DNA of 42,657 nt, taken from a virus (taxonomy: Duplodnaviria; Caudoviricetes). The stretch is from the IMG/VR virus record IMGVR_UViG_3300048886_000350, positions 1 to 42,657 of that record; one strand, written 5' to 3'. Under the pieces are notes generated by a model, which was given only the letters and a program-made list of their open reading frames with translations, was not told the DNA's origin and made no database searches. Of this stretch, positions 1 to 42,657 are shown in pieces. Numbering within the stretch: the first letter of the stretch is position 1; each line of letters opens with the position of its first letter. Position numbers and translations under genes: made by a program.

Positions 1-237
1 GAAGTAGGATGGGCTATTACTGATGCAGGAGTTGATACGTTTAACTGGTTGAATGATACTGTAGCAGGACTTGGTCAAGATTTAACTCAACAAATACATG
101 GAACACAAGACCCTAAAACTAAAGTAGAACTTGAAAAGATGAAAGGCCGTAAAGGAAAACTAAAGAATAAATCACGTGGACAATTAAGATTAAATAAAAG
201 CAAAGGACGGGCTAGGAAATCATTGAGGATAGGATAA
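1..237 (+). CDS. 5'-truncated ORF upstream of portal, probably a gp7.3-like virion/tail assembly protein
   Basis: Frame 1 is open from base 1 to TAA at 235-237. Basic C-terminus (KGRARKSLRIG) and position immediately before the portal match small T7-like virion proteins. Confidence 0.5.
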   Translation, partial: EVGWAITDAGVDTFNWLNDTVAGLGQDLTQQIHGTQDPKTKVELEKMKGRKGKLKNKSRGQLRLNKSKGRARKSLRIG

Positions 238-240
238 GCA

Positions 241-1875
241 ATGGAATATTCATCCAAGAAAAAAACAACAAAGACAGAAATCAATCCTGATGCTTATAAT
301 CAAGAAGAAGGTGCAATCAAAAGTAAATATGATAGATACAGAGGGGAAAGAGAACACTATCTCCAAAGAGGTAGAGAATCTTCTTTGTATACTATTCCTA
401 GTCTTCTGCCAGATCAGGATCATAGAGCAAGTACAGAACTTCTAACTCCTTTTCAATCTATAGGAGCAGAAGGAGTAAACAATTTAAGTTCTAAGCTTTT
501 ACTTTCTTTGCTTCCACCTAATGCACCTTTCTTTCGTTTAGTAGTAGACAACTCAGAACTAGAAGCTCTTCTTGCAGATAAAAGATCAGAAGCAGAAGAA
601 GGTCTTGCAAAGATTGAACGCATGGTTATGCAGGAAATCGAAGTTAGAGGTCTACGAGTACCTATCTCAGAAGCCTTAAAACAGCTTATAGTGGCAGGAA
701 ACGTACTTATTTATCTTCCACCAGAAGGACAGATAAGAGTATTCAGATTAGATAGGTATGTTGTTAAGCGTGATTCTATGGGTAATCCTTTAGAGATCAT
801 TACAAAAGAATCCCTTTCTCCATTGTCTCTTCCTGAACGAGCAAGAGAAATAATAGCTGATCCAGAATCCGAAAATCCTACTAAAGATCTAGACCTTTAT
901 ACTTGTATTAAATGGACAGGAAAAAACTGGAAGATTCACCAAGAGTTAGAAGGCCAGATAGTTCCAGGATCAGAAGGAACCTTCACTAAAGATAAGAACC
1001 CTTTCATTGCATTACGTTTTACACACATGGATGGTGAGGACTATGGACGAGGATATGTAGAAGAATACTTAGGAGATCTAAAGTCTCTTGAGTCTCTTAC
1101 TCAGTCTATTGTAGAAGGATCTGCAGCAGCAGCAAAGGTATTATTCCTTGTAAGACCTAATGGTACTACAAGAGTTAAGACACTTGCAGAGTCTCCGAAT
1201 GGAGCAATAGTTACAGGAGATGATAATGATGTATCTTCTCTTCAGCTTGGAAAATCTCAGGACTTTAATATAGCTCAGCAAACTATACAGATGCTTCAGA
1301 CACGCCTCTCTAGAGTGTTCCTGATGAATAGTTCTATCCGAAGGGATGCAGAGAGAGTAACTGCAGAAGAGATCAGAGTAGCAAGACAGGAACTTGAGAT
1401 TGCTCTTGGAGGAGTATATGCAATTCTATCTCAGGAGTTTCAACTTCCTCTTGTAGAGATCTTAATGCACAGAATGGCAAAAGATAAGAAGATTCCTAAG
1501 CTTCCAGGAGATGCTCTTAAACCTCTTATTGTTACAGGAGTAGAAGCTCTTGGTAGAGGAGAAGATCTCAATAAACTTGGAATGTTCTTACAAAGCTTAG
1601 CACCACTTGGTGAACAAGCAATGGCAGAGTTGAATATTTCTGATTACATTACTAGGCTTGCAGGATCACTTGGAATTGATACAGAAGGACTTATAAAGTC
1701 TGAAGAACAGAAGCAAGTGGAACAACAGGCAGCAATGCAACAGCAACAGGCAATGCAGAATCAGCAGTTGATGGGACGTATAGCAGAAAAAGCTACTCCA
1801 GAAATGATGAAAGGAATGGGTGAAGGTATGGCTCAACAAGCACCTTCATCTCCACCACCTGAAATGAATAACTAA
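241..1875 (+). CDS. Portal (head-tail connector), T7 gp8-like
   Basis: 544 aa with QSIGAEGVNNLSSKLLLSLLPPNAPFFRL, GEDYGRGYVEEYLGDLKSLE, RDAERVTAEEIR and TGVEALGRG motifs typical of T7 gp8. Confidence 0.97.
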   Translation: MEYSSKKKTTKTEINPDAYNQEEGAIKSKYDRYRGEREHYLQRGRESSLYTIPSLLPDQDHRASTELLTPFQSIGAEGVNNLSSKLLLSLLPPNAPFFRLVVDNSELEALLADKRSEAEEGLAKIERMVMQEIEVRGLRVPISEALKQLIVAGNVLIYLPPEGQIRVFRLDRYVVKRDSMGNPLEIITKESLSPLSLPERAREIIADPESENPTKDLDLYTCIKWTGKNWKIHQELEGQIVPGSEGTFTKDKNPFIALRFTHMDGEDYGRGYVEEYLGDLKSLESLTQSIVEGSAAAAKVLFLVRPNGTTRVKTLAESPNGAIVTGDDNDVSSLQLGKSQDFNIAQQTIQMLQTRLSRVFLMNSSIRRDAERVTAEEIRVARQELEIALGGVYAILSQEFQLPLVEILMHRMAKDKKIPKLPGDALKPLIVTGVEALGRGEDLNKLGMFLQSLAPLGEQAMAELNISDYITRLAGSLGIDTEGLIKSEEQKQVEQQAAMQQQQAMQNQQLMGRIAEKATPEMMKGMGEGMAQQAPSSPPPEMNN

Positions 1876-1896
1876 CTTATATAAGAGGAGAAAAAT

Positions 1897-2709
1897 ATGG
1901 CAGAATTCCAACAAGTAAGCACTCATGAAGATGCTCCACCACCTCCAGAAGGTACTAAAGAGCATGAACAAGCAATGATTCAGCTTGCAGAAGAAGCTGG
2001 TGCAGTAGAAAGAGAAGACGGAAATCCGAATTGGCTACCTGATAAGTTTAATAGTCCAGAAGATATGGCGAAAGCTTATAGAGAGTTAGAGCAGAAAATG
2101 TCATCCAATTCGGAGTCTGTGGCGAACAACGATGAGGTTACACCACCTCCGCAGACTCCAATTTCTCAAAAACAACAAACACAAATAGATGAAGCTCATA
2201 AAACCTTAGCAGAGGCAGGTTTAGATTATAATAAATACGCTAATGAGTATTTAGAAAAAGGAGAATTATCTCCAGAGTCATACACAGAACTTGGTAGCAA
2301 AGGTATGTCTACTGAGATGGTAAACTCATGGATACAAGGTCAAGAAGCTATTTCAGATAAACTTGCAGAGACAGCATATAACTCTGTAGGAGGTCAGGAG
2401 AAGTATAAGGAGCTTGTAGCATGGGCAGGAGATAATCTAGCTCAAGAAGAAATAGACTCATTCAACAGAGCGTTAGAGAGTACAAATAAAAACGATAGCT
2501 TATTTGCTATTAAGTCTCTTAACGCTCAATACCAAATGGCAAACGGAAGTTCGCCAAACTTATTGCAGGGATCAACAGGTGGATCAAGCTCAGGAGCATT
2601 CAGTTCATTAATACAAATGTCTGAAGCTATGAATGATCCTAGATACCATACTGATCCTGCTTTCAGGGATGAAGTGACTAGGAAACTAGGATCTTCTAAC
2701 CTTATGTAA
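1897..2709 (+). CDS. Capsid scaffolding protein, T7 gp9-like
   Basis: Acidic 270 aa protein between portal and capsid; WLPDKF..PEDMAKAY.ELE, VGG.E.Y..LV.WA and C-terminal AMNDPRY..DPAFR motifs; SD gaggag. Confidence 0.93.
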   Translation: MAEFQQVSTHEDAPPPPEGTKEHEQAMIQLAEEAGAVEREDGNPNWLPDKFNSPEDMAKAYRELEQKMSSNSESVANNDEVTPPPQTPISQKQQTQIDEAHKTLAEAGLDYNKYANEYLEKGELSPESYTELGSKGMSTEMVNSWIQGQEAISDKLAETAYNSVGGQEKYKELVAWAGDNLAQEEIDSFNRALESTNKNDSLFAIKSLNAQYQMANGSSPNLLQGSTGGSSSGAFSSLIQMSEAMNDPRYHTDPAFRDEVTRKLGSSNLM

Positions 2710-2730
2710 TACGGAAATGAAACATCAGAA

Positions 2731-2839
2731 CAAGATTATTGCCCTCTGAGGAGGATAACTTTAATTGAGAACGATAGAGTAAACGTCCGTAACTTTAATC
2801 GTGCTAGTTTAAAACTAGTTAATTTTAATCTCAATTAAA
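2731..2839 (+). promoter_or_regulatory. Structured 5' leader of the major capsid gene
   Basis: CCTC-TGAG-GAGG hairpin near 2743-2754. 11-bp inverted repeat TTTAATTGAGA (2760-2770) / TCTCAATTAAA (2829-2839) encloses two smaller hairpins. Confidence 0.5.
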
Positions 2840-2846
2840 TTCAAAT

Positions 2847-3977
2847 ATGGCACAAAATTATACAGGTCATAGGTCAGGTCAGGTAAACGAGACAGGTGAT
2901 GCTAGGAGTCTATATCTAAAGCTCTATGCTGGCGAAGTTATGACCGCCTTTCAGACCAAAAATATAATGATGAACTATACGAGAACCCGAAATATTAAGA
3001 AGGGTAAATCGGCACAGTTTATCATGACAGGTAAGCATCGTACCGCAGCTTATCATAGTCCTGGAACTGAAATCGTTCCTGCAGTTACTGCGGCACAAAC
3101 TGAGAGAATTGTCACTATTGACGATCTCTTAATTGTAAATCAATTCATCCCTAATATTGATGAAGCGATGTCTCAGTATGATATACGCTCAGTTTATACG
3201 CAGGAAGCTGCTTATGGATTAGCTTATGCTGCTGATAAGAACATTCTAAGAATGGCTATTAAAGCTGCGTTGACAACTTCTAAGACTGCATCAGCAGCTC
3301 TTGTTCAAGGAGATGTCCCTTGGGATGATGAGGATTATACAGCTAACGTGACATACGCAACACTTGCTGACTCTTGTAAATCCAGTAAATTTATGGAAGG
3401 AGTTATTGAAGCTAAGCGTATTCTAGAAATGGCTGGCGCACCTTTAGATGATTTGGTAGTTGTCTGTGCAACAGATATTTACTATCACATGTTTAAAGCT
3501 AATACTAATGGTGAAGAAACCGTCGATCTACATATGTTTAATTCAGATGTAGGTGGAGGAGGTTCAGTTAAAGATGTGAATCTTCCAACTATTGCAGGTA
3601 TTCCAGTAGTTAGATCTCCTCATATTGGAACTGGTGGTACTGCTGGTTGGGCTACTAATCTCTGGACTATGTCTGGTAGTGGTGCTTCTCGTGCTGGTAT
3701 AGTTCCATCTGCGGATAGGCCATTAGCCTCTCCAGAATCTGCTAGGACAACTGTTTACGATCTTCCTGCTGCAGCCGCTTATGGTGGTGAAGGTGAGAAA
3801 GTTCGTGCGCTTGTCATGAACAGAGATGCAGTAGCAACTGTGAAACTATTAGACCTTGCGGTAGAGACTGATTATATGGTCAACCGTCAAGGAACATTAA
3901 TCGTTTCCAAATATGCAATGGGTCACAACATACTACGTCCAGCAATGGCAGTAGCACTTGTTGCACCTGTTTCATAA
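2847..3977 (+). CDS. Major capsid protein, T7 gp10-like
   Basis: LYLKLYAGEVMTAF, GKSAQF, TIDDLL, YDIRS.Y and C-terminal KYAMGHNILRP motifs. Confidence 0.97.
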   Translation: MAQNYTGHRSGQVNETGDARSLYLKLYAGEVMTAFQTKNIMMNYTRTRNIKKGKSAQFIMTGKHRTAAYHSPGTEIVPAVTAAQTERIVTIDDLLIVNQFIPNIDEAMSQYDIRSVYTQEAAYGLAYAADKNILRMAIKAALTTSKTASAALVQGDVPWDDEDYTANVTYATLADSCKSSKFMEGVIEAKRILEMAGAPLDDLVVVCATDIYYHMFKANTNGEETVDLHMFNSDVGGGGSVKDVNLPTIAGIPVVRSPHIGTGGTAGWATNLWTMSGSGASRAGIVPSADRPLASPESARTTVYDLPAAAAYGGEGEKVRALVMNRDAVATVKLLDLAVETDYMVNRQGTLIVSKYAMGHNILRPAMAVALVAPVS

Positions 3978-3987
3978 TAACCTCTTT

Positions 3988-4069
3988 GTGAGGTGTGGTT
4001 AATCCTCTTGCCATGCCTCACGTTTGTAGAGGAGGAAACAGTAGTTCTCCATCCTCCTCTACTCTCCCC
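3988..4069 (+). ncRNA. Tandem hairpins after the capsid stop (3' UTR element or small RNA) with pyrimidine-rich loops
   Basis: Stem GTGAGGTGTGGT/GCCATGCCTCAC (3988-4021, with G-U pairs) and perfect 11-bp stem GTAGAGGAGGA/TCCTCCTCTAC (4026-4062). No long U-tract follows. Confidence 0.55.
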
Positions 4070-4103
4070 AATAATTATCCTCTTTTAATATATTCCCCTT
4101 AAA

Positions 4104-4730
4104 ATGGCTATATCACTTACATCCAAACTAGATGCTATTAATTCAATGCTTTTTGGTGTTGGAGAAGCTCCAGTAAACACAATGAATTCTGGTCTTCAGG
4201 AAGCTGAAATAGCTGCTATTACCCTTGATACAGTTTCCAGAGAAGTTCAATCTGCAGGATGGGCATTCAATACCGATTTAAGGTACTCACTAAGTCCGAA
4301 TTCAGTTGATCATATTAGTGTACCTAGCAACTGCATACACCTAGATACTAGAGCTTTAACAAGGGATTATGATAGCGATATTGTCATGAGGAATCAGAAG
4401 CTTTATGACCGTACTAAGAACACATTTGAGTTTACAGATGCAGTTGTTGTAGACATGATTGTCCTTCTTGAATTTGAAGAACTTCCAGAAATAGCAAGAC
4501 GTTATATTACATTACGAGCAGGTAGAAAGTTTCAAGAAAATATTATTGGTTCTGGAGAAATGACAAAATTACAGATTAAAGATGAACAATTAGCTTTATT
4601 TGCATTAAAAGAAGCTGAATCTCAATTAGCTGATTTCAATGTTTTTGATAATTATGATACTTACCGTGCTATAGATCGTAGTACTGCAGGATCTTCCCTT
4701 CTTAAATCTCAAAGAATTCTATACTCCTGA
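4104..4730 (+). CDS. Tail tubular protein A, T7 gp11-like
   Basis: LDAINSML..VGEAPV, VSREVQSAGWAFN and LPEIARRYITLRAGRKFQ motifs; synteny after capsid. Confidence 0.95.
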   Translation: MAISLTSKLDAINSMLFGVGEAPVNTMNSGLQEAEIAAITLDTVSREVQSAGWAFNTDLRYSLSPNSVDHISVPSNCIHLDTRALTRDYDSDIVMRNQKLYDRTKNTFEFTDAVVVDMIVLLEFEELPEIARRYITLRAGRKFQENIIGSGEMTKLQIKDEQLALFALKEAESQLADFNVFDNYDTYRAIDRSTAGSSLLKSQRILYS

Positions 4731-7700
4731 TGCCTTTAGTTTCTTCTTCTATTCCCAATATGATAAATGGGATTTCTCAGCAACCTCCTGAGATTAGATT
4801 AGCCTCGCAAAGTGAAAAACAAGTGAATGGTTATAGTACCATTGCGAGAGGTTTGGAGAAACGTCCAGGAACAGAACACAAACAAAAGATTACGGATACT
4901 TTAGTAGATGATACGTTTGTTCATACTATTCGTAGAGATAGGAATGAAGAGTACACAATGGTTCTTACTAGAGCAAGTGGATCAGCATCTAGCACAGCAA
5001 AAACTCTAACCATATATGATCAGGATGGAACTTCTATTCCTGTAAAGAGTGATACACATGCTGCGGTAGCTAGTGCAACAGATATTACTTCTACAGATCT
5101 AGTATATCTTGATACCTTAGCAACTTCAGGAGGAGTTAATGACAACATAGTAGCAACTACTGTTGCAGATACTACCTTCCTTATTAATAAAACTAAAACT
5201 GTAACAGCAGCAGCAAGTGACGGTGTAGTTTCAGGAGAAGGAACAACATCTAAGACCTCTTCATCAGGCTCTACTCAAATTGCTGGAGATTACACAGACG
5301 AAGGAATGATCTTTGTAAAGGCAGGAGATTACTCTAGTAAGTATGTAATAAAGATAGTAGTAAATCCAGAAGAAGCTGCAGGATCTGGTGTAGATGATAA
5401 AAGAACCTACAAAGTAGGATTTCAAACACCTTCTTCTCAGGTAGGACTTAACCAGACTCATATAGGTACTCCTACTATTGCTAAGCATTTAAAAGAAGGT
5501 ATGACAAGTTTGAGTACCGCAGAAGGCGCATGGGATGATTTTGATTCTACTGATCCTATAGAAGGTTTCGGAGGTTGGAGATGTATAATAGATAGAGATG
5601 AAAATGGAGAAACATCTGGTGCAGGAGATTATGTAGCTGGTTTAGATGCAATAGAAACTTTAGAACATAGTCTTGCTGCAGATAATTTTGAAGTTGAAAT
5701 GAGTGAGACTTCTGGAAGTGTTATTTCTCTTAAATGTAAACAACCATTCTCAATAGAAGTCCAAGACTCTAAAGGTGGAGTTGCTTTAATAGGAATAAAA
5801 AATGAAGTTACTTCATTCTCAAGTCTTCCAGGAAAGAATGTTCCAGAAGGATACATCGTAAAAGTAGTAGGAAATGCAGGAGGATCTCAAGATGATTACT
5901 ATGTAAAGTATGAGGAAGACTCAGAAGGTGTAGGTGTATGGAAAGAAACTCTAGGAAGAGCTATAGATACAGGTTTCGATATTACTACAATGCCTCATCG
6001 TTTAATAAGGTTATATGATGCTTCAGGAGATAAGTTCTTTCTTTATGAACCTGTAAAGGAAGTAGCAGTATCAGGAACTTTTGGAGCTAGGTTTGGATGG
6101 TCTTCAAGGAAAGCAGGAGATGACACTTCTAATCCTTTCCCAACCTTTGTAGGAGGTAAAATAAATGATATTACTTTTCATAGGAATCGTTTTGGAGTTC
6201 TAAGTGATGAAAACATAATCTTTTCAGAAGCAGGAAACTATTATAATTTCTTTCCTATTTCTGTAATGACTGCACTTGATGGTAATCCCATTGACATCTC
6301 AGTATCTAATAACCAAGTTTCAATCCTCACACATGCTGCAGCATTTAACCAAAGCTTACTACTCTTCTCAGACTTCCAACAATTTAGTTTAAATAGTGAA
6401 GGAGAAGGATTCACTCCTAGTACTGTTTCAGTAGACGTTGTAACTCAGTTTGAAAGCACCTCCAAAGCTCCTCCAGTTTCTTCAGGTAGATTTGTTTACT
6501 TTCCTTTTGAACGTGGTGAATACTCAGGAGTAAGAGAATACTTTGTAGATACAGGATCATCAGATTCAAATGATGCAACTGACATAACTGCTCATGTACC
6601 TCAGTACATCAAAGGTAAGATTACTAAGATGATGGTGAGTTCTAATGACCAGATGGTAGCAGTCCTGAGTGATGATGATACAAAACGAATATACGTTTAT
6701 AAAAACTATTGGCAGGATCAGGAGAAGTTACAAAACTCTTGGAGTCATTGGACATTTGATGGAGATATTCTTAATTGTGCATTCTTAGGATCAACTCTGA
6801 AACTTCTTGTAAAGAGAGATGGAGATGGTCTTTATTTAGAAGACATTAATCTTAGTTTAGATTCTTCAGAAGCAGTTATGGAAGATGAAACTGCAGTACT
6901 TTTAGATAGGAGAGTAAAATTAGGTTCAGTAGTATTAACAGATTGTACTACTGTAGATGGTAATTCAACAATAACAGTATCTAGTACTAGTGATCTTAAA
7001 GTAGGTATGCGAGTTCAGGGTGTAGGTATTCCTGTTTTGCAAATAATTTCTTCAATACCTACCAGTACAACTTTTGTACTTAGTACAAATGCCACCGAAG
7101 ATAACGATGATACTACACTTACATTTATAGATCTTCTCAGTAGTATTCCTTACTCTGGTCTTAATCTCAGTACTTTACCTAATAATATGGTGTATGTAAA
7201 TGCAAATGCTCGTAAAATTATTCAAGGTGATATTGATGATTACTTAGCTGATGATGTTGATAACGTAGTATACGCAGGAATACCTTATACCTTTGAATAC
7301 GAGTTCTCTAGATTCATTCATAAAGAGAATGAGCTTCCTGCTCAGACAGCAAAACTACAGATTAGAAACATTAATCTTCTTTACAACAAAACAGGTTTCT
7401 TTAACTTAAAGATTAATGTAAATCCTGGAACTATAAATATTCCTGATCCTAATGTAATAATTTTACCTAGTTCTACGTTGGTAGATACAGATGCAACAGT
7501 AACAGTAACAAGTACTTCTGATCTTACGGAAGGAATGCCTGTATTAGGAACAGGGATACCTTCAGGAACAACTATATCTTCTATAACTGATCTTACTACG
7601 TTAGAGCTTTCTGCTAATGCAACAATAAGTAGTACTGTTATTACTCTAACATTTAATTCAGGACAGACTATATCTTCTACTCCTCGTACTAACTATGAGA

Positions 7701-7894
7701 AGAAGTTTAGTGGAATGGTCACTAATACATCTGCTCTTGGACAATACAAACTACTTTCAGGAACCTTTAAAGGGGGAGTAATGTCTAATGCAAGTAATTG
7801 TAACATCACCATAGAGAATGATGAGTACCTTCCTTGTTCATTTCAATCTGCAGAATGGGAAGGATTCTTACACCAAAGATCAAGACGAGTATAA
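4730..7894 (+). CDS. Tail tubular protein B (nozzle), T7 gp12-like, with inserted domains
   Basis: N-terminal SIPNMINGISQQP, GLEKRPGT, R.AGDD.SNPFP.F, DITAHVPQYI, QNSWSHW and C-terminal SAEWEG. 1054 aa, longer than the roughly 800 aa of T7 gp12. Confidence 0.95.
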   Translation: MPLVSSSIPNMINGISQQPPEIRLASQSEKQVNGYSTIARGLEKRPGTEHKQKITDTLVDDTFVHTIRRDRNEEYTMVLTRASGSASSTAKTLTIYDQDGTSIPVKSDTHAAVASATDITSTDLVYLDTLATSGGVNDNIVATTVADTTFLINKTKTVTAAASDGVVSGEGTTSKTSSSGSTQIAGDYTDEGMIFVKAGDYSSKYVIKIVVNPEEAAGSGVDDKRTYKVGFQTPSSQVGLNQTHIGTPTIAKHLKEGMTSLSTAEGAWDDFDSTDPIEGFGGWRCIIDRDENGETSGAGDYVAGLDAIETLEHSLAADNFEVEMSETSGSVISLKCKQPFSIEVQDSKGGVALIGIKNEVTSFSSLPGKNVPEGYIVKVVGNAGGSQDDYYVKYEEDSEGVGVWKETLGRAIDTGFDITTMPHRLIRLYDASGDKFFLYEPVKEVAVSGTFGARFGWSSRKAGDDTSNPFPTFVGGKINDITFHRNRFGVLSDENIIFSEAGNYYNFFPISVMTALDGNPIDISVSNNQVSILTHAAAFNQSLLLFSDFQQFSLNSEGEGFTPSTVSVDVVTQFESTSKAPPVSSGRFVYFPFERGEYSGVREYFVDTGSSDSNDATDITAHVPQYIKGKITKMMVSSNDQMVAVLSDDDTKRIYVYKNYWQDQEKLQNSWSHWTFDGDILNCAFLGSTLKLLVKRDGDGLYLEDINLSLDSSEAVMEDETAVLLDRRVKLGSVVLTDCTTVDGNSTITVSSTSDLKVGMRVQGVGIPVLQIISSIPTSTTFVLSTNATEDNDDTTLTFIDLLSSIPYSGLNLSTLPNNMVYVNANARKIIQGDIDDYLADDVDNVVYAGIPYTFEYEFSRFIHKENELPAQTAKLQIRNINLLYNKTGFFNLKINVNPGTINIPDPNVIILPSSTLVDTDATVTVTSTSDLTEGMPVLGTGIPSGTTISSITDLTTLELSANATISSTVITLTFNSGQTISSTPRTNYEKKFSGMVTNTSALGQYKLLSGTFKGGVMSNASNCNITIENDEYLPCSFQSAEWEGFLHQRSRRV

Positions 7895-7898
7895 AGTT

Positions 7899-8375
7899 AT
7901 GTTCTATAAGAACTATATAAAACCTTTTGAAGCTCATTACATAGATCTTTTAGCAGATGATATGTGTCAGGCAGACATAGATGAAGTCTTTGCTTCTAAT
8001 GGAGTAAGTCCTAAAGATGCAGTAACTCATTCAGTATTAAATAGTGACAGATTAGTCTGTTATTTCGATGGTGAGCAACTCCTTGCGATAGGAGGAATAG
8101 GGATCAATTCAAACGGTTCAGGAAGCCCTTGGCTACTTAGTACTAATTACCTGAGTATTTGGAAACGTAAGAACCTCAGAACTTTTCTAGAGTGTTCTAA
8201 GTCTTGGATAGAAGAGATGAATGACATCTATCCACTTCTAGAGAACTATGTAGATAAAAGAAATAAAGAGTCTCAGACTTGGTTAAAGCATTTGGGATTT
8301 TATTTTCCTAAGACTATTCCAGACTACGGATATTTAAAGATACCTTTTATTAAATTTGTAAAATATAACGAGTAA
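7899..8375 (+). CDS. Internal virion protein A-like (T7 gp13 family, acetyltransferase-like fold)
   Basis: ADIDEV, PWLL.T and LENYVDKRN..S..WLKHLGF motifs. Start moved to ATG 7899, just after the gp12 stop. Confidence 0.8.
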   Translation: MFYKNYIKPFEAHYIDLLADDMCQADIDEVFASNGVSPKDAVTHSVLNSDRLVCYFDGEQLLAIGGIGINSNGSGSPWLLSTNYLSIWKRKNLRTFLECSKSWIEEMNDIYPLLENYVDKRNKESQTWLKHLGFYFPKTIPDYGYLKIPFIKFVKYNE

Positions 8376-8383
8376 GAAAATAT

Positions 8384-8944
8384 ATGGGACCATTTGCCGC
8401 AATGATGATAATGAAGGGTGTTTCCACCGTCATGAATCATCAAGCTCAACTGCAAGCTGCTGCTGCTCAACGTGCTTGGAAGTATAAAAAAGATCTGGCA
8501 ATAAAAAGTAGATTAAATCTTCAGTATGGACAAGCTAGACAAGCTTTTGCTGATACTAATATTATGCGTGGGCGTAATTTAGAAATTAAAGCTGATGCAG
8601 GTGTGTCAGTTGCATTACAAAAAATGAAAGCTGCTTCAGCAATGAAAGCTTCAGGATTAGCTCAAGGACAAAGTACAGATGGATTACTCCGTCAAGCCCA
8701 AAATACTATTCTACAAGGACATAATAAGTTCTTAAAAGATATGGAAATGAGAGCTTCCCAACTAGATTATAGGGATAGAGAAATACAGCAAGGGATGGAT
8801 ATGGCCTTCTTAGATGCTAAAGCTCAGATAGCAGGAACAAGTTACCAAAAAGGGCCTGGAATGATGGGATTAGCTATGGGATTAGGACAAGGCTATATGG
8901 ATGCCAAAGCTTTTGATGCAAAAATGGATGGTAATTGGAGTTAA
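8384..8944 (+). CDS. Internal virion protein B-like (gp14)
   Basis: Ala/Gln/Gly/Met-rich 186 aa helical protein with glycine-rich hydrophobic C-terminus; synteny. Confidence 0.7.
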   Translation: MGPFAAMMIMKGVSTVMNHQAQLQAAAAQRAWKYKKDLAIKSRLNLQYGQARQAFADTNIMRGRNLEIKADAGVSVALQKMKAASAMKASGLAQGQSTDGLLRQAQNTILQGHNKFLKDMEMRASQLDYRDREIQQGMDMAFLDAKAQIAGTSYQKGPGMMGLAMGLGQGYMDAKAFDAKMDGNWS

Positions 8945-8946
8945 AT

Positions 8947-11900
8947 ATGGCAGAATATTCAACAGCAAGTTTCGACACAGGAAGATTTGATAAAAGTGCT
9001 GGAGTTCCTCAATTAGATCAATCTAGAGGACCAGACTTAACAGCTTCTAACGAGCTAATGTCTTTTGCTAAGGGATTAGAAGGTCTAGGACAATCTATGG
9101 GTAATATGGCTATTGCCCAGAAGAATCAGGCAGCTAGAGCAGAAGCTAAGAAAAGAGCTGAGGAAGCTTTTGCTAGACAGGAAAAAACAAGAAAAGAAAA
9201 CGAAGCAAGAATAGAAGCAGAAAGATTATATACTGAGACAGGAGGTGGAAAGTCTTGGCAAGAATTATCAGAAGAAGAAAAAACAGAAATTGTTTCAGAG
9301 ATGCATGGTCCTGATAGAAGTAAACCTTATCTTGAAGATACTGATGCTTATAGAGACAATAAAACATTTGAAGAAAATTTAGCTTCTGGTGGTCTTATTA
9401 AACATGGAGAGAAAAGACACAGAACAGTTAAATCAGGAAGATATCTAACTAAAGAACAATCCCAAGATACATTACTAAAAAATGCTTACCAACAAAAAAG
9501 AACAGAAGGAGTTCTTAAAAAACAACAAGCAGATTGGGATGCAGTAGCTCCAAATTTAGTTGATAAAGTATATGATGAATGGGTACTACAAAGACTAGAT
9601 AAAGATCCTGAAACTGGTCAATATATAGGAGAAACTGATTTTACTAAGTATGCTTCAGCAAAATTAGAGTTATATAAATTAGAAAGAGCGCAAGAACATT
9701 TTGTAGGACTCCCACAATTAGGAGAAGCTTTAAAGAGAGTACCTTTGAATGATGATAAATATCTTTCTATGGTTGCTCTAAGAAAACAAGGATATGTTGA
9801 TGAATTACAGCAAAGAAATATTCAATCAGGAATAGATACTCATTTGAATGGAGAACGTCCTCTTACTGATCTTGGAAGTCCTGAATCCATTCAAGCTTTA
9901 ATTGAGCATATCTCTGTATTAGGTCCAGAAGGAAGTATTCTTAAAGGAGCAGATGGAAAAGTTATTAGAATTCATGATAGAGATGTTGTTCAACTTCAAG
10001 TAATAGATGATATTAACAGTAAAATACTTACTGCTGATTCTTCTAATGCTCCTGTATTTAAATTGATAGATGCTTTTACTGGTAAAAATGCAAAAGCTGG
10101 AAGAATGATCTATGAGAGAAGAGTTGTGGGTCCTGCTTGGTTTAAAGTTGTTGGTGAAGCAATGAAGAAAAAATCTGCTTTATTAAAACAGGAAAAGAAA
10201 GCTACAGAATCTTATAATAAAAACTTAGTTAGTAAAGCAAAAGAAAGTTCTAGTAGAATTCTAATAAATGGTGGAGCTGCTTTGGATTACCATACTATTT
10301 CTCATCAACGTGAAGGTGAAGGTGTTAAGATTGAGACTGATGAGAATGGGAAAACAACAACAACAGGAAGCCCAACTAAAATACAGGCATTACTCACAGC
10401 AAAGGCTAATCTTGACTCTAATAAAGAATTTTTTGCAACAGCAAAGATGAGTAAAGAATATAATGAGATGTCTGAAAATCTAACAAAAGCTATAAATGAA
10501 TTAGATCCTCATCATAAAGAATTTGATATTTCTAAAAGTGCAATAGGCACTAAAATGAAAAAAGAATTTATTGCTACAATTTCTGAATATAATGTAGCGC
10601 AGTTACAAGAAGAAAGAACTAAAATTAATAAAGATCTTAACGCTCATCCTGCAGTTGTAGTAATGAAACATGCAGCTATTAAAGCAAGGTATGATGAATT
10701 AGATCAGGATAGAGAAATAGTAAAAGATCAGCAAACTATAACAAAATCCGCACAAACAATTGAACAAACTAAAAATAAAAAAACAAGTAGTACAAAAACT
10801 CGTGACTATAGATCACAAATAAGAGATGAGAAAGGACAAATTCTTTCTTCAGGGAGATTAATAGCAAAATTAGAGGCTATAAAAAATGATGGAGAAATTA
10901 TTGATGAACATGCTAGTACACTAGCTACTGAATATAATGCGTTAATAGCTTCCCAACAAAAAGAAGAACATATTAAAAGAGATACAAAAAAACACACAAC
11001 ACTTTTTAAAGCCTTAACAGCTAAAGGTGTTAAAGGTAAGTTAAAAACAGAAGCTCAATGGAGAGACTTAGAAAACAAAGTAACTTCTCACCAATGGATA
11101 TCAGGGAGTCCTCAAAAAACTCAATTATTAAATCTAATTTCAGCAGGAAAAAATAAAACTGGAGATTTTGATAGACTTCAAGCTGATTTAATAAAAGAAA
11201 ATGAATATAGAACTAGATTATCTGAAAAGCTTAAACCTGTAGAGAAATCTTTAGCTGATATAGTGGGATTGGTTTCACTTCCAAAAGATGCTGAAGGAAA
11301 AATAACTATAAAACAAGCTTTAGAGGACCTAGAAACTGCACAGAAGGATTTCGGAAAGAAATTTAAAGAGATAATAGAAGAAGGTGGAACACTAGGCATC
11401 AATATTGATCATTCTGAAAGATTCCAAGATACTTACGCAAACATACTCGCACAACGTACAGAAAAAGAAAGAGCCGATGATAAAAAAAGATTGGTAAAAG
11501 AGTATGAAAAAGTTGAAGAATCAAGAGAAGCATATAAAGCAGAAAATTTAACTGATATCAGAGAAATAACAGAAAATCCACTTAAAGATTCAGATGGTAA
11601 TCCTCGTACTGCTGCTCAAGCAGTTGAAGAAATTAGAGATATTTTCGGAACTTCTATACATGAAAAGAGAACTGTAGATGGAGTAGAATTACAAGATACA
11701 AATGTATTTAGTGCAAACGAACAAGATGATTATTTAAGAAAACTTCAAGTTAGTATAAAAGAAAAAACTGATCCTTCCAAAAGAGTTTCTAAAGCTGGAG
11801 TTATTACTAGATCTTATACTCTTCAACAATATGCTAGTACTCTTAAAGGAGCAGGTGATAAGGATGCTAGAAGAATAACTCTTGAAGAAAATATAAAGCT

Positions 11901-12594
11901 TATTGAAACAGAGTATTTAAAAGGAAATCTTAGTACTGGTGACTTCAATAAGGAAAGAGGGATAATTAAAGAGCTTCTAAGATTTGGAGAAGTTAAAACA
12001 AAACCTGCATTTGCAGCAGGAGAGAATCATATCAGGTCTATATTTGCAGGACATTTAACTAAGTTCACTAACAATAAAATGTTTCTTCCTGTTAATGAAG
12101 ATGGAAAATTATATGATGCTTTATCTCAAGGTTTTAATCAGGAATTTGCTAGTATAGCTGTATCATTACAAAATGCTCCTCCAGAAGAACAATTAGCAAA
12201 AGCTTATGAAATAGCTCAAAAATATACTAAATATTATCCCGATGATAAACATCCATTAGGAAATGGACTTGGACCTCCTCCTTCAGTTAATGAGAGACTT
12301 AGACGATATTCTATGGATACTCAATCATTAATGAAGATTTATAATGCTGAGAAAAAACAAGAAATGGAAGATGAACGTAAAAAGAGGGTGTTAGGAATGC
12401 CAGGAAATCCTAAACCTATAAATAAAAAAGCATCTGAAATATCTGAAGAAGGACAACAATCTGAAATTTTTAAAGATCTTGAAAATGATCCGTTAAGTGA
12501 AAAAAGACCTCCAATTAGTCAACTATCAATATTAAGCACAATAAATGAGAACCCTCAAGGATGGGGAGCTATAACTTGGGATACGGTATCATGA
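8947..12594 (+). CDS. Internal virion (ejection) protein C-like (gp15)
   Basis: Large helical, charged ORF between the gp14-like and gp16-like genes; assigned by synteny only. ATG 8947 preferred over 8935. Confidence 0.6.
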   Translation: MAEYSTASFDTGRFDKSAGVPQLDQSRGPDLTASNELMSFAKGLEGLGQSMGNMAIAQKNQAARAEAKKRAEEAFARQEKTRKENEARIEAERLYTETGGGKSWQELSEEEKTEIVSEMHGPDRSKPYLEDTDAYRDNKTFEENLASGGLIKHGEKRHRTVKSGRYLTKEQSQDTLLKNAYQQKRTEGVLKKQQADWDAVAPNLVDKVYDEWVLQRLDKDPETGQYIGETDFTKYASAKLELYKLERAQEHFVGLPQLGEALKRVPLNDDKYLSMVALRKQGYVDELQQRNIQSGIDTHLNGERPLTDLGSPESIQALIEHISVLGPEGSILKGADGKVIRIHDRDVVQLQVIDDINSKILTADSSNAPVFKLIDAFTGKNAKAGRMIYERRVVGPAWFKVVGEAMKKKSALLKQEKKATESYNKNLVSKAKESSSRILINGGAALDYHTISHQREGEGVKIETDENGKTTTTGSPTKIQALLTAKANLDSNKEFFATAKMSKEYNEMSENLTKAINELDPHHKEFDISKSAIGTKMKKEFIATISEYNVAQLQEERTKINKDLNAHPAVVVMKHAAIKARYDELDQDREIVKDQQTITKSAQTIEQTKNKKTSSTKTRDYRSQIRDEKGQILSSGRLIAKLEAIKNDGEIIDEHASTLATEYNALIASQQKEEHIKRDTKKHTTLFKALTAKGVKGKLKTEAQWRDLENKVTSHQWISGSPQKTQLLNLISAGKNKTGDFDRLQADLIKENEYRTRLSEKLKPVEKSLADIVGLVSLPKDAEGKITIKQALEDLETAQKDFGKKFKEIIEEGGTLGINIDHSERFQDTYANILAQRTEKERADDKKRLVKEYEKVEESREAYKAENLTDIREITENPLKDSDGNPRTAAQAVEEIRDIFGTSIHEKRTVDGVELQDTNVFSANEQDDYLRKLQVSIKEKTDPSKRVSKAGVITRSYTLQQYASTLKGAGDKDARRITLEENIKLIETEYLKGNLSTGDFNKERGIIKELLRFGEVKTKPAFAAGENHIRSIFAGHLTKFTNNKMFLPVNEDGKLYDALSQGFNQEFASIAVSLQNAPPEEQLAKAYEIAQKYTKYYPDDKHPLGNGLGPPPSVNERLRRYSMDTQSLMKIYNAEKKQEMEDERKKRVLGMPGNPKPINKKASEISEEGQQSEIFKDLENDPLSEKRPPISQLSILSTINENPQGWGAITWDTVS

Positions 12595-12627
12595 TCATAT
12601 TCTACAGCAACACTATAAAGGCTACCT

Positions 12628-15600
12628 ATGAGTGAAGAAATGGAAGAAATTCTTCCTGAAGAAGAAGAAGAAAATACAGAGGTACTAATTGAAGAGCCTA
12701 CAGTAGCTGAGGAAACTTCCCAACCATCCTTAACTCCTCAACAAGAGGTGTTAGAAAATCTTCCTGAGAATGTTTATAATGAACAACAGTTTCAACAAGA
12801 AGTAGGAGAACAAGTAGAAGATAAATTTTATCAGGCATCTCTGGAATCAAGAGGATATGATTCTGAAGAAAAATCAGCTAAAGATAAAGAACAAGATCTT
12901 CTAAATCTTATGTTTAAAATCTCTGAACATCCTAACGGAGCACATCACGCAACAAATCTCATTAATAATTTTTATAAAGAAGAAGGAGATTTTAGGGATG
13001 GAGGAGTATTTGAAGATGTGGATGTTGCCAATCTCTTAAATCCTTTGAAAGAAGTATTTCCAGATATTTATGCTATTCCTGATTCTATTGGCGGAGAAGA
13101 TCCTCGTCCTGTAAGTCCAGTTGCTGATACATTCAAAGAATTCTTAGGAAGAGAGTGGAACAAACGAGAACGTCCTGTTGAAACTTTTGCAATGGATGCT
13201 GTGAGTGCTACAGGTCAGACTTTTAAAGAAATATTCTATGATGCTCCTGTTACATGGGGAATAGGTCTAATGGAAACTATAGCAGGAATAGGTGATTATG
13301 CAGCTTATATGTTTGAAGAGTCTAAAAAAGGAATCTTCACAGGATATTATGATTCTAATATTACAATAACAACAAAAGACAGAACAAATTTTAGAAAGCT
13401 TACTCGTTACCATTTCCCAAAACCAGATGAACCTCAGACTTTATTAGGTTCTCTTGCTTTATATGGTGGTGAATTTGGAGTTGCTTATGCTACAGGAAAA
13501 TTAATTTATAGTTCTATAGCTGTACCTCTTAAATCCATGTATCCTAGAATAGCGGCAGTATTAGAGAATCCAGGTGCTAATATGGCATTTAAAGAGGTAG
13601 CAGGAGGAACTGTTGTTACTACACCAGAAGCAAGATTTGCTACTGCACTTCAACAGATGGGAGTTACAGGATTTGTAACTATAGGCGAAGAAAAAATTAA
13701 ATGGATAGACTATATAGCAGGATCAAAAGATGATAGTGTATTTGAAGAACGATTCAAATCCTTTATTGATTCAGTATATACTGGAGTTGGTTTAGCAACT
13801 GTAGCTCCTTTAATTATGCTTACAGGAAAAGGAGCTTGGCATGCTTCAAGACCAGCCGTTAAAGGTTCAGTAGAAAAAGGTAAACAGGCTTTAGCTCATG
13901 GTGCATCTTATTTTGATAGAATCTTTAGAAATTTTCCTGTTGAAGAAGCAATGAGATTAGATCTTGGTGGACCACAACCAATCAAGACTAAAGAGCTTCT
14001 AAGAATTCAGAAGATTGCTAAAGAACAAATAGAGAAAGCTGGTATTAAAGAGCAGAGTAGAAATAAATTAGCAAAAAATCTAAAAAAAGTCGGAGTTAAA
14101 GTCCGTGAGAAGAATGCAGTTAAAGAGATGCTTGAAGCTCAAGGGCTTAAAATGGAAGATGATATCTTACAACCAGTTATTAAACATGAGGATGTTGAAT
14201 CTTTCTTGATTAAAAAGAAAGGCACAAAAAGAGAATGGTCAGATAGTATTAATAAAGTTATGAAGGGGATGGAGGATGGAGTAAGTTATGATGAAATTAT
14301 AGCTGGTAAGAGTGATTACTTTCCTTCACTTTATAATTTAAAAAATATTTCTGGTGAAAACAGGAAACAATCCATAGCTGAATTAGGCGAAATATTTGAT
14401 GATTTTTATAAAAATGCACGGAAATCTCATCCTGAAACTGTAATGGATGCTGCAAAGATTCGTGGTGAATTAGAGCATTTATTAGGAGGTGAGGAGAATG
14501 CTGTTAAATATCTCCAAGAATACGCACAGGGATCAGATACTCTTCCAGGATACATGTTGGCTTTACGACAATATCTTATTGAAGAAACTGTACCATTTAG
14601 AATGGCTGCAGATAATGTTGCAAATCTAAAACAAAAAGTACTTAGTGGAGAATTAAAACCAAAAGATCCTGTATATAGAAAAGCTCTATTAGAATTTTAT
14701 ACTAATACATATAAATTAATGGATGTATTGGAAGCAGATGTAAAACTAGCAGGTAATGTTGCAAGAGCTTTGGAAGCAAGAAAGATTACTGTTGGAGGAA
14801 CAGAAGGTCTTATGGATGCCATTATCACTTCTGCAAAAGATGGAGGACTTCAAGGAGAAGAACTTTTTGTTACTATAGCTCAAGCTGTTTCTGCTCATGA
14901 AGGTCCTGAAGCTTTACTGAGAGCACTTAATCAGAAAAAAGGACTGTTAGCTTATGGATTTGAAGCTCTTAAAAGTATTGCTGTAGGAGGCTTGTTAAGT
15001 AGTCCTAAGACCCTAGCTGCTGTTCCTGTTGGATTAACCACATACCTAGCAGCAAAAACCTTTGAAAATTATATAGCTGCTTCTTGGAACACAGCTGCAA
15101 AACTACTACATAAAGGACACACATTCAAAAGTGGACCATTAAAAGGTAGAAAAATAAGTACAAAAGCTTTAGGCGCAGGAAAAGGTATAAGTATGTCTCA
15201 AGCTAATGCCTACCAGTTTGGAATGGCTCAAGCTCTTTTAGAAGTCTTTGGAGGTACAGGATATTTTAAAAAGATGAAAGGTATGTCTGATGAAACAGGA
15301 GAAGCACTTGTTAAGAGATCTGCTTTTGGACAAGGAACAGAGACAGCTAAAACTCTGAAACTTGGGGATGCCACAGGAGATGCCCATGAAATGATAAAGA
15401 TGGCTGGACCTTCTAATCAAAAGATTGGTGAATGGGTTATGGCTAAAGGATTAAATGCAGATATTCTGGATGAATTACTAGGACTTCCAGAAGTAGGTTT
15501 AAAAGGTCATGGAGTAAAATTCTTTAAATTCTTAGTGAATGGTGCAGGATTTATAACTAGCGCAAACTCTCGTTTAATTATGGCTCAAGATGGTTTCTTT

Positions 15601-17466
15601 GGAACAATTCTTGAAAGAGCAGAAATACACATGCAGTCTACAAAGAGGGCTGAGGAAATATTACGAGGAAAACACAGTGCAAAAAAAGGTGTAGAATCTG
15701 CAGATAGCTTCTCAACAAAAGAACTTGTAGAAGAATCCTTTAATGTAGTTAAGAATTTACCTCCTGATGTAGCTGAAATGGCTCATAAAGGTAGAAAAAT
15801 AGGTTTAATGCAGGAACAAGCTTGGAAACCAGTTCAAGCTACCGAAGATTTTAAAAATATGGTAAGTAATAATCCAAATATTCCTGCAAATATAGGTGAG
15901 AATTTAGTTCGTACTTATGCAGCAAGTAAATTCTCTTTCATTAGAACAATGGCAAATATTTATAAGCAGACATTGACTGAAAGAGGTATAGGTAAAATAG
16001 CTACAACTCTTTTCAATGGACCTAATAGACGTAAGTTTATAAATAATGAAGCTTTTAGACAAGAAACTATGGCTAAGATAGCTTCAGGAAGTCTTTTAAT
16101 GTGGGCTGGTTGGGGATTAGGAGCTAAGTGGTTAAATGATGATGAAAAAGAAGTCTATATGGAAGGTATAGATGCTGCTAAACGTACTGGACAACAGATG
16201 AAATTGGTCACAGGAAAACCTTATGGACCTACAATAACTATGAGGGATCTTAAAACTGGTGATATAACTCATTTACCTTTAGAACGCTTAGATATGGCTA
16301 AAGCACCTCTTGTATTGGGAGCTATATTTGCTACAAAAGAAGCACAGGCTTATGAAGCCACTATGAAGATGGAAGGTACACAAAGAGCAGAAGGTTTAAG
16401 GCAATTAGAAGAAATTAATCTAAATTATTCAAGAGCTTTAACAGATTTTGTTTTGGATCTGCCTATGGCTAAAGGAGCTAGGGAAACAGTTCAAAATCTA
16501 ATTCCAGGTTTTGGTTATGAATGGGATCCTGGAAAAGAAGTTTCTCAGTTTTATGGGTTTCTGAATCCAGGACTTAGTGCTTTATCTAGTGCAAGAGCTA
16601 ATATACGAAAAATTGGAGAAGGAGGAGTCAGATATCAAAAAGAAACAGATGCCAAGAAAATGAATGTTCCTATGGGTGAGGATATTCCTGAAACTGGAAG
16701 AGTTCCTGGCACTGTTTATTGGGAAGATCAAACCTATAAAGATCAACGAGGTCAAGAAGCACCTCTTATGTCTCCTATAAAAGGACATAGTATTAATGAC
16801 CTATTAAAATTCATGAATCAAATAGATGAGGTTGCTACAAGAGTTTCTATTATTTCTTGGAACCCTCCTGATAATATGGTAGGAAGAATAATACATCGTT
16901 CTATAGGAACTAAACAATATGGTGATCCTAAATATCCTACTATTGGACAAGATCTCCATGCTGTAGTTGGTCCTGAAGGTAATATGGTAAAATATTTCCC
17001 TTCTAAAACTCATGATAAACTTGTAAGAGCTTTAAAAATCTTAGCAATTCCATTTTCTCCTGAAGTTCAAGATAGAACCAATACTGGTGATCTTATAATG
17101 GGTTTTGAAATTCCTTATGAAAAAACTGAGGAATGGAACACAGGAACAAATTATTCTCTTAATCCAGAACAAAAATATGATTGGGCAGTATTAACAGGAG
17201 AATTAAACAAACAAACTTTTAGTGGTCCCTATTGGGATGAAATCATTTTGAGGCAACGACTAGGAGAATTTGAAAGTACTCCTGAAGGAAGAGCTGAAAA
17301 AGAAATGGTGAAATATCAAATTGAACTTATGTTACAAAAAAATCGTTTAATGGGAATGCAAGAAATGATGTTACGAGAAAGAAATGGAGAATTTTTGGAA
17401 TATTGGATAAACGCAGAAACCCAAAGAACAGGAAATCCTCCCTTATTTGAAAAAGATAAATTGTAA
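12628..17466 (+). CDS. Internal virion (ejection) protein D-like (gp16)
   Basis: 1612 aa ORF immediately before the tail fibre; hydrophobic glycine-rich helices; SRLIMAQDGFF motif; synteny. Confidence 0.7.
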   Translation: MSEEMEEILPEEEEENTEVLIEEPTVAEETSQPSLTPQQEVLENLPENVYNEQQFQQEVGEQVEDKFYQASLESRGYDSEEKSAKDKEQDLLNLMFKISEHPNGAHHATNLINNFYKEEGDFRDGGVFEDVDVANLLNPLKEVFPDIYAIPDSIGGEDPRPVSPVADTFKEFLGREWNKRERPVETFAMDAVSATGQTFKEIFYDAPVTWGIGLMETIAGIGDYAAYMFEESKKGIFTGYYDSNITITTKDRTNFRKLTRYHFPKPDEPQTLLGSLALYGGEFGVAYATGKLIYSSIAVPLKSMYPRIAAVLENPGANMAFKEVAGGTVVTTPEARFATALQQMGVTGFVTIGEEKIKWIDYIAGSKDDSVFEERFKSFIDSVYTGVGLATVAPLIMLTGKGAWHASRPAVKGSVEKGKQALAHGASYFDRIFRNFPVEEAMRLDLGGPQPIKTKELLRIQKIAKEQIEKAGIKEQSRNKLAKNLKKVGVKVREKNAVKEMLEAQGLKMEDDILQPVIKHEDVESFLIKKKGTKREWSDSINKVMKGMEDGVSYDEIIAGKSDYFPSLYNLKNISGENRKQSIAELGEIFDDFYKNARKSHPETVMDAAKIRGELEHLLGGEENAVKYLQEYAQGSDTLPGYMLALRQYLIEETVPFRMAADNVANLKQKVLSGELKPKDPVYRKALLEFYTNTYKLMDVLEADVKLAGNVARALEARKITVGGTEGLMDAIITSAKDGGLQGEELFVTIAQAVSAHEGPEALLRALNQKKGLLAYGFEALKSIAVGGLLSSPKTLAAVPVGLTTYLAAKTFENYIAASWNTAAKLLHKGHTFKSGPLKGRKISTKALGAGKGISMSQANAYQFGMAQALLEVFGGTGYFKKMKGMSDETGEALVKRSAFGQGTETAKTLKLGDATGDAHEMIKMAGPSNQKIGEWVMAKGLNADILDELLGLPEVGLKGHGVKFFKFLVNGAGFITSANSRLIMAQDGFFGTILERAEIHMQSTKRAEEILRGKHSAKKGVESADSFSTKELVEESFNVVKNLPPDVAEMAHKGRKIGLMQEQAWKPVQATEDFKNMVSNNPNIPANIGENLVRTYAASKFSFIRTMANIYKQTLTERGIGKIATTLFNGPNRRKFINNEAFRQETMAKIASGSLLMWAGWGLGAKWLNDDEKEVYMEGIDAAKRTGQQMKLVTGKPYGPTITMRDLKTGDITHLPLERLDMAKAPLVLGAIFATKEAQAYEATMKMEGTQRAEGLRQLEEINLNYSRALTDFVLDLPMAKGARETVQNLIPGFGYEWDPGKEVSQFYGFLNPGLSALSSARANIRKIGEGGVRYQKETDAKKMNVPMGEDIPETGRVPGTVYWEDQTYKDQRGQEAPLMSPIKGHSINDLLKFMNQIDEVATRVSIISWNPPDNMVGRIIHRSIGTKQYGDPKYPTIGQDLHAVVGPEGNMVKYFPSKTHDKLVRALKILAIPFSPEVQDRTNTGDLIMGFEIPYEKTEEWNTGTNYSLNPEQKYDWAVLTGELNKQTFSGPYWDEIILRQRLGEFESTPEGRAEKEMVKYQIELMLQKNRLMGMQEMMLRERNGEFLEYWINAETQRTGNPPLFEKDKL

Positions 17467-17480
17467 AAAAGGAATAAACA

Positions 17481-20036
17481 ATGCCTACAGCACAAGGACT
17501 CGGTCCGTTTAGTTACGAAACCTTAGATTATAATGTCGGGAATAACTACGCATTAAATGCTGGTTCTGCTTCGGCTCCTAAGACTTTATTTGATAGTGAT
17601 AATGGAGAAACATTAGAAGTATATGCTGATGGGACGTTACTTGAAGGAACAGGTACTTCAGACTCTCTTAGTGCAGCAAATACAGCAGGAGATGGCTTCT
17701 ACGTTGATAGTTTAACGAGTCCTACTAAAATTCATTTAGTAAGTAATGTCGGTTCAGGAGAGGAAGTACTTATAAAACGTATCTCAAATCGTGCAACACC
17801 TCAAGTAGACTTTGCACCTGGATCTGTAATACGAGAACAAGACTTAGATGCCGCAACTAACCAGACTCTCCATGTAGCTCAGGAAGCTGTAGATATAGCT
17901 CTGCAAGGGATTACATTTCATGCTGGAGATTATTGGGATGCTCAACAAGATGCTACAGATAAGAAAATTAGAGGTGTACTAGCTGGTACTGCTGATAATG
18001 ATGCTACAAATGTAGGACAATTTAATACTCATGATCAACAAATAGAAGATTGGAAAGATGATACTGAGGATTACAAATTAGAAGCAGCAGATTGGGCTAC
18101 TAAAGTTAATGGTGTAGTAAATACTTATACTGATACTGCAGCTCAAAGTGATGGTACAGATCAATCTGCAAAAGCGTATGCAATCGGAGGAACAGGAGTT
18201 ACTCAGACAGCAAGTAAAGGAGCTGCAAAAGAATGGGCTGTTGGTACAGGAAGAATTGATGACCAAACTACAGGCGGATATTCTGCAAAAGAACATGCAA
18301 CAGGAACTACAGTTGCAGAAGGATCTTCAAAAGAATGGGCTACAAATGCAGGTAGTGCAGAGGTTGCAACAAGTGCAGGATATTCCTCAAAAGCATACGC
18401 ACAGGATACAGGAAATGATATTGGTTCATCTAGGGATTGGGCAACTTTAGGCACTCAAGTAGCTTCTACTGATTACTCTTCCAAGCAATATGCAGTAGGT
18501 ACTCCTCCAGATGGTTCAGCAAAGGAGTGGGCAAAAACTACAGGAGCAGTAGTAGCAGATTCAGAATACTCTGCAAAGGAATATTCACAAGGAGTTACTG
18601 CTACAGGCGGTACAGCAAAACAATGGGCATTAGGTGGTGGATCATTTGTAGAAGCTACAGAAGTTACTACAGGTTTATATTCTGCAAGAAAGTATGCAAG
18701 TGATGCATCGGCTTCTGAGGTAGCTGCCGCAAATAGTGCTGCCGCTGTAAGTCAGGTTTATGACAACTTCTCAGATGTATACCTTGGTTCAATGGCAGAT
18801 GGAGCAACGGCTGACACAGGAACCTTAACTGGTGCAAGTTGGTCTAAAGATTCGTCTTCAATTGCTTTTACAGGAACCACAGGAACTATAAGTGTAGGTC
18901 AGGAACTTACTTCTACAGGTTCAGGCTATCCTGTAGGAGCAAATATTATAGGAAGTTCAGTAAGCACCCCCTTAGTTATTTCAAATCCTTTTACAGTAGC
19001 AGGAACAGGCGCAACTCTTGACTTTGTTGGTTCTGGAATCTACGGAGCATATGATAGTGGTATAGATGGGCCTTCAACAAACAATGATGGAGATGCTTTA
19101 GTAGTTGGAAATCTCTTCTTCAACAGTACCGATAATGAAATGCGGATTTATGATGGTGCTAACTGGATAGCCGCAACTTCTGCAGGAGATACAAGCCTAT
19201 TAGAATACAAGTTTGTAACCACTTCAGGACAAGTATCAAGTAAGACCTACTCAGGAACCGCAGATGTAGGAGGAACACTTTCATATACACAAAACAATAT
19301 CATTGTCTTTATGAATGGAGTTCAACTTAAAGATACTACGGATTACACCGCAACAAACGGAACCAGCGTAGTTCTAGTAGCTGCTCCTGTAGAGAATGAT
19401 GAAATTGCAATTATAGCTTTCAAGTCCTTCACAACCGCAGATATGGTTTCCAGATCCAATGGAGGAACCTTTGCTTCAGCGGTTACGTTTAGTGCAGGAT
19501 TAGTAGCGAATACAGTAGATATTAATGGTGGAACTATTGATGGTTGTACGATTACAGGTAATATATCTGGTAATGCTGGTGGAACAGCCGCCACAGTAAC
19601 AGGTGCGGCACAGACACAGATCACATCAGTAGGGACGCTTACTGGATTAACTGTTAAAGATAGTACAGTTGCTCATGCACTTTATGACTCTACCCCAGTA
19701 ATAATTGCAGAAGGTACAGAGGCGAGAATACAGGTTATGGCGGCAGATAGTGGGGGTCAAGCAGGAGCCATCATACTATCAAGTTCTCCAACAGGAGATG
19801 GGGATAATAAACATTGGGTCTTCCATCATAATGGAGTAAACAATTCAGATAGATTAGATATTGGTTATGGTACAACGTCTTCAAATCTTGAGAATGTCGT
19901 TACAGCAGGTGCAACAAGTCCATCATTGAGCTTTGACACCTCTGGCAATGTAAGCACATCAACAACAGGCAAATTTAAACAAAAAGGAGCATTTATGCAA
20001 TCAAGCACACATCAAGCACTTACATTAGGATATTAG
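17481..20036 (+). CDS. Tail fibre protein with T7 gp17-like N-terminal anchor
   Basis: IKRIS...VDFAPGSVIREQDLD...QTLHVAQEA anchor motif, S(A/S)K(E/A/Q)(W/Y)A repeats, and VFMNGVQL....DYTATNGTSVVL domain. Confidence 0.9.
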   Translation: MPTAQGLGPFSYETLDYNVGNNYALNAGSASAPKTLFDSDNGETLEVYADGTLLEGTGTSDSLSAANTAGDGFYVDSLTSPTKIHLVSNVGSGEEVLIKRISNRATPQVDFAPGSVIREQDLDAATNQTLHVAQEAVDIALQGITFHAGDYWDAQQDATDKKIRGVLAGTADNDATNVGQFNTHDQQIEDWKDDTEDYKLEAADWATKVNGVVNTYTDTAAQSDGTDQSAKAYAIGGTGVTQTASKGAAKEWAVGTGRIDDQTTGGYSAKEHATGTTVAEGSSKEWATNAGSAEVATSAGYSSKAYAQDTGNDIGSSRDWATLGTQVASTDYSSKQYAVGTPPDGSAKEWAKTTGAVVADSEYSAKEYSQGVTATGGTAKQWALGGGSFVEATEVTTGLYSARKYASDASASEVAAANSAAAVSQVYDNFSDVYLGSMADGATADTGTLTGASWSKDSSSIAFTGTTGTISVGQELTSTGSGYPVGANIIGSSVSTPLVISNPFTVAGTGATLDFVGSGIYGAYDSGIDGPSTNNDGDALVVGNLFFNSTDNEMRIYDGANWIAATSAGDTSLLEYKFVTTSGQVSSKTYSGTADVGGTLSYTQNNIIVFMNGVQLKDTTDYTATNGTSVVLVAAPVENDEIAIIAFKSFTTADMVSRSNGGTFASAVTFSAGLVANTVDINGGTIDGCTITGNISGNAGGTAATVTGAAQTQITSVGTLTGLTVKDSTVAHALYDSTPVIIAEGTEARIQVMAADSGGQAGAIILSSSPTGDGDNKHWVFHHNGVNNSDRLDIGYGTTSSNLENVVTAGATSPSLSFDTSGNVSTSTTGKFKQKGAFMQSSTHQALTLGY

Positions 20037-20045
20037 GAGGTAATT

Positions 20046-20411
20046 ATGGCAAACCCAAGTACAGGTTTCGGAGGAGCAGGAACAGAAGTTTTAAGACGAT
20101 CTTATGTAAATAACTTATCAAGTACCGCAACAGTATTATTAGATGGTGATGCAAATCATATCTACACAATTTTGTCTGTAGTTTTCCATGAAAGAGCAGC
20201 ATCAACTGATGAACAGATAGAAATGTATGTAGATGTTGATGATTCAGGAACAACACTTAATCTTCTAACAAACCAACCTGTAGGTGCTTGGGAAACTTTT
20301 GTATTTTCAGACCGATTTGTAATGACAGAAACAGATGAATTATGGGTTAAAGTTGGTTCTGGTGCTACTGTGGATGTCTATTGTAGTTACATAGACCAAC
20401 AATTAGCATAA
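20046..20411 (+). CDS. Small tail-associated beta-rich protein
   Basis: 121 aa, strong SD (aggagg), directly after the fibre gene. Confidence 0.6.
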   Translation: MANPSTGFGGAGTEVLRRSYVNNLSSTATVLLDGDANHIYTILSVVFHERAASTDEQIEMYVDVDDSGTTLNLLTNQPVGAWETFVFSDRFVMTETDELWVKVGSGATVDVYCSYIDQQLA

Positions 20412-20420
20412 GGAGAAACC

Positions 20421-20894
20421 ATGAGTGGAATAATTGGAGGAGCAGGAAGCAGGTCTGGTGTCATCGGCACTACGGAACTGGATTATGAGGAAGGGACTTG
20501 GACTCCTACTGTATCTGGTACTACTAGTGGTTCAGGTGATGTAGGTACTGGAACTTATATAAAGGTTGGTAAAGTTGTTACAATAATTTATTATGCGTCT
20601 AATGCGACCTTCCCGACTTATGAGGGAACCTTGAAAATAAGTTTACCTTTCAGTGGATCGTCTGGAGGCAGGCAGAGAGGGCCAGATTGTTTTTATTATC
20701 CTAATTCTGCATGGGATGGTTGGACTAATTTTCTTGGAATAGTTCCTAATATTAATATAAGTCTTGATTATATGTTCTTTAGTATAAAAGAAATGGATGG
20801 AGACAGACAGGATTCAATTAGTTCATCCAATTCTTCTACATCTGCTGCCTCTGGTTTGTATCTTCAATTCAGTATGAATTATATAGCTGCTTAA
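20421..20894 (+). CDS. Short tail-fibre tip/receptor-binding protein (DYEEGTWTP type)
   Basis: LDYEEGTWTP...GTYIKVGKVV...SLPF motif set typical of distal fibre domains; SD aaggag. Confidence 0.7.
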   Translation: MSGIIGGAGSRSGVIGTTELDYEEGTWTPTVSGTTSGSGDVGTGTYIKVGKVVTIIYYASNATFPTYEGTLKISLPFSGSSGGRQRGPDCFYYPNSAWDGWTNFLGIVPNINISLDYMFFSIKEMDGDRQDSISSSNSSTSAASGLYLQFSMNYIAA

Positions 20895-20918
20895 AATTTT
20901 ATTAGTCAAACGGAAAAT

Positions 20919-21146
20919 ATGCAATTAAACAAAATAGAAGTAGTCACAGACTACAAACATCTCCAGATTCGTGAGATTACAGACTCAGGTGGATATCATC
21001 GCAGAGTGCTTACTTGTGACCAAACTCTTGCAGAAGACGAGCATCAAGAAGTAAAAGACAAAGCAGAAGCAGAATGGACTGATGAAGTCAAAACTGCATG
21101 GACAACATATAAAGCTGAACAACAAGCAGAAATGGAGGCTGAATGA
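20919..21146 (+). CDS. Putative fibre-assembly chaperone, copy 1
   Basis: KIEVV.DYK.LQ.RE...HR.VL...WTDEVK.AW; paralogous to 22357-22611. Confidence 0.55.
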   Translation: MQLNKIEVVTDYKHLQIREITDSGGYHRRVLTCDQTLAEDEHQEVKDKAEAEWTDEVKTAWTTYKAEQQAEMEAE

Positions 21147-22306
21147 GCAGAGCAAGAATACTAGCAGATTACGTCAGTAGTGGTGATGAGCTGGCAGACA
21201 AGGCACCGTTAGCTAGTCCTGCATTTACTGGTACACCAACTGGTATAACTGCAACCCATGTAGGCTTGGGTAATGTAACCAATGAGTCTAAAGCTACAAT
21301 GCTTGCATCACCTACTCTTACGGGTACAGTTGCGATTCCGAATGTTGCTAACCTAGAAACGGCTGTTGTAGCTAATACAGCTAAAGTAACTAATGCTACG
21401 CACACAGGTGATGTAACAGGTGGTACGGCTCTTACTATTACAGCCGATGCAGTAGGTTCAGATGAACTTGCAAACGATGTTGTAATCAATACCTCTGGAG
21501 CAATCACTACTTCATCAACCCTTACTGTTACTGGTACTAGTGATTCCACCTGTGCAGGCAACGTATTAATTAATACTACTCAGGAATTTAATACTTTAAA
21601 TGGTAGAGGTAATCTAGTAGTTGGTTCTGGTTCTGCTAATGAAGGAATGACAATATATTCAGGTTCTGCTGGTTCTATTATGTTTGCTGATGGGACTAGC
21701 GGTGCAGACGCTTATACAGGTCAAATAAATTACGAACACTCTGATAATAGTATGGATTTCCGAACAAATGGCGGTACAGAACGTATGCATATTTCCTCTG
21801 CTGGCGATGTAACAGTAAACACAGGCAACCTAGTAATCGGTACACATGGCAAGGGTATTGATTTTAGTGCTAATACTGATGATTATGGAACACCAGCTTC
21901 GGGTGCTGAGGTGCTGGATGATTATGAGGAAGGGACTTGGACACCAACTGTAACTTATGGCACTGTACTTTGTGGTGGTAACGTTTACACAAAAGTAGGA
22001 AGATTGGTAACTGTTGGGGGTTATGTTTACTCTTTTTCTGATAATACTACAGAGAATTACGTAACTATTGGTGGATTGCCTTTCGATACGGCTTCCGGGA
22101 GTTATTCCACAGGCCCGTTGTGTGGTAGAGGCCTGCCCGAAGGTCAAGGTTTTGCGTGTAGTACTTCAAGTAATGTAGATTATTTCAGAATATTTGCTCA
22201 AGAGGGGGCGTCTTCCGGTGCTTATGATTATCTTCTACATTCTGAATTAGTATATACAGATACATATACATTAATATTCTTTAACTTTACATATTCGTCT
22301 GATTAA
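21143..22306 (+). CDS. Second tail fibre / receptor-binding protein
   Basis: APLASPAFTGTP, VGLGNVTN, ERMHISSAGDV, LDDYEEGTWTP, YTKVGRLV and GLPF motifs. Confidence 0.8.
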   Translation: MSRARILADYVSSGDELADKAPLASPAFTGTPTGITATHVGLGNVTNESKATMLASPTLTGTVAIPNVANLETAVVANTAKVTNATHTGDVTGGTALTITADAVGSDELANDVVINTSGAITTSSTLTVTGTSDSTCAGNVLINTTQEFNTLNGRGNLVVGSGSANEGMTIYSGSAGSIMFADGTSGADAYTGQINYEHSDNSMDFRTNGGTERMHISSAGDVTVNTGNLVIGTHGKGIDFSANTDDYGTPASGAEVLDDYEEGTWTPTVTYGTVLCGGNVYTKVGRLVTVGGYVYSFSDNTTENYVTIGGLPFDTASGSYSTGPLCGRGLPEGQGFACSTSSNVDYFRIFAQEGASSGAYDYLLHSELVYTDTYTLIFFNFTYSSD

Positions 22307-22356
22307 TTATGCCTAATGGATTTTAGGCACGGACATTTAACAACAAGGAGTAAGAA

Positions 22357-22611
22357 ATGGCAATAACAAAAGAAGTAAGATGTGACAAGATTGAAGTTGT
22401 AGGTGACTATAAAGCAGTCCAATGTCGTGAAGCAACAATAATTAAAGAAGATGGAGTGGAAATATCTCGTTCCTTTCATCGCCATGTCCTGCATCCTGAC
22501 TCAGATATTTCAGGTGAACCTCAAGAGACTCAGGACATTTGCAATGCAGTCTGGACAGATGCAGTGAAGGCGGCATGGACAGCAAAATTAGCAGAAGATT
22601 TACCAGAATAA
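22357..22611 (+). CDS. Putative fibre-assembly chaperone, copy 2
   Basis: DKIEVVGDYKAVQCRE...SRSFHRHVL...WTDAVKAAW; SD aaggag. Confidence 0.6.
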   Translation: MAITKEVRCDKIEVVGDYKAVQCREATIIKEDGVEISRSFHRHVLHPDSDISGEPQETQDICNAVWTDAVKAAWTAKLAEDLPE

Positions 22612-22672
22612 TCGGACATTTTTGTCCGAATTTAGGCTTATGATTGTGCCTATTTAAACAATCAGAAACAAT

Positions 22673-22687
22673 ACACACACACACACA
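22673..22687 (+). repeat. (AC)7A dinucleotide tract in front of the RBS of 22702
   Basis: ACACACACACACACA read directly from the sequence. Confidence 0.9.
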
Positions 22688-22701
22688 GGAAAGGGACAAT
22701 T

Positions 22702-22929
22702 ATGTCTAATCCATTTGAATTACGCTTTAAACTCCTAGAAATGGCTCAAAGCTATTTACAGGATCAACTAGAACGCAGTCAGAACGCTTTTTCAAGTGCA
22801 TGGTCACTTGCACAGGAACAAGGAGAAGCGAATATGAAGTTATGGAGTGAACTTCAACCCGATTCTTATTCCATTGAGGATATAAAGAAAAAAGCATCGG
22901 AACTGTATGAGTTCGTAGAAAAGAAGTAG
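22702..22929 (+). CDS. Small helical phage protein (NPFELR..LL.MA family), function unknown
   Basis: MSNPFELRFKLLEMAQ...YSIEDIKKKASELYEFV; purine-rich RBS. Confidence 0.7.
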   Translation: MSNPFELRFKLLEMAQSYLQDQLERSQNAFSSAWSLAQEQGEANMKLWSELQPDSYSIEDIKKKASELYEFVEKK

Positions 22930-22940
22930 TAGTTTAGTTT

Positions 22941-22977
22941 TAGGGTTACTTTGTTCATTGGTAATAAGGTAACCCTA
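22941..22977 (+). other. 15-bp intergenic stem-loop (processing or stability element)
   Basis: TAGGGTTACTTTGTT / AATAAGGTAACCCTA with two G-U pairs and a 7-nt loop. Confidence 0.6.
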
Positions 22978-23016
22978 TACAACCATGAAAAATAGAAGTA
23001 CAGTTCCGATATTGCA

Positions 23017-23202
23017 ATGAAAATTGAGTTAAAATTAGAGTCTGATTTAGAAGTAGAGTTTACTCCAGACTTCAACATGCCTAATAATGCACAGATAGAG
23101 AAGGTTACGTGGACTTTACCTAATCCTATAAATACTAAAACAATTCAACTACTAGATCCAGAATACTTTCTTATAGGAAAAGATGAAACAAATGAAACTT
23201 AG
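23017..23202 (+). CDS. Hypothetical protein
   Basis: 61 aa ORF filling the gap before the lysis region; weak RBS. Confidence 0.45.
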   Translation: MKIELKLESDLEVEFTPDFNMPNNAQIEKVTWTLPNPINTKTIQLLDPEYFLIGKDETNET

Positions 23203-23575
23203 TTTATTAGCTATTGGGCTACTTTTAATGAGTATAGTAGCTATAGCAGAACCTCCAATTCATGATTACTATCCACAAAGAATACAATCTCCTTCTCCAC
23301 CTCCACCTTCCGCACAAACCGCAGTAGATGATGTAATAACGATTCTGCTAGATCAGGGTTTTGCAGGAGCTATTATCGTAATTCTGTTCCTGTGGACTTA
23401 CCGAACAGATAAGAATAATAGAATCACTCAAAAAGAAAACTTCGATAAGTTCGTTGAAATTAGTGCTGAATGTTCTGCTAACATGGCATCCGTTAGTACT
23501 AGGTTAGAAAACATAGAACGAGAAATTGAAGCAACCAAACAGCTTGAAATGCTTCAAGCATCAAGAAAAGGATAA
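23183..23575 (+). CDS. Membrane protein, possible holin/lysis accessory
   Basis: N-terminal signal-like segment, Pro-rich linker, TM segment QGFAGAIIVILFLWTY and coiled-coil tail; located upstream of the endolysin. Start may be 23192. Confidence 0.5.
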   Translation: MKQMKLSLLAIGLLLMSIVAIAEPPIHDYYPQRIQSPSPPPPSAQTAVDDVITILLDQGFAGAIIVILFLWTYRTDKNNRITQKENFDKFVEISAECSANMASVSTRLENIEREIEATKQLEMLQASRKG

Positions 23576-23577
23576 TT

Positions 23578-23757
23578 ATGATTGGATTATTAGCACCATT
23601 AATAGGTGGAACAGTAAAAACACTCTGTATGAGTATGCTGAGTGAGAAGCTTTTAATTGAGGTAACCCTGATTTTATTAACAAAATTAGTAGCTTCTACG
23701 GATAATAAGCTAGACGATCAAATACTTGCAAGTTATAAAAAGTCCATAGGTAAATGA
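23578..23757 (+). CDS. 59-aa hydrophobic protein, possible holin (not in the ORF track)
   Basis: Translated by hand: MIGLLAPLIGGTVKTLCMSMLSEKLLIEVTLILLTKLVASTDNKLDDQILASYKKSIGK. Tightly packed between neighbours, with ATGA overlap at 23754. Confidence 0.6.
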   Translation: MIGLLAPLIGGTVKTLCMSMLSEKLLIEVTLILLTKLVASTDNKLDDQILASYKKSIGK

Positions 23758-24065
23758 GATTTATACTTACTGGATTACTCCTACTAATAAGTACTCAAGT
23801 CTTCCCAAAAGAAGAATTAAAGTTCTCTACTGATAAAATAAGAGCTATGTGGTTTATGTGTGCTACTCAATTCCAAAGAGTTGCACCTACTATATCTCAA
23901 GAAGAAAGAGTTAGATTGTGTGACTGCTATGTGGATCACATGAGAAGTACTTTTACTCCTGAACAAGTAACTGCTCTTACTCCTGAAGAATCTAAAAAAC
24001 TAGGAATGAAAATGAATCTTATTTGTCCAAGTGAACCACCTTTTACTTTAGAAGAATCTACATAA
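23754..24065 (+). CDS. Putative exported Cys-containing protein
   Basis: Signal-peptide-like N-terminus (MRFILTGLLLLISTQVFP) and four Cys including CDC. Confidence 0.55.
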   Translation: MRFILTGLLLLISTQVFPKEELKFSTDKIRAMWFMCATQFQRVAPTISQEERVRLCDCYVDHMRSTFTPEQVTALTPEESKKLGMKMNLICPSEPPFTLEEST

Positions 24066-24066
24066 C

Positions 24067-24450
24067 ATGGGAATATCATCAGAAAACTTTAGCAGCAAAG
24101 AGTTATCCTGCTCACATTGTGGAGAAAACAAGTTCGATCAGAAAACTTTAGATGCCTTACAAGAACTCAGAGAAGTTTTAGGAAAACCTCTTTCTCTCAG
24201 TTCTGCTTATAGATGTTCAGTACATAATGATAAAGTTAGTTCTTCAGGAACTGATGGTCCACATACCACAGGACAAGCTATAGACATTCTCTGTTCTGGA
24301 AAGTTTGCTTATAAAATCCTGAATTACGCTATGATACGTTCTAGTATCTGGAAAGGCATTGGAGTAAGTCAAAAAGGAAATCATAATTCTAGATTTCTAC
24401 ATCTTGACACAATTAAAGCCGATAATCGGCCCTGGATATGGAGTTATTAA
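24067..24450 (+). CDS. Endolysin, peptidase M15A family (Zn D-Ala-D-Ala carboxypeptidase-like)
   Basis: NFS..EL.C.HCG, SSAYRC..HN, H..G.A.D and FLHLD motifs. Confidence 0.92.
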   Translation: MGISSENFSSKELSCSHCGENKFDQKTLDALQELREVLGKPLSLSSAYRCSVHNDKVSSSGTDGPHTTGQAIDILCSGKFAYKILNYAMIRSSIWKGIGVSQKGNHNSRFLHLDTIKADNRPWIWSY

Positions 24451-24451
24451 A

Positions 24452-24685
24452 ATGAAAGATGAAGCTTTAAATTCTCTTTTTGATGCAGTAGCAGATGAAC
24501 TACTAACAAAAATCAAATCTGGAGAAGCAAAACCTGCTGACTTAGCAGTAGCTGTAAAGTTCCTAAAAGATAATAACATTACTTGTCTTCCTACAGATGG
24601 TAACTCTTTAGAAGAACTCATGAAGAGTATGCCATTTAGTGCAGATGATAAATTTTCTTATGATTCTTTTAAAGGAAGGGCATGA
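24452..24685 (+). CDS. Terminase small subunit, T7 gp18-like
   Basis: ELL.KIKSGEA.PADL.VAVKFLKDNNI motif. Start moved to ATG 24452. Confidence 0.88.
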   Translation: MKDEALNSLFDAVADELLTKIKSGEAKPADLAVAVKFLKDNNITCLPTDGNSLEELMKSMPFSADDKFSYDSFKGRA

Positions 24686-25818
24686 GTAAACAAGATTTAA
24701 AAATTCCAATCACAGAAGAAGAACTTTTCTGGAAAAATAATCCAGAACTAGCTAATGATGCAGTAGTAGATCCTCGTAAAGAAACAGTAGTTAGTGGTCA
24801 AAACTTACCTGAATTTGTTAAAAATCTTCCTGCAAAAGCAATAAAAAATCTAGGTAAAACCACTCCTTTAGGAAGAATAGGTGTGTCCTTAATTAATCCT
24901 CCTAGAGTTGGTGAACAAGTTATTACTAATGAAGAAGGAGATTTTATAAGAGATACTAGACCACATGAAAAAAAAGCAATAAAAGATTACCATACAGATC
25001 CTAAAAGAGCCTCATACAATAAAAAAACAAAAAGATGGCATGATGTTCCTATTCAAGCTTTCTCTCAGAACACAGGAAAAGTAGTAATAAAAGATCCAAT
25101 CCTACAGAGACTTAATTTAGATTTATGGGGAAAGAACAGTTCAGGACAACAAGGTTTAATTGTAGATAAAAAAGGAAAACCAGTTGTATTTGGACATGGA
25201 ACTCCATATAAAATAAAAGGAACTTTAGATCCTTCCAAAACTACAAGAAGATCTGAATTTAAAGGTGTATATACTTCTACTATAGAAAGTGAGTTTCCTA
25301 AATACATGAAAGGACAGGAAGGAGAGTTTACAGAACACTCAAATGTTCATAAGCTTTTCCTGAGAATGTATAATCCCTTAAAACTTGTTTCTCCAGAAGG
25401 AGAAGTTGGAATGGATTCATTTGCTATGAGTGAAGGAGATTCTCAGATTGTTTCCGAAGGTCTAATAAGATTAAGAATGGAACTTGAATCTCTTGATCTT
25501 ACTAATCCTACCCATAGTTCAGATATTTCAAAAATAAAATCTGAAGCTATTTTTCTTAGAACTCCAGCAGAAGTGGAAAAATATTTATATTCTTTAGACA
25601 GTGGATTAGAACTCACAGAATTTTTCCAAGGTTTAGGTTATGATGGTGTTCTTCAACAAAGTATTCCTCATGGAGAAAATGAATATACCGAAGCTATCCT
25701 ATTTAATAAGGGAAATGTTAAATCTGCTACCGATAATAAAGGAACTTTCTTAGAAAATGATGATTTAATGTCAAAAACTAAGAAAAAACGAAAAAAAGAT
25801 CTTCAAATAGTGGCTTAA
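24682..25818 (+). CDS. Protein with C-terminal ADP-ribosyltransferase-like (ART-PolyVal-type) domain
   Basis: IVDKKGKPVVFGHGT, GVYTS, NVHKLFLRMYNPL, GYDGV and EAILFNKGNVKSATDNKGTF follow the ART-PolyVal motif order. Confidence 0.7.
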   Translation: MSKQDLKIPITEEELFWKNNPELANDAVVDPRKETVVSGQNLPEFVKNLPAKAIKNLGKTTPLGRIGVSLINPPRVGEQVITNEEGDFIRDTRPHEKKAIKDYHTDPKRASYNKKTKRWHDVPIQAFSQNTGKVVIKDPILQRLNLDLWGKNSSGQQGLIVDKKGKPVVFGHGTPYKIKGTLDPSKTTRRSEFKGVYTSTIESEFPKYMKGQEGEFTEHSNVHKLFLRMYNPLKLVSPEGEVGMDSFAMSEGDSQIVSEGLIRLRMELESLDLTNPTHSSDISKIKSEAIFLRTPAEVEKYLYSLDSGLELTEFFQGLGYDGVLQQSIPHGENEYTEAILFNKGNVKSATDNKGTFLENDDLMSKTKKKRKKDLQIVA

Positions 25819-25910
25819 ATAGAAAGAAAACTACTTACTAACCCATTCATATCAGATAAACCTTTTCTTCTCATACAGAGCGATCTCAGTACTCTCAGAG
25901 CTATACCTAT

Positions 25911-27590
25911 ATGAAAACCAAAAAAGAACCTAAAAATCCTTTACTTGACTTCAGGAACTTTGTTTTTTTGGTTTGGCAGCATCTAAACCTTCCAGATCCT
26001 ACTCCTGTTCAGTATGATATGGCTGAATATCTTCAATATGCTCCTAAAAGAGCAGTCATAGAAGCTTTCAGAGGAGTTGGGAAAAGTTATATTACTTCTG
26101 CATTTGTATGTTGGAAATTACTTCTAGATTCTGAAACTAAAGTCTTGGTGGTTTCTGCTTCTAAAGTTAGATCTGATGACTTCTCAACCTTTACACAGAG
26201 ATTGATAAATGAATTACCAATACTACACCATCTAAAATCTAGAGAAGGACAAAGACAAAGTAAGGTAGCATTTGACGTTGGTCCCTGCCAAGCTAGTCAT
26301 AGTCCAAGCGTAAAGTCTGTAGGAATCACTGGACAACTTTCAGGTTCCAGAGCAGACATAATAGTTGCTGATGACGTTGAAGTTCCAAATAACTCAATGA
26401 CTCAGACAATGAGAGATAAACTTTCAGAAGCAGTAAAAGAGTTTGATGCAGTACTAAAACCCGATGGTAGCATTGTCTACCTTGGTACTCCTCAGACAGA
26501 AATGAGTCTTTATGAAACACTTCCTGAAAGAGGTTATGAAGTTAGGATCTGGCCTAGTCGCTATCCTGACGAAAAACAAGTTATTAGATATTCAAATAAA
26601 CTTGCTCCATTTATTCAAGATAAGCTTGATCGTGGTTCTATTGTTGGAGATCCTACTGATCCACTCCGCTTTGATGCCGAAGACCTATTGGAGCGAGAAC
26701 TTTCTTATGGTAGATCAGGCTTTGCTCTCCAGTTTCAATTAGATACAAGTCTTTCTGATGCAGATAAGTACCCATTAAAGTTGAGTGACCTTATAATAAT
26801 GGGCGTAGATTCTACTAAGGCACCTGAAAAACCCGTATGGACAAGAGATCCAAGAAATAAACTTATTGATCTTCCAAACGTAGGACTTCCAGGTGACTTC
26901 TTCTATTCTCCAGAAACTAAACTCGGAGATTGGATTGAGTACTCCGGTTCTGTTCTTTCCATAGATCCAAGTGGAAGAGGAAAAGACGAAACTGGATATG
27001 CAGTAGTGAAGATGCTGAATGGTTATTTATATGTCTCAGAGTGTGGAGGACTCAGAGGTGGTTATAAGAATGAAAACCTTGAAGCTCTTTCTGTAATTGC
27101 AAAACGTAATGATGTAAACCTTATCCTAATAGAGTCTAACTTTGGAGATGGGATGTTCATGGAACTCCTGAAACCAATTCTTAGGAAAATTCACAATGTT
27201 ACTATAGAAGAAATAAGAAGTAATGTTCAGAAAGAGAAAAGGATTATTGATACCTTAGAACCTGTCATGAACCAACATAGGCTTGTGATTGATCCTAAGA
27301 TCATTGAAAAGGATTATAATACTATTCAAGATTATCCTGTTGAAACTCAATGCAGATATATGCTCTTTCACCAGATGACAAGAATTACAAAAGAAAAAGG
27401 AGCCTTGATCCATGACGATAGACTTGATGCTTTACAAATGGCAGTCCAATACTGGGTTGACTTCATGGCAGCAGATGCTGAGATGGAGATACAGACACGA
27501 AAAGAAGAACTCCTAGATATAGAAATAGAAAACTTTATAAATGGTGTTATGAATAAAAAAGACATAGACTCAACTCCTGTTTGGATGTAA
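25911..27590 (+). CDS. Terminase large subunit, T7 gp19-like
   Basis: AFRGVGKS Walker A, GSRADIIVADDVE Walker B, YLGTPQ, IDPSGRGKDETG nuclease motif and HDDRLDAL. Confidence 0.98.
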   Translation: MKTKKEPKNPLLDFRNFVFLVWQHLNLPDPTPVQYDMAEYLQYAPKRAVIEAFRGVGKSYITSAFVCWKLLLDSETKVLVVSASKVRSDDFSTFTQRLINELPILHHLKSREGQRQSKVAFDVGPCQASHSPSVKSVGITGQLSGSRADIIVADDVEVPNNSMTQTMRDKLSEAVKEFDAVLKPDGSIVYLGTPQTEMSLYETLPERGYEVRIWPSRYPDEKQVIRYSNKLAPFIQDKLDRGSIVGDPTDPLRFDAEDLLERELSYGRSGFALQFQLDTSLSDADKYPLKLSDLIIMGVDSTKAPEKPVWTRDPRNKLIDLPNVGLPGDFFYSPETKLGDWIEYSGSVLSIDPSGRGKDETGYAVVKMLNGYLYVSECGGLRGGYKNENLEALSVIAKRNDVNLILIESNFGDGMFMELLKPILRKIHNVTIEEIRSNVQKEKRIIDTLEPVMNQHRLVIDPKIIEKDYNTIQDYPVETQCRYMLFHQMTRITKEKGALIHDDRLDALQMAVQYWVDFMAADAEMEIQTRKEELLDIEIENFINGVMNKKDIDSTPVWM

Positions 27591-27615
27591 TTAACTTAAC
27601 ATAATATACAATTCT

Positions 27616-27632
27616 CCTACTCTAGATATGGG
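27616..27632 (+). promoter_or_regulatory. Putative phage RNA polymerase promoter (copy after terminase)
   Basis: CCTACTCTAGATAT is identical to 36047-36060, is intergenic and is followed by GGG. Position resembles the T7 right-end promoter. Confidence 0.6.
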
Positions 27633-27706
27633 CTGGTTATAATACCTATTGTTCCCTCTTTCTTAGACTTCGGATAGATATGAACCTTTAACACCAGGAA
27701 CCACCA

Positions 27707-27826
27707 ATGGCAGGAATCAAAAACAGAGGGAGTCAGATTCATAAAGTAAAAACTAAATTTAAACGAAAGAAGTATAACTTTAGAATTGACTCTAGAAGAA
27801 ATAGAATATTTAGAGAAAAATTCTGA
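27707..27826 (+). CDS. Small basic hypothetical protein (39 aa)
   Basis: MAGIKNRGSQIHKVKTKFKRKKYNFRIDSRRNRIFREKF with upstream CAGGAA, downstream of the putative promoter. Confidence 0.35.
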   Translation: MAGIKNRGSQIHKVKTKFKRKKYNFRIDSRRNRIFREKF

Positions 27827-27970
27827 GGTAGTGGATCGATAGTGATCGGAGCTTTTTCCCCCATTTAATTCCTGCGATCCATTTTATTAGCATCGGCTAA
27901 TTTTAAAAATTAGTACCATGTAATCGGCTGCAGTAGCACAGGCTAACAACAAAAGTTAGTAGACACTAAT

Positions 27971-28113
27971 AAATCTCAGGATTTCTCAGGAAACTTTGGC
28001 ACGAACTTTGCAATTCCATATTTTATACCAAACGGATTCAAACTTTTTCTGAGAATTTCTGAGAAATCCTGAGTTGATTGAGTATATATTGAATCATCCT
28101 GAGAATTTCTGAG
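27971..28113. repeat. Array of 10-bp-phased CTCAG/CTGAG repeats in the probable genome-end region
   Basis: CTCAG at 27975 and 27985; CTGAG at 28049, 28059, 28069, 28099 and 28109. CTCAGGATTTCTCAG is the exact reverse complement of CTGAGAAATCCTGAG (28059-28073). Confidence 0.8.
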
Positions 28114-28372
28114 CTTGTCTGTCTTTTTTATCTGTGTTTTTTCTCAAATACCTCAAAATCGCTCTAAACAGCATTAAATCGCTCTGTATCGCAATGTAAT
28201 GCCAAACAGATACTATCACATAGGCTGTAGTCGTTCCTTGTCATTTCCGATAAACTACACGTTTGTAGGACTTTGTATATATCAAATCAATCAATTTTCT
28301 CTGTATTTCATCTAATTTCTTTAATGATATCAGTATTTAACGTAATTAATTCACTTTTTTAAAAAAAAACAC

Positions 28373-28401
28373 TTGACATTTTCTTAACTTATCGTTATAC
28401 T
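28373..28401 (+). promoter_or_regulatory. Early sigma70 promoter 1
   Basis: TTGACA (28373-28378), 17-bp spacer, TATACT (28396-28401), with T6A9 UP-like tract upstream. Confidence 0.9.
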
Positions 28402-28445
28402 TGAAGCTCAATAATTAATTGGTTCAACTCTAAACGGAGCACATC

Positions 28446-28655
28446 ATGAATGAGAAAGTAACAAGTCGAGTCTGGAAAGATGAAAGACATATAAAAGGGA
28501 GTGAGTACTCTCAGGAAGTCAAAAACGTGAAAGCTTTTGCAAGTTATCACCAAAACCCGAAACAGAATTTTAGATCTAGAAAAAACAACGGAGTTTGCAA
28601 AAGACTTTCAAAAGCTGAGATTCAGGCATTTGAAGCCAAGTTAAAAAATAATTAA
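28446..28655 (+). CDS. Early hypothetical protein
   Basis: First ORF after promoter 1; RBS AACGGAGCACATC-ATG. Confidence 0.75.
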   Translation: MNEKVTSRVWKDERHIKGSEYSQEVKNVKAFASYHQNPKQNFRSRKNNGVCKRLSKAEIQAFEAKLKNN

Positions 28656-28663
28656 TATTTAAC

Positions 28664-28691
28664 TTGACAAAGTTGAACTAAACGCTATACT
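28664..28691 (+). promoter_or_regulatory. Early sigma70 promoter 2
   Basis: TTGACA (28664-28669), 16-bp spacer, TATACT (28686-28691), AT-rich upstream. Confidence 0.85.
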
Positions 28692-28730
28692 TAATGACAT
28701 CAACTAGTACTAACCCAAACGGAGAACATC

Positions 28731-28955
28731 ATGACCAAGAAAAGACGAAATCAAATAGACATTGAATGCCAAGCATACGGATGTCTAAGAGACATTTTTG
28801 ATACACGCAAAAGAAATTTGCAAATTAGAATCCTTGAGGAAACTGCAAACGGAGATATTGATGCAATCCAAGGTTTGCAAGCATTAGACAAATTTGAAGA
28901 AGAAAGAGATGAAGTAGAAAATGCTTTCATGAGAAAGTTTAGCCTAAGAGATTAA
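28731..28955 (+). CDS. Early hypothetical protein
   Basis: RBS CAAACGGAGAACATC-ATG. Confidence 0.75.
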   Translation: MTKKRRNQIDIECQAYGCLRDIFDTRKRNLQIRILEETANGDIDAIQGLQALDKFEEERDEVENAFMRKFSLRD

Positions 28956-28962
28956 CCTAAAA

Positions 28963-28984
28963 GGGAGAGTTTAAAAGCTCTCCC
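28963..28984. terminator. GC-rich intergenic hairpin (mRNA processing/stability, or minus-strand terminator)
   Basis: GGGAGAGT-TTAAAA-GCTCTCCC. An A-run precedes it, so the U-tract would be on the minus strand. Confidence 0.45.
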
Positions 28985-29010
28985 AAATTCAAACCCAAAC
29001 GGAGAACAAG

Positions 29011-29181
29011 ATGGAAAAGACATATACAATAAAAGCGGATCAAGTAAGCGCAGTATTCTCAGAATTAATGAATAAATATGAGGAAGAAAACGAGTCAATT
29101 ATTTATGAACTAGGCTTATTTCTAATGAGAATATCACAGTTTATAATGACAGCTTTTCTAGTCTTCACAGTAATTCAGTAA
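29011..29181 (+). CDS. 56-aa early protein with C-terminal hydrophobic segment (not in the ORF track)
   Basis: RBS CAAACGGAGAACAAG-ATG; MEKTYTIKADQVSAVFSELM...FIMTAFLVFTVIQ. Confidence 0.7.
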   Translation: MEKTYTIKADQVSAVFSELMNKYEEENESIIYELGLFLMRISQFIMTAFLVFTVIQ

Positions 29182-29202
29182 ATCTTAAAAGAGGAGAACA
29201 AG

Positions 29203-29286
29203 ATGCTAGTAAAATTGATTTTCTTTATTTATTTACTTGTTTATTTTCAAAACATAAAAGAAGGAGAACAAAATGGCACATCTTAA
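29203..29286 (+). CDS. 27-aa hydrophobic peptide (not in the ORF track)
   Basis: RBS GAGGAGAACAAG-ATG; MLVKLIFFIYLLVYFQNIKEGEQNGTS. Confidence 0.5.
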   Translation: MLVKLIFFIYLLVYFQNIKEGEQNGTS

Positions 29287-29557
29287 CGTGATTTATGATG
29301 ATCAAGGAGACACAGTAGACTATAATGTGTTCTGCTCTGATTTCTGTAATCAAGACTATTGCAGACATGAAAAAATAGAGTATCAAGGCGAATTTGGTTG
29401 TCAGGAAATACCAGTAAACACACCTTGTAAGAGTTGCAATAACTTAGTTCAAGGAATTGATAATTTTGATGGAGAAGAACAAACTCTAGAAGAGTTTGAA
29501 AAAGCAAAAAGAATTTGGGAAAGTGAAAATACTGTAACTCAGAGAATCTGGCCTTAA
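29273..29557 (+). CDS. Early Cys-rich hypothetical protein (possible Zn binding)
   Basis: FCSDFC and CKSC motifs; RBS AGGAGAACAAA-ATG. Confidence 0.75.
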   Translation: MAHLNVIYDDQGDTVDYNVFCSDFCNQDYCRHEKIEYQGEFGCQEIPVNTPCKSCNNLVQGIDNFDGEEQTLEEFEKAKRIWESENTVTQRIWP

Positions 29558-29572
29558 ACAATGGAGAACAAA

Positions 29573-29794
29573 ATGCAAGATACAATTGTAATTGATCAAT
29601 TTGGTTTTGATTATAAAATTGATCATCTTGGAACACGTAGAGGAATTGACGGACATAAAAAAGATTCTGTTTTGATTACTTTCATGTTTGATCAAATGCC
29701 TGTAAATATTGTTAAACAAGCACAAAATAAACTTTTATATGAATTCTCAGGTATAGATGTAAACTTTAGAATTCCTTGGAGTAAAACAGTTTAA
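29573..29794 (+). CDS. Early hypothetical protein
   Basis: Start reassigned to ATG 29573 behind GGAGAACAAA. Confidence 0.7.
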   Translation: MQDTIVIDQFGFDYKIDHLGTRRGIDGHKKDSVLITFMFDQMPVNIVKQAQNKLLYEFSGIDVNFRIPWSKTV

Positions 29795-29815
29795 CCTAAA
29801 AAAGAGGAGAACAAA

Positions 29816-30538
29816 ATGAGTATATTATCTGATGGAGCTAACAACGCAAAAACAATTAAAAGTGATTTATCTGACATTGTAGAAAAGTTTTTAGAAGACT
29901 ATGAAAAGGCTTTAACTGGTATCGTATATCTTGCACCTGCAAGCATCTCAGGAAAGAATGTTTGCGGTTCTTCAAGTCCTGCCTGTAGGAAAGCTTGTCT
30001 ATACTCTGCAGGACGTGGTAAGATGTCAAATGTCCAAAAGGGAAGACTGAGAAAAACAATACTATTTCTCAAATCAAGAAAAGATTATTTCAATCAATTA
30101 AATAAAGATATAGAAAAGCTTAAACGCAAATCGGTAAAGAATAAAGCTTTAACTTGTATCCGATTAAACGGAACAAGTGATTTGCCATACCAAAACATAA
30201 AACAAGGAGAAAATAATCAGAGTATAATGCATGATCATAAAGATGTCCAATTTTATGATTATACAAAAGACTGGAACCGTAAACCAAAAACAAGCAACTA
30301 TCATTTAACGTACTCAAAATCAGAACTTCACACAGAGCAGGACGTTCAGGAAATGGTAGCAAAAGGAAATAATGTTGCTGTGGTGTTTAGAGGTAAACTG
30401 CCTAAGACATACGCAGGACATACAGTTTTCAATGGAGATGATACAGATCTCAGATTTCTAGATCCTAAAGGAGTTGTAGTAGGATTAAAAGCAAAAGGAG
30501 ATGCTAAAAAAGATGTATCAGGATTTGTAGTTGATTAA
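29816..30538 (+). CDS. Gp88-like phage protein
   Basis: YLAPA...NVC....ACRKACLYSAGRG, IRLNGTSD, QFYDYTK, NYHLTYS, NVAVVF, GDDTDLRFLDP and VGLKAKG motifs. Confidence 0.85.
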   Translation: MSILSDGANNAKTIKSDLSDIVEKFLEDYEKALTGIVYLAPASISGKNVCGSSSPACRKACLYSAGRGKMSNVQKGRLRKTILFLKSRKDYFNQLNKDIEKLKRKSVKNKALTCIRLNGTSDLPYQNIKQGENNQSIMHDHKDVQFYDYTKDWNRKPKTSNYHLTYSKSELHTEQDVQEMVAKGNNVAVVFRGKLPKTYAGHTVFNGDDTDLRFLDPKGVVVGLKAKGDAKKDVSGFVVD

Positions 30539-30557
30539 CAATTAATCGGAGAACAAA

Positions 30558-30746
30558 ATGAATAAAGAAAATTTAGTACTTGTGGAAGTGACAATTAAAG
30601 ATGGAGAACTTAAAGGAGTTCAGGCATACGAAGGAGATGAACAAGAAAGAAAATTTGCATCAAATGGATGGTGTAAACCTACAAAGGGTGTTATCGTACA
30701 TACTTTGGCAATAACAGTAACCAAAAAGAAGAGGAGAAAAATATGA
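30558..30746 (+). CDS. Early hypothetical protein
   Basis: RBS CGGAGAACAAA-ATG. Confidence 0.7.
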   Translation: MNKENLVLVEVTIKDGELKGVQAYEGDEQERKFASNGWCKPTKGVIVHTLAITVTKKKRRKI

Positions 30747-30943
30747 GTAAAGAAATAGTAATTCAGGAAAGGATAGAATATGGAACAGTCAGATACTATC
30801 CTACTAATGAACTAGGAAAGAAATTTGCAAGTTTATTAGGAAAAAAGACTTTAACTCTTGAAGCTTTAAATTTTATAATTAAAGAGTTAGACATTGAAGT
30901 AAATTATAAATCCACTAATGTATTAGATCAATTTTTAAACTAG
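30743..30943 (+). CDS. Early conserved-type hypothetical protein
   Basis: YG..RYYP......FA.L.GKKTLT pattern; RBS GAGGAGAAAAAT-ATG. Confidence 0.75.
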   Translation: MSKEIVIQERIEYGTVRYYPTNELGKKFASLLGKKTLTLEALNFIIKELDIEVNYKSTNVLDQFLN

Positions 30944-30953
30944 GAGAATCAGA

Positions 30954-31100
30954 ATGGAAGAAAATAAAAGTTTAAACGAATCCACGAATAAAGAGGATTC
31001 AGACAATCCATATATAACTCCTGAAGGATGGTATATGGAATACCCGAAACCAAGGTACGAAAAGGATTCGGACAGAGGTGCTACCGATGAAGGGTGGTAA
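30954..31100 (+). CDS. 48-aa acidic early protein (not in the ORF track)
   Basis: RBS TAGGAGAATCAGA-ATG; MEENKSLNES...RGATDEGW. Confidence 0.6.
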   Translation: MEENKSLNESTNKEDSDNPYITPEGWYMEYPKPRYEKDSDRGATDEGW

Positions 31101-31105
31101 TGCCG

Positions 31106-31175
31106 TTAAAGTGGTGGTCACTTTAATGTTTTACAGTTATATTTCATTCAATGAAGAATGGAATATATTTTTTAT
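31106..31175 (+). terminator. Two AT-rich hairpins, each followed by T-rich sequence (possible weak terminators or processing sites)
   Basis: TTAAAGTG/CACTTTAA followed by TGTTTT; TATATTTCATTC/GAATGGAATATA followed by TATTTTTT. Confidence 0.35.
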
Positions 31176-31197
31176 TAATTTATTTTAGGAGAACAAG

Positions 31198-31443
31198 ATG
31201 GAAAGTTCAGAAATAAGAGAATTAGTTTTTGAAGCCTTGAGAAATTCAAAAGGTTATCGTTCTATTTTAAAAGGCATAGAATTTTCTGAGGAAAATTTAA
31301 TTCAAGTAAGAAAAGCTATACGGAAGTTTTTCAAGAATCAAAAAGTTGTTGTCCGTACTCGTTGGCGTGGAGTTAGGAATCATCACAGAGATCACAACAT
31401 TAAGAGTGAAGCTGAACATTTCGATGTTTATGTATATGCATAG
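31198..31443 (+). CDS. Early basic hypothetical protein
   Basis: RBS TAGGAGAACAAG-ATG. Confidence 0.7.
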   Translation: MESSEIRELVFEALRNSKGYRSILKGIEFSEENLIQVRKAIRKFFKNQKVVVRTRWRGVRNHHRDHNIKSEAEHFDVYVYA

Positions 31444-31445
31444 AA

Positions 31446-31736
31446 TTGTCATCCTGATAGGATCAGAATAGCATCCCGAATAGATGATAAAGAAAGTATT
31501 TGTAATACTAGGTGTTAGGCTTGGTTCCAGAAGTGCAGATCCAGGTTAGGATTAGAAAGTCCTATCTCAAAATCTTTTGAGGTCAGAATCCTTGAACAAG
31601 ATACTTTCGTTTAGTAGGGTAGTGATCGACGCGAGATCTCCGTTTGCTATCCTACTTCTCGTTTTCGTAGGGTAGGAATAAGAAATAACGTACCAGAATA
31701 TTTGGTCGAGTTCTCTTATTTCCTACTCTACTTCTC
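31446..31736 (+). ncRNA. Structured non-coding RNA block with four consecutive stem domains
   Basis: Stems at 31446-31490, 31492-31608 (multibranch), 31613-31656 and 31667-31731. Mismatches are mostly G-U on the + strand; no + strand ORF in the ORF track. Confidence 0.65.
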
Positions 31737-31742
31737 ATTCAT

Positions 31743-31827
31743 GGGCAAGTATGCAATGGAGAAAGCAACCAGACTGTAAATCTGGTGTCGCTAGACAAAG
31801 TAGGTGCAACTCCTACCTTGCCCACCA
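31743..31827 (+). tRNA. tRNA-Tyr (GUA)
   Basis: Acceptor stem GGGCAAG/CTTGCCC plus A-CCA; D arm TGC..GCA; anticodon arm CCAGA-CT-GTA-AA-TCTGG; long variable arm; T arm GTAGG-TGCAACT-CCTAC. Confidence 0.92.
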
Positions 31828-31847
31828 ACTTTAAATTGGAGAACAAA

Positions 31848-32018
31848 ATGGAAAAGGTAACTATAGAACAAGTCGAGTTTTGGCTTAGTCTTGGTGATAG
31901 CGATTGGAACAAGCTTGAGATATTAGAAGATCTCATGAATTTAGCAAATGGAGAGTACAAACCAGAGGTATTAAGAGATGACATTATAAGTACCTATCTA
32001 GCTAATAAGGAGAACTAA
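31848..32018 (+). CDS. Hypothetical protein (56 aa)
   Basis: Start reassigned to ATG 31848 behind GGAGAACAAA, because the longer ORF call overlaps the tRNA. Confidence 0.7.
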   Translation: MEKVTIEQVEFWLSLGDSDWNKLEILEDLMNLANGEYKPEVLRDDIISTYLANKEN

Positions 32019-33134
32019 ATGAAATTCTTTTCATTCGCAAGTGGAGTAGACCTGTTTGGATTAGGCATGAGACAAGCAGGACATGAACAAGTAGGTCATG
32101 CAGAAGTAGACAAATGGAGTAACTTACTTAATGAAGAATTTAACAACTCAAAAGGAGGAAATTATGGAGACATCAGAAAAATTGCAAAAGACCCAAGTAT
32201 CCTGCCAGATTTCGACATTGCCTGTGCAGGTCTACCCTGTCCTGCGTTCAGTATCGCTGGAAAACGGACAGAAAATCCCTTTGATCAAGCCGAATGTGGC
32301 GGTGACTTGTTTATACACTTTTGCAAAATCATACAATTTAAAAAACCTCGCATTCTTTTTCTTGAACAAGTCAAAGGAGTTCTATCGTCTGGCAAATGGA
32401 AAGGAGAAATCTTTAGTACCATGCTCAACAGGCTTTCAGAATTGGGGTACGATGCAGAATGGCAAACTTGTAACAGCAAGAATTTCGGAGTTCCACAAAA
32501 CAGAGAAAGAGTGTTCGTTATCGGATATCTTAGAGGAAAACCCAGACCCAAAGTATTTCCTCTCGTGGGAGAAACTAACTCGCACACTTGCAAGTCGGAG
32601 TCAGCAAAAACCGCAGTTGCTAGAACAATAAGTGGAGGAGCACACACAGGAGGAAATCATTCTGGAATGACAATTCTTCAATTAAATAAACCTAAACATT
32701 CCAATGATCGGATTTATTCTGACAAAGGAATTTCACCTACTATTAACTCGTGTTCAGGTGGTAGTAGACAACCCTTTGTTCTTACGGAAGTACGATCAGA
32801 GGAAGCAAAGAAAATAAGAAGGGAACACAAAGCAAAAACAGGAAAGGATTTCTCTCCAAGGCGAGGAAAAGAGATCGTTCCTAAAAAAGAGTCAGTCGTA
32901 GGAACTTTAACTACTAGGAAAAGTATAGAACAATCTATATTTGATGGTAAAGTCTTACGAAGACTCACACCTTTAGAGTTCTTTAGGCTACAGGGTGCAC
33001 CAGACTCTCTATATCACAAAGGAAGAGAACTTGGGATATCAGATACTCAATTGTTTAAAATGGCTGGAAATAGCGTTACTGTGCCTGTAATTAAAGCTAT
33101 AGGAGAAAGATTAAATAAAAAGGAGGATATATGA
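32019..33134 (+). CDS. DNA (cytosine-5) methyltransferase
   Basis: Motif I variant FSFASGVD, motif IV AGLPC.AFS.AG, motif VI EQV, motif VIII PQNRERVF, motif IX RRLTPLE..RLQG and motif X AGNSV. Confidence 0.93.
   Translation: MKFFSFASGVDLFGLGMRQAGHEQVGHAEVDKWSNLLNEEFNNSKGGNYGDIRKIAKDPSILPDFDIACAGLPCPAFSIAGKRTENPFDQAECGGDLFIHFCKIIQFKKPRILFLEQVKGVLSSGKWKGEIFSTMLNRLSELGYDAEWQTCNSKNFGVPQNRERVFVIGYLRGKPRPKVFPLVGETNSHTCKSESAKTAVARTISGGAHTGGNHSGMTILQLNKPKHSNDRIYSDKGISPTINSCSGGSRQPFVLTEVRSEEAKKIRREHKAKTGKDFSPRRGKEIVPKKESVVGTLTTRKSIEQSIFDGKVLRRLTPLEFFRLQGAPDSLYHKGRELGISDTQLFKMAGNSVTVPVIKAIGERLNKKEDI
32164..32631 (+). CDS. Nested alternative-frame ORF within the methyltransferase (putative second MTase-associated polypeptide)
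   Basis: Own SD AAAGGAGG just upstream of ATG 32164; 155 aa; ends with ECSLSDILEENPDPKYFLS. Confidence 0.65.
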   Translation: METSEKLQKTQVSCQISTLPVQVYPVLRSVSLENGQKIPLIKPNVAVTCLYTFAKSYNLKNLAFFFLNKSKEFYRLANGKEKSLVPCSTGFQNWGTMQNGKLVTARISEFHKTEKECSLSDILEENPDPKYFLSWEKLTRTLASRSQQKPQLLEQ

Positions 33135-33448
33135 TTGCTTATAAATTAGTACGTAAACTAAAGAGTGGAAAACTAACTCCATTGTTTATTAATAAGTCTC
33201 TAGGAATAGAATTAGATACTTGGTATAAATCTGAGTGTCATGCTACAAAAGGATTTAAAGTAAGACAAGGATGGCATTGCACATCTCTACCTATTGCTCC
33301 ACACTTATCAGAAAAAGATCGGGTGTGGATAAAGGTAGAAATTGAAGATACAACAGAACATCAACGTCCTGAATCTCAAGGCGGATTATGGTATACAGCA
33401 AATTGGATTAAATTTTTGGAGATTTTAAAGGAGAAAGATTATGGGTAG
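33131..33448 (+). CDS. Conserved-type phage hypothetical protein
   Basis: AYKL.R......L.PLFI, GF..R.GWHC...P.APHL and RPESQGG.W motifs; SD aggagg. Confidence 0.75.
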   Translation: MIAYKLVRKLKSGKLTPLFINKSLGIELDTWYKSECHATKGFKVRQGWHCTSLPIAPHLSEKDRVWIKVEIEDTTEHQRPESQGGLWYTANWIKFLEILKEKDYG

Positions 33449-33593
33449 ATGGTTCTTAATATTACCTGACATGTTGGTATTTTTTAGCATATTTGGTTTT
33501 GGATTCTTGTCTGGGATCTTTATTATTCTTATTATCGTTGCTCATAATGTGATAAAAGGTAATACATTAACAATTCGTAAAGAGGAGTTCTAA
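33441..33593 (+). CDS. 50-aa membrane protein (not in the ORF track)
   Basis: MGRWFLILPDMLVFFSIFGFGFLSGIFIILIIVAHNVIKGNTLTIRKEEF; SD aaggag; stop overlaps the RNAP start (TAATG). Confidence 0.65.
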   Translation: MGRWFLILPDMLVFFSIFGFGFLSGIFIILIIVAHNVIKGNTLTIRKEEF

Positions 33594-36037
33594 TGGAAGG
33601 AAATATATTTGAGATTCAGAAATCTTTAGAAGAAGAAATGGTTTATACTGGAATTGAAAAGTTCCAGAAACAAGTAAGAGAAGCTAAACAAAAAGGTACA
33701 GAATCCATTACCTTACATGGAATCTTACTTATGAAGAAAACAGTTATCACTCTAAGTAAAGCCATACACACTCACATAAATGAGGAGGTTTCAAAACCAG
33801 GTCGAATGAAGTCTATGACTCCTTTCCTAGCAATGCTAGAAAACGATGTAGCAGCTTTTATATCTTTAAGAGCTATCATGGATGGAATCTCACATTCTCA
33901 GAAACTTATGAATCTTTCCCATCAGATCGGACAGGCTTTATCGGATCAGGTAAGATTTAATTTTTGGGAACATCAAGATAAAAAATATTTCAGAATGCTT
34001 GTGGAAAAGATAGGGAAAATATCTGCATCTCGACATTATCGAAGGTATGGCTTAATCCGTACTGCTTCTTATAGAATGGAGGAAGAGATCCCTGTTTGGA
34101 CTCATGTAGAGAAAACACAAGTAGGACAGTTGATGATAGATCTGATAATTAGGTCAACTGGATTAATTAAACTAGGATCTACTAGATCTAAAGGAAAAAA
34201 ATATTCTTCATATACTATTGTACCAACTCAGGAAACATTAGATATGATTCAGGATATAATTAATCAAGGAGAGTTACTTTCTCCTGCTTATTTACCTATG
34301 GTAACGACTCCGAAAAAGTGGACTAATCCTTCAAATGGAGGTTATTTATCACATAGATTACCATTTATTAAGGAAACGCATAAGAATGTTAAGACTGACC
34401 TTCCATATAGTAACATGGATATGGAATTTGAGTGTGTTAATTCTTTACAGGAAACCAAGTGGAAAGTTAATACAAAAGTTCTTGATGTTATGAAAGAAGC
34501 GTGGGATCATGGGAGAATAATAGGATCTATGCCTGATCGTAATGAGATGGATTTACCTCCTCGTGATTTTCCGAAGGATCTAAAGAAGCAAGACATGGAT
34601 GAGGAGACAAAGCTCAAATTCAAAGCTTGGAAAGTGAAAGCTACCCAAGTTTATGAAGAAAATATAAGAAGAAAGAGTCAGATCCTACAATTCATGAGGA
34701 CTTTAAATCTTGCAGGAAAATTTAAAGACTTTGATCAGATTTATTTTCCTTATCAATCAGACTTTAGAGGAAGAAAATACACAGTGAGCAGTTTCTTGAC
34801 TCCGCAAGGTACTGAATATGCTAAGTCTCTTCTAACATTTGGGGAAGGATTACCAATTGAAACTCAAGAACAGGCAGATTGGTTGGCTATTCACGGAGCT
34901 AATTGTGCAGGAATAGATAAAGTAAGTTTTGATGAGAGAATCCAATGGATCTCAGAAAATGAAGAACATATTCTAAAATCTGCAGAACTTGGTCTTGACT
35001 ATGATTGGTGGACACAATTTGATGATGCTTGGATATTCTTTGCATTCTGCTCAGAATGGGCTGTATTGAAAAGAAATGGCTTAGGGGTACTCAGCTACCT
35101 CCCAATAGCTTTAGATGGCTCTAACAATGGTTTACAGCATTATTCAGCCATGTTGAGATGTCCTATTGGAGGTAAAGCAACAAACTTAACGAATGAACCT
35201 GTTCCACAGGACATTTATCAGGAAGTTGCTGATGTAGTATTTCGGGAAACCAAAAGACTAGCTGATTTAGATGATCCTATAGCTAAGAAGTGGCTTGAAT
35301 CTGGCTTGATAAATCGTAAGATGACTAAAAGACCTGTGATGGTGGTTCCTTATGGTGGAACTAGGTTCTCTGCTATGGTTTATGTAGAAGAGTATGTAAA
35401 AGATCAACTTAGGAAAGGGGAGAAGTTTGAAATACCTGAAAATGAAAAACTTTCTAAATATATAAACTGGATTACCGCCTTAGTTTGGAGTGCTATTGGA
35501 GAAGTTATAATTTCTGCTAAGGAAGCAATGACATGGATCAGAAATGTTAGTTCTGAACTCTCTAAAAAGGGTTATCCTGTTATTTGGAAAACTCCTACAG
35601 GACTCTACATCTACCAACATTACAAGGCTTTTAAATGGAGACAGATCAATACTACCATTGATGGTAAACTCTTAAAACCTGTAATTTATGAAGAGGATGG
35701 TAAGAAGATAGATGTTCATAGATCTATAAATGGATCAGCACCTAATTTCGTGCATAGTTTAGATGCCTCAGCACTAACCCTGACTGTGCATCTATGTAAC
35801 AAGGAGGAGATTAATAGCTATGCTATGATCCATGATAGTTATGGAACGCATGCCTATAATACTCCTAAACTGGCAAAACTTTTACGAGAAGCATTCGTAG
35901 ATATTTATTCTAAGAATGATGTTCTAGGTGATTTTCGTAAAGCTGCTTTGGAAGTATTGGATGAAGTTCCAGAACCTCCAAAACTAGGAAACCTTAATAT
36001 TTATGAGGTGTTAGACTCACCTTATTTTTTTAATTAA
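33593..36037 (+). CDS. Single-subunit DNA-directed RNA polymerase, T7 gp1-like
   Basis: DFRGR.Y, motif A LDGSNNGLQHYSA, motif B R...KRPVMVVPYG, PNFVHSLDA and motif C IHDSYGTH. Confidence 0.98.
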   Translation: MEGNIFEIQKSLEEEMVYTGIEKFQKQVREAKQKGTESITLHGILLMKKTVITLSKAIHTHINEEVSKPGRMKSMTPFLAMLENDVAAFISLRAIMDGISHSQKLMNLSHQIGQALSDQVRFNFWEHQDKKYFRMLVEKIGKISASRHYRRYGLIRTASYRMEEEIPVWTHVEKTQVGQLMIDLIIRSTGLIKLGSTRSKGKKYSSYTIVPTQETLDMIQDIINQGELLSPAYLPMVTTPKKWTNPSNGGYLSHRLPFIKETHKNVKTDLPYSNMDMEFECVNSLQETKWKVNTKVLDVMKEAWDHGRIIGSMPDRNEMDLPPRDFPKDLKKQDMDEETKLKFKAWKVKATQVYEENIRRKSQILQFMRTLNLAGKFKDFDQIYFPYQSDFRGRKYTVSSFLTPQGTEYAKSLLTFGEGLPIETQEQADWLAIHGANCAGIDKVSFDERIQWISENEEHILKSAELGLDYDWWTQFDDAWIFFAFCSEWAVLKRNGLGVLSYLPIALDGSNNGLQHYSAMLRCPIGGKATNLTNEPVPQDIYQEVADVVFRETKRLADLDDPIAKKWLESGLINRKMTKRPVMVVPYGGTRFSAMVYVEEYVKDQLRKGEKFEIPENEKLSKYINWITALVWSAIGEVIISAKEAMTWIRNVSSELSKKGYPVIWKTPTGLYIYQHYKAFKWRQINTTIDGKLLKPVIYEEDGKKIDVHRSINGSAPNFVHSLDASALTLTVHLCNKEEINSYAMIHDSYGTHAYNTPKLAKLLREAFVDIYSKNDVLGDFRKAALEVLDEVPEPPKLGNLNIYEVLDSPYFFN

Positions 36038-36046
36038 TTCTTTTTA

Positions 36047-36063
36047 CCTACTCTAGATATAGA
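36047..36063 (+). promoter_or_regulatory. Putative phage RNA polymerase promoter (copy after RNAP gene)
   Basis: CCTACTCTAGATAT-AGA immediately downstream of the RNAP stop, where T7-like phages place the first class II promoter; 14-bp identity with 27616-27629. Confidence 0.65.
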
Positions 36064-36072
36064 AAGGAAATC

Positions 36073-36288
36073 ATGGAACAACTTGAATATCAAGCAATAG
36101 AGATATTAAAATCAGGAGAACCTTTACCTGTAGATATCTATATAGAACTTAATAATTCTGGAATAGATCCAGAATATCTTATAAATCTTTTTACAAAGGA
36201 GGAAGCAGAAGAAGATGAAGTAATAGAAGATGGATTAGATCCATTACAAAGAGAAATATTAGGTGAATTCTCATCTAATCAATATTAA
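36073..36288 (+). CDS. Small acidic hypothetical protein
   Basis: GEPLPVD....L...GID pattern; SD aaagga. Confidence 0.65.
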   Translation: MEQLEYQAIEILKSGEPLPVDIYIELNNSGIDPEYLINLFTKEEAEEDEVIEDGLDPLQREILGEFSSNQY

Positions 36289-36309
36289 TATATAATATAG
36301 GAGAACAAT

Positions 36310-36867
36310 ATGGCAGTAGAAAAACTGGTAAGTCCAAAAGCAAAATGTAAATGGGTTAATGTTAAAAGACCACATCCTGAATATGATGTGTTCCAAATTA
36401 ACCTTCTTCTTCCTGCTAAATCAAAGGAAGCAAAAAGCTGGATGGAAAAAATTGATGGGTGGATCGCAGATGAAGTTGCCTCTTCAGGTAAAAAAGCATC
36501 TGAGTTTCTTCCATACAAAGAAGATGGTGATGATATCGTCTTCAAGTTCAAGCAGAAAGCCACAATCAAAGGAAGAAATGGGGAATCTCGTGATATTAAG
36601 ATCATGGTTGTAGATTCTCAGATGAAGCCTTGTAATGTGGATATTGGTTGGGGATCAACTGTTAAGGTTTCTTACTCTCCAATACAATACACTGTAAACG
36701 GGAAATCCGGTGTCACTATGTATTTCAATGCGGTTCAGGTCTTGGATCTTGTTGAATACGATGGAGGAGAAACATCAGGATTTACTAAGGAGGAAGGTTT
36801 CACTTCAGAAGAATCTACAGAGAATCCTTTTGTAGCTTCAGAATCTGAGGATGATGACGATTTCTAA
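36310..36867 (+). CDS. Single-stranded DNA-binding protein, T7 gp2.5-like
   Basis: FKFKQKA, IG.GS.VKV, GV.....AVQVLDLVEY and an acidic tail ending in Phe (EDDDDF). Confidence 0.92.
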   Translation: MAVEKLVSPKAKCKWVNVKRPHPEYDVFQINLLLPAKSKEAKSWMEKIDGWIADEVASSGKKASEFLPYKEDGDDIVFKFKQKATIKGRNGESRDIKIMVVDSQMKPCNVDIGWGSTVKVSYSPIQYTVNGKSGVTMYFNAVQVLDLVEYDGGETSGFTKEEGFTSEESTENPFVASESEDDDDF

Positions 36868-37225
36868 TCGTTATAGATCTAATCTAGAAGGGTCAGTAGC
36901 TGATCATCTAGAAAAGCAAGAAGTTAGTTTTATCTTTGAGCCTAAAACTCACCGAATAGGTTATGAGGTTCCAAAGAAATATCAACCTGACTTCTTGCTT
37001 CCTAATGGTATACTGATAGAAGTTAAAGGATGGTTCAAAGCTGAAGATCAGAGAAAACATAGACTGATTAGACAGCAACATCCAGAACTAGATATTAGAT
37101 TTGTGTTTGGAAAACTTAAAAGTAAAGTTCAAGGAGGAAGGTATACTTGTCAAGAATGGTGTGAGAAATATAAATTTCTATATGCCGAATCAATAGTACC
37201 TAACTCATGGATACATGAAAAATAA
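36851..37225 (+). CDS. Endonuclease I (Holliday junction resolvase), T7 gp3-like
   Basis: YRS.LE, Y.PDFLLPNGILIEVKG, DQRKH..IRQQHPELDIRFVF and WCEK motifs. Confidence 0.95.
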   Translation: MMTISNRYRSNLEGSVADHLEKQEVSFIFEPKTHRIGYEVPKKYQPDFLLPNGILIEVKGWFKAEDQRKHRLIRQQHPELDIRFVFGKLKSKVQGGRYTCQEWCEKYKFLYAESIVPNSWIHEK

Positions 37226-37226
37226 T

Positions 37227-37261
37227 TTTTTTCGTCGATATTTTTCTTAAGGACGAAAAAA
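37227..37261. other. 10-bp intergenic inverted repeat between the gp3-like and gp4-like genes
   Basis: TTTTTTCGTC (37227-37236) / GACGAAAAAA (37252-37261). Confidence 0.5.
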
Positions 37262-37278
37262 TTTTTAAAAGGAGGATT

Positions 37279-38907
37279 ATGGGAGAACAAGAATCAGTTT
37301 GTATTACCCACGCACCTTGTCCTAGATGTGGTTCAGTAGATAACCTAGCACTCTATGATGATGGTCATGGTTGGTGTTTTACTCCAGGATGTGGATATAG
37401 ACAACAAGGAGATACTAAAGAAAATCTTAAACAAGAGGAGAAATATAGTATGGATTTCATAAAAGGAGAATCAGAACCACTTAAAAAGCGTGGTTTAACT
37501 AAAGCTACTGTAAGTAAGTGGTCTTACCAAATTGGAGAATTCAAAGGTAAAAAAGTCCAGATTGCTAATTACAAAAAAGATGGACATGTAGTAGCTCAGA
37601 AACTCAGGTTTCCTAACAAAGATTTCCTGTTTATAGGAGATACTAAAGAAGCAGGACTTTACGGAAAACACTTATGGGAAAAAGGGAAAATGATCACCAT
37701 TTGTGAAGGTGAAATAGATGCCATGTCTGTCTCTCAGGCTCAAGGTAACAAATGGCCTGTAGTATCTATCCCAACTGGAGCAGCAGGAGCAAGGAAAGCA
37801 ATTCAGAACGACTTAGAATACCTAGAAAATTTTGAGTCAGTTATACTAATGTTCGATCAGGATGAAGCTGGACAAAAAGCTGTGGATGATTGTGTTCAGT
37901 TGTTTTCTCCAGGAAAAGTAAAGATTGCTACCCTTCCTCTTAAAGATCCAAATGAAATGATCCAAGCAGGAAGAGGTGCAGAAATAATAAACCAGATCTG
38001 GAATGCAAAAAGTTATAGACCTGATGGCATCATTGATGGAAAAGACCTATGGGATCTTGTTAGTACCATAGTAGAAACAGATTCAATGCCTTATCCTTTC
38101 AATGGATTGAATAACATGACTCAGGGTATTCGTAAAGGTGAGATTGTGACAATCACTGCAGGTTCAGGAGTAGGGAAGTCTCAGGTTTGTAGAGAGATCG
38201 CTTATTCCCTAATGCTTCAGGATCAAAAAGTGGGATACCTTGCACTTGAGGAGAACACTAAGAGGACTGCGCTTGGATTTATAGGACTATATCTTAACAA
38301 GCCTATTCATCTACAAAGTGTAGACCATACTCCAGAAGAATTAAAGAGTGGATTTGATAATGTACTAGGTACAGGAAATCTATTCCTCTACGATCATTGG
38401 GGAAGTATGGAAGTAAACCATCTCTTTAACAAGATACGATACCTTGTAAAAGGTGTAGGATGTAGCCACATTATCTTGGATCATCTGACCATAGTTCTTT
38501 CAGGATTAGAAGGCGGAGATGAAAGGAGAATGTTAGATTTTGTAATGACTAAACTACGTTCTTTAGTGGAAGAAGTTCAATGCTCTTTAATTCTCGTATC
38601 TCACTTACGAAGACCTACAGGAGATAAAGGTCATGAAGAAGGAGTCAGGACTACCTTGAACCAGTTAAGAGGTTCTCATGGGATAGCTCAACTCTCTGAC
38701 ATAGTAATTGGTTGCGAAAGAAACCAACAAGACGAGGAGAATCCAGATCTCACAACCATCAGAGTTCTAAAAAACCGATGGACAGGAGAAACTGGAATTG
38801 CAGATACCTTACATTATTCTAAAGAAACTGGAAGAATGGTAGTTACTGCTTCAGTTAATGAAGCTAAATCTTATGGATTTGAAAAGGAGAATAAGGAGGA
38901 TTTCTAA
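37279..38907 (+). CDS. DNA primase/helicase, T7 gp4-like
   Basis: Zn finger CPRCGS...C...C, EGEIDAMS, TOPRIM FDQDEAG, Walker A AGSGVGKS, LDHL, VSHLRR, LRGS and KNRWTGETG. Internal SD plus in-frame ATG 37450 resembles gp4B. Confidence 0.98.
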   Translation: MGEQESVCITHAPCPRCGSVDNLALYDDGHGWCFTPGCGYRQQGDTKENLKQEEKYSMDFIKGESEPLKKRGLTKATVSKWSYQIGEFKGKKVQIANYKKDGHVVAQKLRFPNKDFLFIGDTKEAGLYGKHLWEKGKMITICEGEIDAMSVSQAQGNKWPVVSIPTGAAGARKAIQNDLEYLENFESVILMFDQDEAGQKAVDDCVQLFSPGKVKIATLPLKDPNEMIQAGRGAEIINQIWNAKSYRPDGIIDGKDLWDLVSTIVETDSMPYPFNGLNNMTQGIRKGEIVTITAGSGVGKSQVCREIAYSLMLQDQKVGYLALEENTKRTALGFIGLYLNKPIHLQSVDHTPEELKSGFDNVLGTGNLFLYDHWGSMEVNHLFNKIRYLVKGVGCSHIILDHLTIVLSGLEGGDERRMLDFVMTKLRSLVEEVQCSLILVSHLRRPTGDKGHEEGVRTTLNQLRGSHGIAQLSDIVIGCERNQQDEENPDLTTIRVLKNRWTGETGIADTLHYSKETGRMVVTASVNEAKSYGFEKENKEDF

Positions 38908-40640
38908 TGGAAAACATAATACTAGACATAGAAACTGATGGACTCTTAGATACAGTCACTAAGGTTCATTGTATAGTAATGAAGAGTGCTTCTATTGGAA
39001 TAGAAGTAGCTACTACAGATAAAGAAATTAAGAAAGCTTTAGAGAAGTTAAAAGCTAATCACATAGTAGGACATAATGTCTTAGGATTTGATTTAGAAGT
39101 TCTAAACCGATTGTATGGCCTAGTGATTCCTGTAGAACAAGTTACAGATACTCTTATTCTTTCTAGGTTAATTCATTCAGATCTTAGGAGTGAAGATTCT
39201 TCTGTTAAAATATTAGAACCTAAGTTTTGGGGATCACATTCCTTAGAAGCATGGGGATATAGATTAAATTTTAACAAAGGAAATTTTGGAAAAAGTAATG
39301 GCTTCAAAGAGCTTTCTCAGGAGATGCTTGACTACTGTATTAACGATGTAGAACTAACGCATATTTTATGGAAAAATTTAAGGGCAAATTTACCAACGGA
39401 AAATAGTATACGATTGGAACATAATATAGCCGAAATTTGCAATATACAGGAGAAAAATGGGTTTGCATTTAATGAAGAAAAAGCTATTGAATTATATCAA
39501 AAGCTGGCACAAAGGAGAGAAGAACTTGGAGGAGAACTCCGAAAAGTATTCGGATCATGGCTCATCAACGAGGGACTTAGACGTAATGAACTGTATTCTA
39601 AAGTTAAAATTATTGAATTCAATCCTAATTCACGGCAACACATTGCAAAAAGACTCAAGGAACTTAGAGGATGGAAACCAAAAGAATTCACTCCGTCAGG
39701 TGAAGCTAAGGTTGATGAGAGTATTCTCAAAAAATTAAAATATCCTGAAGCTAAGTTAATGTCTGAATATTTAATGTTAAATAAACGTATTGGTCAACTT
39801 GCAGAAGGAGATCAAGCATGGCTTAAACTAGTTAAACATGGGAGGTTACATGGTAGAGTCAACACGATGGGAGCATCGACTTCAAGGGCATCTCACTCAA
39901 ATCCGAACCTCGCTCAGGTTCCAAATACAAATGCACCCTATGGGAAAGATTGCAGGTCTTTATTTGTTCCGAATAGAGGACAGAAACTATTGGGGATTGA
40001 TGTCTCTGGTCTTGAGTTGCGTTGCTTATCGCACTATCTTGCTAACTATGATGGTGGTGTATATGGTAAAAAACTTTTGGAGGAAGATATACATACTGTT
40101 AATCAGAAAGCAGCTGGTTTGGCTACGAGAGATCAGGCCAAAACATTCATTTACGGTTTTCTGTATGGTGCAGGAGATCAAAAAATTGGGGAGATTGTGG
40201 GGAAAGGGCAGAGAGAAGGGAAGTTATTAAAAAGAAAATTTCTTGGAGAACTTCCAGCCCTTAAACAACTCAGAACTAATGTCCAAAGAAAAGCCAAAGA
40301 ACAAGGAACTCTCAAAGGACTAGATGGAAGACGAGTACCTGTTAGATCTAAACATGCAGCTTTAAACACTCTACTTCAATCAGCAGGAGCTATTATTTGT
40401 AAACAGTGGGTAGTGGAAATGCATTCACTACTTAATCAAAAAGGGTTCAAACGTGGGGAGGACTATGATCAGGTAGCGTTTGTTCACGATGAAGTACAAT
40501 TAACAGTAAAGGAGGAACATGCCAAAGAAATCGGTAGACTATGTGTCGAGGCAATTACCACTACAGGGATTGGATTTGGACTCAGAATACCTCTCTCAGG
40601 AGAGTATTCAATCGGAGGAACTTGGGCAGAAACTCATTGA
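38907..40640 (+). CDS. DNA polymerase family A, T7 gp5-like
   Basis: Exo I DIETDG, GHN..GFD, D.SGLELR, RDQAKTFIYGFLYGAG, ALNTLLQSAG and VHDEVQ motifs. Confidence 0.98.
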   Translation: MENIILDIETDGLLDTVTKVHCIVMKSASIGIEVATTDKEIKKALEKLKANHIVGHNVLGFDLEVLNRLYGLVIPVEQVTDTLILSRLIHSDLRSEDSSVKILEPKFWGSHSLEAWGYRLNFNKGNFGKSNGFKELSQEMLDYCINDVELTHILWKNLRANLPTENSIRLEHNIAEICNIQEKNGFAFNEEKAIELYQKLAQRREELGGELRKVFGSWLINEGLRRNELYSKVKIIEFNPNSRQHIAKRLKELRGWKPKEFTPSGEAKVDESILKKLKYPEAKLMSEYLMLNKRIGQLAEGDQAWLKLVKHGRLHGRVNTMGASTSRASHSNPNLAQVPNTNAPYGKDCRSLFVPNRGQKLLGIDVSGLELRCLSHYLANYDGGVYGKKLLEEDIHTVNQKAAGLATRDQAKTFIYGFLYGAGDQKIGEIVGKGQREGKLLKRKFLGELPALKQLRTNVQRKAKEQGTLKGLDGRRVPVRSKHAALNTLLQSAGAIICKQWVVEMHSLLNQKGFKRGEDYDQVAFVHDEVQLTVKEEHAKEIGRLCVEAITTTGIGFGLRIPLSGEYSIGGTWAETH

Positions 40641-40641
40641 T

Positions 40642-41052
40642 ATGTCATCTCAAGGACTGATAAATCAGTCTATAGGACAAGCAGGAGAAGATCTTGTACG
40701 TTATATATTACATAGATGGAATTATGATATCTTTGAACCAACTAATCCATGTAGTAAATGTGATTTTGTAATCAATAAAGGTAATAAATGGATTACAATT
40801 CAAGTTAAAGCAACCGAAAAAGGAGAACGTATCATCTTAAAACGAGAGAATGGAGATAGATATAGAGCTAAATCAGTTAAATATCCCTATACAAAAGATG
40901 ATTTTGATTTATTATTTGTAGTAAAATTTCCTTTAATTTATGTGATTCCTTTTGAAGATATTGGAGGAAATAGTTTAACTTTAAAATACTATGAGGAGTA
41001 CGGATACGATATAAATGATCCTGAAACTTACAACAATCCACCTAACCTATAA
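40642..41052 (+). CDS. PD-(D/E)XK endonuclease, group I intron-associated type (possible free-standing homing endonuclease)
   Basis: GQAGE..V, CDFVI, IQVKAT, Y...DFDLLFVV and IYVIPF motifs. Start moved to ATG 40642. Confidence 0.7.
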   Translation: MSSQGLINQSIGQAGEDLVRYILHRWNYDIFEPTNPCSKCDFVINKGNKWITIQVKATEKGERIILKRENGDRYRAKSVKYPYTKDDFDLLFVVKFPLIYVIPFEDIGGNSLTLKYYEEYGYDINDPETYNNPPNL

Positions 41053-41060
41053 GAGGAAAT

Positions 41061-41819
41061 ATGAAAAAAGAAAGAGTAGCAGTAATAGATGCAGACATCT
41101 TACTTTATAAAGCATGTCGAGTAGCAGAAGAAGAAGTTAATTGGGGAGATGACCAATGGGTATTATGGTCAGATCTTAATAAAGTTAAGACTATTATTGA
41201 TGATCAAATTGATTTGATAGTTGAAGAAATGGAAGGAGATAGAAGTATTCTTTGTTTTTCTGATAAAAAGAATTATCGAAAAGAAATTAATCCTGAGTAT
41301 AAAGCTAACCGAAGAGGAGGAAGAAAACCTTTATGTTTTACAGGAGCCTTACAATATTGTAAGGATACATATCATTTTCGCCAGTTTACTTCTTTAGAAG
41401 CTGATGATGTAATAGGAATAATTGCTACTACTGATAATTTACTAAATGAATATGTGATTGTTAGTGAAGATAAAGATCTCTTAACAGTTCCAGGATTACA
41501 TTGGAATCTTAAAACTAAAGAAATATTTTCTTTGTCTGAAAAAGAAGCAGACTTTAATTTCTTTTCTCAAACTTTAACAGGAGATACAGTTGATAACTAT
41601 AAAGGTTGTCCTAGTGTAGGGAAAGTAACAGCAGAAAAGTTGTTAAGATCTGCTACTACAAAAAAAGAAGATCTTTGGGAAACTGTGGTAACTAGATATG
41701 AGAAAGCAGGACTAACAGAAGAAGATGCTATCTTGAATGCTCGTATGGCTAGAATACTTAGAAAGTGTGAGTATAATAGAACAACTGAAGAAGTTAAACT
41801 ATGGAGTCCTCATGAGTAA
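41061..41819 (+). CDS. 5'-3' exonuclease, T7 gp6-like
   Basis: IDADILLY, YKANR, LEADDVIGI, SEDKDL..VPG, GD.VDNYKGCP.VG and ARMARILR motifs. Confidence 0.96.
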   Translation: MKKERVAVIDADILLYKACRVAEEEVNWGDDQWVLWSDLNKVKTIIDDQIDLIVEEMEGDRSILCFSDKKNYRKEINPEYKANRRGGRKPLCFTGALQYCKDTYHFRQFTSLEADDVIGIIATTDNLLNEYVIVSEDKDLLTVPGLHWNLKTKEIFSLSEKEADFNFFSQTLTGDTVDNYKGCPSVGKVTAEKLLRSATTKKEDLWETVVTRYEKAGLTEEDAILNARMARILRKCEYNRTTEEVKLWSPHE

Positions 41820-42237
41820 CTACGATATGGATGAGATAGAAAGGAAACAATCTCAGAAACAGAAAAAACAATGGAGGAACTATGTTGATGAGAGTTCTCA
41901 AGAAGGGTTTGGAAGAGATGATCAGAATAACATTAAAAATATTCTGAGATCTTCTAAGCCATGTCAGCAAGTTGAAGTTGGAAATGATCAGGACAACATA
42001 CGGAAGTTGCGGTCACTGGAGAAGGAGGAGGTAACAAATCCCAAACACTATAACAAAGTTGGGTTTGCTATTCAACCTATTGAGTACATAACCAAGAATG
42101 AATTGGATTTTCTAGAGGGTAACGTAATCAAATACATTTCTAGGTATCAACATAAAGGAGGAGTAAACGATCTCCTAAAAGCGAGAACTTATATTGAATT
42201 TTTAATTGAAAGAGAAAGGGGAAAGAATGAAAGATAG
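41812..42237 (+). CDS. DUF3310-type protein (related to T7 gp1.7 nucleotide kinase domain)
   Basis: VTNPKHY, IQPIEYI, FLEGNVIKYISRYQHKGG..DLLKA..YIE. Start moved to ATG 41812. Confidence 0.85.
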   Translation: MSNYDMDEIERKQSQKQKKQWRNYVDESSQEGFGRDDQNNIKNILRSSKPCQQVEVGNDQDNIRKLRSLEKEEVTNPKHYNKVGFAIQPIEYITKNELDFLEGNVIKYISRYQHKGGVNDLLKARTYIEFLIERERGKNER

Positions 42238-42526
42238 ATTTGATTTAGAAGCATCTTTAATTTTAGTAGATCAAACTTCAGAAGATTTAGATTTAATAAC
42301 TGAGAGACTCGTAGAAGGAGGAGCAAAAGTAACTACGGATGAAACTACTAACGTACTAATTGGTCTTAGTTATCTTCATAGATATAGAAGTGAGAAAGCA
42401 TTTAATATCTTTGAAGAGATGGTGAGGACTGATCAATTTAAACAGGAAGGTGAGTATAAAGTTAAAGATCTTCCTAAACAGTTAGCTGCAGAATTTAATG
42501 CATTACAAGGGGATAGAGATGAGTAA
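42227..42526 (+). CDS. Hypothetical protein
   Basis: DRFDLE...I and N.LIGL motif; overlaps both neighbours; ATG 42227 behind aagggga. Confidence 0.65.
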   Translation: MKDRFDLEASLILVDQTSEDLDLITERLVEGGAKVTTDETTNVLIGLSYLHRYRSEKAFNIFEEMVRTDQFKQEGEYKVKDLPKQLAAEFNALQGDRDE

Positions 42527-42657
42527 ATTACCAACGCAGTACCAAGAGTACATACATCTTAGCCGTTATTCAAGGTGGCTTCCAGAGGAAAAACGAAGAG
42601 AAACTTGGGATGAAACAGTCAACCGATATTTTAATTTCTTTGAAGAACATCTCCAAG
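42519..42657 (+). CDS. nrdJ: Class II (B12-dependent) ribonucleotide reductase, N-terminus, truncated by the window edge
   Basis: MSKLPTQYQEYIHLSRYSRWLPEEKRRETWDETVNRYFNFF matches the typical N-terminus of phage class II RNRs. Confidence 0.8.
   Translation, partial: MSKLPTQYQEYIHLSRYSRWLPEEKRRETWDETVNRYFNFFEEHLQ

Follow-up and report, generated by a model that had tools for sequence, protein, structure and literature searches.

A conserved two-hairpin RNA behind the capsid gene of an uncultured T7-like phage: a candidate late translational off-switch for tagged genes

The RNA behind the capsid gene

The stretch of DNA analysed here (the window, 42,657 nucleotides) is the near-complete genome of an uncultured marine T7-like phage, with PHROG matches for portal, scaffold, capsid, tail tube, terminase, RNA polymerase, helicase and DNA polymerase genes. 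The major capsid gene occupies positions 2847–3977 (+ strand, PHROG 267). A structured RNA begins directly behind its stop codon, and the Tail tubular protein A gene follows at 4104–4730 (+ strand, PHROG 446). Two sigma-70-like promoters, recognised by consensus matches only (11/12), stand at the head of the early region (28373–28691, + strand). The gene preceding that of the large terminase (24682–25818) codes for a protein with an ART-PolyVal ADP-ribosyltransferase domain (E 1.3e-10).

A relative carrying the same post-capsid RNA (G002) has a tRNA-Leu half ahead of its RNA polymerase region. These 42 bases match one stretch in 185,579 genomes, located in a SAR324 genome, which by way of this relative points to SAR324 as the likely host of the window phage. 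The closest capsid among 50,697 phage records is 35% identical at best, so that among the records searched no cultured phage comes near this presumed SAR324 phage. Halves of tRNA-Leu or tRNA-Ser are located upstream of the RNA polymerase gene, beside a gene of 313–347 codons, in G002, G006 and G009, and probably represent attachment sites of temperate relatives. No tRNA half lies upstream of the RNA polymerase gene in the window phage, and a search of genome contigs for prophage relatives via the RNA polymerase found none.

The post-capsid unit spans 3988–4062 and folds into two hairpins with the loops UAAUCCUCUU and AGUUCUCCAU. Hairpin 1 (3988–4021, + strand) is predicted to present UAAUCCUCUU (4000–4009), the complement of AAGAGGA(U), at an opening cost of 0.2 kcal/mol. 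The loop of hairpin 2 (4026–4062, + strand) holds GUUCUCCAU (4044–4052), the complement of (AU)GGAGAAC, and costs 1.5 kcal/mol to open. An unpaired C/U-rich tail follows (4063–4103, + strand); it includes a further AUCCUCUU (4077–4084), has no U-run terminator and doubles as the leader of the tail tube gene, which lacks a Shine-Dalgarno (SD) sequence.

The first-pass annotation had described hairpin 2 as the first of three copies of one RNA family. All three stems exist, those of copies 2 and 3 at 31614–31655 and 31667–31731, with folding z scores of -4.5, -2.7 and -5.0 against shuffles. A pattern drawn from the three copies matches the window three times, and 100 shuffles not once; since it was derived from the copies themselves, this shows only that the shared stem is not background. 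The hairpin behind the capsid gene is real but is the second of two, hairpin 1 having been missed, and the three copies do not form one family: they do not all fit the covariance model of the post-capsid RNA and share the closing stem only. The covariance model of the post-capsid RNA gives 91.6 bits for this RNA itself and 14.5 bits for copy 3 (E 0.09, via the closing stem), while copy 2 was unreported separately. As for the compensatory change claimed between copies 1 and 3, reading of the sequence confirms one double change, accompanied by one G-U change. The antisense motifs themselves were read correctly: GTTCTCC is located at 4044, AGTTCTC at 4043 and 31709, and TCTCCGTTTG at 31637 is the complement of CAAACGGAGA at 28716 and 28996. 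CAAACGGAGA occurs a third time at 28846, within a gene.

Relatives with the same RNA are referred to below as type A. Of the alignment cells assigned to stems in the 25 distinct sequences of type A, 99.8% are paired, a level reached by none of 500 shuffles, and double changes occur at 9 of the 11 pairs of hairpin 1. The seven scored pairs of the lower stem of hairpin 2 are invariant and therefore uninformative on structure. Frequent G-U pairs fix the RNA to the + strand. In contrast to the covarying stem of hairpin 1, both loops (UCCUCUU and GUUCUCCAU) are constant across these relatives, though this constancy is partly circular, as type A was sorted by loop motifs; no locus combined type A stems with other loops. 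An RNase III site is expected to constrain the stem and not the loop. The post-capsid stems are 11–12 bp long and have large fixed loops, and an intrinsic terminator (a short-loop G+C stem followed by a U-run) was found on the + strand neither in 2500–5000 nor in 27500–33500. The site behind the capsid gene in the type A clade is thus not an ordinary terminator. Nor does it match an Rfam family: at the gathering threshold Rfam finds only tRNA in the window and, likewise, in eight related early-cluster loci. Contigs from RNA libraries, which cannot show ends or strand, cover 4019–4216 (depth 2.8) and 3955–4105 (depth 3.7).

The distribution of this RNA was followed in two sets of capsid loci. 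From the first (the best 80 of 258) nine cut-off loci were excluded and 71 were sorted: 34 carry type A (plus two cut short), 16 type B, seven type C, ten plain terminators, and two are distant others. A search of viral contigs with the loop pattern returned 36 matches, all 36 in loci holding both the capsid and the tail-tube genes. In the second, more distant set (80 of 283 loci, 14 of them cut off, four contigs common to both sets) a plain terminator lies behind the capsid gene in 65 of the 66 usable loci. Taken with a capsid tree, which is a quick tree only, these outgroup terminators suggest that the terminator was ancestral and was later replaced by the RNA. T7 itself has its T-phi terminator between the capsid and tail tube genes. 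The type A clade shares the position and differs from T-phi in its large fixed loops and the lack of a U-run.

The type B RNA, found in a sister clade, differs from type A and has the loop CCUUCCU. In one contig (L018) the capsid gene and its leader are of type A and the RNA behind them is of type B, which shows that the RNA is exchangeable; this contig is too short to include the start motifs. Type C RNAs (L044, L051, L055, L060, L063, L067 and L070) have a long stem with an open C/A-rich loop, which in L044 reads CCACCCACCUCCCACACACCUCUC and does not match the phage's own starts. No further copies of the post-capsid RNA were found in 34 loci, including types B, C and T and the early clusters, and none in 41 host genomes (a search made without a positive control).

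The position of the RNA invites an explanation confined to the capsid/tail-tube junction, where it could act in cis as a stabiliser, as a pause or processing site or by throttling translation of the tail tube, in place of the lost terminator, with the loops binding a protein or pairing internally. The RNA does occupy the former terminator spot, the lower stem of hairpin 2 is invariant and the tail-tube leader has no SD. Moreover, loop 1 (UCCUCU) complements the 5' strand of hairpin 2 (AGAGGR), as read from the alignment, so transient internal pairing is possible. Such a role leaves unexplained why the loops of both type A and type B are complements of the commonest start motifs of their phages, there is no U-run, and the capsid leader offers loop 2 no conserved partner. 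We consider a cis-only role unlikely, although it can coexist with the late off-switch proposed below. Kissing between the 5' and 3' ends of the capsid message was rejected: the GAGGAGG of the leader sits in a stem common to all RNA types and changes to GTGG in L025–L027 without a change of the loop, and GAGAAC is not conserved.

Two further elements lie upstream of the capsid gene. A hairpin inside the scaffold gene (2112–2159) has a loop ending in CACCACCUCC, close to the 16S tail; its stem is kept in eight type A genomes or contigs, a search with the same pattern gave none in the other types, and it may reflect protein constraint. Between the scaffold and capsid genes the motif GCCCTCTGAGGAGGATAAC (2750–2775) recurs in every one of the four RNA types with changes in its stem and is possibly a promoter or a processing site.

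The RNA cluster upstream of tRNA-Tyr

Copies 2 and 3 belong to a cluster in the early region, between an 81-codon gene and a tRNA-Tyr (GTA) gene (31743–31827, + strand; ARAGORN; Rfam RF00005, 48.2 bits). The tRNA has the unusual T-loop UGCAACU; the one in L253 has the usual UUCGAAU. Four folded cassettes precede it, all on the + strand, and copies 2 and 3 are the last two. The first (31446–31490, z -2.35) has variants in L236 and L240. The second, a multibranch cassette of 117 bases (31492–31608, z -2.21), is absent at this place in L228, L233, L262, L263 and L279, which are close relatives. Copy 2 (31614–31655) is a conserved cassette usually located immediately before tRNA-Tyr. Copy 3 (31667–31731), in which AGUUCUCUU is mostly paired, has an inner domain that recurs in a longer cassette of L240.

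Relatives carry copy 2 alone, copy 3 alone, both of them or other folded inserts between the 81-codon gene and the tRNA. Such inserts are present in L240 (between copy 2 and tRNA-Tyr), L234, L271 and L235; one insert of the cluster is a cassette of about 200 bases containing the inner domain of copy 3, and these inserts have no Rfam match. Cutting out a tRNA can release the flanking RNA. Copies 2 and 3 are separate cassettes, likely to be real RNAs and perhaps released by processing of the downstream tRNA. Four RNA runs, picked by their capsid region, contain no contigs of the early cluster.

The first-pass annotation read all three hairpins as small anti-SD RNAs. This reading fits the post-capsid RNA, as a prediction, and fits copies 2 and 3 weakly or not at all. 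Their antisense stretches, predicted to be mainly paired, cost 7.0 (copy 2) and 6.1 kcal/mol (copy 3) to open, and 2/23 and 0/23 early/middle starts, respectively, give a net pairing of -6 kcal/mol or better. Covariation amounts to zero double changes in eight sequences of copy 2 and one in six sequences of copy 3. The stretch of copy 2 matches the starts at 28731 and 29011 by 10 bases, and copy 2 may pair with these two earliest starts. Among the relatives, L271 retains TCTCCGTTTG in its copy 2 and has no AAACGGA in its early region, L085 has the AAACGGA start motif and is missing copy 2, and the stretch is interrupted in the copy 2 of L253. The antisense stretch of copy 3 is identical in 6/6 sequences, though mostly paired, and attains -6 kcal/mol at no start.

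A conserved host target for copy 2 was sought and rejected, as a 12-base complement is present in 6 of 27 genomes, which is chance level (four for a control pattern). The viral pattern search for copy 2 first gave one real match in four; a wider one gave 65 loci, mostly unrelated hairpins. A strong hairpin (GGGAGAG...CTCTCCC, 28963–28984) lies just upstream of the start at 29011.

Loop complements at phage start sites

In the window GGAGAAC stands ahead of 9 of the 12 starts between 28446 and 32019 (the row at 29206, a short ORF with a misplaced start, is omitted), in agreement with the earlier statement that it precedes most early genes. The predicted targets in the early region (28716–32015, + strand) comprise GGAGAAC at 28721, 29001, 29193, 29263, 29563, 29806, 30548, 31188, 31838 and 32009, together with AAGAGGA, the predicted target of loop 1, at 29189, 29802 and 30729 (+ strand). 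Those of the middle genes (33580–41057, + strand) are AAGAGGA before the RNA polymerase (33580) and exonuclease (41051) genes, with GGAGAAC before the ssDNA-binding protein gene (36300, + strand). AAGAGGA is also present at the scaffold start at 1897 (1883–1889, + strand). The leader of the capsid gene has no SD judging by leader energy, as had been noted before.

Pairing energies were computed for hand-chosen window starts, opening costs included. A net pairing of at most -6 kcal/mol is predicted for loop 2 at 13/23 early/middle starts and for loop 1 at 6/23, compared to 0/23 late starts for either loop. The host anti-SD also pairs more strongly with early/middle starts than with late ones (median -8.0 vs -6.2), which explains part of this contrast.

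The count was extended to fourteen genomes or contigs, leaving out G059 and G061 as near copies and G054–G057 and G060 for their small number of early/middle genes. Start calling was automatic and gave weight to pairing with the host anti-SD; several of the called starts, including that of the capsid gene, are wrong. The type A loops match, by at least 7 bases, 70 of the 112 early/middle starts of type A vs 5 of 93 type A late starts. At the early/middle starts of the other clades such matches are found in 3/46 (type B), 7/88 (type C) and 9/52 (terminator-type) cases; one terminator-type genome, G005, has 7/26. Host starts (398 kb of one genome) match in 15 of 330 cases. The type B loops match 17/46 type B starts vs 3/112 of type A, and 11/330 host starts. 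Tags are thus nearly absent from late and host starts, and loop and tag change jointly between the two clades. As the match is found in only two clades, the counts are not independent and Fisher values overstate it.

The tags are also prominent among the 622 SD-like 7-mers, GGAGAAC and AAGAGGA ranking first (tied) and third in type A, and AGGAAGG, which complements the type B loop CCUUCCU, ranking first in type B. GGAAGAG, the complement of the second stretch of type B (its internal loop), is rare (2/24 starts in G007, 0/10 in G008). Decoy loops retaining the 4-base anti-SD core, in 2000 trials per genome, reached the observed count 0, 1, 0, 3 and 0 times in the five type A genomes and 1, 64 and 67 times in type B. 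The pairing is therefore above what an anti-SD core alone provides, at 0 to 3 of 2000 for type A. Neither of two outcomes that the first-pass annotation named as refuting its reading, unconserved antisense segments in relatives and a lack of excess pairing over controls, was observed for the post-capsid RNA.

Since C/U-rich loops can pair with any GAGG or GGAG by 4–5 bases, the RNA could instead be a general anti-SD decoy directed against host messages, contributing to host shut-off, with the match to phage starts as a by-product. The type C RNAs fit such a decoy: their loops match 2/33, 1/29 and 1/26 of their own starts (4/88 in total), and those of the L044 kind contain CACCUCC, a stretch equal to seven bases of the 16S tail, and do not match phage starts. 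For type C a host-directed decoy is the better reading. The loops of types A and B, however, deviate from the 16S tail toward the phage tags, they match only the 15 and 11 of 330 host starts given above, and with a host-directed decoy phage genes should be driven to avoid the motif rather than to acquire it. As an account of the post-capsid RNA as a whole we hold the host decoy to be rather unlikely.

Another possibility was that the tags copy an unusual anti-SD of the host. It was rejected for types A and C, because the 16S tail is canonical in 13/13 loci of the host group; the attachment-like tRNA halves of type C also match G011 and three relatives of G011. Helix 45 of the 16S rRNA reads GUAGGAGAACCU in 11 of these 13 loci (L176–L188) and contains GGAGAAC, the phage start tag.

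The last observation could mean that the loops are aimed at host RNA with GGA motifs, either helix 45 or a Csr-type sponge RNA, and CsrA is indeed encoded in 26 of 27 host-group genomes. The match to helix 45 is of 7 bases only and lies within a stable ribosomal hairpin, and neither loop 1 nor the type B loop has such a match, which makes a host RNA target highly improbable.

Scaffold orthologues permit a comparison of the same gene between RNA types. Of the 23 distinct leaders of type A, 14 have AAGAGGA, and 7/7 of type B have AGGAAGG, while all examined leaders of type C (4) and of the terminator type (38) have neither; loci without a usable start (4 type A, 2 B, 2 C, 22 terminator-type) were left out. 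Among these orthologues the tag motif tracks the RNA type.

The scaffold gene lies upstream of the RNA on what is likely the same transcript, and its start is tagged in types A and B. The loops might therefore pair with tagged messages to another end, namely decay, stabilisation or control of the scaffold alone within one transcript. Pairing of a 3'UTR with the SD of the same message has a precedent in icaR (PMC3868564). At the scaffold start, however, loop 2 matches fewer than 7 bases, yet it matches at least 7 at ten early/middle starts, and covering of an SD would be hard to square with activation. We regard an outcome of this kind as decidedly improbable.

Capsid leaders of types A, B and C are without GGAG or GAGG (one type B start is miscalled). 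Among terminator-type leaders an SD is present in 7/8 of the first set, and GGAG/GAGG is absent in 13/19 of the second. A weak or absent capsid SD is not special to the RNA-bearing clades.

A candidate late off-switch and related systems

With somewhat better than even confidence, we propose from these comparisons that the conserved post-capsid RNA is a late translational off-switch for those early, replication and scaffold genes that bear the tags. It would be produced in bulk, either as the capsid message's 3' end or as a fragment cleaved from that message. Its two open loops would pair with the tagged ribosome-binding sites in the messages of these genes and keep ribosomes from entering, 7–9 base pairs presumably being sufficient without Hfq. 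Pairing would repress these messages, ribosomes would shift to the capsid message, and most late messages, having no tags, would be spared. Also counting against the switch, the starts of RNA polymerase, helicase and DNA polymerase are among the predicted targets and these proteins are perhaps still needed late, and the pairing is short, with no Hfq found in 27 incomplete host-group genomes.

The proposal may be widened to an RNA address code, in which an RNA at the end of the capsid message recognises tags in the ribosome-binding sites of this phage's early genes, replication genes and scaffold gene and silences all of these genes jointly. Such a code would amount to an RNA version of T4 RegB. 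It would have taken the place of an ancestral terminator and changed in step with its targets from one sister clade to the other, and it may exemplify a design used by many unrelated phages behind their capsid genes. This wider version we put forward tentatively, as a little more apt to fail than to hold.

Gene timing in T7-like phages is considered to be mainly a matter of transcription. If true, the switch would add a protein-free translational timer to this scheme, and the RNA of each clade should repress its own start sites and spare those of the other clade. It would also suggest a purpose for the repeated start motifs of other phages and offer orthogonal pairs of RNA and ribosome-binding site for gene control.

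Several known systems resemble parts of this arrangement. Closest in shape are the cuckoo RNAs of Alphaproteobacteria (RSs0680 and relatives), which consist of 2–4 adjacent hairpins with a CCUCCUCCC loop in each, and whose targets are open there (PMC4615179). Adjacent hairpins, variable stems and a fixed anti-SD-like loop are common to both, although here hairpin 1 varies and the lower stem of hairpin 2 is fixed. The phage RNA differs in having the loops UAAUCCUCUU and AGUUCUCCAU instead of CCUCCUCCC, in the match of its two loops to two phage start motifs and in its location behind the capsid gene.

RsaE and other sRNAs of Staphylococcus aureus with a C-rich motif pair with their targets through this unpaired motif and block formation of the initiation complex, and they are expressed independently of Hfq (PMC2790875). 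The post-capsid RNA likewise has a conserved, predicted-open pyrimidine seed complementary to SD regions, with matches of 7–9 bases. Unlike it, RsaE is a bacterial stand-alone sRNA with a UCCC motif and no clade-specific tag. A similar pairing, which for the phage is a prediction, joins a pyrimidine motif of the icaR 3'UTR to an SD; there, a single target is located in the same message, whereas the post-capsid RNA would have dozens of predicted targets, mostly in other messages (PMC3868564).

Tags in the SD region are known from T4, where the endoribonuclease RegB shuts off early phage messages via the consensus GGAGRAYARAA (PMC1702504). Five window starts (29273, 29573, 29816, 30558 and 31848) meet this consensus exactly. 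PHROGs and Pfam scans of 37 and 25 proteins found no member of the RegB family, many small ORFs being without a family assignment; unlike the protein nuclease of T4, the reader of the tag here would be an RNA. Cluster K mycobacteriophages have repeated start-associated sequences, suggested to bind host or phage RNA or protein (PMC3203893). They share with the window phage a repeated motif at gene starts and differ in its length of 13 bases and, in the available text, in that no complementary RNA is named.

In the literature searched, judged by titles and abstract openings, no such phage RNA system is described, and the passages of PMC5737381 consulted contain nothing on such an RNA. A set of 8,495 structured RNAs was predicted from IMG/VR (PMC10690425). 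Six motifs sought in four of its supplementary files were not found there, and the bare post-capsid structure may be catalogued among its alignments. In a distant phage (L075 and L076, 33% capsid identity), whose called starts lack GGAGAAC, TAGTTCTCCA, identical to loop 2 of type A, is located between the capsid stop codon and the terminator.
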